Shown: in pieces, positions 1 through 64,000 of the stretch | How the letters are laid out: each line of letters begins with the position of its first letter | How positions within the stretch are numbered: the stretch's first letter is position 1 | Origin: an uncultured Alphaproteobacteria bacterium | Lineage (GTDB): Bacteria > Pseudomonadota > Alphaproteobacteria > RF32 > CAG-239 | NCBI GenBank assembly: GCA_944393175.1 | Contig: CALXZH010000024.1 | Coordinates: forward strand, 29,813 to 93,812 | Direction of reading: 5' to 3' | DNA length: 64,000 nucleotides | Notes under the pieces: model-generated | What the model was told of the DNA's origin: nothing | The model's input: only the letters and a program-made list of their open reading frames with translations | Databases searched by the model: none | Program-made: the position numbers and the translations under genes

Positions 1-3
1 AAA

Positions 4-1398
4 ATGGTTTTTAGTTCGTTAATTTTTTTGTGGATGTTCTTACCTATTGTTTTGGGTATGTATTTTCTGACAAAAGAAAGTTATCGAAACGTTTTGTTGC
101 TCGTAGCCAGTTTGTTCTTCTATGCTTGGGGTGAGCCGATTTATGTTTTGATTATGATTTTATCTATTCTCATTAACTGTGTTTGCGGTTTGAAAATCGG
201 TGTGGAAAATGAGAAAAAACGTAAAGTTGCGCTACTCTGGGGTGTGGTTATCAATTTGGCCTTGTTGGGCGTGTTTAAGTATTCCGGCTTCTTTATGGAC
301 AATTTTAATGCCTTGTTCGGTTTGAACGTTGAGGTTAAAAAACTGCCTCTGCCGATTGGTATTTCATTTTACACTTTTCAATCAATTTCTTATTTGGTGG
401 ATATTTATCGCAGAGTGTGTGAGCCGCAAAAAAGTTTGGTAAAAATGGGGCTGTTTATTTCTTTCTTCCCGCAATTGATTGCCGGACCGATTTTGAAATA
501 TTATGATATTGCCGCTCAGATTGATAACCGTAAAGTATCGTTCGTTTTATTTAATCAGGGAGCAGTGCGCTTTTTGCAAGGTTTGGCAAAAAAAGTTATT
601 ATTGCCAATATTATGGCAAAAACTGCCGATGAAATTTTTGGAATGGGCCTGAATGATGTTTCAACGCCGATGGCTTGGATTGGAATTGTGGCTTATACTT
701 TCCAGATTTATTTTGACTTTTCGGGCTATTCCGATATGGCTATCGGTTTGGGCAAAATGTTTGGATTCCACATTAATGAGAACTTTAATTATCCTTATAT
801 TTCAACCTCAATTAAAGACTTTTGGAGAAGATGGCACATTTCTCTTTCAACTTGGTTTAAGGAATATTTGTATATTCCCTTGGGCGGAAACCGAGAAGGT
901 AAGTTTAAGACTTATCGCAATTTGATGATTGTGTTCTTTACCACCGGTTTGTGGCACGGAGCCAGTTGGAATTTTGTAATTTGGGGCTTGTTCCATGGTT
1001 TCTTCTTGGTTATGGAACGTATTTTTCCGATTGATAAATTTTTGCGTTTTCGCATTATCCAAAATATATATGCCTTGCTTGTCGTTATGGTGGGGTGGGT
1101 GTTCTTCAGAGCAGAAACCTTAAGCTCGGCTTTGGGATATTTAAATAGAATGTTTGTGCCTTATAAGACAGATGTTTATTCGGCTTATCTCTCAAACGAG
1201 TTCTTGATGGTTTTGGTTTTGGCGGTCTTGAGCTGCGGTTTCTTGAAACTCGTATTTGATAAACTGCCAATTAAATTTGAATATAAATTCGGCTTAATGA
1301 GGTTATTAAATCCAGCTTGGTGTATGGTTATTGCTTATTTCAGCGTCTTACTTTTGGCCAGCAATACTTATAATCCGTTTATTTATTTCAGGTTCTGA
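4..1398 (+). CDS. MBOAT-family membrane-bound O-acyltransferase (AlgI/DltB/PatA-like polysaccharide O-acetyltransferase); may be N-terminally clipped by the window edge
   Basis: 464-aa polytopic membrane protein with MBOAT-type conserved His region (WRRWHISLSTWFKEYLYIPLGG); immediately followed by AlgJ/AlgX-like genes. Confidence 0.8.
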   Translation: MVFSSLIFLWMFLPIVLGMYFLTKESYRNVLLLVASLFFYAWGEPIYVLIMILSILINCVCGLKIGVENEKKRKVALLWGVVINLALLGVFKYSGFFMDNFNALFGLNVEVKKLPLPIGISFYTFQSISYLVDIYRRVCEPQKSLVKMGLFISFFPQLIAGPILKYYDIAAQIDNRKVSFVLFNQGAVRFLQGLAKKVIIANIMAKTADEIFGMGLNDVSTPMAWIGIVAYTFQIYFDFSGYSDMAIGLGKMFGFHINENFNYPYISTSIKDFWRRWHISLSTWFKEYLYIPLGGNREGKFKTYRNLMIVFFTTGLWHGASWNFVIWGLFHGFFLVMERIFPIDKFLRFRIIQNIYALLVVMVGWVFFRAETLSSALGYLNRMFVPYKTDVYSAYLSNEFLMVLVLAVLSCGFLKLVFDKLPIKFEYKFGLMRLLNPAWCMVIAYFSVLLLASNTYNPFIYFRF

Positions 1399-1400
1399 GG

Positions 1401-2528
1401 ATGAAAAAAGTATTTGTTATATATCGTCTGATACCGGCTTTTGTCTTTTGTGCAATGGTGTTTTGGCCTTTTGCCGCTAATTTGTTCTATTCTAATGCTG
1501 AATTGTTGGACAATCGCCCGTTGAAAGAAAAGCCTGTGAAATTTGATAAGAATTTTATGGCTAATTATGAGGCGTATTATAATGATACTTTTGCAGGCAG
1601 AAAATTTTTAGTTTCTAAATATATTAAATTGCAGCAAGCCTTAAAAATTGATACCGGACAGTATTTTTACGGCGAAAACGGTTGGATGTTCTATGATTCC
1701 GTAAAAGTAAACAACGGAAATACCATGATGGATTATTTTGGAGCGGCACGTTTTGATGAAAACGAACTGGCAAAAATGGCCGAAGGAATTAATATGGCTG
1801 CTGATTTTTATGCAAAACGAGGTGCCAAATATTTTATTGTCATTGCGCCTAATAAGGAAGGGATTTATTCCGAATTTATGCCGGCTCGTATGCAAAAGGC
1901 CAGAACCTCTGATAAATCAAGAATGGATGTGGCTGTTGAATATTTGAAAAAACATACAAGAGCAGTGTTTGTTAACTTAAAAGAGCCAATTTTAGAAGCA
2001 AAGTCAGAATATCCATATAATCTTTATTTTAAGAAAGATACCCATTGGAATAATATCGGCGCTTATGTCGGATTTGAGGCGGTTGCCAAAGCTCTTAATC
2101 AAAACGGCGTGTATGTTCCGCAAAAGCATTTAACACAAGAGATGATTACACCTTTGGGAAAAAGAACGGTTGATATGCATCCGGAAGCCCTGGAAATGGA
2201 TTACACTATTAATTATCTGAAAGATGTTCAATCTGACTGTAAACAAGAAAACGGCGAAAAATTTGTATTTGTTTGCAAAAATAAAACTAAGGCAAATGGT
2301 AAGACTTTGATGGTGTTGAGTGATTCTTTTGCCGTGGCGATTATGCCTTATCTTAATAAAGCTTTTGCCAAGACGGTTAATGCTCCGGCCGGAAATAAAA
2401 AATTGTCTTATTACCAAAATTTGATGGATAAATATAAGCCGGATGTTGTGATTGATGAATTGGTTGAGAGATATTTTTCACGCTATGCAAATTACGGACG
2501 TGTTTTTTCGGGGCATTATGATGATTAA
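1401..2528 (+). CDS. AlgJ/AlgX-like SGNH-fold O-acetyltransferase component (N-terminal membrane anchor/signal)
   Basis: 375 aa; N-terminal hydrophobic segment; KDTHWNNIGAYVG motif resembling the D-x-H-W motif of alginate AlgJ/AlgX; adjacent to MBOAT gene. Confidence 0.7.
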   Translation: MKKVFVIYRLIPAFVFCAMVFWPFAANLFYSNAELLDNRPLKEKPVKFDKNFMANYEAYYNDTFAGRKFLVSKYIKLQQALKIDTGQYFYGENGWMFYDSVKVNNGNTMMDYFGAARFDENELAKMAEGINMAADFYAKRGAKYFIVIAPNKEGIYSEFMPARMQKARTSDKSRMDVAVEYLKKHTRAVFVNLKEPILEAKSEYPYNLYFKKDTHWNNIGAYVGFEAVAKALNQNGVYVPQKHLTQEMITPLGKRTVDMHPEALEMDYTINYLKDVQSDCKQENGEKFVFVCKNKTKANGKTLMVLSDSFAVAIMPYLNKAFAKTVNAPAGNKKLSYYQNLMDKYKPDVVIDELVERYFSRYANYGRVFSGHYDD

Positions 2529-3660
2529 AAAATTATGGAAAAATATTTTTGTTTGGTATCGTTTGCTGCCGGCTTGTGTCTTTGTCTATTGGATTTTTTA
2601 TCCTTTTGTCTTGAATTTGGTCACAAGTAATACCGAATTGTTGGATAATCGTCCCTTAAAAACTAAACCGACCGAGTTAAGTCTTAATTTTGCAAAAGAT
2701 TTTGAGGCTTATTATAACGACACTTTTGCCGGACGTAAAAAATTGCTAAAAAAATACGGGAAAATTCAATATAAACTCGGTATCGACAGCGGCTATACAA
2801 TTCAAGGACAAAAGGGATGGGCTTTTTATGATTCCGCAAAAGTTCCAGATGGGTATACATTGATTGATTATTTCGGTGAAGTGCGCTTTAGTGAGGCCGA
2901 ACTTAAACAAATGGCTGAAGGCGTTGAAAAAGCCAGAGCTTTCTATGCTCGCCAAGGAATAGATTATATTATCATTATTGCGCCAAATAAAGAAGCTATG
3001 TATTCGGAATATATGCCGGAACGTTTGCAAAAACAACGTAAGTCAGATAAGTCGCGTATGGATTTGGCGGTAGAATATTTGCAAAAAAATACCAAAGTCA
3101 AAATTATTAATTTTAAAGATGCTCTTATGGCTGCAAAAAGTGAATTGAAAGAAGAAATTTATTATCCTTTAGACTCTCACTGGAACGGAATCGGAAGTTA
3201 TGTCGGTTATACGGCTATGGCTGAGTATTTGAACAAGTTTAATTATCATTTGCCGGTGAAGCATGTCTCTGAGAATATGATTTCAATTGTCGGAAGCCAA
3301 AAATCGGATTTAGATGTTGCCGGCGTGAAAGATATTAATTATAAAGTTAGTTTCTTTGATGATATGAATGTGAAAAATTTGAAAAATGAGGATAACGGTT
3401 TTATGCTCGTGTATGAAAATACTAAAGCTCCGGAAAAGAAGACGCTGTTTATGATTAGGGATTCTTTTGGGGTGGGGCTTATTCCTTATTTAAGCAAAGC
3501 TTTCAGAAAAACGGTATATGCCCACAATAAACATAATAAAAGAGAGCAATTAGAGGCTCTGATTCGTGAGCATAAACCAGATATTATGGTGGATGAGTTG
3601 GTTGAACGCTATTTTGACCGTTTCTTGAAATATAACGACTTGTATGGAGATAAAAAATGA
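2518..3660 (+). CDS. second AlgJ/AlgX-like SGNH O-acetyltransferase paralog
   Basis: Paralog of preceding gene (same LLDNRPLK...YYNDTFAGRK...DSHWNGIG motifs); ATG at 2518 overlaps upstream stop (ATGATGATTAA), longer ORF-track start 2452 lies inside upstream gene. Confidence 0.7.
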   Translation: MMIKKLWKNIFVWYRLLPACVFVYWIFYPFVLNLVTSNTELLDNRPLKTKPTELSLNFAKDFEAYYNDTFAGRKKLLKKYGKIQYKLGIDSGYTIQGQKGWAFYDSAKVPDGYTLIDYFGEVRFSEAELKQMAEGVEKARAFYARQGIDYIIIIAPNKEAMYSEYMPERLQKQRKSDKSRMDLAVEYLQKNTKVKIINFKDALMAAKSELKEEIYYPLDSHWNGIGSYVGYTAMAEYLNKFNYHLPVKHVSENMISIVGSQKSDLDVAGVKDINYKVSFFDDMNVKNLKNEDNGFMLVYENTKAPEKKTLFMIRDSFGVGLIPYLSKAFRKTVYAHNKHNKREQLEALIREHKPDIMVDELVERYFDRFLKYNDLYGDKK

Positions 3661-4688
3661 AGTCTATTCTCGTAACCGGAGGAGCCGGCTTTATCGGCGC
3701 TAATTTTGTTCCGTATTTTGCAAAAAAATATCCCGATTATCTGGTGATTAATTTGGATAAGCTTACCTATGCCGGTAATTTGGATAATTTGGATGATTGC
3801 AAAGATTGTCCAAACTATAAATTTGTAAAAGGCGATATTTGTGACCGTGATTTAATTGAAAAACTCTTTAGAGAATATGATATTAGGGGCGTGGTCCATT
3901 TTGCTGCCGAAAGCCATGTTGATAATTCCATTACAGGTCCAAAAGCCTTTATTGAAACCAATGTTTTGGGAACGTTTACGCTTTTGGATGTAGCAAGAAA
4001 CTATTGGATGAGTGCTCCGAACCAATTTAAGGAAGGGTATGAAGGATGTCGTTTCCATCATATTTCTACCGATGAGGTTTATGGGGCTTTGGGTGAAACC
4101 GGATATTTTTATGAGACAACTCCTTATGACCCGAGTTCTCCTTATTCGGCTTCAAAAGCCAGTTCGGATATGATTGTGAAAGCTTATCATCGCACTTATG
4201 GGATGAATGTGACGATTTCTAACTGCTCTAATAATTATGGTCCGAAGCAACATCCCGAAAAACTTATTCCGAAAATTATTTCTAATTGCTTGGAAGAAAA
4301 AAATATTCCGATTTACGGGGATGGCAAAAACGTTCGAGATTGGTTATATGTTTTGGATCACTGCAAGGCGATTGATTTGATTTTCCATAAAGGAAAATCA
4401 GGCGAAACCTATAATATCGGCGGGCATAATGAAAAAAATAATTTGGAAATCGTTGATGCCATTTGCTCTATCTTGGATAAGAAAATGCCTAAAAAATCAG
4501 GTGGTTCTTATAAAGATTTGGTTGTCTTTGTTAAAGACAGACCGGGACACGACCGCCGTTACGCTATTGATGCAACCAAACTTTCAACTCAGTTGGGTTG
4601 GAAAGCTGATGAGAATTTTGCCAGCGGAATCGTTAAAACCGTTGATTGGTATTTGGCAAAATTAACTGGTTCAAAAGCTGCTGAATAA
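3657..4688 (+). CDS. rfbB: dTDP-glucose 4,6-dehydratase
   Basis: 343 aa; GGAGFIGANFV Rossmann motif, YSASKASSD catalytic Tyr-x3-Lys motif, overall RmlB-like sequence; start overlaps upstream stop (ATGA). Confidence 0.9.
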   Translation: MKSILVTGGAGFIGANFVPYFAKKYPDYLVINLDKLTYAGNLDNLDDCKDCPNYKFVKGDICDRDLIEKLFREYDIRGVVHFAAESHVDNSITGPKAFIETNVLGTFTLLDVARNYWMSAPNQFKEGYEGCRFHHISTDEVYGALGETGYFYETTPYDPSSPYSASKASSDMIVKAYHRTYGMNVTISNCSNNYGPKQHPEKLIPKIISNCLEEKNIPIYGDGKNVRDWLYVLDHCKAIDLIFHKGKSGETYNIGGHNEKNNLEIVDAICSILDKKMPKKSGGSYKDLVVFVKDRPGHDRRYAIDATKLSTQLGWKADENFASGIVKTVDWYLAKLTGSKAAE

Positions 4689-4697
4689 GGCATTATT

Positions 4698-5861
4698 ATG
4701 CTTGGTAAAAAGATAAAAAAAATCAGAAATTGGTGGCAGAATAAAAAAAATCTGCCCCAATTTCGTGCCAAGCTGGCAAAACTTAAATCTGGTAAAGCGC
4801 CTTATAAAGTTGCTCTTATTTCTCATGAATTATCTTCAACCGGCGCCCCTTTGATGTTGTTGGCTGCCGCTAAAGCTATTTTACAAGATGGCGGACAGGT
4901 GAGGGTGCTGTCTTATCTGGATGGAAATTTAAAAGATAAATTTCAACATCTGGGGGTAGAAGTTTTCGTTCATCCCGAATTTCGGGATAATAAAAATTTG
5001 CTTAATGAATTTGCCGGTGATTGTGATTTTGCCGTGGCAAATACGGTTGTGACTTATCCTGTGATTTCTTTGCTTAAAGGACCACAAATTTTATGGTGGA
5101 TTCACGAGGGAAAAGTCATTGATGATGATTATATTGCTCGTTTCAGAAAAAAGAAATTTCGACCCGATTTGGAAGAAACTTTACGCTCGGCTCCAAAGGT
5201 GGCTGTTGTCAGCGATTATGCCAAGCAAGTAGTGGCTAAATATAATTCAAAGGTTCAAATTTTGAATTTGGCGGAAGATGATTGGTTTGGTGATTGTCTT
5301 GAGACAAAGAAAGTAGGCAATATTGTTCAAATTGCCATGATTGGTGCGGTTTGTCCGATTAAAGGACAAGATGTTGCCTTGCAGGCCATAAGTTCTTTAT
5401 CTGATGAGTATCAAAAGCAAATTTCTTTGGTCATTGCCGGAAAAAATGATAATGATTATGCTTATGGTTTAAGAGAAAAATATAAGCATTTATCCAATGT
5501 GCAATGGTATGGTGCTTTGCCTTTTGAAAAGCTTAAAGGTTTTTATGAGGAGCAAGATGTGATTTTGGTTGCCTCACGCGACGAATCTTTCTCTTTAGTG
5601 GCCTTAGAGGCTTGTATGGCAGCAAAACCTTTGATTGTCAGTTCAAATGTCGGGGCTAAATTCTTGGTTGAAAACGAAAAAAACGGTTTTGTATTTGACA
5701 GCGAAAACGCAAAAAATTTACAAGAGGTGCTGATTAAGCTGATTGAGAATCGTCAAAAGCTAAATCTGATGGGACAAGAATCGCGTAAAATTTACCTAAA
5801 ATATGGGAGTATTGACAGCTTTAGAAAAAATTTTTTGCACTTATTGAAAAATAATTTTTAA
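4698..5861 (+). CDS. glycosyltransferase, GT4/group-1 family
   Basis: 387 aa; C-terminal GT-B retaining glycosyltransferase-like region (EESFSLVALEACMAAKPLIVSSNVGA...). Confidence 0.6.
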   Translation: MLGKKIKKIRNWWQNKKNLPQFRAKLAKLKSGKAPYKVALISHELSSTGAPLMLLAAAKAILQDGGQVRVLSYLDGNLKDKFQHLGVEVFVHPEFRDNKNLLNEFAGDCDFAVANTVVTYPVISLLKGPQILWWIHEGKVIDDDYIARFRKKKFRPDLEETLRSAPKVAVVSDYAKQVVAKYNSKVQILNLAEDDWFGDCLETKKVGNIVQIAMIGAVCPIKGQDVALQAISSLSDEYQKQISLVIAGKNDNDYAYGLREKYKHLSNVQWYGALPFEKLKGFYEEQDVILVASRDESFSLVALEACMAAKPLIVSSNVGAKFLVENEKNGFVFDSENAKNLQEVLIKLIENRQKLNLMGQESRKIYLKYGSIDSFRKNFLHLLKNNF

Positions 5862-5934
5862 ATTTTAAACTTTATTTCACTTTATTTGTATCTATTTATT
5901 CTTGATTAATTTTATATATCAAGAAAGGTTGTTT

Positions 5935-7284
5935 ATGGATACAAGTAGTATTGCGGAGGCCTCCCAGTTAATTTTGGGGATGAATCCGAAAATTGTGGCG
6001 ATTGCTATCGTGACAATTTGTTATTTAGTAATTTTTTCTGAAAAAGTTAATCGTGCAATTATGGCTTTGCTCGGTGCCGCTGCCATGGTTATCAGCGGTA
6101 TTCTGACACAAAAGACAGCTTTGGCCGGAATTGATTTTAATACCATTGCTTTGTTAGTAGGTATGATGATTATCGTAGCTATTTGCGAAAGATCGGGTAT
6201 GTTTCAATTTGTGGCGATTTGGGGAGCAAAACGTGTGCACGCAAATCCGCGCGGATTGTTGGTTGTCCTTGGATTGGTGACCGCTCTATTCTCCGCTTTT
6301 TTGGATAATGTGACGACGGTTTTGTTAATTGCTCCGGTTACTTTTAGAATTTGTCAGCGTTTGAAGCTTAATCCTTATCCTTATTTGGTGATGGAAATCT
6401 TTGCTTCCAACCTCGGCGGAACAGCTACACTTATCGGTGATCCACCGAATATCTTAATCGGTTCATCAATTAATTTAAGTTTCAATGATTTCTTGGTTAC
6501 TTTGGGGCCGGTGGTTGCTGTTTCTATGCTTATTTTGGTCGGTATCTTCGATTTTGTGGTCGGACGTAAATTGACCGCGACCGAAGAAGATAAAGCTAAA
6601 GTTATGCAGATGAATGAGGTGCAATGTATTGCCGATAAAGGTTTGCTCATCAAATCGTTAGTCGTTTTGTGCGGTGTTATTGCCAGCTTTATTTTTGCAC
6701 ACCAACTCAATATGGATAACGGAACCATTGCTCTGACCGGTGCTGCCGTTTTGATGTTGCTTTATACTTTTAAGGGCAATGCCGAAGAAAGAGATGATAA
6801 AGTACGTAATGCTTTGTCTGCTGTGGACTGGACTACAATTTTCTTCTTTATCGGTTTGTTTGTAATGGTTTATGGCTTGGAAGTTACGGGTATTCTATCT
6901 TATTTGGGACATAAATTTATTGAAATGACCGAAGGAAGTGTTAATCGTTTGGTCTTCCTCATTTTGTGGAGCTCAGCTATCTTATCCAGCATTATTGATA
7001 ATATTCCTTTTGTGGCTACAATGATTCCAATGTTAAAATCTATGGAACCATCTTTAGGCGGACGAGAGGCTATGATGCCGGTTTGGTGGGCCTTGTCTTT
7101 GGGTGCTTGTTTTGGCGGAAACGGTACGTTGGTCGGTGCTTCGGCTAATGTGGTCGTTGCAGGCTTGGCTATGCGCGAAGGTCATCCGATTAATTTTATG
7201 AAATTCTTACTCTGGTCAATACCGGTTATGTTGATGAGCGTCATCGTGGCATCGGTATTCCTGTATCTAGAATTTATTATGTAA
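5935..7284 (+). CDS. ArsB/NhaD/CitMHS-superfamily ion transporter
   Basis: ~450-aa polytopic membrane protein with duplicated halves typical of the ArsB/NhaD permease fold; ATG at 5935 preceded by AAAGG RBS. Confidence 0.6.
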   Translation: MDTSSIAEASQLILGMNPKIVAIAIVTICYLVIFSEKVNRAIMALLGAAAMVISGILTQKTALAGIDFNTIALLVGMMIIVAICERSGMFQFVAIWGAKRVHANPRGLLVVLGLVTALFSAFLDNVTTVLLIAPVTFRICQRLKLNPYPYLVMEIFASNLGGTATLIGDPPNILIGSSINLSFNDFLVTLGPVVAVSMLILVGIFDFVVGRKLTATEEDKAKVMQMNEVQCIADKGLLIKSLVVLCGVIASFIFAHQLNMDNGTIALTGAAVLMLLYTFKGNAEERDDKVRNALSAVDWTTIFFFIGLFVMVYGLEVTGILSYLGHKFIEMTEGSVNRLVFLILWSSAILSSIIDNIPFVATMIPMLKSMEPSLGGREAMMPVWWALSLGACFGGNGTLVGASANVVVAGLAMREGHPINFMKFLLWSIPVMLMSVIVASVFLYLEFIM

Positions 7285-7292
7285 TTAATCAC

Positions 7293-7328
7293 AAAAGAAA
7301 AACCTCCGCTTGCGGAGGTTTTTCTTTT
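7293..7328. terminator. bidirectional rho-independent terminator between convergent genes
   Basis: CCTCCG-loop-CGGAGG hairpin flanked by A-run upstream and T-run downstream. Confidence 0.6.
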
Positions 7329-8289
7329 AGGCCTTTTTGTTTTTGGTAGAAATCAGTGAAGCGGCAATGCCAATGAAGATAATTGAAAATGTTATTGACA
7401 GTGAATGCCAAGCTTCAAGCTTTATTCCTACGTATGGGAGAAAGATTTTGCTTCCGATAAAAATTAAAATGATTGATAAAGCTTGTTTTAAGTAAACAAA
7501 ACGGTAAACTGCAGCTTCCAATAAGAAATATAATGCTCTTAAGCCCAGAATGGCAAAGATGTTACTGGTGTAGATGACAAATATATCTTGCGTAATCAGG
7601 AAAATTGCAGGGATACTATCTAGTGCGAAAATAACATCCATGGTTTCCACAATTAACAAAGCAAAGAATAATGGAGTGATGTAATGATGTCCATTTCTTT
7701 TCATAAAAAAGTGTTCGCCGTGTATTTCGTGGGTTACGTGAAAAAATTTAGAAATTGTTTTGTATAAGCGGGTTTCTTTTAGAGGTGTTTCTTCTTTGGA
7801 GGAAGGTAGTACCATCTTGATACCCGTATAGAGCAAGAATGCAGAAAACAAGTATAATACCCAGTGGAATTCTTTTATTAATGCATCTCCTACAAAAATG
7901 AGAATAGCTCGCATTACCAGTGCGCCTAAAATACCCCAGAACAGAACGCGGTGCTGATACATTCTTGGAATTTGTAACGAGGTGAAGACTAAAGAGATGA
8001 TGAAGACGTTATCTAAAGATAAGCTCTTTTCTACCAAAAATCCGGTAAAGAATAACATACCTTTATCAAATCCTTCTTCGTACATAACAAAGACGCCGAA
8101 AATGCAGGCGGCTAAAATATATACAATGCACAAAACCAATGTATGCATAAAATTTGGGACTTCGTTCTTGCGGTTAAAAAACAGTAAGTCCCAGAGTAAT
8201 AAAACAATTACGGCTATGCCGAATATTGTCCACATCCACGTTGAAGATAATGTGGCGTGATGTGTAAATAAATATTGTAATCTTTCCAT
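7327..8289 (-). CDS. TerC-family integral membrane protein
   Basis: 320 aa, multiple TM helices, TerC-like conserved segments (ALDSIPAIF, DNVFII). Confidence 0.75.
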   Translation of the reverse strand: MERLQYLFTHHATLSSTWMWTIFGIAVIVLLLWDLLFFNRKNEVPNFMHTLVLCIVYILAACIFGVFVMYEEGFDKGMLFFTGFLVEKSLSLDNVFIISLVFTSLQIPRMYQHRVLFWGILGALVMRAILIFVGDALIKEFHWVLYLFSAFLLYTGIKMVLPSSKEETPLKETRLYKTISKFFHVTHEIHGEHFFMKRNGHHYITPLFFALLIVETMDVIFALDSIPAIFLITQDIFVIYTSNIFAILGLRALYFLLEAAVYRFVYLKQALSIILIFIGSKIFLPYVGIKLEAWHSLSITFSIIFIGIAASLISTKNKKA

Positions 8290-8487
8290 AGTTCTTTCAG
8301 TCTTAAAAAAATTAATTTTCTTTTTAGATTTACGCTATTGAAGGTTTATCGTCAAATTTTATCTTTGCTTAATTAACAAAGAAAATTTGTTTGTTTTATT
8401 TAAATCTGTTGATTGTTTTTTTTATGGTTGATATTTATTTAGTTGTGTATATAAATAATTTTATTAATTAAAAAAATCTATTTTGAG

Positions 8488-10827
8488 TTGCTTATGAATA
8501 TTTCTTGTATTTCTGACGAGCAGTGTTACGGATGTTCTGCGTGTTTTAGTATTTGTCCGGTGCATGCTATTGATATGTCCTCTGATAATGAGGGGTTTTT
8601 GCGCCCTATTGTGAATGAAGCTGTTTGTATTGACTGTACAAAGTGTATGACAGTGTGTCCGGTTCAGAATATGCAAAGGCTGAAAGATTATGCCGAAAAG
8701 AAGTATTTGGCGCTCAGAAATTCCAGTACTGATTTGGTGAAAAAAAGTTCATCGGGCGGTGTCTTTGCCTTGTTGGCTGAATATGTTTTAGAGAACAAAG
8801 GGGTTGTTTACGGTGCAGCCTTTGATAAGTGTAATATTTTACACCATGAGCGCGTTGATAGTTTGAGCACTCTTGAGAGGTTGATGGGGTCCAAATATGT
8901 TCAAAGTGATTTAGGGCATATTTTTTCGCAAGTAAAAGCAGATTTAAAAAATAACAAAAAAGTATTGTTTGTCGGAACCCCTTGTCAGGTGGCCGGCTTG
9001 AAAGCTTTTATCAGAAAAGAATATGATAATTTAATTACGGCCGATTTGCTGTGCCACGGTGTGCCTTCGCCTGCGGTTTGGCAAAGCTATTTGCACCATT
9101 TAGGTATTGAAAATTCTGTTCCTATTGAATTCAGAAACAAAAGTGAAGGCTGGAAAAATTATCATATGGTAGTTGGTTCGGTTGTGAACGAAGAACATGA
9201 ACAAAACAGTTATATGAAAGGGTTTCTTCAGAATCTTTATTTGCGTAAAAGCTGTTATAACTGCCAATTTTGCGGAACTCAGAGATGTGCTGATTTTACT
9301 TTAGGAGATTTTTGGGGCGCAGGACTTTTTAGAAAATCTTTAGATGATGATACCGGCACATCAATTATTTTGCTGAATTCGCTTAAAGCACAAAAGGTGT
9401 TTGAGCATTTGAGTGCAAAGTTTGATGTGTGTGAACAAGTTGAGCCTTATTTTGTGGCAAGCCATAATATATCTTTGCTTAAGCCGGCTGAAAAAAATAA
9501 AGATCGGGGTGACTTTTTTGAAGATTTTAGAGCTGGTATGTCTTGGGATGATTTGTGTCAACGCTATTTACACAAACCGTCAACTTCTTTTCGAAAAATC
9601 GGTATTTTGAATTTGCAAAACTCTCATAATTTTGGCGCTTGTTTGGTTACATTTGCTTTACAAAATGTCATACAAAAACTCGGATATAAGGTTGAGGTTA
9701 TTGATTTTAGGCCGGAAAATAGGAAGCATTTGTCTGCTAAGCAGAGAAAAAATCTGCAAAAACTTGGGCAGGTTTTTGAAAGTTTTAGAAAAAAATTTCT
9801 TATTCGCAGTCGTGTTTGCTTTAATTTTGATGATTTGTGCGAACTAAATTCACGCTATGATACTTTTGTGGTCGGAAGTGACCAAGTTTGGCGTTATGGA
9901 TATGTGGCAAATTATTTACCAGAATTTTTCTTAAAATTCGCCGATGATGATAAGGTTTTGTTATCTTATGCGGCTAGTTTCGGAGTGGATTATTGGGAAG
10001 GTGATGATAAGTCGGTTAATGAGGTTTCTCAGGCTCTAAAGCGTTTTCAGGCTATTTCCGTACGCGAAAAAAGCGGAGAAAAAATTTGTCATGATGTTTT
10101 TGGAGTTGAGGCTCAACATGTTTTGGATCCGACTTTGCTCCTTAAAGCTTCTGATTATGATGCTATTATTGATTCGGCTTCTTCTGCCGCTCGTTTGCAA
10201 AAGAAATACGTGGCATATATGTTTTTAGATAATGATGATGCAAATGTGGAGAAAATACGTTCTTGGGCTAAGCAGAAAAATTTTGAAGTCATTAATCTTG
10301 GCGCAAATGAAAATGAGTATCGAAATGTCGGTGAATGGTTGAGCTTGATTAAAAATGCTGAATATGTCATTACAGATTCGTTTCACTGTGTTTGCTTTGC
10401 TCTGATTTTTCATAAAGCTTTCTTATGTGTCAAAAACAGGGGAAGAGGAATTGAAAGACTTAAAAGTTTGCTTAAAAGTTTGAACTTAATGCCGCATTTG
10501 GTTGAAGAGTTGGATGGAAATCTTGCCTCAATAATGGCTGTAAATTACAAAGAGGTTGATGCTTTGTTAGAAGAGAAGAAAAAAGCATCGCTTGATTTTT
10601 TGATAAAAAGCTTGGCTCTTCCTGCAAAACAGTTACCTAAAAGAAAAACAGTTACGTCGTTTTTGCTTTTTAATAAGGTTATTTTGTGGCGTGTCGTGAC
10701 TAAGCGGAATGTCGGTATGGTTAAGCTCTTTAATATTTTACCAATTTTAAAAATTATAAAAACCCCGCATCGTCGTAAATATTTACTTTTTGGTGTTTTA
10801 CCGCTTTTTACCACCAAAATTAAATAG
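8488..10827 (+). CDS. fusion protein: FrhB/F420-dehydrogenase-beta-like 2x[4Fe-4S] domain + polysaccharide pyruvyl transferase domain
   Basis: 779 aa; two CxxCxxCxxxCP ferredoxin motifs at N-terminus (CYGCSACFSICPV, CIDCTKCMTVCPV); C-terminal half resembles CsaB/WcaK-type pyruvyl transferases; terminal ~65 aa low-complexity. Confidence 0.65.
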   Translation: MLMNISCISDEQCYGCSACFSICPVHAIDMSSDNEGFLRPIVNEAVCIDCTKCMTVCPVQNMQRLKDYAEKKYLALRNSSTDLVKKSSSGGVFALLAEYVLENKGVVYGAAFDKCNILHHERVDSLSTLERLMGSKYVQSDLGHIFSQVKADLKNNKKVLFVGTPCQVAGLKAFIRKEYDNLITADLLCHGVPSPAVWQSYLHHLGIENSVPIEFRNKSEGWKNYHMVVGSVVNEEHEQNSYMKGFLQNLYLRKSCYNCQFCGTQRCADFTLGDFWGAGLFRKSLDDDTGTSIILLNSLKAQKVFEHLSAKFDVCEQVEPYFVASHNISLLKPAEKNKDRGDFFEDFRAGMSWDDLCQRYLHKPSTSFRKIGILNLQNSHNFGACLVTFALQNVIQKLGYKVEVIDFRPENRKHLSAKQRKNLQKLGQVFESFRKKFLIRSRVCFNFDDLCELNSRYDTFVVGSDQVWRYGYVANYLPEFFLKFADDDKVLLSYAASFGVDYWEGDDKSVNEVSQALKRFQAISVREKSGEKICHDVFGVEAQHVLDPTLLLKASDYDAIIDSASSAARLQKKYVAYMFLDNDDANVEKIRSWAKQKNFEVINLGANENEYRNVGEWLSLIKNAEYVITDSFHCVCFALIFHKAFLCVKNRGRGIERLKSLLKSLNLMPHLVEELDGNLASIMAVNYKEVDALLEEKKKASLDFLIKSLALPAKQLPKRKTVTSFLLFNKVILWRVVTKRNVGMVKLFNILPILKIIKTPHRRKYLLFGVLPLFTTKIK

Positions 10828-10855
10828 TGCAGCTTTGAGGACAGGTGCCGATAGT

Positions 10856-11503
10856 TTAATTGATGTCTTTTAATAAAATGGCGAGGTTATGGGTGAATAA
10901 TTTTACGGAGATAGCCAAGAGGATAATGCCGAAAAATTTTTGAAGCATATAGATGGTTCCTGCTCCTAAAATGCGGTCAATTTTTTTGCTTAGTTTGAGA
11001 ACTATATATACCCATAAAACATTTAGCAAAACGGCTAAGATAATATTAATGTCGTCATATTGTGAGCGAATGGATAGCAAGGTTGTCAGGCCTCCGGCTC
11101 CGGCAATGAGCGGAAATACCACGGGAATAAATGTTGCATCTTTTGGAGAATCGGGTGAGTTCTTAAATATTTCAATGTCCAATATCATTTCCATCGACAT
11201 TACAAAAATAATCAATGAACCGGCTATAGCGAAAGATGATATATCAACGTGGAAGAGGTGTAAAAAGGCTTCACCAACATAGAAAAAACCCATAAACATG
11301 ATGAGCGAAAATAGGGCAGCTTTGAGAGCGTTAATCTTTTTGCCTTTTTTCTTGAGGCTTAAAAATATAGGTATGGAGCCTGTCACATCAATGACGGCAA
11401 ATAAGACCACAAACGCGCTGATAAATTCCTGAATGTTAAATTGTTGAAACATTTTTTCCTGCCTTTCGATTAGGGACATATCAGCTTGAGCTGTGAAAGT
11501 CAA
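10856..11503 (-). CDS. MarC-family (UPF0056) integral membrane protein
   Basis: 215 aa, 6 predicted TM segments, MarC-like pattern; internal Met may be true start. Confidence 0.55.
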   Translation of the reverse strand: MTFTAQADMSLIERQEKMFQQFNIQEFISAFVVLFAVIDVTGSIPIFLSLKKKGKKINALKAALFSLIMFMGFFYVGEAFLHLFHVDISSFAIAGSLIIFVMSMEMILDIEIFKNSPDSPKDATFIPVVFPLIAGAGGLTTLLSIRSQYDDINIILAVLLNVLWVYIVLKLSKKIDRILGAGTIYMLQKFFGIILLAISVKLFTHNLAILLKDIN

Positions 11504-11508
11504 GAGGC

Positions 11509-12171
11509 TTAAATTTCTAAGCGGACGACTACTCGGCGGTTTTTTTCTTGATTTTCGGGAATATATTCCCCATATGAGTTGGTGTTGGGATATTTGGGAA
11601 CAATGTGTCCCATGCCGATTGCCTTAAATCTTTCTTCTTTGAGACCGCGAGCAATGAGCGCATGGACTATTGCTCCGGCGCGGGCTGATGATAATTCCCA
11701 ATCCGACTGATAGCCGGAAGCTTTTGTTTCAATCGTATCAGTGTGGCCTTCAACGCTTATGCTAAAGCGACGATATTTTTCGCCTTTCAGCAGTTCTGCA
11801 ATTTGATTTAGGAGTTTATCGCTGCCTTTTTTGAGTTTGTCAGATCCTTTTTCAAATAATATGGAACTGGTAATATCTAATGTTGCACCGCATGAATCCG
11901 AGCCTATGCCGATGCCTTCTCCTAGATTAGCTTTGGCGGCATCATCTAAAAAATTTAGTATGGTTCCGTTCATTTGGTCAGCAGCCATTCCTCCAAATGC
12001 TGCAGCAAAGGCATATTGAATTTGGGCGGCTTTTTGTTTGTCCAGAGAAGAAGATGCAAAAAGAACAATAAACAAAGCCAAAAGCAGTGTTAATAAGTCG
12101 GAATAGGGAATCAGCCAAGTTTCGTCGGCATGTTCTTCATGGGGGGCTTCGGCAGGTTTCTTTTTGACCAT
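11509..12171 (-). CDS. motB: flagellar motor stator protein MotB-like (OmpA-like C-terminal domain)
   Basis: 220 aa; single N-terminal TM, C-terminal OmpA/MotB peptidoglycan-binding region (VEGHTD...SSARA...RRV); directly downstream of motA-like gene. Confidence 0.7.
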   Translation of the reverse strand: MVKKKPAEAPHEEHADETWLIPYSDLLTLLLALFIVLFASSSLDKQKAAQIQYAFAAAFGGMAADQMNGTILNFLDDAAKANLGEGIGIGSDSCGATLDITSSILFEKGSDKLKKGSDKLLNQIAELLKGEKYRRFSISVEGHTDTIETKASGYQSDWELSSARAGAIVHALIARGLKEERFKAIGMGHIVPKYPNTNSYGEYIPENQEKNRRVVVRLEI

Positions 12172-12180
12172 TTTTTACCT

Positions 12181-12951
12181 CTAGTCGTGCAAAGGTTTGC
12201 GTTCGGAAACAGGGATGAAAGATTGAAGTTTTGATTCCATCGCCATTGATGAGGCTCCGGATTGCAGAGCTAATGCTCCTTCTAGAATCATTTTTTTGAT
12301 TTCAACTTCGGCAGCCGATATTCTTTTGAGCTTATTGGCAAACGGGTGCCAACAAACATAACCGGTAAAAATACCCAGTAAGGTGGCAACAAATGCGGCT
12401 GCTATGGAGTGACCTAACTTATCTATATCAGATAAGTTTCCTAAGGCCGCAATTAATCCGATTACGGCACCAAGAACACCAAGGGTAGGGGCATACATTC
12501 CGCCTTGCGAAAAGATGGATGCATTGGCGCGGTGACGTTCTTCCATCTGTTTGATGTCATTATCGGCAACCTCATAAATAAAATCTGCACTGAAACCATC
12601 GGCTACCATAGAAAGCGTTGATTTGATAAAAGGGTCTTCAATTTCATTGGCGCGCTTTTCTATGGCCATAACACCTTCTTGTTTGGCTGATTTTGCCAGG
12701 CTCACAAATAATTCAAGTACTTCTTGTTTGCTGATTTGCGGTTTGCCGCAAAATATAATTTTACATAGTGTCGGAAAGCGTTTCAATTCCTCCATGGTAA
12801 AAGCATTGAAGAGTGCGGCGCCGGTTCCGGCAAAAATAATTAAATATGCGGCAGGGTTAATAAGTGCATGTGGGTCGGCTCCTTTTAAGTACATACCTAT
12901 ACCAATAGAGGCTATGCCGGCAGAAAGCCCAATAATCGTTGATTTTTCCAT
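12181..12951 (-). CDS. motA: flagellar motor stator protein MotA/PomA-like (MotA/TolQ/ExbB family)
   Basis: 256 aa, 4 TM, MotA-like topology and conserved C-terminal TM3-TM4 region (PTLGVLGAVIGLI...AAFVATLLG). Confidence 0.7.
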   Translation of the reverse strand: MEKSTIIGLSAGIASIGIGMYLKGADPHALINPAAYLIIFAGTGAALFNAFTMEELKRFPTLCKIIFCGKPQISKQEVLELFVSLAKSAKQEGVMAIEKRANEIEDPFIKSTLSMVADGFSADFIYEVADNDIKQMEERHRANASIFSQGGMYAPTLGVLGAVIGLIAALGNLSDIDKLGHSIAAAFVATLLGIFTGYVCWHPFANKLKRISAAEVEIKKMILEGALALQSGASSMAMESKLQSFIPVSERKPLHD

Positions 12952-13146
12952 AAGTTATACCTTTAATTGTTTTATTTTTGCATTATAGATATAACTCTTT
13001 AATATTATGTAAATATTTTCGTATCATTCCTTTTAGAATAAGGTGTTGTCGGAATAACATTTGAAAATAGTTTATGAATTGATTGCTTTTATTTGATATA
13101 AGGCTTATATTAATATTATATGACTTACAGAATATGGAGTTTTTTA

Positions 13147-14039
13147 TGCAAAAATTTAATACCTTTTTGGCTTTTGACATCGGTGGAACAAAAATTGCTT
13201 ATGCATTGGTTGACGCTAAGGGAAATTTATTGGCAGAACAGGTTAGAATTCCAACGCCGAAAGATAATCAGGTTTTATTTGATACCTTAAAAAATGTTGT
13301 TCAAAAATTTGAAAGCCAAATTGATGGTATTGCAATTGCAACCGCAGGCGAAGTTAATAAAGATAATACTCATATTATTGCTTCGGTCGGAAATATGCCC
13401 AAAGGCTATATGAATACTGATTTTACGGCCCTATCGGATAAGCCGGTTTATGTGGAAAATGATGCTAATGCCGCAATGTGGGGCGAATATCTTTTGGGCG
13501 CGGCTAAAGGAACGGAAAATGCCATGTTGGTGGCTATCGGAACCGGTGTCGGGTTAGCGTTTATTGTTAACGGAAAAATATTAAAGGGAAAATCCGGTGC
13601 CGGTGGTGAAGCTCATTTTTCGGTTAATCGTGAGAAAAAGCGTCATTGCAGTTGCGGTTTGTGGGATTGTTATGAAATTTATGCTTCCGGTACGGCTTTG
13701 GGATTGGATGCTCAAGAAGTTTACGGACGAGATGATGTTTCCAGCCACGACGTGATTAAAGGGCTGAAAGAAAAGAATCCTTTGGCTGAAAAAGCTTATC
13801 ACATTTGGGAAAGTGATGTGGTTAGAGGAATTGCCGGTTTGGCAAATATATTTGATCCTGAAATTGTGGTGCTGTTTGGGTCATTGACGGCATTCATGGA
13901 TTTTGATAAATTGCAGGATGAAGTTAATCAGCAGATTGTTACCATGCCCTTGAAATTAAAGCATGCGCAATTGGATAATAATGCCGCACTGGTCGGAACT
14001 ACTTTGGCTGCCGCAGAAAAATTTAATAAGGATGCTTAA
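13147..14039 (+). CDS. ROK-family sugar kinase (glucokinase/N-acetylhexosamine kinase-like)
   Basis: ATP-binding DIGGTKIAYALVD motif; ROK zinc motif CSCGLWDCYE; ATG at 13147 with GGAG RBS. Confidence 0.8.
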
Positions 14040-14042
14040 ACG

Positions 14043-14306
14043 ATGCGACAGATTGATTCTTTTGTGCTATGGCTCGCTGCTTGTGTCTTGGTCTTGGGTG
14101 GGTTTGTGTTTTCGGTTTATTTGTTGTCGTTTATTCTGCCGGTCGTTGTCGTGTTCTTGTTAGGTGATTTTTTATGGAATATCGGAAGACGATGGTATTA
14201 TCAAAAAAAATTCGGTGGCGAAAAAATAGTGATTGTTAAAAGTAAGCCTCAAAAAAATAAAGATAATATTATTGATGCCGAATATGAAATTTTAGATGAA
14301 AAGTAA
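14043..14306 (+). CDS. small hypothetical membrane protein (2 TM)
   Basis: 87-aa ORF, two hydrophobic helices, abuts ROK gene stop; no recognisable family. Confidence 0.35.
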   Translation: MRQIDSFVLWLAACVLVLGGFVFSVYLLSFILPVVVVFLLGDFLWNIGRRWYYQKKFGGEKIVIVKSKPQKNKDNIIDAEYEILDEK

Positions 14307-14311
14307 GTAAT

Positions 14312-14347
14312 AAAAAAACAACCCGCTCAGCGGGTTGTTTTTTTATT
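14312..14347. terminator. bidirectional rho-independent terminator
   Basis: AACAACCCGC-TCA-GCGGGTTGTT hairpin flanked by A-run and T-run between convergent genes. Confidence 0.65.
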
Positions 14348-14359
14348 ATTGTAATTTTA

Positions 14360-15934
14360 TTAGATAGCTTTTTGTTTTTTGCGGGCGATGATGTCGCTGG
14401 CGCTAATTTTTAAAGAGCCATCTTGTTTTTGACTGTCAAAAGAAACAACGTTGCTTTGATTTTCACGCGCGTTCAGAACTTTTTGAACGATTTGGTCTTT
14501 TTGTTCTGAAATCTTTTGCCATGTTAAATTATTGCGAACATAAGTATTGCCGTTTTCTGCAATCTTTTGGCGTAACGGTTCATTGTTTAACAATAATTTC
14601 AAAGCTTTAACTTGACGCCAACGGTCGCTCTCTTGTGAGGGCGCATATAAGCCGATGGCTTTGCTGTAATCTTGATTGTCATCGCGGATGTCAGCGCAAT
14701 GTGCAAAATCATTAAAGCCGCTGCGTCCAACAATCACTGCCGTTTTACAACCCATAGCTTCAATCGGAACCATACCAAAGGCTTCGTTTAAGCTCGACAT
14801 TACAAAAATTGACGAAACATTGTAAACTCTTGCCATCTCTTTTTGATTTAATGATGGCAGAAAGATTACTCGATCTTCAAAATCTTTAAGAATTTCGTGG
14901 CATTCTTGGGTTACAGGATTACCAATTTCTCCGCTGACCATATAAATCACCGATGGGTCTTCCTTCATTACTTCGGCCATAGAACGAGAGAGTTCACTGA
15001 AGCCTTTGTCTCTTACAACACGACCAAGTGAAGATACAACTTTCTTGTCGGTTAAATCAATAACCTTATCTTCATTGTAGATGTTCTTATATTCAAAGTG
15101 ATATTTTAACTTATGCAGGTTTTGCGGGGTTAAAGGTTGGAAAATTTCATCATTATAACCGGGAGGAATAATGGTGATTTTATTGATGTCTGCAAGGTAT
15201 GGCTCAGCTAATAAGCGGGTTTGCTCATCAGGTGAGGTGGCTATGATAATGTCTGCCTTATGGAAGGCAAAAGTTTCATGTTCAATGCGTTTTTCAAAAT
15301 TATGCCATTGCCATTCTTCTTCGCTGATTTTTCCGGCTTCGTATTGCGGTAGGTTGCGTTCATATTTTTTGTGGCCCAAAGAGTGGCTCGTAACCAACAT
15401 CACCGGACGACGACCCGTTTCAGCTTCAATCTTGCTGCAGAGCATGTCAGCGGCTAACATACCGTCACGGTAGTGTCCTTCTACAACCTCAATGTTATCC
15501 AGTGCATTTTCTTTTTTGTAGAAATCATATAAGTTGTTGATGAGTTCGGGAAGTAACGGTACAATTTCTTCTTTGGGTACAAAATTGAAGTTTCCTCCTG
15601 CAGGAACGCGTAAAACGCGGCTGCGGATAGCTGAACTCTCGTGCCATTGCTGTTCAATCGTGTAGTTGATGTCAGCACCCAAATCGCGCGGTGTCCCTCC
15701 AAATTGCGGGCAAATGCGCGGATCAACACGGCGAGTTACCAAATCAACATCGTAGTTGTTTGAGTTGGCGGCAAGTGCCTTAACATAGTAAACCTGACCG
15801 CCGGTATCTTGTCCGGTGATAACTTTTTTGGAAATGACTTTGGTGGTCGGATAACCTTTTTCATCTAATTCAAAACCAAAGTCACCTTCAACCAAGCCAT
15901 GTGTAGAAAACATGACTTTTAATTTTTTTGACAT
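14360..15934 (-). CDS. sucrose-phosphate-synthase-like GT4 glycosyltransferase
   Basis: ~525 aa; N-terminal QDTGGQVYYV motif characteristic of sucrose synthase/SPS glycosyltransferase domain; start MSKKLKV chosen because GGAGA RBS precedes it (ORF-track ATG lies in the RBS). Confidence 0.55.
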   Translation of the reverse strand: MSKKLKVMFSTHGLVEGDFGFELDEKGYPTTKVISKKVITGQDTGGQVYYVKALAANSNNYDVDLVTRRVDPRICPQFGGTPRDLGADINYTIEQQWHESSAIRSRVLRVPAGGNFNFVPKEEIVPLLPELINNLYDFYKKENALDNIEVVEGHYRDGMLAADMLCSKIEAETGRRPVMLVTSHSLGHKKYERNLPQYEAGKISEEEWQWHNFEKRIEHETFAFHKADIIIATSPDEQTRLLAEPYLADINKITIIPPGYNDEIFQPLTPQNLHKLKYHFEYKNIYNEDKVIDLTDKKVVSSLGRVVRDKGFSELSRSMAEVMKEDPSVIYMVSGEIGNPVTQECHEILKDFEDRVIFLPSLNQKEMARVYNVSSIFVMSSLNEAFGMVPIEAMGCKTAVIVGRSGFNDFAHCADIRDDNQDYSKAIGLYAPSQESDRWRQVKALKLLLNNEPLRQKIAENGNTYVRNNLTWQKISEQKDQIVQKVLNARENQSNVVSFDSQKQDGSLKISASDIIARKKQKAI

Positions 15935-16140
15935 TCTGTAATTCTCCATAAATTGTTGTGAAATTTATGGTTTCAATTTAACAACTATTACTTATAAATC
16001 AAGCTATTTTTACTGCATCAAACTATTTTTTTGTTTATAACTTGGTATTTTTTTATTCACGGGTTTTAATTGGTAATTTTGTAGGTGCCTTTGTTAGCTC
16101 TCTTTATTTATGTTTTTTTATCACCCGATAAAAATAATTA

Positions 16141-16169
16141 TTGACATTGTGTTTGGAATTGATTATTAA
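16141..16169 (+). promoter_or_regulatory. sigma70-like promoter for tRNA-Met (TTGACA-17 nt-TATTAA)
   Basis: TTGACA at 16141, 17-nt spacer, TATTAA at 16164, ~16 nt upstream of the mature tRNA 5' end. Confidence 0.4.
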
Positions 16170-16185
16170 ATACTTCGTGTCCGAT

Positions 16186-16262
16186 GGCGGGGTAGCTCAG
16201 TTGGTTAGAGCGGTGGAATCATAATCCATGTGTCGGGAGTTCGAATCTCCCCCTCGCTACCA
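16186..16262 (+). tRNA. tRNA-Met (anticodon CAT; elongator Met or tRNA-Ile2/lysidine type, not initiator)
   Basis: 77-nt cloverleaf: GGCGGGG acceptor, TAGCTCAGTTGGTTAGAGC D-arm, anticodon loop ATCATAA, GGGAGTTCGAATCTCCC T-arm, encoded CCA; anticodon stem lacks the three G-C pairs of initiator tRNA. Confidence 0.9.
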
Positions 16263-16375
16263 AGATTTAGTAACAGTCCTTAGGGGCTGTTTTTTTGTAT
16301 CTGTTTACTTTTTAATGTTAGCAGAGCTCGGCAGTTTGTAAGCCTACAAACTGTGGGAGATTAGCACTTAGGCCG
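16246..16375 (+). repeat. 130-bp direct repeat copy 1 (includes last 17 nt of tRNA-Met plus trailer/terminator)
   Basis: Near-identical to 16474-16605 (one extra T, one C/T difference). Confidence 0.9.
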
Positions 16376-16473
16376 CTAATTAAAATTTCGAAAGTTATCG
16401 CTTTCTCATTTTAATAAGCGTTTCTAAGATTTTGCAGACAAAAACAATCAATCCGCTGATTGTTTTTGCTTAG

Positions 16474-16605
16474 CAATCCCCCTCGCTACCAAGATTTAGT
16501 AACAGTCTTTAGGGGCTGTTTTTTTTGTATCTGTTTACTTTTTAATGTTAGCAGAGCTCGGCAGTTTGTAAGCCTACAAACTGTGGGAGATTAGCACTTA
16601 GGCCG
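16474..16605 (+). repeat. 130-bp direct repeat copy 2 (begins with tRNA-Met 3'-end mimic AATCCCCCTCGCTACCA)
   Basis: Read directly; ends exactly at the stop codon of the downstream minus-strand ArsR-like gene. Confidence 0.9.
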
Positions 16606-16609
16606 TTCA

Positions 16610-17263
16610 TTAAAAGTCTGATTTGTCAGACAGAGAATCATAGCGTTTGTGGATGCATTGTACGGCGGTTTTGTGGACACCGGGGGTGATGTCATAAATA
16701 ATGAATCGACCCTCGCGGTGGCTGGTGACAAAGCCGTCATCCCGCAAGCGTTTGAGGTTTTGCGAGACTTTGAGCTGCTCACTTTCAATGCCGGTGATAA
16801 TGTCTGACACGCACGAAGAACCAAACAATGTGAGGTATTCCAATATCCGCATCTTATCAACATTGGCAAAAAGTTTGATTTGGTTGGCGGCCATCATTGT
16901 ATAATCTCTGGGAAGAAGGGCTTTGTAATCTTCTTGGAGGTAGTTAAAACTATCCGTCATATAACCATAGAGTTTGCGTAGGCAGGTAAATAAGCTGGCC
17001 GGATATTCCTCACAGATTTGATAAAAGATGAAAAGACCGCGGCGTTGGGTTTTAACCAAGTTGGCATCCCGCAATTTTTTGAGGCTTTGTGAGACAATCA
17101 TTTGCTCTTCTCTTACACCTTTGGCAATGGCCGAAACGCAAGACGCCCCATAAACATCGAGATATTCCAAAATTTGCAGCCTTAAGGGATGAGCTATGTA
17201 GCTCAATCCCTTAACGGCTTTTTTCATGGTTTCAAGAGGAAGTTGTTGTTCCATTAGTCTCAC
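16610..17263 (-). CDS. transcriptional regulator with two tandem ArsR/SmtB-family winged-HTH domains
   Basis: 217 aa; two internally repeated ~95-aa units each with ArsR-like HTH (CVSAIAKGV..SQSLKKLRDANLV / CVSDIITGI..SQNLKRLRDDGFV). Confidence 0.7.
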   Translation of the reverse strand: MRLMEQQLPLETMKKAVKGLSYIAHPLRLQILEYLDVYGASCVSAIAKGVREEQMIVSQSLKKLRDANLVKTQRRGLFIFYQICEEYPASLFTCLRKLYGYMTDSFNYLQEDYKALLPRDYTMMAANQIKLFANVDKMRILEYLTLFGSSCVSDIITGIESEQLKVSQNLKRLRDDGFVTSHREGRFIIYDITPGVHKTAVQCIHKRYDSLSDKSDF

Positions 17264-17628
17264 TTATTCAAATAAGGTTTAACATATTCTTCAAACTGAG
17301 CAGCATTTTGGTCTGACCAACCCATAATATATTTATCATCCATGCAAAACAGAGGGGTTCCAATTTGATTACCGAGTTGAAATTTTTCGGCACATTTGAA
17401 TAAAAGCTCATAACCTTGTTGAGTGCTGACATTTTCCATACTTAATTTTAAGTTAGGGTGATTTTTGTTTAAATAAGCAATGGCATCGTGGCAATGCGGG
17501 CAACTGGTGGAATAAAAAAAGTAGATTGTATTTGGTAAAAGTTCATTGTTGGTTTGTGCCGTTTGGTGTTCTTGGCAAGCTCCAAGCAAGCCCATAACGC
17601 AAATCAGTGACAGTAATAACTTTTTCAT
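17260..17628 (-). CDS. thioredoxin/glutaredoxin-fold lipoprotein with CPHC active site
   Basis: Signal peptide with lipobox (MKKLLLSLICVMGLLGAC); CPHC redox motif; start at MKK (AAGG RBS) rather than upstream ORF-track Met. Confidence 0.6.
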   Translation of the reverse strand: MKKLLLSLICVMGLLGACQEHQTAQTNNELLPNTIYFFYSTSCPHCHDAIAYLNKNHPNLKLSMENVSTQQGYELLFKCAEKFQLGNQIGTPLFCMDDKYIMGWSDQNAAQFEEYVKPYLNK

Positions 17629-17639
17629 GATATTTGGCC

Positions 17640-18224
17640 TTATTCTATACAACAATCAACGGCTTTGCGGACAAAGGCTTTCATCTTGGCCAGAGCGCCC
17701 GTGGGCTGCTCGGTAACGGTTTCTTTTATCGGAGCGGTCTGCATGGCTTCGTTGACCTTTGAGGTGAGTTGTTTGACATCTTCAACGCTATCTTTTACCC
17801 ATTTTACATCGGCAGTGTTGAGCATATTCATATTTAAGCCCCAAAACAGGCAATATAAATCATAGGCTTGATTAAATAAGTCATAAGCGGTTTCTTTGTG
17901 GCCTAAACTTTGTTGCTTGGTGCCAACTTCCATAAGGCGCATGGATGAGGCAAGCAAATGTTTGGAGATACACCAGACTTCTCCCTCATAGGAAGGAATA
18001 ATTTTTTGCATAAGAGCTTTTCTTTTGTCGCGAATTTCTTCAATCAAGTCATAAAAAGAGTTTTTGCCGGTTTTGGCACCTGAGAATACCAAATGTTCCT
18101 CAATGCTGATGAGGTTCATAATGGCAATGGTTAAATCTTGGTCAGAAGATAAGTCTTTGGGATTAACTTTTTTGGAAGAATCAATCCGTTCAACAAACTC
18201 TTTCACATTTTCAATTTTTTTCAT
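17640..18224 (-). CDS. hypothetical protein
   Basis: 194-aa ORF between thioredoxin-like and flavodoxin genes; no family recognised by eye. Confidence 0.4.
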   Translation of the reverse strand: MKKIENVKEFVERIDSSKKVNPKDLSSDQDLTIAIMNLISIEEHLVFSGAKTGKNSFYDLIEEIRDKRKALMQKIIPSYEGEVWCISKHLLASSMRLMEVGTKQQSLGHKETAYDLFNQAYDLYCLFWGLNMNMLNTADVKWVKDSVEDVKQLTSKVNEAMQTAPIKETVTEQPTGALAKMKAFVRKAVDCCIE

Positions 18225-18360
18225 AGCGAATCTCCTAATTAACTTTATTTATATGTATAATAAATTCTATATATCAAAAGAGTCAAGTGTTAAAAGTTAT
18301 TCAATCATTGTTTTTTTATTTTCAACTGTTATATTGAAGAAAAATAACCAAGGAGGGAAC

Positions 18361-18975
18361 ATGAAATATGTATTGTATGTAATTGCTGCAGCAGTTGTAT
18401 GCGGTCTGCTTATCGGCGGGGTGCATTTGTTCAGAGTATCACAAAAAAACAAAAAAGAGATGGCGCAATATGATGGTCCGCAAGTCAGTCTAAACAAAAA
18501 ATTGGGTAAGGTGTTGGTGGTGTATTATTCTTTGAGTGGGCATACCAAACAAATTGCCGAAATTATCAAGCAAGAAACCAATGCCGATATATATGAAATT
18601 AAAACTATGGAAAAAGTGGATACCGTTCCTTGGTTTTATATGACATTGCGTGAGCAATTAAAAGACAAAACTTATCCCGAGATTCAAAAAGATTTTCCGG
18701 ATTTCTCACAGTATGATATGATTTTTGTGGGCGCACCGGTGTGGTGGTATACCATGGCAACGCCACTGTACAGCTTTTTGCAACAGGTTGATTTCGGCGG
18801 CAAAAAAGTTGTGCCGTTTTCAACTCAGGGAAGCAATTTCGGTACTTATTTTGAAGATTTTGCCGCTCAGGCTAAAAATGCCGATATTCAACTTTCGCAA
18901 TCTTTTAACAATTTGCCGGAAAAATATCGCGAAGAAGAGCATAACAAAATTATACAATGGCTGAATCAGCTTTAA
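18361..18975 (+). CDS. flavodoxin-like protein with N-terminal membrane anchor
   Basis: VLVVYYSLSGHTKQIAE flavodoxin FMN-binding signature; N-terminal TM helix; ATG 18361 preceded by GGAGGGA RBS (ORF-track start 18064 overlaps the divergent minus gene). Confidence 0.7.
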   Translation: MKYVLYVIAAAVVCGLLIGGVHLFRVSQKNKKEMAQYDGPQVSLNKKLGKVLVVYYSLSGHTKQIAEIIKQETNADIYEIKTMEKVDTVPWFYMTLREQLKDKTYPEIQKDFPDFSQYDMIFVGAPVWWYTMATPLYSFLQQVDFGGKKVVPFSTQGSNFGTYFEDFAAQAKNADIQLSQSFNNLPEKYREEEHNKIIQWLNQL

Positions 18976-19048
18976 TTTGCGATCAAGGCTTGAAATTCAG
19001 AGCTCCGATTATACATCTTTGAGGATGTTATAATCGGAGTTTTTTTAT

Positions 19049-21238
19049 ATGAAATACGGATATTTTGGATTTTGCTGTGGTTTGTTATTGGGAACAACAT
19101 CTATTGCTTGGGCCGATATTCCGGCAGGAACAACGGAAAGCGGTGGAAGCGTGGCCAGAGGAACAGTGCAAAATGTGTATGGTACGGCGGTAGATTTTTC
19201 GGTAAACGGAACGCAAAATATTATGTCGGGAGGAAATAGTCAATACACGGCACTTTATTCTTCGGGACGGCAGGTCGTAAATTCCGGAGGTTATGCTTTG
19301 GCAACGCAGGTTAATAATAATGCCGTGCAAACCGTATTAGGAAAAGCCGAACAGACTTTGATTAATTACGGACAACAAGTTGTTGCTGATGGCGGAACGG
19401 CTCTTAATTCAACCGTAAAATACGGCACCATAACCGTTCAAACCGGTGGAACGGCTCAAGGAACAAATGTGTCGTATCGCGGAGTGGAAAATGTGTCCGG
19501 ACTGGATATTGGTTCCACCATAAATTCTCGTGGTACGCAAAATGTTATGTCGGGAGGACAAGCCCAAAACACCACCATTAACAGCGGCGGAAATCAATAT
19601 GTGTATGCCGGAGGGGTGAGCTCGGGTACAATTATCAACGGCGGCTATCAGTTGGTTGAAGGTGAAGCTCAAAATACCGTGATGTATGACGGTTCGCAAG
19701 TGGTGGATGGTGGAACACTGGACGGAGCTGTGGTTAATGGCTATGGAGGTTTGAGTTTTTCTTCAGGCGGCAAGGGAAATAATCTGAGCTTAAATGATGA
19801 AGGCAGTATTATGGCCTTTAGCGGTACAAAAATTTCAGATGTTACTGTCAATAGCGGGTATTTGTTGGTTGAGGGACAAGCCGAAATGAATAATCTTACG
19901 CAGTTTGGCGGTTCAACTTTGTTAGAAAACGGTGCCGTGGTTTCCGGTGTGACTAAACTTTCGGGCGGGGAATTTAAAGTGCAAGGTGCAAATACTATTC
20001 CTGTTTTGGAAATGAACAATGCTACGGTTGATATGATTAATGATAATCAATATGCCAAATTGACAATCGAAAATATTTCGGGGCAGGGCAAATTTTATCT
20101 CAATAGTCAGGCGGCAGCGTCACAAAGTGATGAATTAGTCATTAATGGTGGCAGCGGAAATTTTGGTATAGCCATGGTGGATAGCAGTTATGAAGAAATT
20201 TTTCCGCAAAATATTCCCATTGTGGATGTAGCAGGGGGTAATGCCCAGTTCTATTTGTTGGGCGGCGCGGTTGATGTCGGGGCTTATAAGTATGATTTGC
20301 ACCATATCGGAGATGAGTGGATTTTGGAAAAGACGTCTCAACTTACGGATACGGCAATCTTAACCAAGAATACTTATTCGGCAATCAATTCGGTTTTTTT
20401 GGCACAAATGGAAACGATGAATAATCGTTTTGATGATTTACATTTGTATAAAGACAGTGGCTTTTGGATTAAAACCGGATGGCGTAACTTAAAACTCAAT
20501 TTTAAAGACAGTACGGAAAGCGATGCGGATGTTACCACCATACAAGCCGGTTATGATATGAAAATTAAACAAGATTTGGTAGATGTGATGATGGTAGGTT
20601 TTTCGGCTGGATTTAGTGATTCCTTAATTGAATTTGACCGTAGCGGAAAGGCAAAAGGAGATACACTCAATGTTGGTCTGTATTCTTCTTTAATGACTCA
20701 AGATAAATATTTTTTGGATTTGATGGCCCATTATTCTTGGCATAGCCAAAAACTCAAAAGTTTCTTGCCGCATGGCGATGATGTCGACGGCAAATATGAT
20801 GTGAACGGTTGGAGCGTCGGTGCCGAAATAGGGAAAAAACTCGACTTGGCAAATGGGTGGTTTGCCGAACCTCATTTGAAGTTGAAATATATTGATCTTG
20901 GTTCGATGGAGTATCGCACAACTCTTAATACCAGAATTAAAGGAAGAGGAGCGACCTCTTTGGAAGGGCGTGTGGGCGCGTCTGCCGGTTATACCTGGGA
21001 TGATAAAGAAGTGTATGCCGAATTTAACTTGGTGGAAGAGTTTGACGGCAAAAGTAAAATTGATGTTGCCGGAGAAACGCTGCATGAAGATATTTCGGAT
21101 ACAATGTATGAGCTTGGCGCAGGTTTTAAGTTTCAACCAAGAGAAGATTTATATTCTTATGTGAGTGTTTCAACTCAATTGGGGGACAAAATAGAGGTGC
21201 CGATAGATGTGAATTTTGGTTTGAGGTATGAATTTTAG
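19049..21238 (+). CDS. autotransporter (type Va) with repetitive passenger and C-terminal beta-barrel translocator
   Basis: 729 aa; N-terminal signal peptide; passenger rich in degenerate SGG/NSGG ~20-aa repeats; C-terminal ~270 aa autotransporter barrel-like ending in aromatic residue (RYEF). Confidence 0.75.
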   Translation: MKYGYFGFCCGLLLGTTSIAWADIPAGTTESGGSVARGTVQNVYGTAVDFSVNGTQNIMSGGNSQYTALYSSGRQVVNSGGYALATQVNNNAVQTVLGKAEQTLINYGQQVVADGGTALNSTVKYGTITVQTGGTAQGTNVSYRGVENVSGLDIGSTINSRGTQNVMSGGQAQNTTINSGGNQYVYAGGVSSGTIINGGYQLVEGEAQNTVMYDGSQVVDGGTLDGAVVNGYGGLSFSSGGKGNNLSLNDEGSIMAFSGTKISDVTVNSGYLLVEGQAEMNNLTQFGGSTLLENGAVVSGVTKLSGGEFKVQGANTIPVLEMNNATVDMINDNQYAKLTIENISGQGKFYLNSQAAASQSDELVINGGSGNFGIAMVDSSYEEIFPQNIPIVDVAGGNAQFYLLGGAVDVGAYKYDLHHIGDEWILEKTSQLTDTAILTKNTYSAINSVFLAQMETMNNRFDDLHLYKDSGFWIKTGWRNLKLNFKDSTESDADVTTIQAGYDMKIKQDLVDVMMVGFSAGFSDSLIEFDRSGKAKGDTLNVGLYSSLMTQDKYFLDLMAHYSWHSQKLKSFLPHGDDVDGKYDVNGWSVGAEIGKKLDLANGWFAEPHLKLKYIDLGSMEYRTTLNTRIKGRGATSLEGRVGASAGYTWDDKEVYAEFNLVEEFDGKSKIDVAGETLHEDISDTMYELGAGFKFQPREDLYSYVSVSTQLGDKIEVPIDVNFGLRYEF

Positions 21239-21240
21239 GT

Positions 21241-21280
21241 AAAATAATCCCCCTCAGAAGATTTTGAGGGGGATTTTTGA
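21241..21280. terminator. bidirectional rho-independent terminator
   Basis: TCCCCCTCA-GAAGATTT-TGAGGGGGA hairpin with flanking A/T runs. Confidence 0.65.
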
Positions 21281-21649
21281 TTATTTGGCTGGGATGATTT
21301 GGATAGAATCAACTTCAACTTTTGTGGGTTTGGTCCAGCTCTTATCGACTTCGCCTTGAATTTGAATTCTATCTTCAGGGCCTACGACCAGACCGTTCCA
21401 ATCATCTTCGTCTATTTCAATTTTAATGGTGCCGGTTGCGTCTTTAAACATGTATTTTTCATGTCCGACTTGTGAGGTGATATTACCTTGCATGGTTACA
21501 TAGGTTTCGTCGGGCAGATTTTCAATTTGGTTAACGGTGGTAATGGCTGTATTGCCGGTATTGCCGGTGAATCCGCCTTTCATTTGCGCTGAGGCAAGTG
21601 CGGCAAACGAACAAACCAATGCCGTTGTCAGAAATAAAACTTTTTTCAT
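21281..21649 (-). CDS. BOF/YgiW-family periplasmic OB-fold protein
   Basis: 122 aa, signal peptide, YgiW-like pattern (VTMQGNI...F.D.TG.I.IEIDEDDW......IQGEVDK). Confidence 0.65.
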   Translation of the reverse strand: MKKVLFLTTALVCSFAALASAQMKGGFTGNTGNTAITTVNQIENLPDETYVTMQGNITSQVGHEKYMFKDATGTIKIEIDEDDWNGLVVGPEDRIQIQGEVDKSWTKPTKVEVDSIQIIPAK

Positions 21650-21707
21650 GGTTTTCTCCTTTGTTAAAGTTAACCCAAAATTTGACCCTATTACTTTACG
21701 ATAAACT

Positions 21708-22076
21708 TTATTTTTGGGAAAGTTGTTTTTTTAATCTGGGTGCATATTTGCTGACCATATCTGCTTTAACCTCAACATCGGTCCAGCCATTGTGCACTTC
21801 GCCTTGAACCTCTACCAAATCTTTGGATGTGATGCTTTCGGCGTTCCAATCTTCATCATTGATAAGTAGCAAAATATTGCCGGACGAATCCTGAAAATTA
21901 TAACTTTCATCGTCCAGCTTCTCGACAATATAACCTTGCATATTGACATAAGAGCCGTCTTCCATGGTTTTGACTTCGGCAACTTGATTGATGGTTTGAT
22001 TATATTCACTATGCGCCGGCGACAAAAGACCGAAGGCGGCTATTGTTACCAAACTTATCATCACAAATTTAGACAT
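21708..22076 (-). CDS. BOF/YgiW-family periplasmic OB-fold protein (paralog)
   Basis: 122 aa, signal peptide, same family pattern as adjacent gene. Confidence 0.65.
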   Translation of the reverse strand: MSKFVMISLVTIAAFGLLSPAHSEYNQTINQVAEVKTMEDGSYVNMQGYIVEKLDDESYNFQDSSGNILLLINDEDWNAESITSKDLVEVQGEVHNGWTDVEVKADMVSKYAPRLKKQLSQK

Positions 22077-22140
22077 CTTTCTTCTCCTTAATCAATACAG
22101 AAAAATGTAGTCCTTATTTGCGCAATTTAAATAGGAACGA

Positions 22141-24468
22141 TTAAACCTTGGTTACATAATCTTTGTGCAACTTTTTGTGCCCGAATTTATCAAACATAAT
22201 TTCGAGTTTGTTCCCCTCGGCGGCAACAACTTTGCCATAGCCGAAAGTGGGGTGATAAACTCTCATGCCGATTGTGGCATTGTTGGTGCTTCTGGGAGCA
22301 TAATACTCCGGCTCTTTGACATAGCTGAAGCGATTGTTGTCATTATATTGCTTCGGTTGAGATATTTTTTTATTTTTATACCATCCGTTATAATTTGAGC
22401 TGGAATCATATTCATTATTATAGCGATTATAGGTATTTCCATAACCATTGGAATAAAAACTGTTGACGTTATTGCAAATTTCAATATTTGATGGCGGAAG
22501 TTCATTAATAAAACGAGACGGAATATTGTTTTGCCATTGACCGTAAATACGCCGATTTAGTGCCGTTAAAATATAGAGTTGTTGCTTGGCGCGCGTAATG
22601 GCCACATAAGCCAGACGGCGCTCTTCTTCCAGAGCTGAGGTGCCGCCCTCGTCCAAGCTCCTTTGATGTGGGAAAAGTCCTTCTTCCCAACCGGGTAAAA
22701 AGACAACATCAAACTCCAGACCTTTGGCGGAGTGAAGTGTTATCAACATCACTTTGTTGCTGTCTAAGGCGTCATCATTATCCATTACCAAGCTGACGTG
22801 CTCCAAAAATTCACCCATAGTTGGGTATTTTTCAGTATCGCCCATTACGGTAACCAATTCTTTTAAGTTCTCAAGACGTCCGTTGGCTTCCTCAGTGCCT
22901 TCTTGTTTGAGCATTTCGCGATAACCCGAATCTTCCAAAATTTGGTCGGCCAAATCATCGGGCGTGAGTGCGTTGAGGGCTTGGCGCCAGTGCTCAAAAT
23001 GGCTCAAAAATTCACTCATGTTGGCTTTGGCCTTGCCTGTGATTAAGCCTTCGTTGACGGCTTTTTCAACAGCCATATAAAGCGAGATGCCGTTTGTGCG
23101 CGCAATGTCTTGGAATTTTTCTAAAGTTTTGGCACCGATGCTACGTGCCGGTTTGTTGATGATACGTTCTAAGGCCAAATCATCATGAGGTTGCAAAACA
23201 ACGCGGAAATAAGCCAAAGCATCGCGGATTTCTTGACGCTCATAGAATTTCGGCCCGCCGATAACCTGATAAGGAATCGCCTCGGCAATGAATTTTTCTT
23301 CAAACTCGCGGGTTTGAAATGCGGTTCTGACCAAAACGGCCATTTGCGAATACTCATAGCCTTGGCGGCGTTTGGCTTCAATTTCATCTACCACATATTT
23401 GGCCTCGTCTTCACCGCTGTAAACGCTGATGACTTTGATTTTGGCATTATCACAATTTTTGGCGGGGCTGTTTTCGGCCACTTTAAGGGTTTTGCCTAAG
23501 CGCCCTTCGTTATGGCTAATTAAGGCCGAAGCAGCTGACAAAATATTGGCCGTAGAGCGGTAGTTGCGTTCCAAACGGATGGTCTTGCAGTCGCTGAAGT
23601 CTTTTTCAAAACGCAAGATGTTTTCAATCTCAGCCCCGCGCCAAGAATAAATGGATTGGTCGTCATCACCAACACAGCACAAATTGTGGTGCTTTTGCGA
23701 TAATAAACGCAAAAATAAATATTGCGTAACGTTGGTGTCTTGATACTCATCCACCATAATGTATTTGAAACGATTTTGGTAGCCTTCCAAAACATCGGCA
23801 TTGGAGAGCAAAATCGTTAGCGCATAGAGCAAAATATCACCGAAATCGACACAGTTCAATTCCAAGAGGCGTTGTTGGTAGCGTTGATAAACCTCGGTCA
23901 AAACATTGGATTTGTAGTCTTTTTGCAGTTTTTCGACCGTCAGACCTTTATCTTTCCAGCGTTGGATACGGTCAATAATGGCTTGTGGGGGATATTTTTT
24001 GTCATCCACCCCCATGGCTTCACAAATTTGCTTAACGACTCTTTTTTGGTCGTCGGTATCCAAAATGGTGAAGTTGGAGTGAAGACCGACCAATTCGGCA
24101 TGAGCCCGCAAAATTTTGACGCAGATGCTATGAAATGTGCCAAGCCAAACCGAATTGGCAAGGTCGCCAATCATATTTTGCACACGCTCTTTCATTTCTT
24201 TGGCGGCACGATTGGTAAAGGTTACAACCAGACAATTCCAAGGGTTGGCTTTCATATTGGCCAAAATATAAGCCAGACGCGTGGTCAAAACCTTCGTTTT
24301 GCCCGTGCCGGCACCCGATAATACCAAAACCGGTCCTTCGGTGGTTTGTACTGCCAATTTTTGTTCCGGGTTTAGATTATCGAGCCAATCAAAATGAGGC
24401 ATTAAGGCCGCGGTATTGTTATAAACCGGGGCAGTGTTTCCTTCTTCCAAATCAAATATATTATCCAT
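22141..24468 (-). CDS. uvrD: ATP-dependent DNA helicase, UvrD/Rep/PcrA family
   Basis: 775 aa; Walker A GAGTGKT, helicase motifs (DEYQDTN, VGDDDQSIYSWRGA), UvrD-like C-terminal domain. Confidence 0.85.
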   Translation of the reverse strand: MDNIFDLEEGNTAPVYNNTAALMPHFDWLDNLNPEQKLAVQTTEGPVLVLSGAGTGKTKVLTTRLAYILANMKANPWNCLVVTFTNRAAKEMKERVQNMIGDLANSVWLGTFHSICVKILRAHAELVGLHSNFTILDTDDQKRVVKQICEAMGVDDKKYPPQAIIDRIQRWKDKGLTVEKLQKDYKSNVLTEVYQRYQQRLLELNCVDFGDILLYALTILLSNADVLEGYQNRFKYIMVDEYQDTNVTQYLFLRLLSQKHHNLCCVGDDDQSIYSWRGAEIENILRFEKDFSDCKTIRLERNYRSTANILSAASALISHNEGRLGKTLKVAENSPAKNCDNAKIKVISVYSGEDEAKYVVDEIEAKRRQGYEYSQMAVLVRTAFQTREFEEKFIAEAIPYQVIGGPKFYERQEIRDALAYFRVVLQPHDDLALERIINKPARSIGAKTLEKFQDIARTNGISLYMAVEKAVNEGLITGKAKANMSEFLSHFEHWRQALNALTPDDLADQILEDSGYREMLKQEGTEEANGRLENLKELVTVMGDTEKYPTMGEFLEHVSLVMDNDDALDSNKVMLITLHSAKGLEFDVVFLPGWEEGLFPHQRSLDEGGTSALEEERRLAYVAITRAKQQLYILTALNRRIYGQWQNNIPSRFINELPPSNIEICNNVNSFYSNGYGNTYNRYNNEYDSSSNYNGWYKNKKISQPKQYNDNNRFSYVKEPEYYAPRSTNNATIGMRVYHPTFGYGKVVAAEGNKLEIMFDKFGHKKLHKDYVTKV

Positions 24469-24564
24469 TGTTTGTGACTTCTTGTTTTTTATCTGCTTGT
24501 ATTTTTCATCTTTAGCCCATATATATATTATTATTGAAATGATTGCAAAGGAGTTTTTTGAATT

Positions 24565-25506
24565 ATGCCTAGAACATTAAACGGAGAACTTATTACCGAA
24601 GCATCAAAAAAATTTCAGGCCGGCGACGATTTTTGGCATGAAGGTGCTTATGAAGAGGCGAGAAAGGCTTATTTGGAAGCGGCTGATTTGTACCACAAAA
24701 AACAAGATGTGGAAGGCGAAGCCTTTGTTTATTCTCGTCTGGGCGAACTGGAACTCAGTTTGGATAATTTTGAAGAGGCTGAAAGAGCTCTGAAAAACTC
24801 CACAGAGTTGGTGAAAGATTTTATTGACGGGCAAAATACTTACGGCGAATCTTTAATCAAACTCTCAAAAGTGCAAAGCAACAGCGGTAAGCTGGATAAG
24901 GCTTTTAAGACCATTCAGAAAGCCGAAGAGGTTACTTCCGCAATCGATAATAAAAATTTGTTGGGCGATGCCTATGAGCAAGAAGCCTATCTGCATTTGA
25001 TGGAAAATCACGAAAAACAAGCTTTGGAGAAATATAAACTTGCGGCCGATTTGTTTGAACAAGACGGTACAACCTTGAAAGAGGCTGCGTCTTTGCGCGC
25101 AATGGCTCGGTTGGAAATGAAGTTTAAAAACTATGATAAAGCTCATGATTTGCTCGAAAAATGCCGCGATTTGTATCGGGAAAACGGCGATTTGCTCGGA
25201 GAGGCGAGCGCCTTGTCGGCAATCGGGTGTCTGCGCTATATTATTCGCGATATTCCCAATGCCAGAAAAGCCTTGATGAAGTCGGTTTATTTGTATGGTA
25301 AAGTTTCACATCATTATGCAGAGGCCGAGGCTTTGCTTTATTTGGCCAGAGTGGAAGCTTTTAATCGGGAGCAAGGTGATTTTGAACGCGCAAAAATGCA
25401 CTATAAACGCTCAATTGAATTGTTTGATTTCTTAGAAAATGAGACCATGAAACAAGCAGTACTTAATGAATATCATGATTTCTTAAACAGAACTTCGATA
25501 TTATAG
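24565..25506 (+). CDS. TPR-like repeat protein
   Basis: 313 aa of repeated helical ~34-aa units with conserved Ala/Tyr/Leu spacing. Confidence 0.5.
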   Translation: MPRTLNGELITEASKKFQAGDDFWHEGAYEEARKAYLEAADLYHKKQDVEGEAFVYSRLGELELSLDNFEEAERALKNSTELVKDFIDGQNTYGESLIKLSKVQSNSGKLDKAFKTIQKAEEVTSAIDNKNLLGDAYEQEAYLHLMENHEKQALEKYKLAADLFEQDGTTLKEAASLRAMARLEMKFKNYDKAHDLLEKCRDLYRENGDLLGEASALSAIGCLRYIIRDIPNARKALMKSVYLYGKVSHHYAEAEALLYLARVEAFNREQGDFERAKMHYKRSIELFDFLENETMKQAVLNEYHDFLNRTSIL

Positions 25507-25520
25507 AGAGGGTATAAATA

Positions 25521-26483
25521 ATGGCTGATACAAAAGCAAAAATTATTGCATTAAAAAATTATTTGGAAACCAAAATTATTGGGCAAGAAGAGTTGGTCAG
25601 AAAGTTATTAATTACACTTTTGGCCGATGGGCATGCCTTGGTGGAAGGAGCTCCGGGTTTGGCCAAAACTAAGGCAATTAAAACTTTGTCGGAGTGTATC
25701 AGTGCCGGATTTAACCGAATCCAATTTACGCCTGACTTACTGCCGTCCGATATTACCGGAAGTGATATTTATGTGGCAGACAAAGGTGAATTCGAATTCA
25801 GAAAAGGTCCGGTGTTTGCCAATTTAGTTTTAGCCGATGAAATTAACCGTGCGCCAGCTAAAGTGCAATCCGCGCTCTTAGAGGCTATGGCCGAACGTCA
25901 GGTGAGCGTCGGCGGCAAAAGATATTTGTTGCCGGAGTTGTTTATGGTGATGGCAACGCAAAACCCGATTGAGCACGAAGGAACATATAATTTACCCGAA
26001 GCGCAACTTGACCGTTTCTTGATGTTTATTAAAATTGACCAACCGGATGCGGAATCCGAAAAGAAAATTTTACACCTTGTCAGAAGCGAAGTGGCTAAGT
26101 CGCCGAGTGAAAAATTTACGCCTTTGGCTATTGAAGATATTTTGGCAGCAAGAAAAGATGTTCTTAATGTTCATATGAGTGATGAAATTGAAGAATATTT
26201 GGTGCAATTGATTGTGGCGACCAGACATCCCGAAAAATATGATGCAAAACTGGCCGGACAGGTGATGTTTGGGGCCAGCCCGCGTGCTACAATCGCTCTT
26301 GACAGATGTGCCAAAATCAATGCTTGGATTGACGGACGCGATTTTGTGACGCCGGAGGATATTCATGCAGTTATTTATGATATTTTGCGCCACAGAATTA
26401 TTTTGAGTTTTGAGGCGCAGGCTGAAGGCGTTACTACGGATAATATCATTACCTCACTTTTGAATGTGGTTCCGTTGCCGTAA
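25521..26483 (+). CDS. MoxR-family AAA+ ATPase
   Basis: 320 aa; Walker A GAPGLAKT, Walker B LADEINRA, MoxR-like overall pattern. Confidence 0.85.
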   Translation: MADTKAKIIALKNYLETKIIGQEELVRKLLITLLADGHALVEGAPGLAKTKAIKTLSECISAGFNRIQFTPDLLPSDITGSDIYVADKGEFEFRKGPVFANLVLADEINRAPAKVQSALLEAMAERQVSVGGKRYLLPELFMVMATQNPIEHEGTYNLPEAQLDRFLMFIKIDQPDAESEKKILHLVRSEVAKSPSEKFTPLAIEDILAARKDVLNVHMSDEIEEYLVQLIVATRHPEKYDAKLAGQVMFGASPRATIALDRCAKINAWIDGRDFVTPEDIHAVIYDILRHRIILSFEAQAEGVTTDNIITSLLNVVPLP

Positions 26484-26498
26484 TATAAGCGTGAAAGA

Positions 26499-27458
26499 TT
26501 GGAAAATATGAAACGCTTGAAACATATTACCAAATTTTTTACTTCCGTTGCTCCAGAGCTCGGAGGAGGTGGTTTATTTGCCAGTTTGGAGGAGTTGACT
26601 GAGCAAAGAAAATATGTTGCATATCTTCATCAACTGAGCCAAGTGAAAACCTTGTCGCATATGGCAGGTGATGTTAAGTCAGCTTTTAAGGGACGCGGCA
26701 TGGAGTTGGAAGAAATCCGCAGCTATGCCTATGGTGATGATGTACGTGATATGGACTGGCGGGTAACGGCTCGTAAAGGACAACCTTTTACCAAACTTTA
26801 TGCCGAAGAAAGAGACAGAGAAATTTATGTCTTACTTGATTTGTCACCCAGTATGGTGTTTGGAACAAAAAATGAGCTGAAATCCGTTGCTGCGGCCAAA
26901 ATTGCAGCTTTGCTCGGTTGGATGAGTTTGGAAAATAAAGATCGTTTCGGTTGTTTGATTTTTGACGGAGAAGAAAATTTATTCTTTAAACCGCAAAACA
27001 GCAAAGCCAATATGATGGTGGTTTTGAAAAAAATAAGTGAAATCAGTAAAAAAATTTTGAAGCGAAATTCTTGGCCGCAAAATGCTCAAGATAAAGCCGT
27101 AAAATTGTTGCAATCCAATATTAAAAGTCAGGCGGTGGTGTTTGTGGTTTCGGATTTTTCTGATTTTGGTGAAAAAATGCGGAGAAGCTTAGCTACTTTA
27201 GCTAAAAAAGCACGCGTGTATGCCATAAATGTTTTTGATGTGTTGGAGGAAATGCCTCCTCAGGCCGGAGAATATATGGCTGAAAATAGCGGCGAACGCT
27301 TGGTATTTGATACCAAGTCAAAATATTTTCAGAAAGAGTATAAGGCCTATTTTAAAGATAAACGTGCTAAAATTAATGATTTTTGTAAACGCTTCGGAAT
27401 TCGTTATTTGGAAATTAGAACCGATATTCCTTTGCATCAACAACTGAAAATCAGTTAA
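26499..27458 (+). CDS. DUF58 (vWA-like) protein, MoxR partner
   Basis: 319 aa; conserved DMDWRVTARKG...LSPSM segment typical of DUF58 proteins downstream of MoxR. Confidence 0.7.
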   Translation: MENMKRLKHITKFFTSVAPELGGGGLFASLEELTEQRKYVAYLHQLSQVKTLSHMAGDVKSAFKGRGMELEEIRSYAYGDDVRDMDWRVTARKGQPFTKLYAEERDREIYVLLDLSPSMVFGTKNELKSVAAAKIAALLGWMSLENKDRFGCLIFDGEENLFFKPQNSKANMMVVLKKISEISKKILKRNSWPQNAQDKAVKLLQSNIKSQAVVFVVSDFSDFGEKMRRSLATLAKKARVYAINVFDVLEEMPPQAGEYMAENSGERLVFDTKSKYFQKEYKAYFKDKRAKINDFCKRFGIRYLEIRTDIPLHQQLKIS

Positions 27459-27550
27459 TTTAATATGCGAGAAAACTTGACTTTTGTTCTTAAGAGTGAT
27501 ATTCGTAAACTTAAATTATTTTGTAACTATAATTTGAAAAGAGAAAAAAT

Positions 27551-28543
27551 ATGGTTAAATCTAATGAAAACAGTGCTTATAAAAGAGGGCAAGAATTGCT
27601 CGATCAAGGCATGTATAAAGAAGCTATCGCTCAATTCGACGAAGCTATTGCCGAGCAGCCTAAATCTTGGAAGGCCTTAAATAGTAAAGGCTTTGCTTTT
27701 CAAAAAATGAGCAAATATACGGAAGCTGTCGAATGCTTTGATAAAGCTTTACAGCTCAATCCTGAGTCTGTCGAAGTCTTAAATAATAAAGGCGTTACTT
27801 TAAGTATGCGTGGGTTGTATAAAGACGCAATTGCCTGTTTTGATCAAGCTGTGGCTATCGACCAGACTTCATTAGAGGCTTTAAATGGTAAAGCTATTGC
27901 TTTACAACATATGTTCGCTTACAAAGAGGCTTTGGATGTTTTGGAACAAGCTATGAAAATTGACAGCAAACATCCGCAGACTTTATTGTCTATTGCCGTT
28001 ACGTTACAAAAATTAAAACAATATGATCGCGCAATTTCATTCTTTAAAAAAGTTTTATCTAACGACAAAACCAATATTAAAGCTTGGAATGGCGTCGGTG
28101 TTACTTATCAATTGATGGGGGATAATAATTCCGCTCTCAAGTGTTTTACAAAAATTTTGAATATTGACAGTCATGAAATTCAGGCATGGATTAGTATCGG
28201 TTTCGTGTACCAAAAAATGCTTAAATTTAATGATGCTCTGAAATGTTATAAAAAAGCACAATCCTTAATTAATAACAATTATCATCACAAGCTTTATGAC
28301 GGTTTGGCCAGTTGTTTGACCAAGCTATCTGAATTTGATCAGGCTATTGAGGTTTACAAACAAATTTTTCAAAGAGAAGAGGGAAAGAAAAAGTGGGATG
28401 CTCAGCGCTCGATTAAGTTTGTAAACAAGTTAAAACGCAAAAAAGCTATTGGTGCATTGCCTGAAATCGTACCATCCGGAAGTGCTAATCCAGCGACTTC
28501 CACAGCACCGAATAGTTCATCTACAGATAGTGGTGCAATGTAG
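27551..28543 (+). CDS. TPR repeat protein
   Basis: 330 aa with ~8 clear 34-aa TPR units (W-LG-Y, A--F--A pattern). Confidence 0.7.
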   Translation: MVKSNENSAYKRGQELLDQGMYKEAIAQFDEAIAEQPKSWKALNSKGFAFQKMSKYTEAVECFDKALQLNPESVEVLNNKGVTLSMRGLYKDAIACFDQAVAIDQTSLEALNGKAIALQHMFAYKEALDVLEQAMKIDSKHPQTLLSIAVTLQKLKQYDRAISFFKKVLSNDKTNIKAWNGVGVTYQLMGDNNSALKCFTKILNIDSHEIQAWISIGFVYQKMLKFNDALKCYKKAQSLINNNYHHKLYDGLASCLTKLSEFDQAIEVYKQIFQREEGKKKWDAQRSIKFVNKLKRKKAIGALPEIVPSGSANPATSTAPNSSSTDSGAM

Positions 28544-28552
28544 TTTATATTT

Positions 28553-28586
28553 CAAAAAAAAGCTCTTTTTTAAGAGCTTTTTTTAT
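28553..28586 (+). terminator. rho-independent terminator
   Basis: AGCTCTT-TTTT-AAGAGCT hairpin followed by T-run. Confidence 0.55.
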
Positions 28587-28606
28587 GGTGTAAAGGATTG
28601 AGAACA

Positions 28607-28933
28607 ATGCATTATATGCGTTTGCAAGAGAAATATTTTAATTTGGTAGAAAGTGGTATAAAAACAATTGAATTGCGTCTTTGTGACGAAAAAAGACAGC
28701 TTATTTGTGAGGGTGATATAATAGAATTTTCCAAAACAAATAATCCAATGCAGAAATGTCTCAAAAAAGTTAAAGCTCTTTATGCGGCGCGAGATTTCGA
28801 ACAACTTTGCGAGAAGATAGATATTGCTAAAACCGGATTTCAAACCTCTGCAGAATTAGTACGTGTGTTAAATCAATTTTATTTAGCTGAAGAACAAGAA
28901 AAGTATGGCGTATTGGCAATAGAATTAGAATAA
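28607..28933 (+). CDS. ASCH-domain protein
   Basis: ~108 aa; EKYFNLVESGIKTIELR N-terminal ASCH/PUA-like signature. Confidence 0.5.
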   Translation: MHYMRLQEKYFNLVESGIKTIELRLCDEKRQLICEGDIIEFSKTNNPMQKCLKKVKALYAARDFEQLCEKIDIAKTGFQTSAELVRVLNQFYLAEEQEKYGVLAIELE

Positions 28934-29011
28934 GTGCCTCTTGCAAAGAATTGAAAAAAAACAGAATCGTGATTATCTCCAAAATGTGTGATTATTTTGA
29001 GGAGATTAATT

Positions 29012-29257
29012 ATGAAAACAGTCGTGAAATATATTTTTTATTTGGCATTACTCGCAGTGGTGTATATCGTTGCAAAAGGTGTTTGGGAGGGGAGCATTAC
29101 CGATCAATCCACCGTATCACAAGTGGCCACAGATGTTAAAGATGGAGCGCAGAATATGGCTAACGGTGTTGTGCGTGAAGCCAAAAAATTTAATACACAC
29201 GTAGATGAAGAAATGGAAAAAGATGTCAATGAGATGAAATCAGATGCAACGAAGTAG
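29012..29257 (+). CDS. small hypothetical membrane-anchored protein
   Basis: 81 aa from ATG at 29012 (GAGGAG RBS), one N-terminal TM helix, charged C-terminus. Confidence 0.4.
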   Translation: MKTVVKYIFYLALLAVVYIVAKGVWEGSITDQSTVSQVATDVKDGAQNMANGVVREAKKFNTHVDEEMEKDVNEMKSDATK

Positions 29258-29259
29258 TC

Positions 29260-29295
29260 AAAAAAAACACCGCTTTCAAAGCGGTGTTTTTTTAT
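29260..29295. terminator. bidirectional rho-independent terminator
   Basis: ACACCGC-TTTCAAA-GCGGTGT hairpin flanked by A-run/T-run. Confidence 0.65.
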
Positions 29296-29894
29296 TATTT
29301 TGATTTAGCTTGCAAATCTTTAATCAAGGCATCAATGCCGCCGGGATTGTTCTTGATATAGGCGGTGTATTCATTACGGGCTGAAATTGCTAAGCTGACG
29401 TTTTCAATAATGATGTCAACAATTTTGAATTTGTCGCCGGTTTGTTTAACTCTCCAAACTACTTTTGCCGGTTCTCCTTGCTCCATCGGAACAACGGAAT
29501 TTACAAAAACTTGATTGGCTGATTTTGAAGGACTGGTGCCCTTAAAAATAAAGTTTTTACCTTTAAATTCATCAAAACGTTGAGACCATGTTTTAATATT
29601 TAAAGCACGATACGCTTCAATAAAATCGGTTCTTTGTTGCGGCGTTGCTGTTCTCCAATAACGCCCCAAAACAAATTGGCCAATGAAATCCAAATCTAAG
29701 GCATTATTAAAAAGTTTTTTGAAGCGGGCATCTTTTTCGGCTTGCGGAATGTTGGCATTGATTATATCTTTAATGCCGTTGTCGGTTACTTGTATTACAA
29801 ATGTTTCTGCCTTTTGCGCATCTACGGCAGCTTGTGCAGCAGTCGTGTGCATAAATAAAGCTAAAGCCAAAATCATAAGGAAGTTTTTTTTCAT
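29295..29894 (-). CDS. mlaC: MlaC/Ttg2D-family periplasmic phospholipid-binding protein
   Basis: 199 aa, signal peptide, conserved MlaC segment (FVLGRYWRTATPQQRTDFIEAYRAL). Confidence 0.7.
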   Translation of the reverse strand: MKKNFLMILALALFMHTTAAQAAVDAQKAETFVIQVTDNGIKDIINANIPQAEKDARFKKLFNNALDLDFIGQFVLGRYWRTATPQQRTDFIEAYRALNIKTWSQRFDEFKGKNFIFKGTSPSKSANQVFVNSVVPMEQGEPAKVVWRVKQTGDKFKIVDIIIENVSLAISARNEYTAYIKNNPGGIDALIKDLQAKSK

Positions 29895-29915
29895 TAGTCA
29901 TTACTCCAGTAGACG

Positions 29916-30716
29916 TTATTGGTTTTCCATTTCGTTGTAAATTTCATCTTCATCTTCAACGCCAAAGTCAAAGTCATAAGCGGCTTGAGCATTGCTTTCG
30001 GTGTCATTGTAACACCCGCTTTGACCACGGTTTTGCAGATATGCCGAACGCATTGCCGCATAGAAGTCAACCGAATTGCGCTCTAAATCGTTCCAAATAT
30101 CCATCACAGATTCACGGGTAGCCACACCAGAAACAACGGCGTAAGAATAGGTGACTTTATCGTGTACATTGGCATCATTATAAGTTGCCCAATATAATGG
30201 GTTGAAGGCGGAATCAAGTGCTAAGGAAACAGCCGCACGCGGTGTGCTCGGACCAAAAATCGGCAAAATCAGGTACGGACCGTCTTTTACACACCATTTG
30301 GCCAAAGTCGAATCAAAACCGGCTTGCTTACGCGGAAAACCCCAGCCTTCGGCAACATCATACATGCCGGCTAAGCCCAGAGTGGAGTTTACGGCAAAGC
30401 GGAAAAGGCTTATTCCGCTGTCCTTAAACTCACCTTGCAGAAGATTATTGGTGGCATAAAGCGGTTCTTTTAAGTTGGCAAGAGCGGTGTTGACGCGTCT
30501 GCGAATATAAGGGGTGGTAATATCACGATAGCCTTCAGCCAAGGGTTTTAGAATATATTTATCAAATTCATAGTTGAACTTGAACATTGCACGGTTATAC
30601 GCTTCAAGGGTATCGGTTTGATCGTGTTCATCGGTGACTGAACGGGAAGTAGTACATGAGGTTGTTGTTACCATCATAAAAGACAGCAGTACCACAAACA
30701 AAACTTTTTTCTGCAC
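29916..30716 (-). CDS. mlaA: MlaA/VacJ-family outer-membrane lipoprotein
   Basis: 266 aa; lipoprotein signal (TTSC); VacJ-like conserved segments (NRAMFKFNYEFDKYILKPLAEGY, GPYLILPIFGPST). Confidence 0.75.
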   Translation of the reverse strand: MQKKVLFVVLLSFMMVTTTSCTTSRSVTDEHDQTDTLEAYNRAMFKFNYEFDKYILKPLAEGYRDITTPYIRRRVNTALANLKEPLYATNNLLQGEFKDSGISLFRFAVNSTLGLAGMYDVAEGWGFPRKQAGFDSTLAKWCVKDGPYLILPIFGPSTPRAAVSLALDSAFNPLYWATYNDANVHDKVTYSYAVVSGVATRESVMDIWNDLERNSVDFYAAMRSAYLQNRGQSGCYNDTESNAQAAYDFDFGVEDEDEIYNEMENQ

Positions 30717-30852
30717 GGAATTTCCTTTCTTGGCAGTTTTTCAAGTTAATAATTGTCCAAAATATAACATTATTTTTTTTGAAATCAATAGATTTATTAT
30801 TAAATGGTTAATAGTTTGAAATGTATATTAGGTAAGTTGTAGGAGAAAAAAT

Positions 30853-31629
30853 ATGTTTGTTGCTCATATTTCGGATTTGCATATCGGCGATAGAACCAAA
30901 AATGGAACTCAAAATTTGCAGAAAATGGTCGATGTCCTCAATCATTTTAATCTGGATTTTGACTGCGTTATCGTGACGGGAGATATTGTGCACGGCAGTT
31001 CTAAACAAGATTACAAAGTTGCATTTGAGCTCCTTAATCAACTCAAATATCCTTATTTTGTAATTACGGGCAACAAAGACGGAACGCAAAATCTTCAAGA
31101 AGCATTAGAACTTTATTGCCCCGGTCATCCCCGAGGAGAAGATGGGCTCGGTCTGCAATATGAGGTTGATGATTTTGCAGTGAAAATCTTAGCGCTTGAT
31201 ACATATCAAACAGGTGTGATGAACGGTGAGCTAAGTGTCAAAAAATTAGCCTGGTTGGAGCAAAAGCTCAAAAAAAATACTGAACAACATGAGCCAAAGC
31301 CGGTCATGATTTTGGTGCATCAATTCCCGTTTGATTGGCGTTCTCACACTTTCGATAACAAGAGGCCAAGCTGGTATGAGGATTTTAAGATGATTGTCAG
31401 CCAATACGAATCGTCTATAAAGCTCGTAGCTTGCGGTCATTTGCATAATCCCGTGTCAGGCAATATTGACGGCGTACCCGTAGTGGTGGCTCCGAGTGTG
31501 AATTGGCGGGCGAAATATGATTTTACACCGGTACAAGATATTGTGGCTGATAAGACGTCTTTAGGCTTTTATGTGCACCAAATTGATAAAAATCAGGTGA
31601 TTTCTTGTTTGGTAACCTTTCCGCTCTGA
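30853..31629 (+). CDS. calcineurin-like metallophosphoesterase
   Basis: 258 aa; DLHIGD, GDIVH, GNKD, GHLH metallophosphatase motifs. Confidence 0.7.
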   Translation: MFVAHISDLHIGDRTKNGTQNLQKMVDVLNHFNLDFDCVIVTGDIVHGSSKQDYKVAFELLNQLKYPYFVITGNKDGTQNLQEALELYCPGHPRGEDGLGLQYEVDDFAVKILALDTYQTGVMNGELSVKKLAWLEQKLKKNTEQHEPKPVMILVHQFPFDWRSHTFDNKRPSWYEDFKMIVSQYESSIKLVACGHLHNPVSGNIDGVPVVVAPSVNWRAKYDFTPVQDIVADKTSLGFYVHQIDKNQVISCLVTFPL

Positions 31630-31723
31630 TTTTGTTACAAAGACGTAACCTTTTGTGTTTTGCTTTTAGAAAATAATTGTCTTAGTATCACTTTCAGTTA
31701 AAAACTTTATGAAGGATAATAAA

Positions 31724-32884
31724 ATGACTAGTAAACCAGCAAAACCATTAAATTTGTTTGACTGTGCTACAACTCAAAAAGTTATCGGTCAAGAAAAATT
31801 CTTGGATGCTTTTAAGACTATTTTGAATCACGGTGGATATGCCCAAGGTCCGGAAACTCGTGAGTTAGACCAAAAATTGGCTGAATATTCCGGCACTAAA
31901 TTTGCAGCTACCTGCGGTTCAGGTACAGATGCTTTGACCTTGGCTTTGATGGCTTGGGGTGTAAAACCGGGCGATGCCGTATTTGTTTCTTCTTTCACAT
32001 TCGTTGCTTCGGCCGAAGCTCCGGTTTTGCTCGGCGCTACTCCGATTTTTGTTGATTCTGATCCTGAAACCTACAATATGAATCCGAAAGATTTGGAAAA
32101 AGCTATCGAAGAAGTTAAAAAAGAAGGAAAACTTAATTTGAAGGCCGTTGTCGCCGTTGATATTTTCGGTTCTCCTTGTGATTATGATGCAATTCTTGAA
32201 ATTGCTCACAAAAACGGTATGAAAGTTTTGTCTGACTCTTGCCAATCTTACGGCTCTGTTTATAAAGGCAAAAAAGCTGGTTCTATTGCCGATATGTCTG
32301 CTACTTCTTTCTATCCGACAAAACCGTTGGCTGCTTATGGTGATGGCGGTGCCGTATTTACCAATTCCGAAGAAGAAAATGAATTGGTTAAATCTTGCCG
32401 TGTTCACGGTATGAGCCCTGAAGATCACTATGATAATGTTCGCTTGGGTATTACAGGTCGTATGAACTCTTTCCAAGCTGCCGTTTTGTTGCAAAAATTG
32501 AAGGTATTTGATCAAGAGCTCAAAGACAGATATCGTGTTGCCAGCCGTTATGACAATGAATTGGATAGCTATTTTGGCAAACAACGCATTTTGGATAACT
32601 GCCGTTCTGCATACGCTTTGTACACCATTAACTGTGAAGACCGTGATGAATTGATGGCCTTCTTAAAAGAAAACGGTATTCCTTGCGGTGCTTATTATCC
32701 GCGTCCGGTTCACACACAAACTGCTTATGCTAAGTGGAACACTCGTTCTTTGCCGGTTTGTGAAAAACTTTCTAAGAGTGTCTTGTCTATCCCGATGACA
32801 CCGTATCTGGATAATGAAGATTTGGATTATGTCATCTCGAAGATGAACGAATTTGCTCAAATGAAAAAAAGCAAAGCCGCTTAA
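31724..32884 (+). CDS. DegT/DnrJ/EryC1/StrS-family PLP-dependent sugar aminotransferase
   Basis: ~386 aa; family-typical segments (CGSGTDALTLAL, SFYPTKPL PLP-Lys region); ATG 31724 preceded by AAGGA RBS. Confidence 0.85.
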   Translation: MTSKPAKPLNLFDCATTQKVIGQEKFLDAFKTILNHGGYAQGPETRELDQKLAEYSGTKFAATCGSGTDALTLALMAWGVKPGDAVFVSSFTFVASAEAPVLLGATPIFVDSDPETYNMNPKDLEKAIEEVKKEGKLNLKAVVAVDIFGSPCDYDAILEIAHKNGMKVLSDSCQSYGSVYKGKKAGSIADMSATSFYPTKPLAAYGDGGAVFTNSEEENELVKSCRVHGMSPEDHYDNVRLGITGRMNSFQAAVLLQKLKVFDQELKDRYRVASRYDNELDSYFGKQRILDNCRSAYALYTINCEDRDELMAFLKENGIPCGAYYPRPVHTQTAYAKWNTRSLPVCEKLSKSVLSIPMTPYLDNEDLDYVISKMNEFAQMKKSKAA

Positions 32885-32897
32885 TTGATTTGAGTGT

Positions 32898-32933
32898 AAA
32901 AAAACCTCCGCTTTTGAGCGGAGGTTTTTTTTA
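32898..32933. terminator. bidirectional rho-independent terminator
   Basis: CCTCCGC-TTTTGA-GCGGAGG hairpin with flanking A/T runs. Confidence 0.65.
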
Positions 32934-32937
32934 TGTT

Positions 32938-33666
32938 CTATCGGCGTTTGGGAGTTTTATAGAAAAACTCATAAATATTGAGATAAATCACACACTGAAT
33001 GACCGTAAACAAGGCGCTGAAAAAAGCACGCAAAAACCATGAGTTGGCAGAAAGCAAAAATATGGCAAAAGGCAGTAAGCCATAAATGATAAAACAGATA
33101 AAGAATATGCGCCAATAGTTATCTTTGGCGTGGAAAAAGGTGAGGGTGATGGAGGCATTGCGTCCAATAACTGCTGATACCCAAGCCAAAGCCGGAATAT
33201 AAAATAACACTGTTAAAAGCAGGAACATGGCGCCGTATAAAGCGTAACGAAATGTTTGGGAGGTGATAAAATTGGCCCAAAAATTCTTGATGTGTGGAAA
33301 AATCTCCAGCGGGGTGAGCAGCCATAAGCCGAAAAGTAACAGCATTTTTAGAAACATCAGACAAGCAAAAGCCAAAAGTGAAATGGTAATGGCTCTTATT
33401 AAAGCATTAATAAATTCGGCTTTTTTTATGAGAGGACGACGTTTGAAATAAACACGGACAAAACAAAAGTAAAAAATATAGGTATAGATGATATAAATAA
33501 GACCGCCTAAAGGATTGTCCATGAGATTGAAACCACCTAAAAGGTATATCCCCACAAAAGAGAGCAGAAAAAAAATGCTGAGACTTGCAAGGTGGTGCTT
33601 GATATGCAAATAGCTATGATAAAAGATAGAAAAAATCGGCAAATGTTTCGTCATGATTGACCTCAC
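32938..33666 (-). CDS. hypothetical polytopic membrane protein
   Basis: 242-aa ORF, ~6 hydrophobic helices, aromatic-rich, no family recognised. Confidence 0.4.
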   Translation of the reverse strand: MRSIMTKHLPIFSIFYHSYLHIKHHLASLSIFFLLSFVGIYLLGGFNLMDNPLGGLIYIIYTYIFYFCFVRVYFKRRPLIKKAEFINALIRAITISLLAFACLMFLKMLLLFGLWLLTPLEIFPHIKNFWANFITSQTFRYALYGAMFLLLTVLFYIPALAWVSAVIGRNASITLTFFHAKDNYWRIFFICFIIYGLLPFAIFLLSANSWFLRAFFSALFTVIQCVIYLNIYEFFYKTPKRR

Positions 33667-33772
33667 AACAGTTAGATATATATTCTTACTCTAGCCGATT
33701 TTTTAGAAAAATAAACCCCTAATTTAGAAAAAACAAAACCTCCTTTTCAAAAGGAGGTTTTGTTTGCTTGGT

Positions 33773-35122
33773 TTATTTGCCGGCTTTTTTCTTTTCAATA
33801 AATTGCTCAAGCCAGTGAATATTATATTGACCATCAATATATTCGGCTTGGGAAATAATCTCTTGATGCAGAGGAATCGTTGTCTTGACACCTTCAATGA
33901 CAAATTCTTCCAAAGCACGACGTAACCGCATGAGTGCGGCATTACGGGTTTTGCCGTGAACAATCAACTTGGCAATCATACTGTCATAAAACGGCGGTAT
34001 GGTATAGCCGGAGTAAATTTCAGAATCAACACGGATGCCTAGGCCTCCGGGAGCATGCCACTCGGTGATTTTTCCGGGGCAGGGAACAAAAGTTTCCGGA
34101 TCTTCGGCATTGATACGGCACTCAATGGCATGACCATGGAAGGTGATGTCATCTTGTGTGTAGCCAAGTTCAGCTCCGCTGGCAATGCGAATCTGCTCTT
34201 TAACAATATCAATACCGGTAATGGCTTCGGTAATCGGGTGTTCTACTTGCAGACGTGTGTTCATTTCCATAAAATAGAAACGGCCGTCTTCATATAAAAA
34301 TTCCAGAGTTCCGGCGTTGGTATAACCGATTTTTTCGATGGCTTTGCGGACAATTTCACCGATTTCGCGGCGTTGCTGGTTGTTCAAAGCCGGAGAAGGG
34401 CATTCTTCAATAACCTTTTGGTTGCTGCGTTGGATGGAACAGTCGCGTTCGCCCAAGTGAACAACGTGTCCGTATTTATCGGCCAAAATTTGCATTTCGA
34501 TATGACGCGGTTTTTGCAAATATTTTTCCATATAAACCACATCACTGGTGAAAGCAGCTTTGGCTTCGGCACGAGCCATGGTGTAGGCTTCTTTAATTTC
34601 TTCGTCATTAAAGGCAATTTTCATACCTTTGCCGCCACCGCCGGCGGTTGCTTTAACAATTACCGGATAACCGATTTTATGGGCCCACTCAATGGCCATG
34701 TCCACACTCTCAAGTGCCGGAGAGCCCGGTGTTACCGGAATGCCTGCTTCTTGTGCAACTTTACGTGCGGTAATTTTATCGCCCATCAGGCGCATTTGGT
34801 CGGCGCTCGGGCCGATAAATGTGATGCCGTGTCTTTCAACCATTTCGGCAAAGTCGGCATTTTCAGATAGAAAACCGAATCCGGGGTGGATGGCATCGGC
34901 TCCCGTGATGAGTGCAGCGGAAATAATTGCCGGCTTGTTAAGGTAAGAATCGGCTGAACGGGCAGGTCCGATGCAGACAGCTTCATCAGCTAAACGAACA
35001 TGCATCGCATCGGCATCAGCCTCAGAGTGTACGGCAACCGTACGAATACCCATTTCGCGACAAGCACGATGAATTCTCAGGGCTACTTCTCCACGGTTGG
35101 CAATCAGTACTTTTTCAAACAT
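33773..35122 (-). CDS. accC: acetyl-CoA carboxylase biotin carboxylase subunit
   Basis: 449 aa; ATP-grasp biotin carboxylase signature throughout (MFEKVLIANRGE..., EMNTR), adjacent to accB. Confidence 0.9.
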   Translation of the reverse strand: MFEKVLIANRGEVALRIHRACREMGIRTVAVHSEADADAMHVRLADEAVCIGPARSADSYLNKPAIISAALITGADAIHPGFGFLSENADFAEMVERHGITFIGPSADQMRLMGDKITARKVAQEAGIPVTPGSPALESVDMAIEWAHKIGYPVIVKATAGGGGKGMKIAFNDEEIKEAYTMARAEAKAAFTSDVVYMEKYLQKPRHIEMQILADKYGHVVHLGERDCSIQRSNQKVIEECPSPALNNQQRREIGEIVRKAIEKIGYTNAGTLEFLYEDGRFYFMEMNTRLQVEHPITEAITGIDIVKEQIRIASGAELGYTQDDITFHGHAIECRINAEDPETFVPCPGKITEWHAPGGLGIRVDSEIYSGYTIPPFYDSMIAKLIVHGKTRNAALMRLRRALEEFVIEGVKTTIPLHQEIISQAEYIDGQYNIHWLEQFIEKKKAGK

Positions 35123-35140
35123 ATATTTATCCTAGAAATG

Positions 35141-35629
35141 TTATTCAATAACGATTAACGGTTCACCATATTCAACCGGGTCGCCGCCTGAAACCAAAAT
35201 CTTGGTTACTTTACCTGCCGTGTGGGCTTTTACGGGGTTAAAGGTCTTCATGGCTTCAATTAAGCAAACCGTGTCACCGACATTTACACTGTCGCCGACT
35301 TTAACATAGTCCGGAGAGTTCGGATCGCTGGAGAGGTAAACAACGCCAACCATCGGAGATTTTACGCAACCCGGAAGTTTGGCATAATCTTCTTCGGATA
35401 CCGGAGCAGGTGTCGCAGGCGCTGCAGGTGCTGCAGGCGCAACTGCCGGTGCGGCAACAGGAGCGGCAATAACGGGAGCCGGAGCTGAAACCATCGGTGC
35501 GGCATGCGGTAATTCTCTGGTTAAACAGATGCGGCAGCCTTCATCTTCATATTCAAGCTCGGTCAGGTTGCTTTTATCCAAGATTTCAGCTAATTTGCTG
35601 ATTACTTTTGTATCTAATGGATTAGACAT
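35141..35629 (-). CDS. accB: acetyl-CoA carboxylase biotin carboxyl carrier protein
   Basis: 162 aa; Ala/Pro-rich linker; biotinylation motif EAMKT in C-terminal lipoyl-like domain. Confidence 0.85.
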   Translation of the reverse strand: MSNPLDTKVISKLAEILDKSNLTELEYEDEGCRICLTRELPHAAPMVSAPAPVIAAPVAAPAVAPAAPAAPATPAPVSEEDYAKLPGCVKSPMVGVVYLSSDPNSPDYVKVGDSVNVGDTVCLIEAMKTFNPVKAHTAGKVTKILVSGGDPVEYGEPLIVIE

Positions 35630-35883
35630 ATTGTTATTCTCTCTTTCTTAATAAAAGTTATTATTCCTAGCTGCATTTTTACCGCTTATTTTTCATAAAA
35701 ACAACAAAAATCTTCTTTTTTTACCAAAATTGAGCAAAAAATAGCCCATTTTTGCTAAAAAATGCTCATTTTTTAATCATATATAAAAAATATGGAAATC
35801 GGTTGTGGGAATACTATCTCACAGTTTGCTTGGCATAAGATATGCATTATTTATAACAGGCTTTTATGGGAAAGGAGAATAAT

Positions 35884-36318
35884 ATGGAAAATTATTTATG
35901 GCTTATTTATGCGTTGTTATCGGCAGTATGTGCCGCTTTGGTCAGTGTGTGCGGAAAAATCGGGTTGCAAGGATTAGATGCAAATACAGCTACCGTTATT
36001 CGGGCGGTGATTATGGCGTTGTTTTTGGTTTGTGTAATGTTGGTACAACAAAATTTCAGCCATGTCAGCGGCATTTTGTCTGACAAAAAAGCCATGCTTT
36101 GGATTGCTATCAGCGGTATTGCCGGAGCATTGTCTTGGTTGTTTTATTTTGTGGCTTTGAAATACGGAAAAGTCTCGCAGGTGGCACCGGTGGATAAGTT
36201 AAGCGTGGTTTTAGCAACAATCATTGCCGTGGCTTTTTTGCACGAAACCGTTTCTTGGCTGAGCGCCGGAGGAATTGCGTTGATTACGGTCGGAATTATT
36301 TGTGTGGCCCTTGGATAA
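35884..36318 (+). CDS. small EamA/DMT-superfamily membrane protein (4-5 TM)
   Basis: 144 aa from ATG 35884 (AAAGGAG RBS); EamA-like half-transporter pattern. Confidence 0.5.
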   Translation: MENYLWLIYALLSAVCAALVSVCGKIGLQGLDANTATVIRAVIMALFLVCVMLVQQNFSHVSGILSDKKAMLWIAISGIAGALSWLFYFVALKYGKVSQVAPVDKLSVVLATIIAVAFLHETVSWLSAGGIALITVGIICVALG

Positions 36319-36375
36319 AATGGCACAAAATTTGCATATAACTTCTTAAAGATTAACTTTGTGAGGATTCTTGAT

Positions 36376-37596
36376 ATGGCTTTAAGCAGTTTTACTCCTT
36401 CGGTTACCGGTATGACGGCGCAAGCTCATGCTATGGAAACCGTCAGTACAAATATTGCCAATATGCGTACCGTCGGTTATAAACCGAATGAAACCTTATT
36501 TAGTACACTGTTGGGAAGAAGCTCAAATTACAGCAATACAGTTGATGAGTTGAGTTCAAGCCATGTCGGTGTAAACGGCGTGAATTATTATGACAGAACA
36601 CTGATTAATTCGCAAGGATCAATCACTGCTACGGGAAATAATTATGATGTCGCCATAAATGGTGAAAATGCCTTTTTTGAGGTTAAAAGCGTCGTCGGGG
36701 GTGATGTTTTTTATACCCGTGCCGGTGATTTTACGACCATGACGCAAGACGGTACAACTTATTTGGTAACGGGAAGCGGCTATAAGGTCCAAGGCTTTCC
36801 GGCTACGGAAGATGGCTTTGGCGGTTCAACCGAAGATATTGAAATCTTATATCAAGAAAAAGTGCCGTCTACGCCAACGACTAAAGCTTCCGTTATTGCA
36901 AATGTGCCGGCTGACGGGGTAGATACCAGCAGTTATGGTGTTACCGTCTATGGGCCGAATAATGACGGACGTACCATGAATATGCTCTTTTCCAAAGTGG
37001 AAGGAAAAATAAATACTTGGGAAATTACTTTTTCAATTGAAGATGGTAGTGTTACCGGTGGTCCGATTGAAGCTGTTTTTGATTCTGATGCGCAGTTGAT
37101 TAGCCCGAAAAATTTTGATATTACGGTTGATTGGGATGATGGATCATCAAATACCGTGGCTATGGATATTTCCAAAATGACGCAATATGCTGGTAGTTCG
37201 GGAATTACCAAAGTAGAACAAGACGGTTCGCCGAGCGGTAATTTTATCAAAAGTTTTATTGACGATAACGGTATTGTAAAAGCTTCTTACAGCAATGGTA
37301 AAGAAATTGCTTTTGCAAAGTTGGCTTTGGTCGGTTTTGAGTCTCCGGATAATTTAACACCAATTAATAATACCATGTTTGAGGCAAACGGAGATACGGG
37401 CGAAAGTCATTATGTTAACGGTGCAGATAAAAATATAACCGGACTTTTGCAGCCTCAGGCTGTCGAAGCTTCAGCCGTGAATGTGGAAAGCGAATTTTCT
37501 AAAATGATTGTGGTACAGCGTGCCTATACTTTAAATACGCAGTCATTCAGTGCAAATAATGAAATGTTGCAAACAATCGTTAATTTAAAATCTTAA
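36376..37596 (+). CDS. flgE: flagellar hook protein FlgE-like (FlgE/F/G rod-hook family)
   Basis: ~407 aa; N-terminal FlgE/FlgG conserved region (TGMTAQAHAMETVSTNIANMRTVGYK) and C-terminal VVQRAYTLNTQSFSANNEMLQTIVNLK; size fits hook rather than rod; GAGGA RBS before ATG 36376. Confidence 0.6.
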   Translation: MALSSFTPSVTGMTAQAHAMETVSTNIANMRTVGYKPNETLFSTLLGRSSNYSNTVDELSSSHVGVNGVNYYDRTLINSQGSITATGNNYDVAINGENAFFEVKSVVGGDVFYTRAGDFTTMTQDGTTYLVTGSGYKVQGFPATEDGFGGSTEDIEILYQEKVPSTPTTKASVIANVPADGVDTSSYGVTVYGPNNDGRTMNMLFSKVEGKINTWEITFSIEDGSVTGGPIEAVFDSDAQLISPKNFDITVDWDDGSSNTVAMDISKMTQYAGSSGITKVEQDGSPSGNFIKSFIDDNGIVKASYSNGKEIAFAKLALVGFESPDNLTPINNTMFEANGDTGESHYVNGADKNITGLLQPQAVEASAVNVESEFSKMIVVQRAYTLNTQSFSANNEMLQTIVNLKS

Positions 37597-37611
37597 ATTT
37601 CACTCTCTTTA

Positions 37612-37655
37612 GGAAAAAAAAGCGTGAAAGTCATTGACTTCCACGCTTTTTTTTG
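37612..37655 (+). terminator. rho-independent terminator
   Basis: AGCGTG...CACGCT long hairpin followed by TTTTTTTT. Confidence 0.5.
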
Positions 37656-37695
37656 TGTATCTTGAATAAGTCATATTATCAGAGGAGACATAGCG

Positions 37696-39693
37696 GTGCC
37701 CGAGTATGATGAAACATTCTTAAATTTAAGATTTATGACTACTTTTGCTTCAATGGCCGCTAAACTTGCCGGAAAAACAAAATCTTTTGTAAAATCACAT
37801 CCGCTGTTTTCGGCTTATGTTAATAGTTTTGCAGATGTTTATCCCGCTTTGGAAAATTTGGCGCTTTCGGCAAATATTGATTTTAATCTTAATCTTTATC
37901 TTCCAAAAGTCGATAAAAATTGCACCTATGATAAGGTTAATGCATTTTTTTCTGTGGCTCCGGAACTTGCTCAAAAGTTATCAGCAAAATTTCCGCATGT
38001 TTATCCTTGGTATGAGTTTGGAAATTCAGAGCAATTATATGCCGCAAAAGTTAATGTCGATGAATCGTCCGATAAAGTTACAAATAAGTATTGGATGAAT
38101 GCCACGCTTAAATTGGCTAATACAGAAATCTTATTGCGCAAATACAACTTGAAATATTATTTGTTTGAAAGTATTGATGAGGCGCTTTTACCTGAAAAGT
38201 TAGCACAGTTGGTACAAGCGCATCTCTATGAAAAAAATTTGAAATGTGACGATACGGACGTTGCTCAAATTTTATATGAAGTTGGTCATAATTTTTTGAT
38301 GAATCATGCCAAAGTCACTTTGCCTGATTTATCGGAAACGGTTGGCGTTCAGTTAGCTAAAAAATACCAAGTGTCGGAAAATCTTACAGCTCATGCAACT
38401 TGGAAAAAAAGTATGGAACAGTTGCATTCCATTATTAGTTCTTCCCAGAAAAAAGATGCGTTTTTTAATCTTTATGAAAGGTATTTGGAAAGACATAGAA
38501 AGGGTTTTGCCGATGCTTTGAGTGATAAAGATATGTTAGAAAAAATTGTTGCCGGAAATAAAATTGTATTTCCATCTGAAACAGAATTGAACAATTATAA
38601 CGTCTCTCATTTGGAAAAAGTGAAGCAATATGAAGAAAATGGTCGTGTTTTTGAAAAAGAGTGTGCTTTGCAAATTACTTCTGTTCTGAGTATGGTTTCT
38701 GCTCAATTATATCGTAAATCTTCCGGTGTGTATGATGCCGTACTTGGGGAAAGTTTTTCTGCATTCGATACCATGCAAAGCTCCCTAAAGAAAAATATTC
38801 CATTTGATTTTTTTGATGCGGTTACAAAAGTTGCCCGATTGGGGAAGCAATCGCAAAATCAAAATACTCATCCGTTTATTTGTGATGATAAAACGCTTTT
38901 AATACTTAAAGAAAAAGAACATTTAACAGATGTCGATAAGAGTATTTTGTTTGCACAATTAGATGCTTTTATTGAGAATTATGCCGCTTTCAGAAAAAAT
39001 GAGAAAAATACTTTCAATCAAACATTTGAAAATGTTTTAGACGATATTTCACTTAGAAAATCTTGTTTACCTAAGCTAAACCTACTTTCCTTAATGAAAT
39101 GGTCGTATAATGAGCAAATTGCAGAACAAAATTTCAATCAAATTCAAAATAAGCAAGATATTGCGTCCAGGCTGGAACACTTGCATCATCATAAATTTGA
39201 CTATTTAGTGGATTATTTAGATACGGCAAAAAATATTTTTCCGGAATGTGCACACATTAATTCGCTTGAGAAAGCCGCTGAAATTGATAAAAATGTGTGT
39301 GTTAAAATCTTAATTCCTTTTTATTGCGGACAGTCTACTCAAATAAATCACAGCCAACAGCAGAATTTTTTTGAAAAATTGTTCTATGATTATGCTCGTT
39401 CCGTGTTCCCTCAGCATAAAGCTATATACAAAATGTTAGAGAGCAAAACAGTACCGCAGGGGAAAGAAGGGCAAAAAATTTTTGGTTTAGGAAAAAAAAT
39501 AAAAGATTTGCAATTTAATTTGCAAAAAAAATCTTATTTGTTTTCAGTATTGAAACAGGTGGATAATTCACTTGAAAATGAGAAAAATGTATATTCTAAC
39601 TACTTGAAAATAAAAAATAATAAGGTTGATGTATTATCCATGAATCAAATGCAAAATTTGGTATTGTCTGTTTGGAAAGAAAGAAAAAAATAA
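37696..39693 (+). CDS. hypothetical protein, Lys/Asn/Glu-rich orphan (665 aa)
   Basis: Long uninterrupted ORF, AT-rich codon usage, no recognisable motifs; ends ~80 bp before tRNA-Phe. Confidence 0.45.
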   Translation: MPEYDETFLNLRFMTTFASMAAKLAGKTKSFVKSHPLFSAYVNSFADVYPALENLALSANIDFNLNLYLPKVDKNCTYDKVNAFFSVAPELAQKLSAKFPHVYPWYEFGNSEQLYAAKVNVDESSDKVTNKYWMNATLKLANTEILLRKYNLKYYLFESIDEALLPEKLAQLVQAHLYEKNLKCDDTDVAQILYEVGHNFLMNHAKVTLPDLSETVGVQLAKKYQVSENLTAHATWKKSMEQLHSIISSSQKKDAFFNLYERYLERHRKGFADALSDKDMLEKIVAGNKIVFPSETELNNYNVSHLEKVKQYEENGRVFEKECALQITSVLSMVSAQLYRKSSGVYDAVLGESFSAFDTMQSSLKKNIPFDFFDAVTKVARLGKQSQNQNTHPFICDDKTLLILKEKEHLTDVDKSILFAQLDAFIENYAAFRKNEKNTFNQTFENVLDDISLRKSCLPKLNLLSLMKWSYNEQIAEQNFNQIQNKQDIASRLEHLHHHKFDYLVDYLDTAKNIFPECAHINSLEKAAEIDKNVCVKILIPFYCGQSTQINHSQQQNFFEKLFYDYARSVFPQHKAIYKMLESKTVPQGKEGQKIFGLGKKIKDLQFNLQKKSYLFSVLKQVDNSLENEKNVYSNYLKIKNNKVDVLSMNQMQNLVLSVWKERKK

Positions 39694-39724
39694 AAATTTT
39701 TTTGTGGTATATATCATTTTTAGC

Positions 39725-39753
39725 TGGACAAGCCCAAAAATATGTTTTATAAG
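39725..39753 (+). promoter_or_regulatory. sigma70-like promoter for tRNA-Phe (TGGACA-17 nt-TATAAG)
   Basis: -35/-10-like hexamers with 17-nt spacing, -10 ends 17 nt before tRNA 5' end. Confidence 0.4.
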
Positions 39754-39770
39754 CTTTCTCGTTGAGCGTT

Positions 39771-39846
<76 letters not shown>

Positions 39847-39974
39847 TCTAAAAGCCTTGGTTTTCCAAGGCTTTTTTTGTATTCAGTTCATGGCGTTTTT
39901 CTTGATGCATTCAACCAGTAAGCAAATAGTAAGCACTTCTATAGTAAATTCTTATAAGTTTGTGTAAGATTTGT

Positions 39975-40301
39975 TTAAATACAAAAGCAGACAATCCTTT
40001 CTTCTGTGTTTATATATAGGCTGTTACTTTCTACTCTTTTTATGAAATCTTCATCTGTTTCCTCCTCTGATTTATATTCGTCAAAATTACCCCAATCGCC
40101 ATTGATGATTGCATTATCTACGACAATATCTGGACGATTATTCTCGGAAATTCCACATTCACGGATTAAATCGCAAAAATAGTCCCATAAACAATCGGGA
40201 ATATGCCAATTGTAATGAGATTCTACAAAATTGCGTCGATTATCTAATAAATCAATATAATCATCGACGTCTAACTCAATTTTTATGGTATTATTTGTCA
40301 T
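39975..40301 (-). CDS. small acidic hypothetical protein (island cargo)
   Basis: ~108 aa from MTNNTIK (AAAGGA RBS); very acidic (DVDDYIDLLD, EEETDEDF); no family recognised. Confidence 0.4.
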   Translation of the reverse strand: MTNNTIKIELDVDDYIDLLDNRRNFVESHYNWHIPDCLWDYFCDLIRECGISENNRPDIVVDNAIINGDWGNFDEYKSEEETDEDFIKRVESNSLYINTEERIVCFCI

Positions 40302-40772
40302 TATCTTTTCCTTTAAGAATAACAGTTGAATAGACAATGTTTTTTTCAAAACATCACTAATCACTTGAAAAATTGGAAAAGCAAACGAATTTTCGTGTTC
40401 TAGGATAACATTAAAATGCGGTAACTTGTTGATTTTTCATGTATAAGTTTTGTTTAAGTGTTATTTTTGTCTTGTATGTATATATAAGTTAAAAAGTTAC
40501 AGAGTAATTTTGAGATTGAAGAGAAATATATTTATTGGCTTTCTATAAGTAAGGTAAAGAAAAATAACGTATTAAAAAAGTATTACATCCCCCATAGTTC
40601 CCAAAATAGGGGGAGTATGTATATGGCTAAAATCTATATATGACCTTAATAGCATGTGATTATCATTTTAGAGTATTTACATCTATAACTCAACTTGATG
40701 TTTTATTAATTTATATTTTACTATTGTGAGATATCTTTTATAGCCTAGATGTTTTTATGGAAAGGAAGAAAC

Positions 40773-41066
40773 ATGAAGAAAGTTTTAGTTGTTTGGGCTG
40801 GTATGTTGGGATTATCAGCTTGTGTAACTCATGTTGATGTTGCTTACCAGCAACAAGGAAGTAATTGCTTGTATTCAGAAAAAGTTTCAGGTGAAGGTCT
40901 TTTTGGCAGAGATAGAGTATTGGAAAAAACGATATCTTATGAAGCAACACAATGTTCTCAAGTTATTGCCAGTGATTTAAAAAATAACAATAATAAGGAT
41001 CAATCAATTGTGACCACTACAGGCTTTTTTGATGATAGTCCGGTAGTTGCTAGAGCTGTTAAGTAG
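40773..41066 (+). CDS. small lipoprotein (island cargo)
   Basis: 97 aa; signal peptide with lipobox LGLSAC; AAGGAAG RBS before ATG 40773. Confidence 0.45.
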   Translation: MKKVLVVWAGMLGLSACVTHVDVAYQQQGSNCLYSEKVSGEGLFGRDRVLEKTISYEATQCSQVIASDLKNNNNKDQSIVTTTGFFDDSPVVARAVK

Positions 41067-41346
41067 TTACAGTTATGCTATGACACATCATAGAGAAGGT
41101 GCTTTGTTAGCGCCTTCTTTTTTTATGTCAATATGTTATGGTGTATATTTCTTGTCCATCTCTTTAATATATAGAGAGATGGACAGAGAAAGAAAAATAA
41201 TCCTTGATTTTGAGAAGTATTATCGCTAACATTTTGTTAGCTAATATTTTATTAGTTAGTGCCTGAAGAGGTGCGGAGCTTTCATCGGCTCCTACTACAT
41301 TCGGTGTTAGGGATAACATCGTTAATTGTTATTATAACAATAATAT

Positions 41347-41380
41347 CCCCGACTATGGCTCAATGGTCGGGGAGCTTTTA
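41347..41380 (+). terminator. hairpin + U-tract (terminator-like) within structured leader
   Basis: CCCCGAC-12 nt-GTCGGGG followed by AGCTTTT. Confidence 0.4.
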
Positions 41381-41473
41381 GCATATGTTCAGAAATCATA
41401 TTTCTGTCTTTGAAAGAATGTGGTTTTAAAAGCTATAAGAATCATTTAATGTAGTATGATTGATGAACTCTCC

Positions 41474-41507
41474 GACCACCTTCTAAACAGGTGGTTTTTC
41501 TTTTAGA
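41474..41507 (+). terminator. hairpin + U-tract immediately upstream of DUF805 gene RBS (possible attenuator)
   Basis: ACCACCT-TCTAAAC-AGGTGGT followed by TTTTTCTTTT; RBS GGAGAGG begins 5 nt later. Confidence 0.45.
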
Positions 41508-41524
41508 TTTTGGAGAGGTATTTC

Positions 41525-42277
41525 ATGAATTCTTTGGTTCAGCTAGTGAAACATTCATTGAATGATGTTAATTCTACAAAAAATATTGATGTAATAAATG
41601 TAACAACTCGTTCAACACTATTACACGCAAAACATGTAAATAAATTTGAAAATCAATCAGATCAAACAAGTGAAATACAACAAATAGATAGCAATGTAGA
41701 GCATCCAATGCAATATCACATATCGCAAGGTACTATGATTTTGTATTTGCTATTTTTGGGTATAATAGGTGCTATTATATTTTATTTTATATTTCGAAAA
41801 GATAAGCATGATATGAAAGAAGTTAAAATGTTGAAAAATAAAAAATTTTCTATTTACAATCCTGCATTTGGCAATTTATTATTTTGTTCTGGTAGAATAA
41901 ATCGTTTACATTATTTTATCTATACACTTATTTTATCTGTGTTTTTTATGTTTCTGGTTTGGGGAATGATTTCCCTCAAAATAGATCCTGAATCCATTTT
42001 ATACACCGTAATTATTTTACGGTGGGTGGTTGGTCTCCCTCTTGTGTCCAAAAGATGCCATGATATTAATGTCAGTGTAAGTTATTATATTATGTATTCT
42101 ATATTTTGCTGCTTACTCTCTTTGTTTTCAGCAGATGAGTTTAGTCAGATTGTAACGTTTTTAATTAGAGGAGTTGATACTATAATTGCATTAATATTGT
42201 TGTTTAAGAAAGGAACTAATGGCAATAATAGATTTGGTATTTCCCCTTTGAAGACTAAGGAGAAAAAAAATGACTAG
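41525..42277 (+). CDS. DUF805-family inner-membrane protein with ~70-aa N-terminal cytoplasmic extension
   Basis: C-terminal 3-TM region with DUF805 hallmarks (GRINRLHY, KRCHDINVS, NRFG near C-terminus); ATG 41525 preceded by GGAGAGG; stop overlaps next gene start (ATGA). Confidence 0.65.
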   Translation: MNSLVQLVKHSLNDVNSTKNIDVINVTTRSTLLHAKHVNKFENQSDQTSEIQQIDSNVEHPMQYHISQGTMILYLLFLGIIGAIIFYFIFRKDKHDMKEVKMLKNKKFSIYNPAFGNLLFCSGRINRLHYFIYTLILSVFFMFLVWGMISLKIDPESILYTVIILRWVVGLPLVSKRCHDINVSVSYYIMYSIFCCLLSLFSADEFSQIVTFLIRGVDTIIALILLFKKGTNGNNRFGISPLKTKEKKND

Positions 42278-43829
42278 AAAATTTAAATATAGCCTTTGTG
42301 GCTTTGTTATATTTATAATTCTTGCCGTTTCTGCTTGTATATGCACGAATAATCAAGATGAGCTTATTCAGGATGATAAAGTTGCTTTTTCTCCTTCTAA
42401 AGAGTGTGAAAATACAATTATTAGCCTTATAAAACATTCTGAGAAAATTGATATAGTCGTGTTTGATATTAATAATGATAATATTGTTGAGGCTTTGCAG
42501 AAAGCTGAAAAACAAGGTAAAAAAATCAGAATACTTACGGATAAAAGACAAGCAGCGACTAAAGCCTCTAAAGTTATAGATTTGTATAAAGCTGGGATTA
42601 ATATTCGTGTAAATTCAAAGAACAAAATTGAACATAACAAATTTGCGGTATTTGATAATAAGTATGTGATTACAGGTTCTTATAATTGGACTAATCCGGC
42701 AAGTGAGAGAAATAGTGAAAATTGCCTTCTTTCTGTGGAAAATGAAGATATTATAGAAGATTATAATAATCGTTTTGAGTATTTGTGGCAGATAAATACA
42801 AAGAAAAAATCTGAGGCGTGGTTCCACAAAAAATTAAATCAAAAACAATATAATAATCGTAAATATATTACCAAACAGCAGCAAAAAAAGATAGAAAAGG
42901 TCTTAGATGATAGTATTCAGACCTTTTCGGCTAAGGGTGGCGCGGTTATTGTTTTAGATGCAGATAGTTCTCAAGTGCTATCGATGACTTCTATCCATAA
43001 AGGGGAGGGTGTTGTTGATTATATTGCGGATTATACATACCAACTTGGTTCGATTTATATGCCGTTTACAGTTGCTTTGGGTATAAAACAAAATGTTGTT
43101 TCAAATACGACGGAATTTGATGTTTCTAAGCCTTTGAATGTTCAAGGGTATAACATTTCAGACGTTAATCCTCTAAAAGTTGATAAAATTACTCTGCAAG
43201 ATGTGTTGTCTAAAAGTTCTAACATTGCGACTGCACAAATTGCTACGGATATAACGCCTAAACAACATAATAAATTTTTAAAATCTTTAGGTTTGGGAGA
43301 ACCGATTGTTTTAGAAAATTTGCATACAGCTAAGCCGATTTTACCGGATTTAGATGATGAAATTACTATAGCCAATTTGGGATATGGTTTTGGTATTTAT
43401 GCAACGCCATTACATGTGGCAGCAGCTTATGCAGCTTTGGTCAATGGCGGTCAATATCATGCCCTATATCTCAAAAAATCTGAAAAAACGGATGGTAAAC
43501 AAGTTATTCCTTCCCAAATATCGAAAGAAATGCGTGAATATTTACGTCAAGTCGTTACAAATGGTTCGGCAAGAAAAGCTAATCTTTCGTATGTAGATGT
43601 TATGGCAAAGACAGGAACTGTGTCTAAAATGATTGATGGAAAGTATCATGACAATATTGTTATAACTCATGTTGTGGGAAATTTTGAATATAATGGTATG
43701 CACTATGTTGTATATGTTTTACTTGATGAACCGCAACCGACAAAACAAACTTATGGGTTTGTAACGTCAGGTTGGAATGCGGTTCCGACGATGGCTCAAA
43801 TTATTAATATCATAGCAAAAAAATCTTAA
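42270..43829 (+). CDS. lipoprotein fusing an N-terminal single-HKD phospholipase-D/Nuc-like nuclease domain to a C-terminal class-B PBP transpeptidase-like domain with degenerate SxxK (SIYM)
   Basis: Lipobox AVSAC; HKD motif H122-x-K-x4-D129 followed by GSYNWT (Nuc/PLD family); C-terminal domain shows PBP motifs SSN (316-318) and KTG (447-449) at canonical spacing, but the SxxK position reads S261-I-Y-M264. Confidence 0.65.
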   Translation: MTRKFKYSLCGFVIFIILAVSACICTNNQDELIQDDKVAFSPSKECENTIISLIKHSEKIDIVVFDINNDNIVEALQKAEKQGKKIRILTDKRQAATKASKVIDLYKAGINIRVNSKNKIEHNKFAVFDNKYVITGSYNWTNPASERNSENCLLSVENEDIIEDYNNRFEYLWQINTKKKSEAWFHKKLNQKQYNNRKYITKQQQKKIEKVLDDSIQTFSAKGGAVIVLDADSSQVLSMTSIHKGEGVVDYIADYTYQLGSIYMPFTVALGIKQNVVSNTTEFDVSKPLNVQGYNISDVNPLKVDKITLQDVLSKSSNIATAQIATDITPKQHNKFLKSLGLGEPIVLENLHTAKPILPDLDDEITIANLGYGFGIYATPLHVAAAYAALVNGGQYHALYLKKSEKTDGKQVIPSQISKEMREYLRQVVTNGSARKANLSYVDVMAKTGTVSKMIDGKYHDNIVITHVVGNFEYNGMHYVVYVLLDEPQPTKQTYGFVTSGWNAVPTMAQIINIIAKKS

Positions 43830-43911
43830 AACATACATCGAGTAACACAAAATAATTATATGCCTGTCCAATATATTATATATATAAATATTGGACAGGC
43901 TATATTATATG

Positions 43912-44970
43912 TTATTTTTCAGCTTTCAGAATGTTGCCGATAGTTGATTTGGAAATTCCTGTTGTATTAGCAATTTCTCTATAGCTTGCACCTTGTTCAT
44001 GCAATGTTTTTACGATAGAATAAGTATCAACCCAAGCAATACCTCCGTCCGTAGTATCTACTAAATCAATATTAAAATTTGAAATGTCTTTGCTCGAAAG
44101 GTTACGGTTCTTTTCAAATTTTAAACGACATCTACCGCCGTAAATCGCATATTCGTCTGATATATCTGAATAGTTTTCTTCAGCTTCTTCTGTTTTGGTG
44201 AGCTTTTTCTTGTTTGGTGTCGTGACTTCAAGATTAATCACTGTATCTAGTATATCTTCTCTTTTAGATATTCCTCTTTGGCCACCTCTCTTTCCAGAAT
44301 GATGAACTAATAATACAGCAATTCCTTGTTTCCTTAGCTCCATTAGCCACTCTTGAATTATAAGCCAAGCATTCCCGTCTAATTCATCTATCTTAGTTAA
44401 AGATGATATATTATCTAAGATAACAAATTTTATATTTTCGTTGAAAATAATATCATTAATATTTTTTTGCATTAAACCATACGCAATATCAATTGAGGTA
44501 AATGGTTGTAAATCCGCTGAAAAAATATGCAAGTTGTCCATTGCATTCACTTCTGTATCAAAATTTTTAGCTATTTTTGAAAAGCGTTCTTGAAGTAAGT
44601 TTGCTTGCATTTCCCCATCAATATATAACACATTTGAAGGTTTATAGGCTTTCCAACGTAAGAATTTACTTCCAGTTGCAATTGCGTAAGCTAAAGACAT
44701 AGCAAAAAAGCTTTTTCCTACTCCTCTATAAGCATGTAACATTGTTAGACTTTTAGCGTGAATAATCGGATCAAGTAGCATTTCTGGCTTAGGCAAATTC
44801 AATTGCATAAAATTCTTTAAGTTAAATATTTTACAAGGATTTTTATTCTCTTGATTATTTGTAATATTTATATTATTGTCGTTTGCAGGATTGGTTGATA
44901 AATCAATCGTTTGTTCTACTCCGTCTTGTTCCAGCAAGGCGGAATTTTTTATATCCATATTATCTTCCAT
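43912..44970 (-). CDS. RepA/DnaB-like RecA-fold ATPase (AAA_25-like) with C-terminal HTH; island replication/mobilisation protein
   Basis: Walker A AYRGVGKS, Walker B FVILDN, HHSGK motif; C-terminal HTH (SYREIANTTGISKSTIGNIL). Confidence 0.65.
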   Translation of the reverse strand: MEDNMDIKNSALLEQDGVEQTIDLSTNPANDNNINITNNQENKNPCKIFNLKNFMQLNLPKPEMLLDPIIHAKSLTMLHAYRGVGKSFFAMSLAYAIATGSKFLRWKAYKPSNVLYIDGEMQANLLQERFSKIAKNFDTEVNAMDNLHIFSADLQPFTSIDIAYGLMQKNINDIIFNENIKFVILDNISSLTKIDELDGNAWLIIQEWLMELRKQGIAVLLVHHSGKRGGQRGISKREDILDTVINLEVTTPNKKKLTKTEEAEENYSDISDEYAIYGGRCRLKFEKNRNLSSKDISNFNIDLVDTTDGGIAWVDTYSIVKTLHEQGASYREIANTTGISKSTIGNILKAEK

Positions 44971-45217
44971 AGTTTATCTCCTTTTTTGAATATTCAGAAG
45001 TTGATGTTACTTTAGAGGTTTGCGAATCTAACCAATCTAAAACGTCTTGCTTTTTGTATAGTCGCTTGTTTCCCAATTTTATATAAGGGATACCACCGCC
45101 TGATACAGCTTTGCAGTTAAACCATGAGATTGATTTGTTGAGATATGCAGCAACAATTTTTGTTGGCAACAATGCATCTGCCGGAGCAGATAGAAAATTA
45201 TTTAAATTATTATTCAA
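44960..45217 (-). CDS. AlpA-family phage/island regulatory protein (excisionase-like HTH)
   Basis: 85 aa; AlpA-like pattern (PTKIVAAYLNKSISWFNC...GIPYIKLGNKRLYKKQDVLDWL); overlaps repA-like start by 11 nt. Confidence 0.65.
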   Translation of the reverse strand: MNNNLNNFLSAPADALLPTKIVAAYLNKSISWFNCKAVSGGGIPYIKLGNKRLYKKQDVLDWLDSQTSKVTSTSEYSKKEINYGR

Positions 45218-45345
45218 ATCTTTTTCCTTTCTTTAAAAGGTTACAGTTTCAATCAACTGCATTCAAAGAATTAGGAAAAATCTTTAGAGAAGTATAGTCC
45301 TCAACTTAGATGATGTTGTACCCTACTGGGTAAATGTACAAACTT

Positions 45346-46029
45346 TTATTGAATATTCTTTTTCTTCTTGGGATATAACATTCTTCGAATCGATAAAGAA
45401 TAGTCTGAATTGCACCAATTATATGCTATTTCTTTTGCATATTCCTGAAGTTTTTTTATATTTTCTTCTTTATTGGCAAAATGATTTATGGTTAATTTTT
45501 TATTCAAGTTTTTTTGCTGTTCAAATAAATCCTTGGTATATTTCTTTAGTCTCTCATGCTTGTCGTTTTTGGCTTTTACTCCTGCGTTGCTTATTTCGAG
45601 CTGTCTTTCTTGTAATATTTGTTTAGCCAGTTCTGCATCGGTATATTTGAGATGTTTGATACAAATATCAAATCCATTAGAAAATACTAAGAAGGCAAGG
45701 TATAATCCGTCTTTGTTATTTTGAAGTCCTGTATATATATTGTGTAGCTTTTGTTGTAGAACTGTCAGTTCTTTATTGGGATAAACTTTATTACCTTTCC
45801 AAAAATCAACTACTGTCTTTATGGTTAAATTTTTTTCTTCTTTTTCTAGCAAAAATACAGAAATATTGATTAAATTTATGAATAATGAGCTTGTTGCATA
45901 ATTATCAGCCCCAAACCCCGTTAAATTATAAAAATATTCGCTGGGATCTAATATAAAATAATCCTGATTAAGATTATAAGCATCGGTTATCAATAATTCA
46001 TAAATTTCTCTGATTTCTTGTCTTTTCAT
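45346..46029 (-). CDS. hypothetical protein (island, between int and alpA)
   Basis: 227-aa ORF, no recognisable motif; sits where satellite regulators are often found. Confidence 0.4.
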   Translation of the reverse strand: MKRQEIREIYELLITDAYNLNQDYFILDPSEYFYNLTGFGADNYATSSLFINLINISVFLLEKEEKNLTIKTVVDFWKGNKVYPNKELTVLQQKLHNIYTGLQNNKDGLYLAFLVFSNGFDICIKHLKYTDAELAKQILQERQLEISNAGVKAKNDKHERLKKYTKDLFEQQKNLNKKLTINHFANKEENIKKLQEYAKEIAYNWCNSDYSLSIRRMLYPKKKKNIQ

Positions 46030-46047
46030 AAAATAACCTTCTCTGTG

Positions 46048-47274
46048 TTATACTATTTTATTAAATATGTTTACCACATTATTGGTTTCATTTTCTTTAA
46101 CTCCGGCTTGTTTTAGTATGTAATCTTCTATAAGTTGCATTGGCTTACGCAAGGTTTCAGTTTCAAATTGGATATATCCTGCGGTAACATCATCTTCGGA
46201 ATGGTTTAAGAGCTTTTTTAGTGTAAAATTTGTTATTCCGGCAATATGATTATTGGCAATACTGGCAAAAGTTCGGCGAATATCATGTAAAGAGAATTTA
46301 ATACCGCTGTTTTCTGCAATGTGTTGTACAGTTTTTCTTTGATTTTCAACATGCCCACTTTTATTTTGAGCTGGAAAAACGTATATCGAATCGTTATTTT
46401 CTTTTAATTTTAACAAAAACTCTCTTAAATATTCTCCCATCGGTAGAATGTGTTCTTTGTGGTTTTTGGTATGTTCAAAGGTAATGGTGTTTAATTTGAA
46501 GTCAATATTGCACCATTTTAGAGTTCCGGCTTCTTGGTCTCGACATCCAGTAAATAGAATGAATAAACATTGATTTTTAACTGTTTTTACGTTTTCAGTG
46601 TCTTGTTCATGGTGTTGAAGTCCAAAAAAGAAGGTTTTAATTTGAGATGGGTGAATGTAACTTTGTCTTCTGGGTACTTTATTCCATAATTTGAAGGCTT
46701 TTAATCGATTGCAAGGATTGGAAGGAATGATTGGTTCTCCATTTACTATATATTTTTCCATTGCAAAATTAAATACGGCTCTTAAAAATCTAAAATCAGA
46801 GTTAGCAATAGATTTTGATGATTTAGATGTATCCAGAAATCTATTTTCTATCATTTCACGAGAGATATTCGTTAGAGCTTTATTTGCCCAATCTTTAAAA
46901 CAAAGGCGCATACTCCGTTCATATTTTATTTTTGTGCTTTCAGTAATGGTTTTAATCTTAATGTATTCTTCATAGGCTTGTTGTAGGGTAATACTTTTTG
47001 TCTTTTCTTCCTTTTCTCTGGTTGTAATGTCTATGCCTTGAGCTAGATCACCTAGATATTTTTTTGCTATTCTACGAGCTTCTTCGGGAGTAAAAACATT
47101 AATCTGACCTATTTTTTTACGAATTGTTTTTCCTCTATCGTTTCTCGCTTGTATAATATAGCTGATTTTTTTCTTGGTTACTTTTATGCCGAATCCTTTT
47201 AGGTCATCATCCCAGTAAAATTCTTCTTTGTCTGTGAATTTTAACTTATCAATATTTGATTTATTAATTTTCAT
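46048..47274 (-). CDS. int: tyrosine site-specific integrase, P4-type (N-terminal DUF4102-like arm-binding domain)
   Basis: 408 aa; catalytic R (GCRDQEAGTLKW), HDIRRT, and C-terminal VTAGYI Tyr; N-terminal MKINKSNIDKLKFTDKEEFYWDD...GFGIKV typical of P4-family integrases that target tRNA genes. Confidence 0.9.
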   Translation of the reverse strand: MKINKSNIDKLKFTDKEEFYWDDDLKGFGIKVTKKKISYIIQARNDRGKTIRKKIGQINVFTPEEARRIAKKYLGDLAQGIDITTREKEEKTKSITLQQAYEEYIKIKTITESTKIKYERSMRLCFKDWANKALTNISREMIENRFLDTSKSSKSIANSDFRFLRAVFNFAMEKYIVNGEPIIPSNPCNRLKAFKLWNKVPRRQSYIHPSQIKTFFFGLQHHEQDTENVKTVKNQCLFILFTGCRDQEAGTLKWCNIDFKLNTITFEHTKNHKEHILPMGEYLREFLLKLKENNDSIYVFPAQNKSGHVENQRKTVQHIAENSGIKFSLHDIRRTFASIANNHIAGITNFTLKKLLNHSEDDVTAGYIQFETETLRKPMQLIEDYILKQAGVKENETNNVVNIFNKIV

Positions 47275-47446
47275 TTTAAATTTCCTTTCTAAAATCAGTA
47301 AGCAAATAGTAAGCAGATTTGATAGAAATGCTTATGAGATGAGAAATGTTTCTGTAAGAATGAAAATTAAATAAATCAAGTAAAAACAATTGGTTATATA
47401 AGAAACTGTAAACAGAACAAATATGTTGTAATATCGCTTTACCAAA

Positions 47447-47526
47447 ACTGAAAATCCTCGTGTCGGCGGTTCAATCCCGTCCCCGAGCACCATCTAAAAG
47501 CCTTGGTTTTCCAAGGCTTTTGTTGT
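47447..47526 (+). repeat. attR-like direct repeat: copy of tRNA-Phe nt 31-76 plus downstream terminator
   Basis: ACTGAAAATCCTCGTGTCGGCGGTTCAATCCCGTCCCCGAGCACCATCTAAAAGCCTTGGTTTTCCAAGGCTTTT identical to 39801-39875. Confidence 0.9.
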
Positions 47527-47930
47527 ATGGTGCTCTCGCCAATCGAGCGGCGCAGGGCTTGCTCTCTTGGGGACGGGCCTCGCTTTGAAACTTAATTTCA
47601 CTTCCGAAACTGTTCGTTTCGTCGTTCAATAAATTTTCAAAGATGTTGCATACAAAAACAATCAATCGTGATTGTTTTTGCTTAGCCATCCCAACTCGCA
47701 CCATCTAAAAGCCTTGGTTTTCCAAGGCTTTTGTTGTATGGTGCTCTCGCCAATCGAGCGGCGCAGGGCTTGCTCTCTTGGGGACGGGCCTCGCTTTGAA
47801 ACTTAATTTCACTTCCGAAATTGTTCGTTTCGTCGTTCAATAAATTTTCAAAGATGTTGCAGACAAAAACAATCAATCGTGATTGTTTTTGCTTAGCCAT
47901 CCCAACTCGCACCATCTAAAAGCCTCCGAT
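47493..47930 (+). repeat. 211-bp tandem repeat, 2 complete copies + 16-bp start of a third; each unit ends in a tRNA-3'-end mimic (CCCAACTCGCACCA)
   Basis: Units 47493-47703 and 47704-47914 near-identical (period 211); third begins TCTAAAAGCCT then diverges. Confidence 0.9.
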
Positions 47931-48063
47931 TAAGAAAGTTTTGTGTGGCTAAAAGAATTTATTATCTTGTGTCTTACGCCTTATCCTTATATTGTATGAG
48001 TCTAAATTGAAAAAACACTTAGTTTTTTTTTGTCTTTCAGTGATTGATATTATGGATAGGTAG

Positions 48064-48789
48064 ATGAAAATATTTCGTTCGGTGATTTCTTCACGCGGTA
48101 CGTGGCGTTTATATTTCTTGGGAATTAAAATTTTTTCGGTTAAACGAAAGTTGCCTAGTATTTGTGTGGATGCAAAAAATGATGTCTCTGTTCCAAAATT
48201 GAAATATTTGAAAGTTTCTGTTCACGGAAAAAATAATAAGATTTATGTTACTTCGGATATGGATGAAAATACGCGAATATCCTTAATGGTTTTTGGTAAT
48301 AATAATGTTATTCGCATCAATACAAAGCGCTTTATTAATGCTGATATTATTATTGGTTTAAATGATGTTAAAATAGAAAATGCTTTTCTGCTTATTGATG
48401 ATGAAACCTCTATAAACGGTGTAAAAATTTTAATGTCTGAAAACGGTAGCAGGGTTGTTATCGGAAAGGACTGTATGTTTTCTTCAGGGGTAGAAATGTG
48501 GTGTTCGGATACTCACTGTGTATTGGATTTGCAAGGAAATTTATTAAATGTCGGACAATTTATTGAAATAGGGAATCATGTTTGGGTGGGAAAAGATGTT
48601 CACTTTACCAAAAATACTAAAATTGCAGATAATAGTATTGTCGGGTGGTGTTCTAATATTACGGCTCAATTTGATGAGAAAAACGTTATTGTGGCTGGAA
48701 ATCCGGCTAGAATTGTTAAGCGCAATATTCAGTGGAACAGTATGCGTCCGAATGAATATTTAACGTACCAAGTTCTACAGAATAAATAA
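48064..48789 (+). CDS. left-handed beta-helix (hexapeptide-repeat) acetyltransferase
   Basis: 241 aa; hexapeptide repeats in C-terminal half (IGNHVWVGKDVHFTKNTKIADNSIVGWCSNI...VIVAGNPARIV). Confidence 0.55.
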   Translation: MKIFRSVISSRGTWRLYFLGIKIFSVKRKLPSICVDAKNDVSVPKLKYLKVSVHGKNNKIYVTSDMDENTRISLMVFGNNNVIRINTKRFINADIIIGLNDVKIENAFLLIDDETSINGVKILMSENGSRVVIGKDCMFSSGVEMWCSDTHCVLDLQGNLLNVGQFIEIGNHVWVGKDVHFTKNTKIADNSIVGWCSNITAQFDEKNVIVAGNPARIVKRNIQWNSMRPNEYLTYQVLQNK

Positions 48790-48914
48790 TATCTTGTGTT
48801 TTTTCTTTAATGTGCAATTTTTTTTAGAAAATTTCTTTTTTTCTTCATTTATAAATAGTTTTTTAACTTCTTTTCGTTATATGTAGTATAAACATTTTAC
48901 GAAAGGACAAAACG

Positions 48915-49196
48915 ATGAAAAACTTTAACTCTACTTCTAATTCTTCTTTAAACTTAAGTGAAAGCGCTATTCGTGAAGCTGCTTACTATATTTGGAAAAA
49001 TAACGGTTGCCCGGCTAACACCAGCTTGAGCGACTGGAATGCTGCTATTAACCAACTTTCTTCTATGGCTGCTTTGAACTCTGCTGCTAAGAAAATTTCT
49101 ACAAAGACTTCTTCTTGCAAAGCTTCTACCTTGGTTAAGAAAACTCCGGTTAAAAAAGCTGCTAAAACTACTGCCAAAAAGAAATCTTCTAAATAG
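48915..49196 (+). CDS. DUF2934-family small protein
   Basis: IREAAYYIWKNNGCPANTSLSDWNAA matches DUF2934 signature; Ala/Lys-rich tail. Confidence 0.5.
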   Translation: MKNFNSTSNSSLNLSESAIREAAYYIWKNNGCPANTSLSDWNAAINQLSSMAALNSAAKKISTKTSSCKASTLVKKTPVKKAAKTTAKKKSSK

Positions 49197-49302
49197 TTGG
49201 TATGTTGGTAAACTAAAGGCTCCGCAAAAGGAGCCTTTTTTCATAATTATTTAATCTTTTTGATTTAATATGCTTTTATTATTAAGTGTTGGGAGATGTC
49301 AT

Positions 49303-49545
49303 ATGTTTGATGAAAAAACTATTCGTGAGACGGCTTATTATATTTGGAAAAATAACGGTTGTCCGGCTAATACTTCTACTCAGGATTGGAATGCCGCAAT
49401 TGAGCAATTAGAGCAGAAAGATGCTTTGGCTACCGCTAAACAAATATCTTCTTTGTATCAAGCGGCTTTCTTGAATTCTTTGACCAAAAGCAAAAGCCGT
49501 AAAAAAGATAGCTTACAGTTAATGCGCCAAATCATTTTGAAATAA
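49303..49545 (+). CDS. DUF2934-family small protein (paralog)
   Basis: IRETAYYIWKNNGCPANTSTQDWNAA; ATG 49303 preceded by GGGAGA RBS. Confidence 0.5.
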   Translation: MFDEKTIRETAYYIWKNNGCPANTSTQDWNAAIEQLEQKDALATAKQISSLYQAAFLNSLTKSKSRKKDSLQLMRQIILK

Positions 49546-49561
49546 AATTTCTTTGTGATAA

Positions 49562-49598
49562 CAAAAGCCCCGAAGTTTTAAGCTTTCGGGGTTTTTTG
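49562..49598. terminator. bidirectional rho-independent terminator
   Basis: CCCCGAA-loop-TTCGGGG hairpin flanked by A-run/T-run between convergent genes. Confidence 0.65.
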
Positions 49599-49603
49599 TT
49601 GGA

Positions 49604-52057
49604 TTATTTTTTGGCGGCCATAATTTTGAGGGCATCTTCCAGGGTTAATTCTTTATCCTTAAATTCTTTGGGGATGGCATAATTGTTTTTGCCGCATTTA
49701 ATATAAGGACCATATCTGCCGCTCAAAACCGTAATATCGGCTTTGTCTTTGGGGTTTTGACCCAAAATTTTGCCGCTCGGGCGTTCGGCAACATTTTTTA
49801 ATATCTCTTCGGCACGCTCTAACGTAATGTTAAAAATGGTATCGTTGCCGGTTAAAGATTTTGATTTGTTGCCTTGTTTGAGGTAAGGGCCGAACTTGCC
49901 GATATTAACTTCTATGCCGTTGCCGAGCGTACGGGGAAGTGAGGCTAAAATTTGGGCTTGTTCGGGGGTTATTTCTTCTGGTTTTAAGTTTCTGGGCAGG
50001 GCAATCCTTTTGGGTTTTTCGGTGGTGGCGGTTGCATCTTCACCCAGCTGGACATAATAACCATAAGGTCCTTTTTTAAGATATACTTTTAAGCCGTTGA
50101 TTTCACCCATTTCTTTGTCTTCCGGATTGGGGGCCTTGGGTGTATCGTTGCTCATCTCTTCGGTGACATCGGTCAAGGGTTTGGTGTATTTGCATTCAGG
50201 GTAGTTTGAGCACCCCAAAAAGGCGCCGAATTTGCCCAGTTTAATACTTAGCCTGCCTTTGCCGCATTCCGGACATATGCGCGGGTCTGAGCCGTCTGCA
50301 CGGGGCGGAAACAGGTGATACGACAAAACTTCATCAATTTTATTGATAACTTCGCTGATTTGTAAGGGTTGTACGGCGTCAATATTTTTGATGAACTTGG
50401 TCCAGAAGCCGCCCAAGAGTTTTTTCCAATCCATTTCGCCGTTGGATATGTCATCCAGATATTCCTCTAACTGAGCCGTGAAATCATATTCAACATATTT
50501 TTTGAAGAAGTTTTCCAAAAAGACGGTGACAATACGGCCGCGGTCTTCAGGAATAAAACGCAACTTCTCAACGCGAACATATTTGCGCTCTTGCAAAACG
50601 GCAATAATCGAAGCATAAGTTGACGGACGACCAATACCCAATTCTTCCAGCTTTTTGACCAAACTTGCTTCGGTAAACCGCGGAGGAGGGGTGGTGAAGT
50701 GTTGTTCCGGCGTAATCTCGCCTTTGGTTACGGCTTCTCCGGTTTCAACATTCGGCAAAATGCGATTTTCATCATCGTCATCACTGTCGTCTTTGCTTTC
50801 AACGTATAATTTTAAGAAACCGTCAAAGTTGATAACCTGTCCATTGGCACGCAATAAAATTTGTCCGTCGGCGGAGGTGGCATCAACCGTTACTTTATCC
50901 ATAATTGCCGGGTTCATTTGACAAGCGACGGTTCTTTTCCAGATGAGCTCATAGAGTTTATGAGAATCGGAATCCAGTTTGCTTTCGAGTTTTTTCGGAG
51001 TTTCATCAACATGAGCCGGACGAATAGCTTCGTGGGCTTCTTGGGCATTTTTAGACTTAGTTTTATATTCTTTGGCCGTTTTGGGCAAATAGGCTTCGCC
51101 AAAATACTTCAAAATCGCGGCACGGCAAGCCTCAATGGCTTCTTTGGATAAGTTAACCGCATCGGTACGCATATAGGTGATAAAACCGGCTTCGTAGAGC
51201 TTTTGGGCAATTTGCATGGTTTTTTTGGCACTGAAACGCAGTTTGCGTGCGGCTTCTTGTTGCAAGGTTGAGGTGGTGAAAGGTGGCGCCGGATAGCGGT
51301 TGGTCTTTTTGCGCTCAACATTGGAAATGGCAAATTCTTGCGCTTCAATCTTTGCTTTAGCTTCCAGTGCCTTGGCCTCTGAATTTAAATCAAATTTTTC
51401 TAATTTCTTGCCGTCCAGATTAATCAGGTGCGTTTTTATCAGGGCTTGGGTTTTGGTAATTAAATCGGCGTCAACCGTCCAATATTCTTCGGCTTTGAAT
51501 TTTTCAATTTCGGTTTCGCGGTCGCAAATCAGACGCAAAGCAACCGATTGAACACGTCCGGCTGACTTGGAACCGGGAAGTTTGCGCCACAAAACCGGAG
51601 ATAACGTAAAACCAACCAAATAATCTAAGGCTCGGCGCGCCATATAGGCTGAAACTAAGTTCTCGTCAATTTGGCGGGGATGTTTGATGGCTTCGGTAAT
51701 GGCCGATTTGGTGATTTCATGGAAGACAACACGCTCGATTTTTTTGTCTTTGATTTTTTTGCGGGCGGTCAGTTCTGCCAAAATGTGCCAAGCAATTGCT
51801 TCTCCTTCTCTATCCGGGTCGGATGCGAGAATAATGGTGTCGGCGTCTTTGACTGCGGCAATTATATCGTTGAGGTGTTTTTTGCCGCCGGGGCTTAACT
51901 CCCATTTCATTGCGAAATCTTCATCGGGATTGACCGAACCGTCTTTGCTCGGCAAATCTCTGATGTGGCCGAAACTCGCCAGTACTTTATAGTCACTTCC
52001 TAAATATTTGTTGATTGTTTTGGCTTTGGCAGGAGATTCCACAATAACTAATTTCAT
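49604..52057 (-). CDS. topA: DNA topoisomerase I
   Basis: 817 aa; TOPRIM N-terminus (MKLVIVESPAKAKTI), catalytic region, C-terminal zinc-ribbon (CPECGKGRL...CSNYPEC). Confidence 0.9.
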   Translation of the reverse strand: MKLVIVESPAKAKTINKYLGSDYKVLASFGHIRDLPSKDGSVNPDEDFAMKWELSPGGKKHLNDIIAAVKDADTIILASDPDREGEAIAWHILAELTARKKIKDKKIERVVFHEITKSAITEAIKHPRQIDENLVSAYMARRALDYLVGFTLSPVLWRKLPGSKSAGRVQSVALRLICDRETEIEKFKAEEYWTVDADLITKTQALIKTHLINLDGKKLEKFDLNSEAKALEAKAKIEAQEFAISNVERKKTNRYPAPPFTTSTLQQEAARKLRFSAKKTMQIAQKLYEAGFITYMRTDAVNLSKEAIEACRAAILKYFGEAYLPKTAKEYKTKSKNAQEAHEAIRPAHVDETPKKLESKLDSDSHKLYELIWKRTVACQMNPAIMDKVTVDATSADGQILLRANGQVINFDGFLKLYVESKDDSDDDDENRILPNVETGEAVTKGEITPEQHFTTPPPRFTEASLVKKLEELGIGRPSTYASIIAVLQERKYVRVEKLRFIPEDRGRIVTVFLENFFKKYVEYDFTAQLEEYLDDISNGEMDWKKLLGGFWTKFIKNIDAVQPLQISEVINKIDEVLSYHLFPPRADGSDPRICPECGKGRLSIKLGKFGAFLGCSNYPECKYTKPLTDVTEEMSNDTPKAPNPEDKEMGEINGLKVYLKKGPYGYYVQLGEDATATTEKPKRIALPRNLKPEEITPEQAQILASLPRTLGNGIEVNIGKFGPYLKQGNKSKSLTGNDTIFNITLERAEEILKNVAERPSGKILGQNPKDKADITVLSGRYGPYIKCGKNNYAIPKEFKDKELTLEDALKIMAAKK

Positions 52058-52071
52058 AACTCTTCTTCCAT

Positions 52072-53202
52072 TTACTTAATTAATGCGACTTTGTTGCCTG
52101 CTAGATACTCAATCTTGCCGTCTAATTCCAATTCTAATAATTGGAGCGACAAGGTTGAAGAATCGAGCCCGGATATACGGATGATTTCATCAATGCCGAC
52201 GCCTTCAGGGGTCAAATATTGCAAAATATCCGCTTGCCTTGATGAAGACAACAACGGGGATTGTGTGTCTGGAATATTTGCAATTTTTACCTCTTTGTCA
52301 AGAGGCTTGGCAAATAAATCCCCTTGTTTGACTTTAGGTGTTGCTCGCTTAAAATCGTGCGAAGTTAGGGTTTCCAAGATGTCTTGCGCGGTTTCAATTA
52401 AGGCTGCACCTTCTTTTATCAGTTTATTCGGGCCGTGGGAGCGGGCATCATTGGGCGAGCCCGGTAGGGCATAAACCTCACGCCCTTGTTCGAGCGCAAA
52501 ACCGGCGGTGATGAGTGAGCCGGAGTGCAAAGTGGCCTCAATAATCAAAGTTCCGTCGCTTAAGCCCGAAATGATACGATTGCGTCTCGGAAAATTGGCG
52601 GCATTTGGTTGTGTGCCCAAAGGAAATTCAGATACAATAGCTCCTTGGGCAGCGATTAGCTCATAGGTGGCAGTATTTTCTTTGGGATAGATGACATCAA
52701 CACCTGTTCCTAATACGGCAATGGTTGCTCCGGTTTGATTGTTGGCATAAAGTGCACCTTTGTGGGCCGAAGTATCAATGCCTCTGGCTAATCCGGAAAC
52801 CACCATAACGCCGGCATTGCTTAAATCAAAGGCAATTTGGGAGGCAAGTTTGCGGCCAGGCAATGAAGCATTACGAGCACCGGCAATGGCTAATGATTTT
52901 TCGGGATTGAGGCACTCTGGGTTTCCTTTAACATAGAGAATCGGTGGGGCATCGGCAATGTGGCGTAATCTTTGCGGGTAAGCATCGTCGGCAAAGGTTA
53001 GAATATGAATACCTAATTTATGCGCCAGCTCTAATTCTTTTTGGGCAAGGGTACTCGGATAAGGGGTAAAACGTTGCGGCAAGTGTTTAAGTGCGCTTGA
53101 TACGCTCTTGTATTTCTGCAAAAGTTTGTAGAAAGTTATCGGACCGATGTTCTCGGTGTTTATCAGCCGTATAAAATCTATTATCTCTTGAGTACTTGCC
53201 AT
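52072..53202 (-). CDS. dprA: DNA-processing protein DprA/Smf
   Basis: 376 aa; DprA Rossmann-like core (GARNASLPG, VVVSGLARGIDTSAH). Confidence 0.85.
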   Translation of the reverse strand: MASTQEIIDFIRLINTENIGPITFYKLLQKYKSVSSALKHLPQRFTPYPSTLAQKELELAHKLGIHILTFADDAYPQRLRHIADAPPILYVKGNPECLNPEKSLAIAGARNASLPGRKLASQIAFDLSNAGVMVVSGLARGIDTSAHKGALYANNQTGATIAVLGTGVDVIYPKENTATYELIAAQGAIVSEFPLGTQPNAANFPRRNRIISGLSDGTLIIEATLHSGSLITAGFALEQGREVYALPGSPNDARSHGPNKLIKEGAALIETAQDILETLTSHDFKRATPKVKQGDLFAKPLDKEVKIANIPDTQSPLLSSSRQADILQYLTPEGVGIDEIIRISGLDSSTLSLQLLELELDGKIEYLAGNKVALIK

Positions 53203-53209
53203 TAGACGT

Positions 53210-53851
53210 TTATTTCTTTTTGAAGCTGATTTTGCTTTCTTGTCCTTTAATCAAACGGATAATGTTGCCGCGGTGGCGAACCAAAACCAATAAGGCAATG
53301 GCTGAATAAAAAATCGTGTAGGTCGGTTCGCTTAAGAAAAAGGCATAAAACGGCGTTGCAACGGCGGCTATGATGGCCGATAAAGACGAGTAACGCGTAA
53401 TAAAAGCGCAAGCCAACCAGGTGCCTAAGTCAAGCAAAGCAATTTGCGGCGAGGTAGCTAAAATAAAACCAAATGTTGAGGCAACACCTTTGCCGCCTTT
53501 GAACTTGAGCCAAATCGGAAAATTGTGGCCGATGACGCCAAAAGAACCGGCGATTAATCCGGAAACAATGTTGACTTGAGTCATATTGCCAAAAATTATG
53601 CAATCGGCACTCGGCGTGAAACTTGCGGCAAGAAATGCGGCAATGCCTGCTTTGGAGGCGTCGAAAATGACTGTTAATAAAGCTAAGTCCTTGCGACCGG
53701 TACGCAAAACATTAGTGGCGCCTATGTTGCCGGAGCCGATTTTACGGATGTCGCCTAATCCGGCCATACGCGTTAAAACCAAACCAAAGGGAATTGAACC
53801 CAATAAATACCCACCAAATGCACAAATCAAAAAAATTGAAGGAACACTCAT
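53210..53851 (-). CDS. plsY: glycerol-3-phosphate acyltransferase PlsY
   Basis: 213 aa membrane protein with PlsY motifs (GSGNIGATNVLRTG, FKGGKGVAT). Confidence 0.85.
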   Translation of the reverse strand: MSVPSIFLICAFGGYLLGSIPFGLVLTRMAGLGDIRKIGSGNIGATNVLRTGRKDLALLTVIFDASKAGIAAFLAASFTPSADCIIFGNMTQVNIVSGLIAGSFGVIGHNFPIWLKFKGGKGVASTFGFILATSPQIALLDLGTWLACAFITRYSSLSAIIAAVATPFYAFFLSEPTYTIFYSAIALLVLVRHRGNIIRLIKGQESKISFKKK

Positions 53852-54049
53852 AGTTTCTGGCCTATATAATTGTTAAAACTCAACTTATTGTTAAACGTAT
53901 CGTAACCTTTTTTCAACTATATTTTTATATCATGTGCATGGAAGATAAGATGAAAAGTGTCTTTTCTGCATAAAAGCTGAAATTTATAGATGACAAGACG
54001 ATAAAAATAGTTAATATGAAAAAAACTACTCGAGAAGGTTATAAAAATT

Positions 54050-54769
54050 ATGAAACCAATTTATAAACGCATCTTACTTAAACTCTCAGGCGAGGGCTTG
54101 ATGGGGGATAAAAACTTCGGTATGTCGGCCGAGGTCATTATGCGTTTGGCAAAACAAATCAAATCCGTTCAAGACAGCGGTGTCCAAGTTTGTTTGGTAG
54201 TTGGCGGCGGAAATATCTTTCGCGGGGCTAAAGAAGCCGTGAATGGAATGAACCGTACCGTGGCTGACCAAATCGGTATGCTGGCAACCGTGATGAATGC
54301 TTTGTCTTTACAAAACGCTTTGGAAAGTTTGGGCTGTGAGGTCAGAGTGTTGTCCGGAATTCATATTCCGGATGTGTGTGAGAACTATGTCTATCGCAGA
54401 GCCTTAAGACATTTGGAAAAGAATCGAATCATTATTTTTGCCGGAGGAACAGGTAATCCTTATTTTACAACAGATACAGGTGCTGCCCTGAGAGCATCAG
54501 AAATGCAATGCGACGCTTTGCTCAAAGCTACGCAAGTCGACGGCGTGTATGATGCCGATCCGAAAACAAATCCTCAAGCGCAACGTTTTAGCGTAATTTC
54601 TTATGATGAAGTTATTGCAAAACAGCTCAAAGTTATGGATATGACGGCAGTCGCGCTTGCTCGAGAAAACAATATTCCAATTATCGTCTTTGCTCAAAGC
54701 GGTGAACAGTCTTTGGCAGATGCCGTGGCGGGAAAAGGCAATTTTACAATCATTAAAAAAGAGGTATAG
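54050..54769 (+). CDS. pyrH: UMP kinase
   Basis: 239 aa; RILLKLSGE, VVGGGNIFRG signatures. Confidence 0.9.
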   Translation: MKPIYKRILLKLSGEGLMGDKNFGMSAEVIMRLAKQIKSVQDSGVQVCLVVGGGNIFRGAKEAVNGMNRTVADQIGMLATVMNALSLQNALESLGCEVRVLSGIHIPDVCENYVYRRALRHLEKNRIIIFAGGTGNPYFTTDTGAALRASEMQCDALLKATQVDGVYDADPKTNPQAQRFSVISYDEVIAKQLKVMDMTAVALARENNIPIIVFAQSGEQSLADAVAGKGNFTIIKKEV

Positions 54770-54770
54770 T

Positions 54771-55334
54771 ATGGCTGATTTTAATCAAATCAAAAATGAC
54801 AGCAAAAACAGAATGGAAAAAACACTTGAAACACTGAGAGGCGATTTCGGTGGTTTGCGTGCCGGTAGAGCTCATGTGAGCTTGCTCGACGGTATTATGG
54901 TGGAAGCATATGGCTCGATGACACCTTTATCTCAAGTCGGTACAATCAGTGTGCCCGATCCAAGAACATTGTCGGTAAGTGTTTGGGACCGCTCTTTGGC
55001 AAAGGCCGTTGATAAAGCGTTAAGAGAATCCGATTTGGGACTCAATCCGGCATCAGATGGTCAACTTATTCGTATTCCGATTCCGCCATTGAGTGAGGAA
55101 AGAAGAAAAGAACTGGTTAAAATTGCCGGAAAATATGCCGAGCAAACCAAAGTGGCTATTCGTAATATTCGTCGCGATGCTTTGGATGATGTGAAAAAAC
55201 TTAAAAAAGATAATCAAATCTCCGAAGATGATGAAAAAAGATATGAAAACGAAATTCAAAAATTAACCGACGACTCTATCAAAAAAATAGAGGATATGCT
55301 CGAGACAAAAGAAAAAGATATTATGCAGGTCTAA
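54771..55334 (+). CDS. frr: ribosome recycling factor
   Basis: ~187 aa from MADFNQIKN (ATG right after pyrH stop); RRF-like throughout; ORF-track N-extension overlaps pyrH. Confidence 0.9.
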   Translation: MADFNQIKNDSKNRMEKTLETLRGDFGGLRAGRAHVSLLDGIMVEAYGSMTPLSQVGTISVPDPRTLSVSVWDRSLAKAVDKALRESDLGLNPASDGQLIRIPIPPLSEERRKELVKIAGKYAEQTKVAIRNIRRDALDDVKKLKKDNQISEDDEKRYENEIQKLTDDSIKKIEDMLETKEKDIMQV

Positions 55335-55380
55335 TATTGGCATAAGTAGGGATAACTTTTAGTATTTAAGGTTTTTTGTT

Positions 55381-56091
55381 TTGACTAAAGAAGAAAATAG
55401 TTTAGAGCATATTGCAATTATCATGGATGGTAACGGTCGTTGGGCAACCAAAAGAGGATTGCCTCGTTCCATGGGACATAAAAAAGGTGCTGAAGTCGTT
55501 AAAGAAATTGTGCGTGCTGCCGGAGAGGTCGGTGTTAAGTATTTAACACTTTATGCCTTTTCTACGGAAAACTGGCAAAGAAGCAAAGATGAAGTCGATA
55601 CGCTTATGGGCTTATTGCGGCAATATCTCAAATCAGATTTGAAAGAGTTGCAAGAAAATAACGTACGTATCAAATTTATCGGTGAAAGCGAAATGCTGGC
55701 TGCAGATATTGTTTCGGCTATGCGGAAGTTGGAGGTCGATACCGCGCAAAATGACGGTTTGACGCTTTGCATTGCTTTGAGCTATGGCTCCAGACAAGAA
55801 ATCGTTAATGCAGTTAAAAAAACCGCTGCTTTAGTAAAAAAAGGTGATATATCAGTTGATGATATTGATATTAAAATGTTTTCTGATATGCTCTATACCA
55901 AATCCATTCCTGATCCGGATTTGCTTATTCGGACCAGCGGAGAACAACGTATAAGCAATTATTTGCTGTGGCAGATTGCTTATGCGGAACTCTATTTTAC
56001 AAAAACTTTGTGGCCGGATTTTAATAAAGATGAACTGGTCGCTATTATTAAGGACTACAAAACTCGGGAGAGAAGATATGGAAAAGTCTAA
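55381..56091 (+). CDS. uppS: undecaprenyl-diphosphate synthase
   Basis: HIAIIMDGNGRWA and cis-prenyltransferase motifs; apparent TTG start. Confidence 0.85.
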   Translation: MTKEENSLEHIAIIMDGNGRWATKRGLPRSMGHKKGAEVVKEIVRAAGEVGVKYLTLYAFSTENWQRSKDEVDTLMGLLRQYLKSDLKELQENNVRIKFIGESEMLAADIVSAMRKLEVDTAQNDGLTLCIALSYGSRQEIVNAVKKTAALVKKGDISVDDIDIKMFSDMLYTKSIPDPDLLIRTSGEQRISNYLLWQIAYAELYFTKTLWPDFNKDELVAIIKDYKTRERRYGKV

Positions 56092-56866
56092 AATGGTTGC
56101 CGTTACAAAAAGAGTTGTTACATCGTTAATTTTGGCTCCCGTGGTCTTGGGATGTGTGTTTTTAGGTTCTCCGGTGATTAATGTTTTGGTATTGTTGTGC
56201 GGAGCCCTGCTTGCTTGGGAGTGGGCTCATATGGTGCCAAACCAAAATAATGTTGTGTATGCACTTGCTTATTTGTTTTCTTTGGCAGTTGCCGTGTTGG
56301 TCAATGATGCGGTTACAATCTTGTGGGTGATGGCTTTGACGGCTCTCTTCGTTTGGTATAAAGCAATCGGCGAACAACACAGAAAATTATTAACCTTAGG
56401 CGTGGTTTATATTACCCTGGGTTTAGGTGCTGTTATTTGGTTGTTTAATTGCGTCGGGGTTCCGACTACGATTTGGTTCATTTTGGCTATTTGGAGCGTT
56501 GATATAGGCGGTTATGTCGTCGGTTGCTCGCTCAAAGGTCCAAAGTTGGCTCCAAAAATCAGCCCTAATAAAACTTGGGCCGGTTTGGGCGGCGGTATCT
56601 TATTTTCGGTTTTAGTCAGCGTTGCTTATGCCTATTGGTTAGGAACTAAAGAGGCAGCACTTGCATTTGCTTTGCTCGGAGTATTTCTGGCCATTATCGA
56701 ACAAGCGGGAGATTTAATCGAATCTGCAATCAAACGCCATCTCGGTTTGAAAGATTCAAGTAATTTAATTCCCGGACATGGCGGAATCTTTGATAGAATT
56801 GACGGAATGATTTTTGCAGCTCCGGCAGTGGCTTTGTTGTTTCAATATGGTTTGCTGTATTTGTAA
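56078..56866 (+). CDS. cdsA: phosphatidate cytidylyltransferase
   Basis: ~262-aa membrane protein with CdsA C-terminal signature (SAIKRHLGLKDSSNLIPGHGGIFDRID); start ATG 56078 overlapping uppS end. Confidence 0.8.
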   Translation: MEKSKMVAVTKRVVTSLILAPVVLGCVFLGSPVINVLVLLCGALLAWEWAHMVPNQNNVVYALAYLFSLAVAVLVNDAVTILWVMALTALFVWYKAIGEQHRKLLTLGVVYITLGLGAVIWLFNCVGVPTTIWFILAIWSVDIGGYVVGCSLKGPKLAPKISPNKTWAGLGGGILFSVLVSVAYAYWLGTKEAALAFALLGVFLAIIEQAGDLIESAIKRHLGLKDSSNLIPGHGGIFDRIDGMIFAAPAVALLFQYGLLYL

Positions 56867-56879
56867 AGGTTATTGAATT

Positions 56880-58013
56880 ATGGAATGGCTGGTTAATAGT
56901 TTGTATTATGTTGTGCCGTTTGTTGTTTTACTCGGTATCTTGGTTTTTGTGCATGAGTTTGGACATTTTATTGTCGCGCGGTTGTGCGGTGTTCAGGTCG
57001 AGGCGTTTTCTATCGGTTTTGGTAAGACACTGTGGAGTAAAAAAGATAAGAAAGGTACAGAGTGGAAAATTTCTGCCGTTCCTTTAGGCGGATATTGCCA
57101 GTTTTTGGGCGATGCCGATGCATCTTCCTCAACAACAGATGAAAAAGTTGAAGAACTCTCCGAGGAGCAAAAGAAAGTAGCTTTTCCTTATCAAAATCCT
57201 TTTAAGAAATTAGCCATTGTTTTGGCAGGTCCGGGAGCTAATTATTTGTTTGCCGTTTTAGTGTTTACGGCTGTTTTCTTTTTTGTGGGTAAAATCGTTT
57301 TTCCGCCGATTGTCGGTGAGGTATTTAAGGGAAGTGCCGCTGAGGCTGCCGGAATTATTCCCAATGACAGAATACTGTCTATTAACGGGCATAAGGTGAC
57401 TTATTTTGATGATATAAGAAAAGAAGTCGATTTAACAACCAATGGACAAGCAGTTGTTGAGTTGTTGCGTAACGGCGAAAAAATGACGCTTTCTTTCCCG
57501 CTGAAGGAAATTGAAGTACAAGAATATAACGGACAAAAATCTAAAAGACCGATGCTGGGGGTTAAGTCCGTCAGTACAATCGAGGTGGAACAACTCAATC
57601 TTTCTTTGGGTGAGGCTTTTTATGAGGCTTTGCTGGAGACTTGGGATGTGACCGAGGCAACTTTGCGCGGCGTCGGCCAAATGATTACCGGAAAAAGAGG
57701 AAGTGAAGATTTAGGCGGAATTGTCAGAATTGCTGAAATGTCCGGTGATATTAGCAAACAAAGCGGCTTTTTGGATTTCTTAGTCTTTATGTGTTTACTG
57801 TCTATTAACTTGGGATTGATTAATCTGTTTCCTATTCCGGTGTTGGACGGTGGGCATGTGGTCATTTATTTGGTGGAAATTTTTACAGGCAGAGAAATTA
57901 ACACCAAAATTAAAGATACTTTATTTAAACTCGGTTTTAGTTTAATAATTGCCTTAATGGTATTCGCAACTTGGAATGATATGGTTCGTTTGTTCCATCG
58001 GTGGTTTGCATAA
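56880..58013 (+). CDS. rseP: RIP site-2 metalloprotease RseP
   Basis: 377 aa; HEFGHF zinc motif in TM1, PDZ domain, C-terminal LDGGH motif. Confidence 0.85.
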   Translation: MEWLVNSLYYVVPFVVLLGILVFVHEFGHFIVARLCGVQVEAFSIGFGKTLWSKKDKKGTEWKISAVPLGGYCQFLGDADASSSTTDEKVEELSEEQKKVAFPYQNPFKKLAIVLAGPGANYLFAVLVFTAVFFFVGKIVFPPIVGEVFKGSAAEAAGIIPNDRILSINGHKVTYFDDIRKEVDLTTNGQAVVELLRNGEKMTLSFPLKEIEVQEYNGQKSKRPMLGVKSVSTIEVEQLNLSLGEAFYEALLETWDVTEATLRGVGQMITGKRGSEDLGGIVRIAEMSGDISKQSGFLDFLVFMCLLSINLGLINLFPIPVLDGGHVVIYLVEIFTGREINTKIKDTLFKLGFSLIIALMVFATWNDMVRLFHRWFA

Positions 58014-58038
58014 TGATAAAAGGGTTTGAGGATAAATT

Positions 58039-60304
58039 AATGAAAAAAACTACTTTAGCGGCTTTTATTTTTAGTTTGATGGTCAGTACGCGTGCGGGAG
58101 CTGCAGAGGTGTATGTCAGTTCAATTAATGTGCAAGGTTTGCAACGTGTTGAGCCTGAAACCGTTTTGTCTTATTTGGATATTGAGGAAGGCGCAAATGT
58201 TTCGGAGGAAACTTTGGATGCCGCTATGAAACGTTTGTTTGCAACAGGTTTGTTTGCCGATGTTAATTTTAATAGCCTTAGTGACGGAAGTTTGCAAATC
58301 AGAGTTGTGGAAAATCCGATTATTAACAAAAGAGTATTTGACGGTAATGATAAGCTTGATGATGCTATTTTGGAGACGGAAGTTCAGCTTAAATCCGGCT
58401 CCATTTACAGCATTGCCAAAGTGCAAGAAGATGTACAACGTATTTTGGAAGTTTATAAACGTTCCGGCAGATATGCAACGGTGGTAGAACCGCAAATTAT
58501 TAAGCGCGACCAAAATCGCGTGGATTTAATTTATGAAATTACAGAAGGACCGACGGCTACAATTAATAAAGTTAATTTTGTCGGAAATGTGCATTATTCG
58601 GATGATGATTTACAATCCGAAATTATGAGTAAAGAAAGTCGTTGGTATCGTTTGTTCGGGTCTTCGGAAAATTATGATCCCGAAAAAACAAATTACGATA
58701 AAGAGCTCCTGCGTCGTTTCTATTTAAAACGTGGTTATGCTGATTTTAGAGTTGTGTCGGCTGTGGCAGAGTTAAGTCCCGATAAAAAATCTTTTGTGGT
58801 GACTTATGTCGTTGAAGAAGGACCGCGTTATAAAATTGATGATATTCAGATTAATTCTGCTGTTAAAGGTGTGGATACCGCAGCTTTGATGGATGAAGTC
58901 TTGGTTGAAAAAGGCGAGTGGTATAATGCAGAATTGGCTGAAAAGTCAGTTTATGCCATTACGGAAGAATTGGGCAAAAAAGGTTTTGCCTTTATTGATG
59001 TTAATCCGGATATTAAAAAAATCGGCGATAATAAATTGGTGTTGACTTTTGATATTGCAGAGGGAGACCGCGTATTCGTTGATAAGATTAATATTACGGG
59101 TAATACCAGAACTGAAGATAAGGTTATCAGAAGAGAGTTTAGAATAGATGAAGGAGATGCTTTTAATGCTGCTAAAATAAGAGCTTCTCGCAGAAATGTT
59201 GAAAATCTGGATTATTTCAGCAAAGTTGATATTCAAACCGTTCCGAATCCAAACGATGACAGCAAAGCAGATATTAATGTTAATGTAGAAGAAAAATCTA
59301 CCGGTGCATTTAATGTCGGGGTCGGTTATTCTACTGTTAACGGTGCTTTGTTCAGAGCAGGTGTGGCTGAAAACAACTTCCAAGGAAAAGGGCAAAAACT
59401 CAGTGCAGATGTAGCCGTTTCTCAACGTACTTCTGAATATGACTTGAGCTTTACCGAGCCTTATTTCTTGGGACGGCGTTTGAGTGCCGGTATTGATTTG
59501 TTCCGTACGGAAGAAGATTATCAAGATGAAGGATCTTATGATAGCGAATCTACCGGTGTAAGATTGCGTACTGGTTGGAATTATACCGATGACTTTGCTC
59601 AGTATCTCCGCTACACCTTAAAAGAAGATAAAATCAGTAATGTTGATTCTACGGCTTCTCGCTATATTAAAGAGGAAGAAGGGACATACAGCAACTCTTC
59701 AATCGGTCAAACCATGGTGTATGACAAACGCGACAGTGCCATTAATCCGAAAGAAGGTTATTATTTGTCCTTTGGTAATGATGTGGCCGGTTTGGGCGGT
59801 GATGAAAAGTATTTGAAGTTTGACGGTAAGGCTTATAAGTACTTTACAATTGCCGATTACTATACTTTCAAATTATTTGTTAACGGCGGTTATATCGTTG
59901 GCTACAACGGACAAGATGTTCGTTTGTCTAACAGATACTATTTGGGCGGCTCTAATATGCGTGGTTTTGAGTTTGCAGGTATCGGTGCTCGTGATAAATA
60001 TACTAAAGATGCCTTGGGCGGTAACTGGATGGTTTATTCGGGGGCAGAAATGTCTTTCCCAATCGGGTTGGATGAACTGGGTGTTCGAGGCCGTACGTTT
60101 GTTGATGTCGGTATGCTCGGTAAACCTGATAATTTTGATAAACGTTATATCGATTATTCGGATACACCGCGCGTGGCTGCAGGTTTCGGTTTCCAATGGC
60201 AATCCCCAATGGGACAAATCGATGTTGATTTTGCTTTCCCGATTGTTAAGGAAGATTATGATGAAACTGAAGTATTCCGCTTGAATTTTGGTTCAAGATT
60301 GTAG
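58039..60304 (+). CDS. bamA: outer membrane protein assembly factor BamA
   Basis: ~755 aa; signal peptide, POTRA repeats, C-terminal Omp85 barrel; conserved position between rseP and lpxD. Confidence 0.85.
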
Positions 60305-60322
60305 AGGAAAGGAGAGCTGATT

Positions 60323-61336
60323 ATGGTTGATACTCGCTTTTATGACAATAAAGGTCCGTTTACTTTGCAACAGATTGCAGAGATTTGTGAGGCTGAATTG
60401 CAGGATAAATCAAAGGCGTTGGTTGAGATTAAAAATATTGCAACCATGTCTAAAGCGAGTACGGATGATATTTGCTTTTTCTATGATAAAAAAGTTAAAG
60501 AAAAAGCTGCAGATATTCAAGCAACAGCTTGCGTGACAACTGCAGAGTTGGTGGGTTGTGTGCCAGAAAATGTTATTTGTTTGATTGCTCAAAATCCAAA
60601 AATTTCATTTTTGAAGCTTAATCAGGCCTTTTATGCGGAAGTGTTACCTAAACCAAACATTGCATCGTCTGCCAGAATCCATCCTTCGGCTATTATCGGA
60701 GAAAATGCTTTTATCGGTGATAACGTGGTGATTGGCGAACATGTGAAAATCGGTGTTAATTGTATGATTGAACCGGGCGTCGTGATTGGAAGAGGCTGCC
60801 AAATCGGTAATAATTGCAGAATCGGTGCAAATGCGTCCATTTCATATACAATTATGGGTGATGATTGTTATATTTACACCGGTGCACGTATCGGGCAAGA
60901 CGGTTTTGGTTTCCAATTGATAAACGGTCAGCATAAACGTATTCCCCAAGTCGGACGGGTGATTATCGGAAACGATGTGGAAATCGGGGCTAATACTTGT
61001 GTGGACAGAGGTGCTCTCGATGATACGGTTATCGGTGACGGTGTCAGAGTGGATAATTTGGTTCAAATTGCTCATAATGATAAAATGGGCAGGGGATGCG
61101 TTATTGTTTCGCAAACAGGAATTGCCGGTAGCTGCACTTTCGGAGATTATGTGGTTTGCGGCGGTCAAACAGGTTTTGCTGATCACCTTAATGTTGGAAG
61201 CGGAGCTCAGGTTGCAGCACAATCGGGTGTAATGAGAGATATTGAACCAGGTGCAGTTTTGATGGGATATCCCGCAGTGCCGATTAAAGATTTTATGAGG
61301 CAAGTATCTTACTTACAGAAAGTTTCAAAAAAATAG
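60323..61336 (+). CDS. lpxD: UDP-3-O-acylglucosamine N-acyltransferase
   Basis: 337 aa; LpxD N-terminal domain followed by hexapeptide repeats. Confidence 0.85.
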
Positions 61337-61368
61337 TCTTAACCTAATAACTATGCAAAGGAAAAGTT

Positions 61369-61818
61369 ATGTCTGAAAATAAAATTTATCATATTGAAGA
61401 AATTATGCAGATGCTGCCGCATCGCTATCCGTTCTTACTCGTTGATCGTTTGGAAGTTGAAGTTCCCGGCGAAAAAGGTGTTGGTATTAAAAATGTTACT
61501 ATGAATGAAGAGTTTTTTCAAGGACATTTCCCCGGAAATCCGGTTATGCCCGGTGTGTTGCAAATTGAAGCTATGGCACAAACCGCAGGTGCAATCGTGG
61601 TTGCAGGAAAAGGTGATTTTAACGATAAAAAACGCAGTGTTTTGTTTATGTCAATCGATGGTGTTAAATTTCGCAAACCGGTTAAACCAGGCGATCAACT
61701 GCGTATGCATGTTGAGAAAGTTAAAGAACGTCGCAATATCTTTGTCTTTAAGGGACAAAGTATGGTCGATGGAAATGTGGTTTCTGAGGCTGAATTTACT
61801 GCAATGATTGTGGAATAA
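61369..61818 (+). CDS. fabZ: 3-hydroxyacyl-ACP dehydratase FabZ
   Basis: 149 aa; LPHRYPFLLVDR and FFQGHFPGNPVMPGVLQIEAMAQ hot-dog signatures. Confidence 0.9.
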   Translation: MSENKIYHIEEIMQMLPHRYPFLLVDRLEVEVPGEKGVGIKNVTMNEEFFQGHFPGNPVMPGVLQIEAMAQTAGAIVVAGKGDFNDKKRSVLFMSIDGVKFRKPVKPGDQLRMHVEKVKERRNIFVFKGQSMVDGNVVSEAEFTAMIVE

Positions 61819-61837
61819 TATTGTTCTATTGTGCAAA

Positions 61838-61867
61838 CAAAAGCCGGATTATTTCCGGCTTTTTTGT
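61838..61867. terminator. bidirectional rho-independent terminator
   Basis: AGCCGGA-TTATT-TCCGGCT hairpin with A-run/T-run. Confidence 0.6.
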
Positions 61868-63147
61868 TGCTTGTTTTTTATGAGTTGGGCTAAATTTTGT
61901 GGTTTGAGCATTGTTTCAATTTGGGGTTTTAAGATTTTTCGATACTCATTTAAGTAAGGTTGAAGTTCCGGATTGGTATATTTATCCAGTAATTTATATA
62001 AATTGGCTTTTTCAGCCGGATTATAAGCCATTTCTCCTAAGTCTGCAAACAATCTATAATAAGGATTAAAAGGATTGTATTTTTTGTGAAATCTTAAGGC
62101 TTCGAGATAATCATAATGCCATTGGTCGTATTGCGATGAACTATATTGGGTTAAAGTTTCGGGAGTTTGTAACGGATATTGGGTTAGGGTTTGGTAATTC
62201 TCGTGATTATATCCTTGTTCAATGACAACTTCGGCGCAAATGTCTGCTAGATTTAGAAAATCAATGGCGCCATCAGAGAGATAGTATTTTTGTATATTGT
62301 TATGAAGACTATCAAACCGGATACGGTTCAGCATAGTACGAGTGGCTGCAAAACCACAGTAAATAGAATTGTGTTTCTTTTCTACAACGTTCTTAAATTT
62401 TAATGCCATGTTATAAAGGGCATTTTTGTAGATTTTAGGATTGTTTACTTCTTTGAGAGCCAAACAACTATATGCAAAACAATCCGCAAAACTTTCCTGG
62501 AGCATGCATGTTTCTTCATAATATTGATTAATTTGTTTTTTTAAATTTTCGTCAGGGTGATTGCGGCCATATTTTTTGTATAATTCGAGGTATTTTTGAT
62601 GAGAGGTGCTATGTCTGAAAAAATGGTATTTATTATCAATGGCATGAGCATATTCGTGGTAGAGCGTGGCAAGGGTATCTGTTGGGTTAAAGCCATATAT
62701 GCCATATATGATGATGGTGTTTTTACGGTCTTTGCTGTGAAAGCAATAACCTTTGGTATGGCTGAGACACTTTTGAAAATTAGCGGTAATATTTAACATA
62801 TCCATTTCTTTTAGAATAGATGTGTACTGTATTCCCAAATTTTTTTTGCAAACAGAAAAGAGCTTGTGACGGTTTAAGACAACGTTATTGTTGCTATTGG
62901 TTTGCCAATAATCATTGACGCAAATGGCAAAGGAGTGGAAACCATCTTGGTTGCACAGCTGATTGAGGCGTATCATATCCGGTAAGATATATTCTTTGAA
63001 TTGCTTATAGAATCTTGGTTTCCAGAAGGCCTTACGACCATGTGGTTGTAGAAGATATTTGATGTCTTTATGAATATCGGTGATGGTATAAGTAATCATT
63101 TTTGCTCCTTGGAGGAGTAAAATAATTGTTTTGTTAAATTTTGTCAA
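61849..63147 (-). CDS. hypothetical protein with HExxH motif (possible zinc metallopeptidase-like), Tyr/Asn/Lys-rich orphan
   Basis: 432-aa ORF; LATLYHEYAHAID contains HEYAH; no other family features; occupies the position where lpxA usually follows fabZ. Confidence 0.4.
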   Translation of the reverse strand: MTKFNKTIILLLQGAKMITYTITDIHKDIKYLLQPHGRKAFWKPRFYKQFKEYILPDMIRLNQLCNQDGFHSFAICVNDYWQTNSNNNVVLNRHKLFSVCKKNLGIQYTSILKEMDMLNITANFQKCLSHTKGYCFHSKDRKNTIIIYGIYGFNPTDTLATLYHEYAHAIDNKYHFFRHSTSHQKYLELYKKYGRNHPDENLKKQINQYYEETCMLQESFADCFAYSCLALKEVNNPKIYKNALYNMALKFKNVVEKKHNSIYCGFAATRTMLNRIRFDSLHNNIQKYYLSDGAIDFLNLADICAEVVIEQGYNHENYQTLTQYPLQTPETLTQYSSSQYDQWHYDYLEALRFHKKYNPFNPYYRLFADLGEMAYNPAEKANLYKLLDKYTNPELQPYLNEYRKILKPQIETMLKPQNLAQLIKNKQQKSRK

Positions 63148-63232
63148 TATTTGACTTGAAGAGTTTAGTTTTTAGTGCTATAAGCGTCTATATTTTTATT
63201 ATTAATCTATGTTTCATTAAAAAAATTTACTT

Positions 63233-63820
63233 ATGAAAACAATTATTGTAGAAACTTGGGAGCAATTGCGTCGCGCAATTGAATTAGAAGAGGCTGATGA
63301 AATTATCATTAAAGGAATGGTTGCTTGTCAGTATTCTCCTTTGATTGTGAAACAGGGGCAAAAGCTGGTGGGCTTTAACTCATACAGTGGTTTGATATTT
63401 AAGTATGAAAAAGCGCAAAGTGCAATTTTGCTTGAAGGCGGAATGTTGGATACTTTAAAAATTGAGGTGCTGGCCGAAACTTATCCGGCAAAAGAGAGAA
63501 TGCAAGCGGTGGTGGAGATAAATGCTTATCATTCAGCTCTGAAAGATGTTACTTTTGATATTTGGGTTAAAGATCCGGAAGTATCTTGTATGCATTTGCA
63601 ATATTCAGGCCTTTACATTCGGCATGAAGCGGTCTTGGCCGGGACAATCAAGATAAAAAGCCGCGGGCACAACGTTGTTCCGATTGCAGATTGTCCCTTG
63701 GCTACTTCTGCAATTAGCGGCGATAAGTTTAGCTTGTTGCTGGAAGGAAGTGTTAAAGGTTTGCAAGGACTTGAAATTAGAGGGCAGCACAATATGATTG
63801 CTTTACAAGTAAATGCTTAA
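63233..63820 (+). CDS. hypothetical protein
   Basis: 195-aa ORF with terminator downstream; no recognisable motif. Confidence 0.4.
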   Translation: MKTIIVETWEQLRRAIELEEADEIIIKGMVACQYSPLIVKQGQKLVGFNSYSGLIFKYEKAQSAILLEGGMLDTLKIEVLAETYPAKERMQAVVEINAYHSALKDVTFDIWVKDPEVSCMHLQYSGLYIRHEAVLAGTIKIKSRGHNVVPIADCPLATSAISGDKFSLLLEGSVKGLQGLEIRGQHNMIALQVNA

Positions 63821-63821
63821 A

Positions 63822-63862
63822 CAAATCCCCATATCAGGTGTTGATATGGGGATTTTTTGTTT
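63822..63862 (+). terminator. rho-independent terminator
   Basis: CCCCATATCA-loop-TGATATGGGG hairpin followed by T-run. Confidence 0.6.
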
Positions 63863-64000
63863 TTTTATCCTAGATCCAAGAACATTCAAAGATGAAAACA
63901 TTGTCATCTTTGGGGATTAGGGCTTTCCAGATTTCGCTATAGAAAAACTCTTGGTTGGGCATTTCAAGCAAAGAGCTCTCGATATAGGCGAGCTCTTGTG

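Follow-up and report, generated by a model that had tools for sequence, protein, structure and literature searches.

Strains of one uncultured gut-type alphaproteobacterium differ in whether they carry a small unit without genes, restricted to tRNA 3' ends and bounded exactly by direct repeats. We analysed 64,000 nt of DNA from such a bacterium (hereafter the window), in which the unit lies once behind tRNA-Met and twice, in tandem, behind tRNA-Phe, and in which all three copies contain the same palindromic module. Comparison with other strains showed that the unit is polymorphic in presence and in copy number. We consider it most likely to be either a remnant or a passenger, tiny and without genes, of integrative elements that target tRNA genes. 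More specifically, we tentatively favour a reading in which its core, called M here, makes up the element-side arm of an attachment site at tRNA 3' ends, surviving as a gene-less, repeat-bounded unit like a cis-mobilizable element (CIME; for the term, see PMC5704250 and PMC7563491).

At the tRNA-Met locus, the order is tRNA, terminator, a spacer (X), M-Met, the last 15 nt of the tRNA, the terminator and X again. The features are as follows, all on the plus strand.

16186-16262, plus: intact tRNA-Met (CAT), whose last 15 nt open direct repeat copy 1 (ARAGORN, Rfam)
16248-16385, plus: direct repeat copy 1, made of the tRNA 3' 15 nt, a terminator hairpin (16272-16291) and spacer X (repeat search, terminator scan, alignment)
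about 16367-16428, plus: long imperfect hairpin H1, lying partly in X (predicted folds)
16386-16476, plus: M-Met, 91 nt, the sole DNA missing from strains with an empty site (occupied versus empty strains; folds)
16428-16478, plus: extended module hairpin of 20 pairs, with 12-bp arms at 16439-16450 and 16457-16468 and the loop ATCCGC
16477-16491, plus: pseudo tRNA 3' end TCCCCCTCGCTACCA, identical to 16248-16262 (sequence comparison)
16477-16615, plus: direct repeat copy 2, 98-99% identical to copy 1 (repeat search, alignment)

The direct repeat (138 nt) thus consists of 15 nt of the tRNA and 123 nt beyond it. Among strains of the same species with near-identical flanks, the site is occupied in the window, L076 and L077 and empty in L083 and L084, which carry the tRNA, the terminator, X and an ArsR-like gene with a single 138-nt block. 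The occupied site has 229 extra nt, namely the 91-nt M and a second 138-nt block (tRNA 3' end, terminator, X). Because M is missing from the empty site, the occupied allele is not a plain duplication. The L076 site matches that of the window, and the L077 site is occupied with a 32-nt deletion that takes exactly the top of H1 (ctaattaaaatt/gtttctaag; about 4700-4760); the tRNA-Met region of L077 appears to be prone to hairpin-mediated deletion. In L077, the junction of spacer X with the ArsR-like gene also differs from that in the other strains. This gene (16610-17263, minus strand) is convergent with tRNA-Met, encodes a 217-aa protein with two tandem ArsR-type HTH_5 domains and adjoins the second repeat copy with its 3' end.

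A related species (glycosyltransferase 88% identical) has no M behind its tRNA-Met, and synteny of this locus is mostly lost in more distant relatives. Three public assemblies break inside the tRNA-Met repeat, and five contigs (L053, L054, L055, L078 and L079) end inside or beside it. The repeat probably breaks short-read assemblies, and counts of occupied alleles in metagenome-assembled genomes (MAGs) may therefore be too low. We found no support for M-Met as a decayed copy of tRNA-Met beyond the 15-nt end.

The tRNA-Phe locus is a proven integration hot spot, in which a 7.6 kb island that is present in the window is absent from other strains. It is laid out as follows.

39771-39846, plus: intact tRNA-Phe (GAA), attL of the 7.6 kb island (ARAGORN, repeat search, Rfam)
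39847-47446, no strand assigned: the 7.6 kb integrated island (repeat search, domain search, strain comparison)
42270-43829, plus: island gene for a PLD-like domain fused to a penicillin-binding transpeptidase domain
43912-44970, minus: island gene for a protein with AAA_25 and HTH domains
44960-45217, minus: island gene for an AlpA-like HTH protein
46048-47274, minus: island gene for a P4-type integrase (Arm-DNA-bind_3 and Phage_integrase)
47447-47492, plus: displaced 46-nt 3' half of tRNA-Phe, attR of the island (repeat search)
47493-47703, plus: Phe-type unit 1, 211 nt (repeat search, folds)
47493-47528, plus: terminator-like hairpin A of unit 1
47529-47592, plus: GC-rich left part of unit 1
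47528-47577, minus: interrupted inverted copy of the 17 nt at the true tRNA-Phe 3' end, as TGGTGCTC (47528-47535), 33 nt and GGGGACGGG (47569-47577)
47583-47642 and 47642-47690, plus: M-Phe of unit 1, made of hairpin H1 and the extended palindrome, respectively
47690-47703, plus: pseudo-end of unit 1
47704-47914, plus: Phe-type unit 2, 99% identical to unit 1, with its palindrome at 47853-47901 and its pseudo-end at 47901-47914 (repeat search, nhmmer)

The island, which also encodes a DUF805 protein, is flanked by an 82-nt direct repeat consisting of the 46-nt tRNA-Phe 3' half and hairpin A. The Phe-type module copies lie 7.6 kb from tRNA-Phe, past the island and beside the displaced 46-nt fragment. 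Each Phe unit runs from hairpin A through the left part and M (H1 and the palindromic module) to the pseudo-end CCCAACTCGCACCA, behind which TCTAAAA and a hairpin follow once more; our repeat search placed GCACCATCTAAAA and a hairpin directly after the displaced tRNA-Phe fragment and after each unit. The left part has 64% G+C versus 38% for the window, and its homology to the Met spacer X was not significant. The hairpin after the last unit has decayed in the window's species.

Copy number at tRNA-Phe varies within one species. On contigs whose flanking encoded proteins are exactly identical, we counted one unit in L072, L073 and L075 and two in the window, L066 and L064. The L066 locus is like that of the window. 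The three single-unit loci lack the island, as do L064 and L065, each with two units that are ~5% diverged. A related genome (L095 and L096) has the same island at tRNA-Phe in another genomic context, with 0 units after attR.

Several observations concern the surroundings of the island and the units. A motif, AAYCAGTAAGCAAATAGTAAGC, stands just upstream of the integrase start codon and occurs in the window at 39913-39958 and 47293-47338; at the island's other end it adjoins a truncated start (ATGCATCAAGAAAAACGC...), and it is also found downstream of the unit in L037 (about 2530-2570) and L028 (about 7780-7820). These copies look like relics of earlier integrase genes, left by repeated integrations at the tRNA-Phe site. 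Downstream of the variable region, every related locus retains a pair of tandem DUF2934 paralogues (48915-49196 and 49270-49545 in the window; 86% identical over 63 nt of DNA). Between the unit and this pair, the window has a gene for a hexapeptide transferase, L074 has genes for an XRE regulator and a 255-aa protein, and L037 has none.

To the three module copies in the window (16426-16481, 47641-47695 and 47852-47906), each directly 5' of a pseudo tRNA 3' end, we applied pattern and profile searches. The gapped palindrome pattern matched at 16442-16465, 47656-47677 and 47867-47888, with 0 matches in 100 shuffles. With the tRNA-Met copy as the query, nhmmer matched both tRNA-Phe copies over ~105 nt (E = 8.7e-11 and 7.9e-10) and gave no further significant match in the 64 kb. 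Both searches bore out the earlier note on this DNA, which had proposed one module shared by the two tRNA loci. Its account of the palindrome needed revision: the perfect inverted repeat measures 12 bp (arms CAAAAACAATCA / TGATTGTTTTTG) rather than the 14 bp claimed, and the 6-nt loop it described holds at tRNA-Met but is 4 nt at tRNA-Phe. The suggestion that the palindrome is a terminator fell away: it has just two G-C pairs among its 12, it lacks a T run behind the stem, and our terminator scans did not call it. The note had also seen similarity ~50 bp further upstream; that stretch is ~67% identical between the loci but not significant when taken alone (p about 0.18). Prolonged outward, the palindrome forms a 20-pair imperfect hairpin (16428-16478, 47642-47690 and 47853-47901), directly 3' of which lies a conserved tail of 12-13 nt. 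The Met and Phe copies have ~20% divergence elsewhere, yet the 12-bp palindrome stays perfect.

The sequence that follows the module was said to mimic the 3' end of the local tRNA. This is so at tRNA-Met, where 15 nt are identical, but the Phe pseudo-end has only GCACCA in common with tRNA-Phe, and we found no copy of the real 17-nt tRNA-Phe end there when up to three mismatches were allowed. As a candidate attachment core, a 6-nt match would be very short, which counts against it. Aligned by hand, with no tool, the Phe pseudo-end is nearer to the Met-type end (ATCCCAACTCGC-ACCA vs ATCCCC-CTCGCTACCA). The two pseudo-ends are homologous to each other instead of each deriving from its local tRNA, so the swapped specificity proposed in the earlier note is unsupported.

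Two other traces of tRNA-Phe lie inside the unit. The split inverted copy of its true end (8 + 9 nt) recurs in unit 2 at 47739-47788 and appeared in 0 of 3000 shuffles. M-Phe holds a direct, though diverged, copy of the 3' half of tRNA-Phe (z = 5.8; p about 0.006), as is expected of attachment-site DNA at a tRNA gene. Behind the terminator of each of the two tRNAs stands an inverted and interrupted copy of that tRNA's 3' end, perfect at tRNA-Phe and weaker at tRNA-Met (16317-16385), with an inserted hairpin separating the acceptor part from the T-stem part. A similar inverted piece in a related species (L097, about 380-440) reads on its other strand as a tRNA-like T-arm and ACCA.

To determine how widely the module is distributed, we scanned one genome for each of 185,579 species (GTDB). 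The module was present in four other genomes, all of them uncultured alphaproteobacterial MAGs. Three of the four carry a single unit directly downstream of tRNA-Phe, and the fourth locus (L028) ends inside the unit. The palindrome pattern by itself matched 44 loci across the genomes, 40 of them unrelated, such as a coding motif that is conserved in Flavobacteria. Between species, the Phe-type unit is 97-99% identical, with M almost invariant; in the same species pairs, identity is ~81% for flgE DNA and 76-87% for the spacer 5' of the tRNA, and the terminator hairpins flanking the unit vary from genome to genome or switch from one of the types A and B to the other. Remnants of the island's left end adjoin the pseudo-end and hairpin A in L037 and L028, as they do tRNA-Phe in the window, which suggests that the pseudo-end has served as an attachment site. 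Both concerns attached to the earlier proposal were thereby eased: the module is conserved in related genomes, and it is not a generic REP-like repeat, since all copies found anywhere adjoin a tRNA 3' end. A dispersed repeat of REP or MITE type was rejected on the same distribution, with three copies in 64 kb, at tRNA ends only, and likewise at tRNA-Phe in other species.

Searches for genes and for a parent element were negative. We detected no conserved open reading frame in the unit (211-229 nt). A 77-aa minus-strand frame covers each Phe unit (47471-47704 and 47682-47915) and is not conserved: the loop at tRNA-Met, which differs by 2 nt, breaks it, as does the loss of 1 nt in L064 unit 2. 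Public protein collections hold 77-83 aa 'proteins' from the minus strand of the unit (P0047-P0049), which are almost certainly spurious gene calls. No integrase lies near tRNA-Met, and the only integrase of the region belongs to the separate 7.6 kb island; no relatives of this integrase were found in IMG/VR. M itself was not found in IMG/VR, where the viral scans gave chance matches only, or in JGI metagenomes, where a second scan returned nine unrelated AT-rich hairpins; phage and plasmid records had no similarity to it. Thus, no recombinase or autonomous element carrying M turned up in the window, the GTDB genomes, IMG/VR, JGI, phages or plasmids, in a clade that is thinly sampled. Homology between M and the arms of that island is unsupported: Smith-Waterman alignment with shuffles was marginal (p 0.005-0.1), and nhmmer found nothing.

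tRNA genes are the main landing sites of genomic islands. Units at tRNA 3' ends only, repeats that start inside the tRNA and precise absence without M together point to the footprint of a Campbell-type integration. We infer that the unit integrated site-specifically; the 138-nt tRNA-Met repeat is itself sufficient for homologous recombination, so site-specific recombination is not required. In the mechanism we propose, M (about 65-105 nt) would be the conserved core of a small gene-less unit whose boundaries would be direct repeats of the last tRNA bases, the trailer and the terminator. The long hairpin region of M would sit directly against the crossover core at ...CTCGC(T)ACCA, and the palindrome's most plausible role would be to bind a dimeric protein or to form a folded-strand structure for the recombination system. 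Recombination between the tRNA-end repeats would let the unit enter, leave and multiply as a block, the agent being a tyrosine integrase acting in trans or RecA acting on the 138-nt and 211-nt repeats. The unit would then persist without cargo or integrase, as a CIME or a bare integrated attP does. The tRNA-Phe copy would have arisen when a Met-type element crossed over at a secondary site in (GC)ACCA. Two observations sit badly with this mechanism: neither a parent element nor a cognate recombinase came to light and, above all, the Phe-type unit has changed far less between species than the genes and spacers around it, which would not be expected of neutral debris. The idea of a family targeting tRNA 3' ends, raised before this analysis, is partly right: the repeat-bounded insertion or deletion at tRNA 3' ends supports it, but no recombinase was found for it.

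Because the unit contains neither integrase nor cargo, its closest category is a gene-less, att-flanked element (CIME) or an integrated attachment-site arm. Like a CIME, it has direct repeats of the attL/attR type, no integrase, recombination or transfer genes, a used integration site and tandem arrays (accretion). Known CIMEs, however, span kilobases and can clearly be traced to a recognisable ICE, whereas the unit has 91-175 nt of unique DNA and no known, autonomous parent element. CIMEs related to ICESt1 and ICESt3 of Streptococcus thermophilus exemplify such leftovers of ICEs and IMEs. According to Williams in 2002, crossovers reportedly fall at three sublocations in tRNA genes. Genomic islands and prophages that enter tRNA and tmRNA genes through tyrosine integrases are collected in the Islander database (PMC4383910). 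With tRNA islands the unit shares an intact tRNA on one side, a direct repeat of that tRNA's 3' end on the opposite side, stacked remnants, presence or absence between strains bounded by the repeats, and a crossover apparently at the asymmetric extreme 3' end. It differs from them in lacking an internal integrase gene and cargo, and in a repeat that extends 123 nt past tRNA-Met and only 6 nt within tRNA-Phe.

Other known systems resemble it in part. A heterobivalent attP of the lambda type is also about 200-240 bp as a whole and has a conserved arm beside a short shared core, but normally contains short direct arm repeats and IHF and Xis sites, whereas one long palindrome dominates the unit. 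MITEs and REPs are likewise small, non-coding, hairpin-forming and variable between strains; the unit, by contrast, has 0-2 copies per locus, occurs at two tRNA 3' ends only and shows no target-site duplication of the transposase type. With integron attC sites and the attP of CTX phage it shares strong single-strand folds, cassette-like arrays and 5' segments complementary to a core-like 3' end. This resemblance is structural only, and the locus has no integron integrase, attI or Xer/dif-like site.

We weighed the attachment-site reading against several others. One takes the ~175-nt unit (16317-16491; 47529-47703) for a structured small RNA, which we consider unlikely. Such an RNA would be transcribed with or just after the tRNA, would reuse the tRNA's 3' end, trailer and terminator, and would end in ...ACCA; its 5' part would pair with the pseudo-end to close a multi-hairpin fold, and its copy number would change by unequal crossing-over. 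Conservation of the unit above that of the flanking gene and spacer, the G+C-rich left part, and the recurrence of the tRNA's trailer and hairpin behind each pseudo-end fit this reading. So do the predicted folds, which are strong in the Phe unit (z = -3.7) and in the Met unit (z = -5.65) and in both contain a closing helix that joins the 5' start with the pseudo-end. In the outer stem of the 20-pair hairpin, a G/T difference on the left between the Met and Phe loci faces a C/A difference on the right, so that G-C becomes U-A and pairing is kept, and one G.U pair is permitted on the plus strand only. This one compensatory pair, however, is drawn from no more than four distinct sequences, and 121 of 500 shuffles perform equally well. 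The whole-unit RNAalifold covariation term was positive (+1.55, penalising), the closing helix is broken in L064 unit 2 and L067, and the minus strand folds equally well. The complementary 5' segments fit the real tRNA-Phe end (17/17) better than the unit's own pseudo-end. ARAGORN and Rfam reported two true tRNAs only and no tRNA, tmRNA, permuted tmRNA, tRNA-like or Rfam match in the unit, the best sub-threshold Rfam matches being at chance level. We found no promoter-like site in or before the unit, and a terminator hairpin separates it from the tRNA. Decay of the hairpin after the last unit in the window's species, dispensability at tRNA-Met and absence at tRNA-Phe of another genome also speak against a small RNA.

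The unit could instead be inert debris of old integrations at two tRNA hot spots, varying through RecA only and carrying a palindrome without function; this, too, seems improbable to us. The 138-nt and 211-nt repeats give homologous recombination more than enough to work on, the locus is pieced together from tRNA-Phe fragments of both orientations, the search for a cognate recombinase was negative, and decay is visible in the loss of the H1 top in L077 and in several degenerative changes in L064 unit 2. Inert debris should decay, yet the unit is 97-99% identical across species and M near-invariant while the adjacent hairpins and spacers have diverged, which argues for selection or recent horizontal spread. 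The perfect palindrome in both the Met and Phe copies and the compensatory outer-stem change, kept despite their divergence, likewise argue against debris. It is very unlikely that the hairpin and a single-stranded tail form the cleavage site of a relaxase (oriT-like), an HUH transposase or a Rep protein and that the unit is a mobilisable passenger. The geometry of a 20-pair hairpin followed by its conserved tail suits such an enzyme, both strands fold well singly, and loci of related genomes include VirB8 (type IV secretion) genes, but no relaxase, Rep or TnpA gene lies nearby and plasmid records hold nothing similar. An element of the IS200/IS605 type was rejected: it inserts without flanking duplication, whereas the direct repeats here (13 to 138 nt) run past the element end, and the open reading frames around both loci include no TnpA. 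Finally, we regard it as quite doubtful that the unit is either an active gene-less 'miniature integrative element' or a tRNA-trailer RNA with a split antisense and a decoy CCA end. The former would be the tyrosine-recombinase counterpart of a MITE, mobilised in trans between tRNA CCA ends and between species, and its folded strand would pair the 5' segments with the tRNA-like end to mimic the core, by analogy with attC and CTX-phage attP. In the latter, the split antisense would target the tRNA's own 3' end.

Small non-coding pieces at tRNA genes are usually ignored or mis-annotated, as with the spurious 77-aa 'gene' here. The cargo-less unit of ~200 bp described above, conserved across species yet variable between strains, could serve as a minimal substrate for defining what tRNA-3'-end integrases need in cis. 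Pseudo-att sites and breaks in the assembly at tRNA genes of MAGs might also be accounted for by it. If its conservation reflects an RNA, the unit would represent a new class of tRNA-trailer RNA.

Follow-up and report, generated by a model that had tools for sequence, protein, structure and literature searches.

The 64,000-nucleotide stretch of DNA analysed here (the window), from an uncultured gut alphaproteobacterium, carries a true, recently mobile insertion in a tRNA-Phe gene. We put at roughly 80% the probability that we are dealing with a site-specific integrative island of 7.6 kb, one of a family in uncultured gut Alphaproteobacteria, with the mechanism and the cargo that we propose below.

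A polymorphic insertion at tRNA-Phe

The insertion site is an intact tRNA-Phe(GAA) gene at 39771-39846 (+), on which ARAGORN and Rfam (RF00005, 69.3 bits) agree with the initial annotation. A repeat search identified a direct repeat of 82 nt, which runs from the anticodon loop of this gene through the CCA end to a terminator hairpin, at 39801-39882 (+; attL) and 47447-47528 (+; attR), with a start-to-start distance of 7,646 bp and a length that far exceeds chance. The tRNA-Phe gene now takes its 3' half from the island side of attL, and the displaced 3' half lies with its terminator at attR. This copy had previously been called exact and about 80 bp long; its extent stands, but 81 of the 82 positions are identical, and only the first 53 nt (39801-39853, equal to 47447-47499) form the core that attL and attR have in common with an empty site, where the terminator differs from that in the repeat.

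The empty site is provided by conspecific metagenome contigs. In one of them (L087) the tRNA-Phe gene is uninterrupted, and its two alignments at 99.3% identity, which cover window positions 30417-39853 and 47447-58789, overlap at the junction by 53 nt (L087 9386-9438). A second contig of the same species (L088) is also empty, so the check for unoccupied sites that had been suggested earlier, once run, indicates insertion and not an ancestral region. Other samples contain the same island (L095, L096; 99.9% identity), and it is the combination of this recurrence with the conspecific empty sites that identifies the insertion as recently mobile. No excised or circular form of the island was found, the contigs with its integrase ending within the att repeat. 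One relative (L125), the only such case, seemed to form a circle, but its ends are joined at an internal repeat of exactly 31 nt and the assembly used k=31, so this circle is probably an artefact.

To the right of attR lie two tandem units of 211 bp, with 17 nt of a third (47487-47925, +), which the initial annotation had missed. Each unit begins with GCACCA and the terminator, and ends with a conserved hairpin module and a degenerate tRNA-Phe 3' end. The units are outside the island and older than it, since the empty site has them too.

Base composition had also been used to argue for horizontal origin. The island is indeed AT-rich relative to the remainder of the window (GC 0.31 versus 0.40), but its chromosomal neighbours are equally so (0.32 for a 665-aa ORF, 0.33 for an acetyltransferase), and intergenic DNA at 41067-41509, with a GC of 0.34, is no more AT-rich than the island genes. 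No origin or iterons were recognisable in the island, and promoter-like sites are no more frequent there than in shuffled sequence.

A conserved backbone with a hypervariable gene

The gene next to attR (46048-47274, -) encodes a tyrosine integrase of P4-type architecture (Pfam Arm-DNA-bind_3 and Phage_integrase; phrog_1), whose catalytic residues (R, HxxR, H and Y) can be recognised from the sequence. The proposed P4-type enzyme beside the right repeat is thus present, and the att repeats are, as had been suggested, those of a tRNA-targeting integrase, here in a tRNA-Phe-specific island. The integrase would recombine attP with the chromosomal tRNA-Phe gene, with attP supplying a duplicate tRNA-Phe 3' half together with a terminator of its own, such that a functional tRNA would be rebuilt at attL and the native 3' half displaced to attR. 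Paired 11-nt repeats inside both ends are likely arm-type sites for the N-terminal domain of the integrase. The attL-side repeat at 39912-39958 (+), a candidate binding site, consists of tandem 11-mers CAGTAAGCAAATAGTAAGCA and matches at 76% the attR-side repeat at 47293-47338 (+), where the repeat search found AGTAAGCAAAT and AGTAAGCAGAT. A 23-nt core of these repeats is kept beside the integrase in four related islands (L003, L004, L006, L008), and their geometry is the same in the window and in L124.

The reported AlpA-like and RepA-like genes are likewise recovered. The former (44960-45217, -) encodes an 85-aa HTH_17 protein, AlpA/excisionase-like (PF12728; phrog_2528), with a Pfam score of 27.6 bits that is marginal against the cut-off of 27. 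It is presumably a recombination directionality factor or activator, in our scheme a likely excisionase or AlpA-type activator. The latter (43912-44970, -) is an AAA_25 ATPase with a RepA/DnaB-like RecA fold (Pfam, 102 bits) and a C-terminal HTH. Its PHROG matches cover the helicase portion of primase-helicases, and its more distant relatives have fused primase domains; we presume that it initiates replication of the excised circle or serves as its helicase. An all-helical orphan of 227 aa (45346-46029, -), represented by only 5 clusters among 5.8 billion proteins, is encoded between the integrase gene and the HTH_17 gene. Its position is conserved and its sequence hypervariable, with 24-26% identity to its positional equivalent in L003 and L130, where adjacent genes are 90% identical, and it is a candidate regulator or sensor.

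Islands in metagenome-assembled genomes of related gut Alphaproteobacteria keep this gene order, from the integrase through the orphan and HTH_17 to AAA_25 (L003/4/6/8, L007, L009/10, L011-13, L124, L126, L130). A tRNA-Phe 3' half adjoins the integrase in about five related islands (L003, L004, L007, L008, L009, L010; partially in L006), and a tRNA-Met 3' half takes its place in L124. Comparison of the window with L003 shows a mosaic backbone: identity is 90% for the integrase and for HTH_17, 74% for AAA_25, approximately 25% for the orphan and 55% for the PLD-transpeptidase fusion described below. An integrase at 90% identity between islands whose other genes are at 55-74% points to recent exchange.

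Accessory genes

The suggestion that the variable region holds anti-phage cargo is true of the family, as relatives carry Type I R-M, TIR_2, AbiJ, AAA_15, RhuM-Fic and PIN genes in the cargo slot, and L014 an exported SNase. In the island itself no complete PADLOC system was matched, with weak matches to the PLD domain only. Two small cargo genes are of unknown function. An acidic protein of 108 aa (39975-40301, -) has about 92 representative homologues, some of them C-terminal domains of longer proteins and one, at 62% identity, in the L014 island, and has no match in Pfam, PHROG or PADLOC. A predicted lipoprotein of 97 aa (40773-41066, +), which starts MKKVLVVWAGMLGLSAC and is also called as a gene in L095, has no family match in the same three collections.

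The other two cargo genes overlap by 8 nt, and hence probably form one operon. The first encodes a DUF805 multi-pass membrane protein (41510-42277, +; PF05656, 42.8 bits), with a 70% homologue at the same position in L003. The second (42270-43829, +) encodes a predicted exported or membrane-anchored fusion of a PLD domain (PLDc_2, 89 bits) and a transpeptidase domain (Transpeptidase, 136 bits). At its N terminus is a helix that contains a lipobox; it further comprises a Nuc/Zucchini-like PLD domain with a single HKD motif and a class-B PBP transpeptidase fold. In the AlphaFold2 model (pLDDT 83.5) the C-terminal 300 aa resemble the transpeptidase domains of PBP3/FtsI and PBP2 (Foldseek TM 0.84-0.86), and the protein shares with class B PBPs the SxN and KTG motifs and the N-terminal membrane anchor. 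In contrast to these enzymes, the PLD domain replaces the pedestal (PBP_dimer), and the SxxK motif reads S-I-Y-M in the family alignment and in the alignment to PBP2, with methionine in place of the lysine. Other family members have AAYM or PVYQ at this position, and those that keep SxxK have ITG instead of KTG. The transpeptidase domain is apparently inactive, and the fusion is probably not a transpeptidase, because the lysine is replaced here and the serine is also lost in other members. The HKD motif is invariant (16 of 16 family members).

The fusion is rare. Two contigs (L001, L129) carry it away from any island, and PLD-only homologues (47-59% identity) occupy a moron-like position in a gut phage contig, between tail-fibre and lysis genes. 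We infer that the accessory slot would supply, next to the DUF805 protein, a periplasmic nuclease that is tethered to peptidoglycan, includes a catalytically degenerate PBP-transpeptidase fold and may attack incoming DNA. Periplasmic DNases encoded by mobile elements, such as IdeA and SxnA of Vibrio ICEs and Dns of Campylobacter CJIE1, block natural transformation (PMC12378983), and they share with the fusion the position of a predicted exported nuclease among the accessory cargo of an integrative element. However, they are of the EndA/NucA type, whereas the putative nuclease of the island has a single-HKD PLD/Nuc-like fold, is fused to a PBP-transpeptidase fold and is paired with a small membrane protein.

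Mode of transfer and relation to known elements

How does the island travel? Its own transfer and packaging genes are absent, so it would have to ride on a helper, be it a phage, a conjugative element or transformation. The initial annotation matched the int-alpA-rep core to P4-like or PICI-like phage satellites. This label is not supported: Pfam and PHROG searches found no primase domain, no Psu, Delta or Sid, no capsid-morphogenesis and no small-terminase (terS) gene in the island, and no PHROG structural or packaging match. The trio alone corresponds to 'Type C', which the SatelliteFinder authors leave out because such loci may be mobile elements of another kind (PMC10085698).

A satellite in a broader sense is rather unlikely. 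A helper phage would induce the island, the AAA_25 protein would replicate it, concatemers would enter unmodified helper capsids and the orphan would act as phage sensor or repressor. Satellite repressors diverge far faster than neighbouring genes, as the orphan does. The 7.6-kb size is compatible with such a satellite, and distant AAA_25 relatives (30-38% identity) are present on IMG/VR contigs. The island resembles marine VEIMEs (PMC9618062). It also resembles PICMI, the phage-inducible chromosomal minimalist islands of Vibrionaceae (approximately 6-8 kb; PMC10803314), which share with it the order of integrase, small adjacent gene, AlpA-type HTH and one replication gene, the absence of capsid and terS genes, and accessory genes that protect the host. 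PICMI require only int, alpA and primase, and PF12728 is accepted as AlpA (PMC10803314). However, the replication gene here is an AAA_25 ATPase without primase instead of a DUF3987/DUF5906 primase, and the site is tRNA-Phe instead of the vicinity of fis. Moreover, ppi homologues are missing along with the packaging genes named above, at most three of five PICI markers are present, close relatives of the island are absent from the phage collection and IMG/VR, and no sign of encapsidation, a helper phage, concatemers or virions was found.

Transfer without any phage, whether as an integrative mobilizable element that a conjugative helper moves or through natural transformation with homologous recombination in the flanks, seems distinctly unlikely. 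ATPases of the AAA_25/RepA type are a typical feature of small mobilizable plasmids, DprA is encoded nearby in the host (L087 annotation), and the 99.3% identity between the flanks of empty and occupied alleles would permit allelic replacement; against mobilization, no relaxase, oriT or coupling-protein gene was found in the island, and none of 72,556 plasmids matches its DNA.

It is improbable that the island is an immobile, stranded remnant of a formerly larger prophage or ICE, in which case the polymorphism would stem from one ancient gain, or from a loss when the repeats recombined. Some of the copies from other samples show decay, with the orphan gene split in L133 and AAA_25 split in L126-128, so that some island copies need not be mobile, and the lack of a detected circle fits a remnant as well. 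In the window, however, all eight ORFs are intact, and the integrase identity noted above speaks for recent exchange. A compact backbone that recurs in several species, at two different tRNA genes and with different cargo, argues for a self-contained element type over a random remnant.

A classical P4-like or PICI-type satellite is highly improbable: the integrase architecture, the AlpA-like protein and the nearby replication ATPase fit, but the hijacking genes that define P4 (Psu, Delta, Sid) and those that define PICI (capsid-morphogenesis, terS) are both missing, the ATPase lacks a primase and is not a P4 alpha-type primase-helicase, and the host belongs to the Alphaproteobacteria, whereas reports of P4-like elements are from Enterobacterales (PMC8628076).

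The integrative island that we favour shares with other tRNA-targeting islands with P4-type integrases the integrase adjoining attR, the att repeat that restores the tRNA 3' half, the compositional bias, the sister-strain empty site and the variable accessory region; it differs in its very small size, its own AAA_25-HTH replication-type protein and its uncultured gut alphaproteobacterial host. [quoted passage not shown]

In conclusion, the island is not demonstrably a phage satellite, although it may have a minimalist lifestyle that depends on a helper, and its element type, a tRNA-targeting integrative island, is ordinary.

Insertion at tRNA-Phe and its surroundings

The 7.6-kb island is a real and recent insertion. 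As the initial annotation had it, an intact tRNA-Phe(GAA), called by both ARAGORN and Rfam at 39771-39846, stands at its left end, and the 3' half of this tRNA recurs at both boundaries. The copies form an 82-nt direct repeat (attL, 39801-39882; attR, 47447-47528) that is identical at 81 of 82 positions. A repeat search of the window places the two copies 7,646 bp apart, and each, read from the sequence, runs from the anticodon loop through the CCA end and the terminator hairpin. That the region was inserted and is not ancestral was borne out when exact copies of the flanking proteins were sought in public assemblies. Both L087, a contig of 27 kb, and the contig L088 carry an empty, uninterrupted tRNA-Phe site between flanks that are 99.3% identical (for L087, over 30417-39853 and 47447-58789), with the acetyltransferase gene directly after the 665-aa flanking ORF. 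The 53 nt shared by the two L087 alignments are the att core. The identical island is present in other samples (L095 and L096, 99.9%). Because occupied and empty alleles thus coexist in one species, the empty-site test favors an inserted element, and an integrative island at tRNA-Phe, an element type already known, is the right reading.

The core held in common with the empty site comprises only the 53-nt tRNA part, and the terminator that follows tRNA-Phe differs: it reads AACCTCCGATGAAGGAGGTT in L087 (9432-9470) and GCCTTGGTTTTCCAAGGC in the island-bearing strain, where the latter form is present at attL and attR both (39847-39882 and 47493-47528). This difference hints that the tRNA-Phe site has been through previous rounds of integration or exchange. 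Base composition, from which a horizontal origin had also been argued, is a less clear guide. The island is indeed AT-rich, with a GC content of 0.31 against 0.40 in the rest of the window; however, the chromosomal genes on both sides are just as AT-rich, so that composition alone would not delimit it. These site-flanking genes (37696-39693 and 48064-49545; GC 0.32-0.35) comprise the 665-aa ORF without a family match, two DUF2934 genes and the hexapeptide acetyltransferase; they too may have been acquired here, at an earlier time, the site being a hotspot.

To the right of attR lie two tandem 211-bp units (47487-47925), which the empty site has too. Each unit ends in a conserved hairpin module of ~45 nt (GCAGACAAAAACAAYC...GRTTGTTTTTSCTTAGC), behind which comes a degenerate version of the final ~17 nt of tRNA-Phe. 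The module also stands behind the tRNA-Met of the window (16263-16606), there preceding a copy of the last 17 nt of tRNA-Met, and at both tRNAs it is found ~160-200 nt downstream; in general the module is trailed by the final ~17 nt of whichever tRNA lies upstream, with further loci in L003, L007, L087 and L135-L187. The module is non-coding, its stem covaries between species, and it has no Rfam match; on the window Rfam matched only two tRNAs and no other RNA family. A metagenome scan found it in 53 contigs, several of them labeled human gut. In those that were checked, a tRNA-Ser gene precedes it by ~160 nt, and in some contigs two copies bracket ~2 kb of ORFs of unknown function. Possibly, a second family of elements that target tRNA 3' ends has this module as its conserved end. 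The 77-aa ORFs within the 211-bp units were rejected as genes because a stop codon, read from the alignment, interrupts the frame in the homologue from L003, a related locus.

Backbone, relatives and mobility

Inward from attL, the island encodes a 108-aa acidic protein, a 97-aa predicted lipoprotein, a DUF805 membrane protein and a 519-aa fusion of PLDc_2 and Transpeptidase domains; after the fusion, on the opposite strand, come the AAA_25-HTH protein, the HTH_17 protein, a 227-aa orphan and the integrase. Pfam confirms the three backbone genes named in the initial annotation. The tyrosine integrase (46048-47274, minus strand) combines an N-terminal Arm-DNA-bind_3 with a Phage_integrase domain, its catalytic Arg, HxxR, His and Tyr are all readable, and its gene lies 173 nt from attR. 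The AlpA-like protein (44960-45217, minus strand) is an HTH_17 at a marginal score of 27.6 bits, and the RepA-like ATPase (43912-44970, minus strand) is an AAA_25 protein with a C-terminal helix-turn-helix. A 46-nt arm repeat of tandem 11-mers is located at 39912-39958, with its counterpart at 47293-47338. The non-coding stretches revealed neither iterons nor repeats resembling an origin, and promoter-like sites are no more frequent than in shuffled sequence. The 108-aa acidic protein (39975-40301, minus strand) belongs to a family of ~92 representative clusters; several homologues are C-terminal domains of longer proteins without a Pfam domain, one is fused to DUF3873, and a 62% homologue occurs in the island L014, adjoining tRNA-Arg.

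A profile scan with AAA_25, taking one genome per species, found the closest relatives only in MAGs labeled uncultured Alphaproteobacteria, several of them from gut catalogues. Mapping the island proteins on these loci recovers the order integrase, positionally conserved unknown gene, HTH_17 and AAA_25 in at least six lineages. The tRNA-Phe 3' half adjoins the integrase in L003, L004, L007, L008, L009 and L010, and partially in L006; in the relative L124 the 3' half of tRNA-Met takes its place, and the arm repeats have the same geometry as in the window. Compared with its L003 counterpart, the island of the window shows 90% identity in integrase and HTH_17, 74% in AAA_25 and only ~25% in the gene that separates the first two; on sequence grounds, the backbone is a mosaic. 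The 227-aa orphan has five homologue clusters among 5.8 billion proteins, no match in Pfam, PHROG, NCBIfam or PADLOC, and an AlphaFold model whose pLDDT of 56.5 is too low to support a search by fold. Its hypervariable sequence in a conserved slot suggests a role in specificity or regulation.

Beyond AAA_25 the relatives carry Type I restriction-modification genes with an embedded TIR_2, AbiJ, AAA_15, Fic/RhuM or PIN genes, and L014 encodes an exported nuclease of the staphylococcal type; this variable cargo indicates that the family shuttles defense-type genes. At L124 13289-17015, immediately to the right of the tRNA-Met island, another element follows that encodes a 345-aa integrase and a resolvase, so that mobile elements have accreted in tandem at a single tRNA.

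In look-ups of integrase contigs, no concatemeric or circular form of the island was found: the contigs that match the window's integrase all end inside the att repeat, and none spans a junction. The Logan contig L125 (6,856 bp), which looked like a circularly permuted copy of the L124 island, was rejected as probably a de Bruijn artifact. Its junction is an internal arm repeat of exactly 31 nt, while the real att, the tRNA-Met 3' half, lies further out, and as Logan assemblies use k=31, a junction repeat of just this length discounts the contig as evidence of excision.

Phage satellite or another class of element

What kind of element is defined by this backbone? A helper-dependent lifestyle is the most natural means of spread for the island, and it might be a satellite of some kind, with for instance a PICMI- or VEIME-like mode. 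We consider such satellite status unlikely. PICMI, a minimalist satellite family, requires a DUF3987/DUF5906 primase and integration at fis, and its model accepts PF05930 or PF12728 as alpA (PMC10803314). The island has the integrase and an alpA of the PF12728 type, but Pfam finds no DUF3987/DUF5906 primase domain in it, and it sits in tRNA-Phe and not next to fis. More generally, Pfam and PHROG searches of every island ORF found no primase, Toprim or D5 domain, no terS, terminase, capsid, capsid-morphogenesis or PHROG structural match, and no match to Sid, Psu or Delta, though remote analogues of these may be hidden among the ORFs without an assigned function. Compared with 50,697 phage records, the whole island gave no significant DNA match except at the PLD gene, where the match is a phage fragment and not an island. 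No close relatives were found in phage genomes or IMG/VR, and tblastn of the AAA_25 protein against the phage collection gave no match. Nor did the whole island match the plasmid collection, and domain searches revealed no relaxase, one of the two marks of an integrative mobilizable element, the other being an oriT. The layout and the displaced tRNA remnants do resemble those of tycheposons.

The narrower label of a P4-like or PICI-like satellite, proposed in the initial annotation, was not earned, as tests for the defining genes were mostly negative, and we regard it as highly improbable. The P4-type integrase is common to both by domain architecture only; P4-like satellites carry an alpha primase-helicase, whereas the island has only the AAA_25 ATPase, which in PHROG matches just the helicase part of phage primase-helicases, has no sequence match in the PDB, and in a profile search gave weak RecA-family matches only. 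SatelliteFinder defines PICIs by four or five of five core markers (PMC10085698). Among int, alpA and replicase, the island offers the integrase, the marginally scoring HTH_17 for alpA and an ATPase of helicase type only, and judged by these genes it would be 'Type C' with at most three PICI markers, a category that the SatelliteFinder authors excluded (PMC10085698). The island illustrates that an integrase, AlpA and a replicase alone should not mean 'satellite'.

The PLD-transpeptidase fusion

The most interesting part of the island is its cargo: a rare fusion in which the nuclease motif is invariant and the transpeptidase motifs are degenerate, whose small membrane partners are interchangeable, and which nearly always neighbors the replication gene of the island. 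The fusion gene (PLD-TP, 42270-43829) overlaps the 3' end of the DUF805 gene by 8 nt. Its architecture occurs in 16 clusters among 5.8 billion proteins, all of metagenome or MAG origin. In five island lineages PLD-TP directly adjoins AAA_25 in convergent orientation, and two cases lie outside islands. A small multi-pass membrane ORF is always found upstream, overlapping or abutting the start of PLD-TP, and these partners belong to at least four unrelated families. In the contig L129, two different small membrane ORFs precede the full PLD-TP gene, and the 56-aa ORF that separates them (7377-7547) duplicates the PLD-TP N-terminus in truncated form, a scar of swapping of the membrane-partner cassette.

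The nuclease half carries the motif HxK(x)4D(x)6GSxN, of which H122, K124, D129, G136, S137 and N139 are invariant in 16 of 16 family members, and the PLD domain matches Nuc (1byr) and MitoPLD in sequence. The protein groups with the single-HKD PLD nucleases (Nuc/NucT/Zucchini-like) and is a predicted nuclease. The other half resembles class B PBPs in its transpeptidase fold with SxN and KTG, but differs from them in that PLDc_2 replaces the N-terminal pedestal (PBP_dimer) and the catalytic SxxK is lost: GSIYMPF aligns to GSAMKPF of gonococcal PBP2, with Lys changed to Met. Elsewhere in the family this site reads AAYM or PVYQ, the serine also being lost, and in the clade that retains SxxK, KTG is replaced by ITG. 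The AlphaFold model (pLDDT 83.5) shows an N-terminal helix, a linker, the PLD domain and a PBP3-like domain, the last with a TM score of 0.84-0.86 to solved TP domains.

Gut phage contigs encode homologues that consist of the PLD part only and share the N-terminus of the fusion (47-59% identity). Stand-alone exported PLD proteins (phrog_12711) are encoded at L117 7929-8477, L118 2207-2815 and L134 5099-5656, and the L117 gene lies between tail-fiber and lysis (endolysin) genes, a typical moron position. There is precedent in the periplasmic DNases that ICEs and prophages carry, which prevent natural transformation (PMC12378983). PADLOC 2.0 called no complete system, giving weak PLD-domain matches to DrmC, MkoC and DpdK with the partner genes absent, and a literature search on PLD-transpeptidase fusions returned nothing relevant.

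Taken with the motifs, the model and the membrane partner, the phage homologues and the precedent of periplasmic DNases lead us to propose tentatively, at less than even odds, that PLD-TP may be a nuclease that is exported, tethered to the wall and active on incoming DNA. More speculatively, with a probability of about one in five, the membrane protein and PLD-TP together may form a hitherto undescribed envelope barrier to the entry of phage, transforming or conjugative DNA, in which the nuclease would be tethered at, or targeted to, peptidoglycan by the dead transpeptidase fold, and may travel as a semi-core module of a new family of minimalist, helper-dependent islands, possibly phage satellites, in gut Alphaproteobacteria.

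In conclusion, the tRNA-Phe site provides an island of clear boundaries, of which both the occupied and the empty allele are known, in the little-studied uncultured gut Alphaproteobacteria, and defines a compact backbone of integrase, hypervariable orphan, HTH_17 and AAA_25-HTH that moves defense genes across species and tRNA sites. The cargo of the island deserves an experiment: if PLD-TP proves to be a periplasmic device against DNA entry, it would represent a new envelope-level defense or anti-transformation function.

Follow-up and report, generated by a model that had tools for sequence, protein, structure and literature searches.

A Nuc-type nuclease fused to a degenerate transpeptidase domain as predicted envelope-anchored cargo of a small tRNA-Phe island in a gut alphaproteobacterium

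Periplasmic DNases that block natural transformation are encoded by several mobile genetic elements, namely IdeA, SxnA (V. cholerae SXT-type ICEs) and Dns (C. jejuni CJIE1) (PMC12378983). The protein described here is likewise an integrative-element nuclease that is probably exported, and its proposed benefit would also be the periplasmic destruction of incoming DNA; unlike IdeA, SxnA and Dns, it has an unrelated fold (PLD) and carries an extra domain of the wall-binding type. By fold, it resembles the single-HKD PLD proteins Nuc (1BYR), Zucchini/MitoPLD and NucT (~150 aa), and it has the identical catalytic set of Nuc and Zucchini (H, K, D, GSxN and NSEN), its own activity being predicted. 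1BYR is the Nuc endonuclease of the IncN plasmid pKM101 and is thus mobile-element encoded. The protein shares this location on a mobile element with Nuc and, probably, the export as well, but it adds an anchor at the N-terminus and a transpeptidase (TP)-like domain of 300 aa at the C-terminus, and its sequence is only modestly identical to those of the solved Nuc/Zucchini proteins (E = 1e-13 to 1e-17). A fusion of a Nuc-like single-HKD PLD domain to a C-terminal domain is also known from the restriction endonuclease BfiI, which is cytoplasmic and whose C-terminal domain binds a DNA sequence. Both proteins would thus combine a PLD catalytic domain with a C-terminal targeting domain; unlike in BfiI, the extra domain here is a transpeptidase predicted to be dead, in a protein that is probably exported. 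Compared with class B penicillin-binding proteins (PBPs; FtsI/PBP3, N. gonorrhoeae PBP2), the TP fold (TM 0.85), the SxN motif and, in the clade of the window, KTG are retained, whereas the PF03717 pedestal is missing and the catalytic lysine is gone, as is the serine in other clades.

The element that carries this gene is similar to P4-like, PICI and PICMI satellites in its P4-type integrase, AlpA-like HTH protein, helicase-type replication gene, tRNA att repeats, size (~7 kb), excised form and variable slot with defence-type cargo. Unlike these satellites, the islands lack a primase domain as well as genes for capsid, packaging or terminase functions, and a helper phage was not identified for them. 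In agreement with the original prediction, no described defence system corresponds to the two cargo genes: PADLOC-DB 2.0 matched no system and gave weak, domain-level PLD matches only (DrmC 2.6e-9, MkoC, DpdK), with the partner genes absent, and searches of PADLOC, PHROG and the literature returned nothing specific.

The window is the whole analysed stretch of 64,000 nucleotides from an uncultured gut alphaproteobacterium. It contains a 7.6-kb tRNA-Phe island flanked by 82-nt direct repeats, with the following features (window positions):

39771–39882, plus strand: tRNA-Phe (39771–39846; ARAGORN) and attL (repeat search)
39975–40364, minus strand: orf129, conserved island protein at the attL end
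40749–41066, plus strand: small predicted lipoprotein, MKKVLVVWAGMLGLSAC... (ORF list)
41259–41496, plus strand: structured RNA leader, conserved in all island variants
41525–42277, plus strand: gene 1, DUF805 membrane protein of 250 aa (Pfam), with ATG at 41525 after a GGAGAGG Shine-Dalgarno sequence
42270–43829, plus strand: gene 2, Nuc-TP fusion of 519 aa (Pfam, family alignment, PDB sequence search, AF2, Foldseek, dN/dS)
43862–43900, no strand assigned: long and perfect hairpin between the convergent fusion and AAA_25 genes, read from the sequence
43912–44970, minus strand: AAA_25 (RepA/helicase-like) protein with C-terminal HTH (Pfam AAA_25 3.3e-29 and HTH_38)
44960–45217, minus strand: HTH_17 (AlpA/excisionase-like) protein (Pfam; phrog_2528)
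45346–46029, minus strand: orf227, island backbone protein
46048–47274, minus strand: tyrosine integrase with P4-type arm-binding domain (Pfam Arm-DNA-bind_3 and Phage_integrase; phrog_1 2.6e-52)
47447–47528, plus strand: attR, duplicated tRNA-Phe 3' half (direct repeat D2)

The attL copy of direct repeat D2 (39801–39882) comprises the 3' half of the tRNA together with the tRNA terminator and is 99% identical to 47447–47528. Among the backbone genes, AAA_25 is the island's replication-type gene, and PHROG primase/helicase families match the ATPase part of its product only. For orf129, searches of Pfam, PADLOC and PHROG gave zero matches, and homologues with 58–79% identity are found in the sibling islands L007, L010, L125, L136 and L169; family searches with orf227 likewise gave zero significant matches, and a similar-sized gene occupies its position in all sibling islands. 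The small predicted lipoprotein gene is followed by a terminator at 41092–41120 (terminator scan) and was not found by tblastn of other islands, which makes it window-specific cargo. The hairpin at 43862–43900 is probably a bidirectional terminator. One sibling sequence, L008, is the L007 island in its joined state, either excised or circular. Altogether, integrase, AlpA-like regulator, replication gene, att sites and an excised form are the satellite-type traits that were found; capsid or packaging genes were found in none of the island variants examined, and a scan of IMG/VR with AAA_25 gave zero relatives. The islands form a family of ~7-kb, tRNA-integrating and excising elements of gut and rumen Alphaproteobacteria.

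The two-gene operon had been placed in the cargo slot of a satellite-like island, in a variable region where anti-phage systems concentrate. The att repeats, the Pfam matches and the content of the sibling islands uphold a place in the variable slot of a small integrase/AlpA-like/AAA_25 island. In the same slot, siblings carry type I R-M, TIR, KAP NTPase, type II CRISPR-Cas (Cas9/Cas1/Cas2) or Fic genes, an SNase-like secreted nuclease or an Ank-DUF805-KTSC protein. Three other island types were sampled via AAA_25 homologues, and two of them hold a leader-driven SNase-like secreted nuclease in the slot, as does L169; the alternation between this nuclease and the Nuc fusion is a non-orthologous displacement. 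The fusion itself is rare (16 clusters among 5.8 billion proteins searched) and all loci found lie next to the AAA_25/HTH_17/integrase module and belong to a single family of islands from Alphaproteobacteria of the gut and rumen. As the fusion adjoins AAA_25 at every fusion locus, it could be taken for a core backbone gene; this reflects a retrieval bias and was dropped, since sampling by AAA_25 homologues shows other cargo in the slot. The fusion gene is one among several alternative cargo modules of the island family. In three loci (L089–L091), a 2.84-kb module of leader, DUF805 gene and fusion, whose right end is the hairpin at 43862–43900, is kept at 99% identity in the absence of any mobility genes, with genome flanks that are just 88–92% identical. 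An assembly artefact was ruled out here, since the same junction is present in three independent assemblies. In this mini-island family of a barely studied gut lineage, the slot alternates between nucleases, Cas9, R-M systems and DUF805 proteins.

Gene 2 is organized as follows:

aa 1–23, plus strand: anchor/lipobox
aa 37–190 (nt 42378–42839), plus strand: Nuc-type PLD domain, with the HKD motif at nt 42633–42656
aa 221–519 (nt 42930–43826), plus strand: TP domain, preceded by a linker
nt 43050–43061, 43215–43223 and 43608–43616, plus strand: TP motifs, namely the degenerate SxxK (SIYM), SSN and KTG

It overlaps gene 1 by 8 nt (ATGACTAG, 42270–42277) and not by the ATGA at 42274–42277 that had been assumed. 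Pfam identifies PLDc_2 at aa 50–173 (2.9e-25) and Transpeptidase (PF00905) at aa 224–493 (2.1e-39). The N-terminus, MTRKFKYSLCGFVIFIILAVSAC, fits the proposed lipobox (VSAC with Cys23) in this protein; in the family alignment, however, the cysteine is replaced by tyrosine in P0010, P0011 and P0013–16. A hydrophobic helix or a lipobox is present at the N-terminus of all family members, so that the conserved feature is a membrane anchor rather than lipidation, and the protein is probably exported or anchored.

The PLD half contains one HKD motif per chain (H122-N-K124-x4-D129) within a single PLDc_2 match, and this motif as well as G136-S-Y-N-W-T-N142 and N148-S-E-N151 are invariant among 13 homologues. 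Its active-site residues align with those of Nuc (1BYR; E = 1.5e-13; GSFN/NSEN) and Zucchini/MitoPLD (1.8e-17), with a weak match to H. pylori NucT in the PDB sequence search. On these motifs, the predicted Nuc-type assignment is upheld, and the domain can be placed in the single-HKD Nuc/Zucchini nuclease clade as opposed to the two-HKD lipid synthases. A dN/dS of 0.06–0.08 indicates strong purifying selection on this half. The single-chain AF2 model of the fusion reaches a pLDDT of 82, with low confidence in the active-site loop (aa 139–149). At 45–63% identity, the PLD half is related to stand-alone secreted Nuc proteins, whose genes (174–185 aa) occur in the same lineage in core contexts (dnaN/recF and prfC/glgP neighbours).

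The C-terminal half has the fold of FtsI/PBP3 (Foldseek of the AF2 model vs PBP3/PBP2 TP domains: E = 1e-23, TM 0.85) and lacks the N-terminal pedestal/dimerisation domain PF03717, whose position is taken by the Nuc domain. The description as a PBP-like domain therefore stands with respect to family (PF00905) and fold, but it does not extend to an active penicillin-binding domain: the catalytic SxxK is lost, with S261-I-Y-M264 aligned to S-A-M-K of PBP2. The breakage differs by clade, the motif being SIYM, AAYM, ATYT or PVYQ, and the clade with SIIK has ITG in place of KTG. The domain is most closely related to "orphan" TP lipoproteins, which have no pedestal either and in many cases are degenerate too. 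Judged by its motifs, the TP half appears to be catalytically dead; its dN/dS of 0.14–0.20 led us to reject the idea of a decaying domain. Given broken catalytic motifs yet sustained selection, our interpretation is a pseudo-enzyme that serves for binding or anchoring. The family alignment shows conservation of SxN and of the groove residues as a whole, and the joining of a phosphodiesterase to a fold that binds stem peptides hints at another use, in which the PLD domain would cleave a non-nucleic-acid phosphodiester of the envelope (for example in a glycan or in a peptidoglycan precursor linked to lipid), the TP domain would deliver the substrate via the D-Ala-D-Ala stem and the upstream membrane proteins would protect the cell. 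The upstream genes are indeed mostly small and diverse membrane proteins, similar to immunity or holin-type genes, but the partner at L101 is soluble and acidic. Moreover, the exact Nuc/Zucchini motif set is retained in a domain so close to ordinary stand-alone secreted Nuc, and the substitution by SNase-like nucleases in sibling islands points to nucleic acid as the substrate. We consider an envelope phosphodiester an improbable target.

The product of gene 1 is identical to P0121 (250 aa), which is called in public assemblies. Its identification as a DUF805 inner-membrane protein was correct: Pfam DUF805 (PF05656) matches aa 121–238 above the curated cut-off (E = 7.9e-11; 42.8 vs 25.7 bits), and GRINRLHY, KRCHDIN and NRFG are present. 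The N-terminal addition had been described as ~70 cytoplasmic residues; a ~70-aa tail exists, but it is followed by a further TM helix, predicted at aa 72–90, and the whole extension spans ~120 aa. Because a strongly basic segment follows this helix, the positive-inside rule makes a periplasmic location of the first 70 aa more likely than a cytoplasmic one.

In the search of 5.8 billion proteins, this N-extended DUF805 partner forms 4 clusters only, all of which occur with the fusion. Together with the 8-nt overlap, co-transcription behind one leader and the recurrence of DUF805-containing cargo in the island family (Ank-DUF805-KTSC), this would favour a dedicated two-component envelope system, with DUF805 as sensor, anchor or immunity protein and the fusion as effector. 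Such a pairing is nonetheless unlikely in the light of the other loci. The upstream gene encodes DUF805 in only three locus types and elsewhere an unrelated 4-TM, 2-TM or soluble protein, with at least four mutually unrelated genes occupying the position 5' of the fusion. For example, L095 and L010 have near-identical fusion genes (dS ~0.08) and different upstream partners, and the homology between loci with differing partners ends exactly at the Shine-Dalgarno sequence of the fusion gene. Conversely, L136 and L241 carry DUF805 cargo without the nuclease. The 4-TM and 2-TM partners were also considered as divergent DUF805 proteins and rejected, as they gave neither a Pfam match at E ≤ 1 nor any similarity in phmmer. 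Contrary to the paired system of the original prediction, the DUF805 gene is a swappable passenger and no fixed partner of the nuclease, and the apparent "translational coupling" is explained by a conserved ribosome-binding site and start region that is entered by whichever ORF lies upstream.

An exported nuclease with variable small neighbour genes could also act as an antibacterial toxin, secreted or contact-dependent, against which the upstream membrane protein would give immunity. This alternative, whose contact-dependent form had been raised before, is very improbable: markers of contact-dependent toxins were not found, delivery domains and secretion-system genes (T5, T6, T7, Rhs, PAAR) are missing from all loci examined and from their surroundings, the protein begins with a membrane anchor, the gene that would confer immunity is located upstream without co-variation, and the DNA of a target cell would be out of reach from the periplasm.

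We favour, with a probability of roughly 0.4, an envelope-anchored Nuc DNase that uses a dead TP domain as binding module and serves, as island cargo, as a barrier to DNA. The gene 2 product would be a membrane- or lipid-anchored, periplasm-facing and metal-independent Nuc-family endonuclease, transcribed together with the intervening small gene (here DUF805) by read-through of the terminator-containing leader. The most plausible use of the TP domain, after loss of catalysis, would be to hold the enzyme on the stem peptides of the envelope peptidoglycan. The anchored nuclease could then degrade DNA reaching the periplasm or cell surface, such as transforming DNA, competing elements and possibly phage DNA, and thereby protect island and host as IdeA, SxnA and Dns do. 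In the island family, the defence-like cargo of siblings, the replacement by SNase-like nucleases and the retention of the module without mobility genes are observations in favour of a DNA barrier. On the question of transformability, dprA alone is visible in the window, and the DNA of phages and conjugative elements usually passes the periplasm in shielded form; both count against it, as do the missing PADLOC system and the low confidence of the modelled active-site loop. If true, this would add a new architecture, in which a dead transpeptidase tethers a PLD nuclease, to the few periplasmic DNases by which mobile elements police DNA entry, and it would show clearly how a PBP fold can be recycled into a targeting domain devoid of catalysis.

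The original description of the operon had omitted the structured RNA leader located 5' of it. This leader of ~240 nt has a terminator at its end and precedes the cargo slot in every island variant. In the window, its elements are:

41259–63/41270–74, plus strand: helix P0
41275–41301/41448–41471, plus strand: long-range closing helix
41302–07/41316–21, 41346–53/41366–73 and 41375–82/41432–39, plus strand: hairpins
41474–81/41489–96, plus strand: intrinsic terminator, followed by a U-run, ~15 nt 5' of the ribosome-binding site of gene 1

Covariation is strong: in an alignment of 54 sequences, 97% of cells are paired (vs 32–47% in slid controls), and 26 base pairs show double changes. Comparable multi-copy leaders are known, for example the c-di-GMP riboswitches that precede adhesin and pilin genes. 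As in multi-copy riboswitch or antitermination leaders, a structured 5' leader is combined with an intrinsic terminator directly 5' of the ribosome-binding site, and numerous copies precede unrelated genes for surface or secreted proteins. Unlike known riboswitch leaders, it shows no similarity to any of 4227 Rfam families, the best match being ncr952 (23.9 bits vs a gathering score of 100, E = 0.052); 20 other copies gave zero Rfam matches at E ≤ 0.1. At least 90 variants were found upstream of autotransporters, nucleases, pilin-like genes and lipoproteins. The leader is a previously undescribed structured RNA with good support and a wide distribution.

The leader also precedes some stand-alone Nuc genes (L024, L026 and about 10 variants), and this bears on a nutritional or matrix role. 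Here, a cell-retained secreted Nuc would digest eDNA for nucleotide or phosphate salvage or remodel biofilm eDNA, the island would supply a useful host trait, and the TP domain would keep the enzyme and its products at the wall of the producer. With stand-alone secreted Nuc homologues in core contexts of the lineage, a housekeeping role (nucleotide scavenging, eDNA turnover) is equally natural for the fold, and the PLD nuclease NucT of H. pylori is linked to purine salvage. The other surface and secreted proteins behind the leader and the persistence of the module beyond the loss of mobility genes fit as well. However, this explanation does not account for two unrelated nuclease folds recurring in the island family beside CRISPR, R-M and TIR cargo, and bulk eDNA would be poorly accessible to an anchored periplasmic enzyme. 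General control of Nuc genes by the leader was ruled out, with the leader at only 2/30 species-representative stand-alone Nuc loci. We regard the nutritional role as possible, though doubtful.

A broader two-part reading, to which we give slightly more weight than to the nutritional role but which is still tentative, combines leader and cargo. The riboswitch-like or antitermination leader class would run a secretome regulon and would have been co-opted by the mini-islands; their hallmark nuclease cargo would form a periplasmic DNA barrier guarding the island against curing or displacement, and the pseudo-transpeptidase would be the first PBP fold reused for peptidoglycan-targeting of a nuclease. 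The regulon in question comprises autotransporters, nucleases, pilin-like and other envelope proteins of uncultured gut Alphaproteobacteria. The ligand or protein partner of the leader would reveal the signal that controls adhesins, nucleases and island cargo, and DUF805 proteins gain a concrete regulatory context. Two further interpretations of the leader were rejected. A MITE or terminal inverted repeat is at odds with its placement, since 88 of the 90 copies share the same orientation, 1–61 nt 5' of a start codon. An antiterminator pairing of the AGGUG at the 5' end of the leader with the 5' arm of the terminator was also considered, but the covarying P0 hairpin explains AGGUG better.

The island cargo operon consists of two ORFs on the forward strand, as confirmed by the ORF list and Pfam:

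41525-42277, +, gene 1: DUF805 membrane protein, Pfam DUF805 at aa 121-238 (E = 7.9e-11)
42270-43829, +, gene 2: fusion protein of 519 aa, PLDc_2 at aa 50-173 (2.9e-25) and PBP transpeptidase (TP) domain PF00905 at aa 224-493 (2.1e-39)

Every sequence motif named in the original prediction was found in the two genes, but the ORFs overlap by 8 nt (ATGACTAG, 42270-42277) instead of the proposed ATGA. The lipobox described for gene 2 is present in the window copy (VSAC, Cys23), but its cysteine varies across the family.

The assignment of the PLD half to the Nuc type was upheld by a PDB sequence search, yielding alignments with MitoPLD/Zucchini of mouse and human (1.8e-17), pKM101 Nuc (1BYR, 1.5e-13) and NucT (1e-5). 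The catalytic residues H, K, D, GSxN and NSEN are all kept relative to Zucchini and Nuc and are invariant across 13 family members. Furthermore, stand-alone secreted Nuc proteins (174-185 aa, 45-63% identity to the PLD half) are encoded in core-genome contexts within this lineage. Their C-terminal YLWQINTKKKS motif is also present in the fusion, which therefore holds a complete Nuc unit.

The TP half was modelled confidently (pLDDT 82) and superposes on the TP domains of PBP3/PBP2 (Foldseek E = 1e-23, TM 0.85); the pedestal domain is absent from the fusion protein. Its catalytic motifs are degenerate, in a pattern that differs by clade.

Table. TP motifs of the fusion protein and its homologues (P-handles), given as SxxK; SxN; KTG.
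Window clade: SIYM; SSN; KTG
P0008, P0009: AAYM; SSN; KTG
P0010: ATYT; SSN; KTG
P0012: PVYQ; DSN; KTG
P0011, P0013-16: SIIK; SSN (SSNA in P0015); ITG

In unsaturated comparisons of the fusion gene, dN/dS was lowest in the PLD half (0.06-0.08) and intermediate in the TP half (0.14-0.20), while the N-terminal anchor gave a value of about 1. Given the broken motifs, the TP value indicates a domain that is maintained, yet predicted to be non-enzymatic. Both domains occur together in only 16 clusters (90% identity) among 5.8 billion proteins, and a single representative (P0013) of 1.84 billion 50% representatives covers both. The closest TP relatives are short pedestal-less lipoproteins of about 40% identity, several likewise without SxxK. 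P0125-P0130, P0143 and P0126 form a family of this kind, in which the SxxK Ser or Lys is lost in several members (AIMN, TVLQ, SVWD) and some are fused to MORN repeats; P0126 aligns with the fusion over its full length, with MORN-like repeats replacing the PLD. The best-supported reading of the gene 2 product is an envelope-anchored Nuc-type nuclease, in which the dead TP domain would serve as a targeting or retention module. The Nuc-TP architecture is new; its kind, an exported nuclease encoded by a mobile genetic element (MGE), is already known.

The island itself is bounded by a duplication of the tRNA-Phe 3' half and terminator (99% identity), giving a size of 7.65 kb, and its GC falls to 0.30-0.33 from about 0.40:

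39771-39846: tRNA-Phe
39801-39882 and 47447-47528: duplicated tRNA-Phe 3' half and terminator
Island gene order: orf129 (-), small lipoprotein (+), operon (+), then convergent AAA_25-HTH (replication-type), HTH_17 (AlpA/excisionase-like), orf227 and P4-type integrase (all -)

In Logan contig L008, the integrase end of a related island (L007) is fused to its orf129 end (L007 position 12840 to 5985); the contig is thus the excised or circular form of that island. The related genomes are MAGs of uncultured gut and rumen Alphaproteobacteria. Directly after attR, a 211-nt tandem repeat (47487-47947; two copies at 99% identity and a partial third), each copy opening with the last ~39 nt of the att core (GCACCATCTAAAAGCC...), may represent scars of serial integrations. 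Within the island, close to each end, a direct repeat of 46 nt (core AAGCAAATAGTAAGCA; 39913-39958 and 47293-47338) may mark integrase arm-type sites or recombination points; at the L089 locus, a similar motif occupies the right-hand junction (about 8240-8265). Immediately 5' of the tRNA-Phe lies a 665-aa ORF (37696-39693, +) with no Pfam or PADLOC match; it is missing at the equivalent L089 position, where the tRNA region follows FlgE almost directly. Between the island and topA/dprA, two tandem paralogous small DUF2934 genes (48915-49196 and 49270-49545) share a 63-nt stretch at 86% identity.

The AAA_25/HTH_17/integrase module adjoins every fusion gene found except at three loci (L089-L091; two NCBI MAGs and one Logan assembly). 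Here, segment 41090-43926 (L089 5400-8233), comprising leader, DUF805, fusion gene and terminator, occupies the same tRNA-Phe locus with 99% identity, whereas the flanks are merely 88-92% identical to the window. As these loci lack orf129, AAA_25, HTH_17, orf227 and integrase, the operon appears to have been kept after mobility loss. The module is a candidate domesticated or decayed island remnant or, alternatively, a product of module exchange.

The original prediction further regarded DUF805 and the lipoprotein as a dedicated system with conserved linkage. However, at least four unrelated gene types precede the fusion gene: DUF805 of the 250-aa type (window, L001, L095), an unrelated 4-TM family of 151-157 aa (L099, L010, L007), a 92-aa 2-TM protein (L103, L104) and a soluble acidic protein of 250 aa (L101). 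For example, L095 and L010 carry near-identical fusion genes (dS about 0.08) with different partners, and nucleotide homology among variants starts at the Shine-Dalgarno sequence of the fusion gene. DUF805 proteins with this N-terminal extension form only 4 clusters, and the island family also contains a nuclease-free DUF805 cargo, Ank-DUF805-KTSC. The pair is therefore not obligate, and such a system is not supported. KTSC domains recur among the cargo (L007 7224-7559, L136 1363-3213, L241 8876-10720), either encoded by a gene of their own that precedes the 4-TM partner or within the Ank-DUF805-KTSC fusion, which hints at a functional link to DUF805 or other membrane proteins.

Sampling the island family without cargo bias, via AAA_25 homologues, revealed islands sharing the window backbone with different cargo. 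The commonest sibling type (L234-L238, ~11 kb, e.g. L234 3815-15011) combines the shared Int/HTH_17/AAA_25 backbone with a complete type II CRISPR-Cas module (Cas9 of 1166 aa, Cas1, Cas2), RhuM/Fic and a leader-driven SNase-like gene. L239 carries an SNase-like secreted nuclease and a PDZ lipoprotein, and L241 carries Ank-DUF805-KTSC. Further cargo of fusion-type islands includes type I R-M, TIR, an NTase-associated gene, KAP NTPase, and Fic or PIN genes. In three of four island types, the equivalent slot is occupied by one or other of two unrelated, predicted exported nuclease folds, our main argument that nucleic-acid nuclease activity is the selected function. Expressed as cargo under the host-wide leader and targeted to or retained at the envelope by its dead TP domain, the predicted nuclease would destroy DNA arriving in the periplasm. 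This is its most likely role. We propose a functional likeness to IdeA, SxnA and Dns, periplasmic DNases carried by MGEs, which degrade transforming DNA (PMC12378983). The main rival is a role in nutrition or eDNA turnover.

The leader (41259-41496, +), a structured RNA of ~240 nt, lies between an upstream terminator and gene 1, is common to all island variants, and precedes the cargo as one copy in all island types sampled via AAA_25. Its structure comprises a hairpin at the 5' end, a long-range helix that closes a span of about 190 nt, internal hairpins and an intrinsic terminator (41474-41496). A U-run follows the terminator, roughly 15 nt ahead of the ribosome-binding site. A 17-mer taken from the leader has matches in at least 120 metagenome contigs and in 7 contigs of IMG/VR, and nhmmer confirmed 139-140 homologous copies, with 90 distinct full-length variants from gut and rumen metagenomes (loci L001-L010, L089-L106, L107-L242). 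In an alignment of 54 sequences, 97% of cells pair versus 32-47% in slid controls, 26 pairs show compensatory changes (291 cells), and the covariation score is 0.338 versus at most 0.106; none of 500 shuffles reached the pairing or covariation values. Rfam 15 holds no matching family.

For 88/90 variants, a same-strand ORF begins 1-61 nt after the leader. These ORFs encode autotransporters (21/88), stand-alone Nuc (10), DUF805 proteins (7) and pilin-like proteins (7, assigned by N-terminal motif only), besides lipoproteins, SNase-like and MORN proteins, glycosyltransferases and methylases. Since the space after the terminator is too small for a promoter, we infer that the operon would be expressed through conditional read-through. 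The leader, a candidate for a new class of riboswitch or antitermination RNA, seems to represent an RNA class not described before and is the most novel element of the locus. Just 5' of it, a perfect palindrome (GCTAACATTTTGTTAGC, 41225-41241), kept in most island variants, may be an operator for an island HTH protein or overlap the promoter.

What the first reader, a model, noticed from the sequence alone, without database searches (positions are those of the whole stretch)
42852..43829. PBP transpeptidase-like domain with catalytic lysine replaced (SxxK to SIYM) while SxN and KTG are kept
The C-terminal ~320 aa of the lipoprotein align to class-B PBP transpeptidase domains. The SxN motif (S316-S-N318) and KTG motif (K447-T-G449) sit at canonical distances from the first motif (55 and 131 residues; E. 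coli FtsI has 52 and 135). The first motif itself reads QLGS261-I-Y-M264 PFTVA instead of the typical ...GS-T-F-K PFT.... The nucleophile Ser is kept but the general-base Lys is Met, so the domain should be unable to form an acyl-enzyme. This implies a non-catalytic binding or sensing module for peptidoglycan stem peptides or D-Ala-D-Ala-like ligands. It could target the nuclease to the cell wall or septum, or gate it. Fusion of such a pseudo-PBP to an HKD nuclease is, to my knowledge, not described.
Basis: partly seen in the sequence, partly recalled or inferred. Interest (0 to 1): 0.75.

Follow-up and report, generated by a model that had tools for sequence, protein, structure and literature searches.

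The report
Dead PBP domain fused to nuclease
A small mobile DNA island in an uncultured alphaproteobacterium carries an exported nuclease-type enzyme fused to a cell-wall transpeptidase domain that has lost its catalytic residues but is still kept by selection, most likely as a non-catalytic cell-wall-binding handle.

Summary
ORF 42270-43829 (+, 519 aa) is an N-terminal signal/lipobox, a complete Nuc/Zucchini-type single-HKD PLD domain, and a pedestal-less FtsI-type transpeptidase (TPase) domain. Its first motif reads S261-I-Y-M264 instead of SxxK. SSN (316-318) and KTG (447-449) are kept.

New here:
- All 39 fusion-family sequences examined carry at least one catalytic lesion, and the lesions differ. 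Subclade A lost the motif-1 Lys (M/T/Q) and often the nucleophile Ser (A/P). Sister subclade B keeps SxxK but has ITG for KTG.
- All 152 pedestal-bearing relatives used as the canonical set have the three motifs intact, by selection; about four other pedestal-bearing relatives do not.
- The dead domain is under purifying selection (dN/dS about 0.2), so it is not a relic.
- The gene is the signature cargo of a roughly 7-kb integrative element (int, AlpA-like HTH, AAA_25 helicase-like). Here it sits in tRNA-Phe between 82-nt direct repeats. A relative was caught as a circular junction.
- A small, non-homologous multi-pass membrane protein always abuts the gene upstream.

Best reading: an envelope-anchored HKD nuclease with a non-catalytic, probably peptidoglycan-binding, targeting module, possibly a barrier to incoming DNA. 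The function is inferred, not shown. I found no description of this fusion.

The parts
39771..39846 (+). tRNA-Phe (GAA), integration target of the island
   Evidence: ARAGORN. Its 3' half is part of the 82-nt direct repeat.
39801..39882 (.). Left copy of the 82-nt direct repeat (att): 3' part of tRNA-Phe plus a terminator hairpin
   Evidence: the repeat finder family D2; 99% identical to 47447-47528. Terminator-like hairpin at 39850-39875.
41510..42277 (+). Upstream partner: 255-aa multi-pass inner-membrane protein (DUF805); its stop overlaps the fusion start by 8 nt
   Evidence: Pfam DUF805 E 8e-11. The same arrangement occurs in L081-L084. In other loci it is replaced by non-homologous small TM proteins that also abut or overlap the fusion start.
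42270..43829 (+). Fusion ORF, 519 aa: signal/lipobox, then HKD PLD domain, linker and pseudo-transpeptidase domain
   Evidence: An AAGGAG sequence lies 8 nt upstream of the ATG. Sixteen full-length homologue clusters at 51-91% identity share the same architecture.
42270..42344 (+). N-terminal export signal or membrane anchor (aa 1-25) with lipobox V-S-A-C23
   Evidence: Read directly from the sequence. AF2 predicts a helix at aa 4-25. The Cys is not conserved in all homologues.
42381..42803 (+). Nuc/Zucchini-type PLD domain (aa 38-178)
   Evidence: Pfam PLDc_2. PDB hits: mouse MitoPLD/Zucchini 1.8e-17, Nuc 1byr 1.2e-12, NucT 1.2e-5. dN/dS 0.05-0.11.
42633..42686 (+). HKD motif H122-x-K124-x4-D129-x6-G136-S137-x-N139, followed by N148-S-E150-N
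   Evidence: Aligns residue for residue with the Nuc motif 'HDKVIIVD...GSFNFT...NSEN'. At least 90% conserved across the 16 full-length fusion homologues of A1; the PLD-less fragment P0017 has gaps there.
42936..43826 (+). Pedestal-less FtsI-type transpeptidase-fold domain (aa 223-519), catalytically degenerate
   Evidence: PF00905 E 2e-39. AF2 pLDDT is above 90 for most 10-residue blocks, and Foldseek gives TM 0.87 to E. coli PBP3 TP. dN/dS 0.18-0.23.
43050..43061 (+). Motif 1: S261-I-Y-M264 in place of SxxK
43215..43223 (+). Motif 2: S316-S-N318 (SxN), kept
   Evidence: S317 and N318 are invariant in the family.
43608..43616 (+). Motif 3: K447-T-G449 (KTG), kept here but ITG in subclade B
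43912..44970 (-). Island core gene: AAA_25 (RecA/helicase-like) protein with a C-terminal HTH
   Evidence: Pfam AAA_25 E 3e-29. PHROG hits to primase/helicase C-terminal regions. Conserved next to the fusion in L081-86 and L089-92.
44960..45217 (-). Island core gene: HTH_17 (AlpA/excisionase-like) protein
   Evidence: Pfam HTH_17. Conserved synteny.
45346..46029 (-). Island core gene: 227-aa protein with no family match
   Evidence: No Pfam, PHROG or PADLOC hit. An ORF of 182-233 aa occupies the same position in related islands.
46048..47274 (-). Tyrosine integrase (Arm-DNA-bind_3 + Phage_integrase)
   Evidence: Pfam; phrog_1 integrase E 7e-53.
47447..47528 (.). Right copy of the 82-nt direct repeat (att); the island spans about 7.65 kb
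   Evidence: the repeat finder family D2. GC is 0.30-0.33 inside the island against about 0.40 in most of the window.

Best explanation
The gene encodes an exported, membrane-anchored protein built from two parts that also exist separately. The parts are a roughly 185-aa secreted Nuc/Zucchini-type single-HKD phosphodiesterase and a roughly 330-aa FtsI-derived transpeptidase domain. The TPase part lacks the TM/pedestal that couples real class-B PBPs to their SEDS partner.

The HKD domain has every catalytic residue and is the enzyme. It presumably acts as a homodimer, like all single-HKD proteins.

The TPase domain cannot carry out normal acyl-enzyme chemistry. In the window copy the general-base Lys is Met, in relatives the nucleophile Ser is Ala or Pro, and in the sister clade the KTG Lys is Ile. 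It is nevertheless kept by purifying selection. The residues that in real PBPs hold the substrate's amide and terminal carboxylate (Asn of SxN, Thr-Gly of KTG) are invariant.

I therefore read it as a non-catalytic binding module, most likely for peptidoglycan stem peptides. It would hold the nuclease in the wall or periplasm.

The gene is the signature cargo of a roughly 7-kb tRNA-integrating element and is translationally coupled to a small membrane protein. By analogy with MGE-borne periplasmic DNases (IdeA/SxnA, Dns), the most likely job is to destroy DNA entering the periplasm, whether transforming DNA or rival elements. That would protect the element.

Shown: the architecture, the lesions, the selection and the island context. 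Inferred: the ligand, the substrate and the biological role.
For: - Architecture and motif replacement.
- Fold: AF2 mean pLDDT 84.8 with most TPase blocks above 90, and TM 0.87 to E. coli PBP3 TP.
- HKD catalytic set aligned to Nuc 1byr, and at least 90% conserved across the full-length fusion homologues.
- Lesions: 39 of 39 fusion sequences carry one, of different kinds. All 152 relatives of the canonical pedestal-bearing set are intact by selection; about four other pedestal-bearing relatives are degenerate.
- Phylogeny: the NJ tree shows two sister subclades with different lesions. This implies independent inactivation after the fusion.
- Selection: dN/dS for the TPase part is 0.18-0.23 at dS 0.17-0.63, against 0.05-0.11 for the PLD part.
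- Ligand-contact residues: S317, N318, T448 and G449 are invariant and T450 is at least 90% conserved.
- Stand-alone versions of both halves exist. Secreted PLDs: P0194, P0217 and the L099 ORF of 185 aa. Pedestal-less TPases: P0172, P0176 and P0181.
- Island: 82-nt att repeats at tRNA-Phe. The synteny fusion/AAA_25/HTH_17/x/int recurs in 4 further homologue contexts. A 6,856-bp relative is seen both integrated and as a circular junction.
- Retention without the island core in L087 and L094.
- Precedent for MGE periplasmic DNases blocking transformation: PMC12378983. Nuc, NucT and Zucchini are nucleases of this subfamily: PMC5714352.
Against: - No experiment or ligand-level computation supports peptidoglycan binding. 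Model coordinates could not be inspected, so cleft geometry and domain packing are unknown.
- Half (24 of 48) of the columns conserved in canonical FtsI have changed in the family, including residues next to KTG (G446A, A451V). The original ligand site may therefore be remodelled.
- Subclade B keeps Ser and Lys of motif 1 and might retain weak acylation.
- The best PDB sequence hit of the PLD domain is MitoPLD/Zucchini, which depositors name 'cardiolipin hydrolase'. A lipid substrate is therefore possible.
- The host's competence for transformation is unknown.
- No known defence or exclusion system matches at system level.
- The upstream membrane partner is unexplained by this model.
Confidence: 0.45

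Rival explanations
1. Envelope-damage-triggered phospholipase. In this reading the HKD domain hydrolyses membrane phospholipid (cardiolipin or PE), as proposed for MitoPLD and other PLD-family proteins. The dead PBP domain senses muropeptides or uncross-linked stems released when a phage or lysin breaches the wall. The upstream membrane protein acts as regulator or immunity. Together they would form an abortive-infection-type defence cargo of the island.
For: - The best PDB sequence hits are MitoPLD/Zucchini 'cardiolipin hydrolase' entries.
- The protein is membrane anchored.
- In L081 and L089 the gene sits beside defence cargo: Type I R-M with TIR, PIN and Fic inserts.
- A small membrane protein is always coupled upstream.
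- PLD domains occur in DISARM (DrmC), Dpd and Mokosh, with weak PADLOC domain hits.
Against: - The bacterial relatives of this subfamily that have been characterised (Nuc, NucT) are nucleases.
- There is no system-level PADLOC match.
- The upstream partners are not homologous to one another, which is odd for a dedicated regulator.
- Nothing shows any sensing.
Confidence: 0.15
2. Protein-protein decoy. In this reading the FtsI-like domain is kept not to bind peptidoglycan but to bind a protein that normally contacts the FtsI TPase domain, such as a divisome regulator, a phage or MGE-encoded inhibitor, or a lysis factor. It would localise the enzyme to the divisome or titrate that partner.
For: - The fold is retained under selection while many FtsI-conserved positions near the active site changed.
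- The closest canonical relatives are alphaproteobacterial FtsI proteins.
- The related pedestal-less domain is also found joined to MORN_2 repeats, a protein or lipid-interaction module.
Against: - The pedestal and TM region, which mediate the known FtsI-FtsW/FtsQLB contacts, are absent.
- The ligand-contact residues Asn318, Thr448 and Gly449 remain invariant. This is easier to explain by small-ligand binding.
- No partner was identified.
Confidence: 0.15
3. The transpeptidase-like part is a decaying remnant of an accidental gene fusion and has no function. Only the nuclease matters.
For: - Catalytic residues are lost in every member, and in different ways.
- dN/dS of the TPase part is 2-4 times higher than that of the PLD part.
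- Stand-alone secreted PLD proteins work without it.
Against: - dN/dS of 0.18-0.23 is far below neutrality.
- There are no frameshifts, stops or truncations across homologues down to 51% identity; lengths are 506-521 aa.
- AF2 predicts a well-packed domain, with pLDDT above 90 for most blocks.
- About 60 columns are invariant, most of them in the TPase half.
Confidence: 0.05
4. The domain is still an active DD-peptidase (transpeptidase, carboxypeptidase or endopeptidase) that uses another residue as general base.
For: - The window copy keeps Ser261, SSN and KTG.
- Subclade B keeps both Ser and Lys of motif 1.
Against: - Lys at this position is 100% conserved in the 152 relatives of the canonical set.
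- Close relatives of the window copy also lack the nucleophile: AAYM, ATYT and PVYQ.
- No conserved compensating Lys lies nearby. K315 and K244 are not conserved.
- The pedestal needed for substrate hand-over from a SEDS polymerase is absent.
Confidence: 0.05

Closest known systems
Class-B PBP FtsI/PBP3 and N. gonorrhoeae PBP2 (PenA) transpeptidase domains
   Same: Same fold (Foldseek TM 0.87 to E. coli PBP3 TP; phmmer E 6e-25 to PenA). The SxN and KTG motifs are at canonical spacing. The closest canonical sequences are alphaproteobacterial FtsI proteins at about 35% identity.
   Different: - There is no cytoplasmic tail, TM or pedestal (PBP_dimer) module.
- The motif-1 Lys is replaced by Met. 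Elsewhere in the family Ser is lost or KTG becomes ITG.
- Half of the FtsI-conserved columns have changed.
- It is fused to an HKD enzyme and encoded on a mobile island, not in the dcw cluster.
Nuc of plasmid pKM101, H. pylori NucT and Zucchini/MitoPLD (single-HKD PLD-family nucleases)
   Same: One HKD motif per chain, with all catalytic residues aligned. An N-terminal export signal is present, as in Nuc and NucT. It is carried by a mobile element, like Nuc.
   Different: It carries a 340-aa C-terminal pseudo-PBP extension and, in the window copy, a lipobox. Substrate and dimerisation are untested here.
MGE-encoded periplasmic DNases that block natural transformation (IdeA of ICE VchInd5, SxnA of SXT, Dns of CJIE1)
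   Same: An integrative mobile element encodes an exported nuclease. The proposed role is degradation of incoming DNA in the periplasm (PMC12378983).
   Different: This is a functional analogy only. No homology was tested or claimed, those enzymes have no PBP-like module, and the role is not demonstrated for this protein.
Pedestal-less FtsI-like TPase-only exported proteins (P0172, P0173-P0176, P0179, P0181, P0215, P0255; uncharacterised)
   Same: They are the nearest relatives of the fused domain in the NJ tree. They have the same truncated architecture with an N-terminal signal or lipobox. Catalytic motifs are also lost recurrently: AIMN, TVLQ, SVWD, STS and VTT.
   Different: They have no PLD domain. 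Some carry MORN_2 repeats instead. Several keep all three motifs and may be active.
BlaR1/MecR1 beta-lactam sensor domains
   Same: A penicillin-binding fold is used for something other than cross-linking.
   Different: Those sensors are class-D-like domains that signal through covalent acylation of an intact SxxK serine, and they are fused to a TM zinc-protease. Here the acylation machinery is broken and the partner domain is an HKD enzyme. This comparison rests on my own knowledge and was not tested here.

Membership tests
Class-B penicillin-binding protein (FtsI/PBP3-type DD-transpeptidase) | Penicilloyl-serine transferase (PF00905) fold | tested here: met
   Pfam E 2e-39. AF2 plus Foldseek give TM 0.87 to 6i1i.
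Class-B penicillin-binding protein (FtsI/PBP3-type DD-transpeptidase) | Motif 1 SxxK with the nucleophile Ser and the general-base Lys | tested here: not met
   The motif is S261-I-Y-M264. It aligns to S310-A-M-K313 of PenA. Lys is 100% conserved in the 152 relatives of the canonical set.
Class-B penicillin-binding protein (FtsI/PBP3-type DD-transpeptidase) | Motifs SxN and KTG at canonical spacing | tested here: met
   SSN at 316-318 and KTG at 447-449. Subclade B of the family has ITG, and P0012 has DSN.
Class-B penicillin-binding protein (FtsI/PBP3-type DD-transpeptidase) | N-terminal TM helix plus pedestal (PBP_dimer, PF03717) that pairs with a SEDS polymerase | tested here: not met
   There is no PF03717 hit. 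Residues 38-178 are a PLD domain. All canonical relatives carry PF03717.
Class-B penicillin-binding protein (FtsI/PBP3-type DD-transpeptidase) | Covalent acylation by beta-lactams or D-Ala-D-Ala donors | not testable with these tools
   This needs Bocillin-FL labelling or mass spectrometry of purified protein.
Nuc/NucT/Zucchini subfamily of single-HKD PLD-superfamily nucleases | PLD fold with one HxK(x)4D(x)6GSxN motif and the downstream NSEN Glu | tested here: met
   PLDc_2 E 2.9e-25. The residue-level alignment to Nuc 1byr keeps H, K, D, S, N and E. These residues are at least 90% conserved across the full-length fusion homologues.
Nuc/NucT/Zucchini subfamily of single-HKD PLD-superfamily nucleases | Export signal (periplasmic or secreted localisation in the bacterial members) | tested here: met
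   An N-terminal hydrophobic helix at aa 4-25 and the lipobox VSAC are seen in the sequence and the AF2 model. No dedicated signal-peptide predictor was available.
Nuc/NucT/Zucchini subfamily of single-HKD PLD-superfamily nucleases | Homodimer forming one active site; endonuclease activity on DNA or RNA | not testable with these tools
   No multimer prediction or assay was possible. NCBIfam NucT models hit far below their cut-offs (50 bits against 211), so it is not an equivalog of NucT.
Known anti-phage defence systems (PADLOC-DB v2) | System-specific protein models for the fusion and its neighbours | tested here: not met
   Only weak domain-level hits of the PLD part to DrmC, DpdK and Mko proteins. 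There were no hits for the DUF805 partner or the 227-aa, 129-aa and 105-aa ORFs.
MGE-borne periplasmic DNases that inhibit transformation (IdeA/SxnA/Dns type; a functional class) | Encoded on an integrative mobile element and exported | tested here: met
   att repeats at tRNA-Phe plus an integrase. A circular junction was found for a related element. The export signal is described above.
MGE-borne periplasmic DNases that inhibit transformation (IdeA/SxnA/Dns type; a functional class) | Reduces uptake or survival of incoming DNA | not testable with these tools
   This needs a genetic assay. The host is uncultured.

The most novel reading that the evidence does not exclude
The fusion, together with its coupled small membrane protein, is a previously unrecognised kind of envelope-level barrier carried by mobile elements. 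A phosphodiesterase would be held in the peptidoglycan layer by an exapted, catalytically dead FtsI domain that reads the state of the wall (uncross-linked pentapeptide stems at sites of synthesis or damage). It would act on nucleic acid, or membrane lipid, exactly where foreign DNA crosses the envelope.

More broadly, pedestal-less FtsI-derived domains would form an unrecognised family of peptidoglycan-binding pseudoenzymes. They would have been recruited repeatedly by mobile elements and symbiont-like genomes, fused to PLD, fused to MORN repeats, or stand-alone.
Probability: 0.25. Interest if true: 0.8.

Novelty: new variant of a known kind. Interest (0 to 1): 0.6.

Why it matters
Penicillin-binding transpeptidase domains are almost always treated as enzymes and drug targets. 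A natural lineage in which the fold is kept by selection after losing its catalytic base, nucleophile or KTG lysine in different branches would be a clear case of a PBP pseudoenzyme. It would also be a candidate new peptidoglycan-recognition module.

The fusion to a Nuc-type HKD enzyme sits on a minimal 7-kb integrative element. This points to an envelope-located function that benefits mobile DNA, such as exclusion of incoming DNA or defence. It also gives a simple two-gene unit that could be tested heterologously.

The correlation between losing the pedestal (the SEDS-coupling module) and losing catalytic residues is a testable evolutionary rule for class-B PBPs.

The limits are that the family is narrow (16 clusters at 90% identity, one cluster at 50%), it lives in uncultured alphaproteobacteria, and no function has been shown.

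Tried and rejected
- **GTDB genome scan with the family alignment.** The tool chose TPase patterns and returned only canonical Sphingomonadales FtsI loci at no more than 36% identity.
- **Exact look-up of the window protein's contigs.** Nothing was on record, although the sequence is in the protein collection.
- **Plasmid, phage and IMG/VR searches.** There is no full-length fusion. Hits were FtsI or PBP2 genes, or PLD-only genes.
- **Foldseek against viral structures.** Nothing relevant. The afdb50 library was unavailable, so UniProt/AFDB proteins with the same two-domain architecture could not be sought.
- **Profile search with pedestal-less TPase domains.** It was swamped by canonical FtsI. 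It added only further TPase-only proteins of about 400-420 aa and one MORN_2-TPase protein, with no new enzyme fusions.
- **Metagenome scan with the AAA_25 island protein.** It gave 4 short loci, none with the fusion. This is too little to say how often related islands lack the gene.
- **TopA search for host taxonomy.** There are hundreds of relatives at 86-97% identity, all labelled only 'Alphaproteobacteria bacterium'. The order or family remains unknown.
- **Alternative active-site SxxK (S241-IH-K244, S433-AR-K436).** Rejected on secondary-structure position and lack of conservation.
- **Sequencing error for Met264.** Rejected because of many independent assemblies.
- **Holin-endolysin reading of the small TM protein plus the downstream gene.** I considered this because the upstream proteins are small, diverse, multi-TM and have charged C-termini. 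I rejected it as the leading idea because the 'lysin' domain is catalytically dead and the element has no other phage genes.
- **Promoter scan.** It was uninformative in this AT-rich DNA (42 sites found against 41 expected).
Full report
**1. What is at the coordinates**

The window holds one uninterrupted ORF at 42270-43829 (+), 519 aa. An AAGGAG sequence lies 8 nt upstream of the ATG.

Pfam gives PLDc_2 at aa 50-173 (E 2.9e-25) and Transpeptidase PF00905 at aa 224-493 (E 2.1e-39). There is no PBP_dimer/pedestal domain. NCBIfam hits (PenA/PBP2, SpoVD, FtsI, NucT) are all far below their curated cut-offs. The protein is therefore not an equivalog of any named PBP or of NucT.

A script confirms S261-I-Y-M264 (Met codon ATG at 43059-43061), S316-S-N318 and K447-T-G449. 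phmmer against PDB aligns 'GSIYMPFTVA' to 'GSAMKPFTIA' of gonococcal PBP2. SSN aligns to SSN and KTG to KTG.

An AlphaFold2 model built on a 68-sequence alignment has mean pLDDT 84.8. Most 10-residue blocks of the TPase half are above 90 (dips to 73-89). S261 sits at the N-terminus of helix 260-273. Foldseek's top hit is the E. coli PBP3 TP domain 6i1i, TM 0.87 on the target.

The two other SxxK strings lie in a strand (S241..K244) or in a loop after helix 415-431 (S433..K436). Their Lys residues are not conserved. A residue-by-residue structural superposition could not be printed with the tools available.

**2. It is a family, and every member is catalytically damaged in its own way**

The 5.8-billion-protein search found 16 full-length clusters with the same PLDc_2 + Transpeptidase architecture, at 51-91% identity. 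The next hits are alphaproteobacterial FtsI proteins at about 35% over the TPase part only. In the 50%-identity library the whole fusion family collapses into one cluster, so it is narrow.

Aligning 39 fusion sequences shows two groups:
- **Subclade A**, which includes the window. Motif 1 reads SIYM/SVYM, AAYM, ATYM, ATYT or PVYQ. The Lys is always gone and the nucleophile Ser is often gone, while KTG is kept.
- **Subclade B** (P0011, P0013-16). This keeps S-x-I-K and SSN but has ITG instead of KTG.

P0012 additionally has DSN in place of SSN.

As a canonical reference set I took the 152 pedestal-bearing relatives from the same searches that have all three motifs intact. The 100% conservation of the motif-1 Lys in that set is therefore by construction. 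About four other pedestal-bearing relatives are degenerate. An NJ tree makes the fusion family monophyletic, with A and B as sister groups. By parsimony the lesions arose independently after the fusion. A shared function of the family therefore cannot depend on acyl-enzyme chemistry.

**3. The dead domain is not a relic**

I computed Nei-Gojobori estimates on gene pairs with unsaturated dS (0.17-0.63). dN/dS is 0.18-0.23 for the TPase part and 0.05-0.11 for the PLD part. Lengths stay at 506-521 aa with no frameshifts.

Twenty-four of the 48 columns that are at least 85% conserved in canonical FtsI are retained. S317, N318, T448 and G449 are invariant, and T450 is at least 90% conserved. In real PBPs these residues contact the substrate's amide and terminal carboxylate; that statement rests on my own knowledge of PBP structures. 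The catalytic base and nucleophile are free to vary.

This pattern fits a binding module. It does not prove one. Several positions next to KTG have changed (G446A, A451V), so the pocket may be remodelled.

**4. The enzyme half**

The PLD domain aligns with pKM101 Nuc (1byr, E 1.2e-12), mouse MitoPLD/Zucchini (1.8e-17) and NucT (1.2e-5). Every catalytic residue is in register: H122, K124, D129, S137, N139 and E150. These residues are at least 90% conserved across the full-length fusion homologues.

Nuc, NucT and Zucchini are dimeric nucleases, and Nuc and NucT are exported (PMC5714352). Stand-alone secreted versions of about 185 aa exist with the same C-terminal 'W..NT.(K/E)KS..WF' tail. Examples are P0194, P0217 and the L099 ORF beside a serine recombinase. 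They also form PHROG 12711, of unknown function.

The N-terminus is a hydrophobic helix (aa 4-25) ending in a lipobox, V-S-A-C23. The Cys is missing in subclade B and some others. Export or anchoring is therefore conserved, while lipidation is not.

**5. Where the TPase half came from**

A profile search of 1.84 billion representatives shows a set of exported proteins that score above canonical FtsI. They consist of a signal or lipobox plus only the TPase domain (P0172, P0175, P0176, P0179, P0181 and others), or of MORN_2 repeats plus the TPase domain (P0174, P0320). In the tree they are the nearest relatives of the fused domain.

Of about 12 clear pedestal-less, signal-bearing forms, 7-8 have broken motifs: AIMN, SVWD, GQAAK, STS, VTT, LTG and MTS. 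This compares with about 4 of about 156 pedestal-bearing relatives. Loss of the SEDS-coupling pedestal thus goes with loss of catalytic residues.

One such dead protein (P0172) lies in an ankyrin-rich mobile region with Mu F, resolvase and SocA genes.

**6. Genomic context**

The gene sits in a 7.65-kb island with GC 0.30-0.33, against about 0.40 in most of the window. The island is bounded by an 82-nt direct repeat at 39801-39882 and 47447-47528. The repeat contains the 3' half of tRNA-Phe (39771-39846).

Island genes are as follows:
- two small ORFs;
- a DUF805 membrane protein at 41510-42277, whose stop overlaps the fusion start by 8 nt;
- the fusion;
- and, on the opposite strand: an AAA_25 helicase-like protein with an HTH, an HTH_17 (AlpA-like) protein, a 227-aa unknown protein and a tyrosine integrase.

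The block fusion/AAA_25/HTH_17/unknown/integrase recurs for P0011, P0012, P0006 and P0016. In some of these, Type I R-M with TIR, PIN or Fic cargo lies beyond it.

For P0012 the element is 6,856 bp, flanked by a 31-nt repeat next to tRNA-Met. An independent sample contains a contig that is the circular permutation of exactly this element. This indicates an excised circle or a tandem form.

In two genomes (P0003, P0004) the gene and a small upstream ORF are stranded between a nitroreductase gene and glmS, with no integrase. The gene therefore outlives the element there. More distant AAA_25 relatives (37-39% identity) have no fusion beside them.

The host is a heavily sampled but uncultured lineage named only 'Alphaproteobacteria bacterium'. 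It is diderm, since an autotransporter gene is present in the window.

**7. The upstream partner**

In every locus a small multi-pass membrane protein ends within a few bases of, or overlaps, the fusion start. These proteins fall into at least four unrelated types: DUF805 of about 250 aa, a 151-157-aa type, a 92/117-aa type and a 70-aa type.

The fusion's own signal region co-varies with the partner type. The window's first 37 codons resemble those of P0011 (pS 0.22), although the rest of the two genes is saturated (pS about 0.63-0.65). So there is a recombination breakpoint inside the 5' end. Whether the membrane protein is a functional partner or just the edge of a cargo hotspot is unresolved.

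**8. Mechanism**

*Shown:* the two-domain exported architecture, an intact HKD site, a broken PBP site, purifying selection and mobile-element carriage.

*Inferred:*
- The HKD domain is a nuclease, by subfamily similarity.
- The TPase domain binds peptidoglycan stem peptide non-covalently, from the retained contact residues.
- The role is degradation of DNA entering the periplasm. This is by analogy with ICE- and prophage-encoded periplasmic DNases that block transformation, and with the argument that integrative elements gain from this (PMC12378983).

I give this composite 0.45. The pseudoenzyme part alone is about 0.85. The DNA-barrier role is about 0.35.

The rivals are a phospholipase or abortive-infection reading, a protein-decoy reading, a functionless relic and residual DD-peptidase activity. 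They are listed with their tests in the rival-explanations section.

**9. Comparison and novelty**

The protein fails membership of class-B PBPs on two defining features that I tested: the SxxK lysine and the pedestal. It meets the sequence features of the Nuc/Zucchini subfamily, but with an added domain. It matches no PADLOC system.

Five literature searches found no description of a PLD-PBP fusion or of pedestal-less degenerate class-B PBPs. The library is incomplete, so this is absence of evidence.

I rate it a new variant of a known kind: a pseudoenzyme domain recruited as a module of a known nuclease type. The interest score is 0.6. The case is real and clean and the experiments are straightforward, but the family is narrow and its function is unknown.

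Noticed in passing
window 47487-47908 (also 39841-39879 and 47909-47947): There is a 211-nt tandem duplication just outside the right att repeat. The 39-nt att/terminator core occurs four times (39841, 47487, 47698, 47909). This may be scars of repeated integration or a slipped duplication.
   Followed up: no
L085 7953-14839 and L086 (whole contig): A related 6,856-bp element carrying P0012 is flanked by the 31-nt repeat TTGCTCGGGGCAACATCGGGGCAACATTTTT next to tRNA-Met. An independent sample holds a contig that is its exact circular permutation, meaning an excised circle or a tandem copy.
   Followed up: yes
window 41510-42277; L081 9247-9996; L085 9543-10016; L092 189-644; L094 9544-9999; L089 9655-10008; L087 9796-10008: The gene immediately upstream of the fusion is always a small multi-TM protein that overlaps or abuts the fusion start. 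It belongs to at least four unrelated types. The fusion's signal-peptide region co-varies with the partner type, which implies a recombination breakpoint inside the 5' end.
   Followed up: partly
proteins P0172-P0181, P0209, P0215, P0255, P0264, P0287, P0305, P0320; locus L095 8001-9089: There is a clade of exported FtsI-like proteins without pedestal, some with MORN_2 repeats. About two thirds of the clear cases have broken SxxK or KTG motifs. P0172 lies among ankyrin-repeat, Mu F, resolvase and SocA genes.
   Followed up: partly
L087 11595-13436 vs L094 11595-13436; L089 11632-12691: glmS is split into 448-aa and 114-aa ORFs in L087 but is intact (613 aa) in L094. The island's AAA_25 gene is split into 211 + 160 aa in L089-L091. 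These are frameshifts, from decay or assembly error.
   Followed up: no
L099 10010-10567; L098 2261-2812; INPHARED MT837206.1: Stand-alone 185-aa secreted Nuc-like PLD proteins, 46-48% identical to the fusion's N-terminal half, occur on predicted viral or mobile contigs. They sit next to a large serine recombinase, a ParB-like protein and a Fic protein.
   Followed up: partly
window 48959-49021 and 49311-49373: There is a 63-nt direct repeat (86% identity, 352 nt apart) between the island and topA. It was not examined.
   Followed up: no
window 19049-21238 and 4-1398: There is an autotransporter with a C-terminal beta-barrel and adhesin-type repeats, and a DltB-like MBOAT protein at the window start. 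These are host envelope genes unrelated to the finding.
   Followed up: no
protein P0303 (219 aa): The first 113 aa are the fusion's signal and half of the PLD domain, joined to unrelated sequence. It is probably a rearranged or chimeric copy.
   Followed up: no
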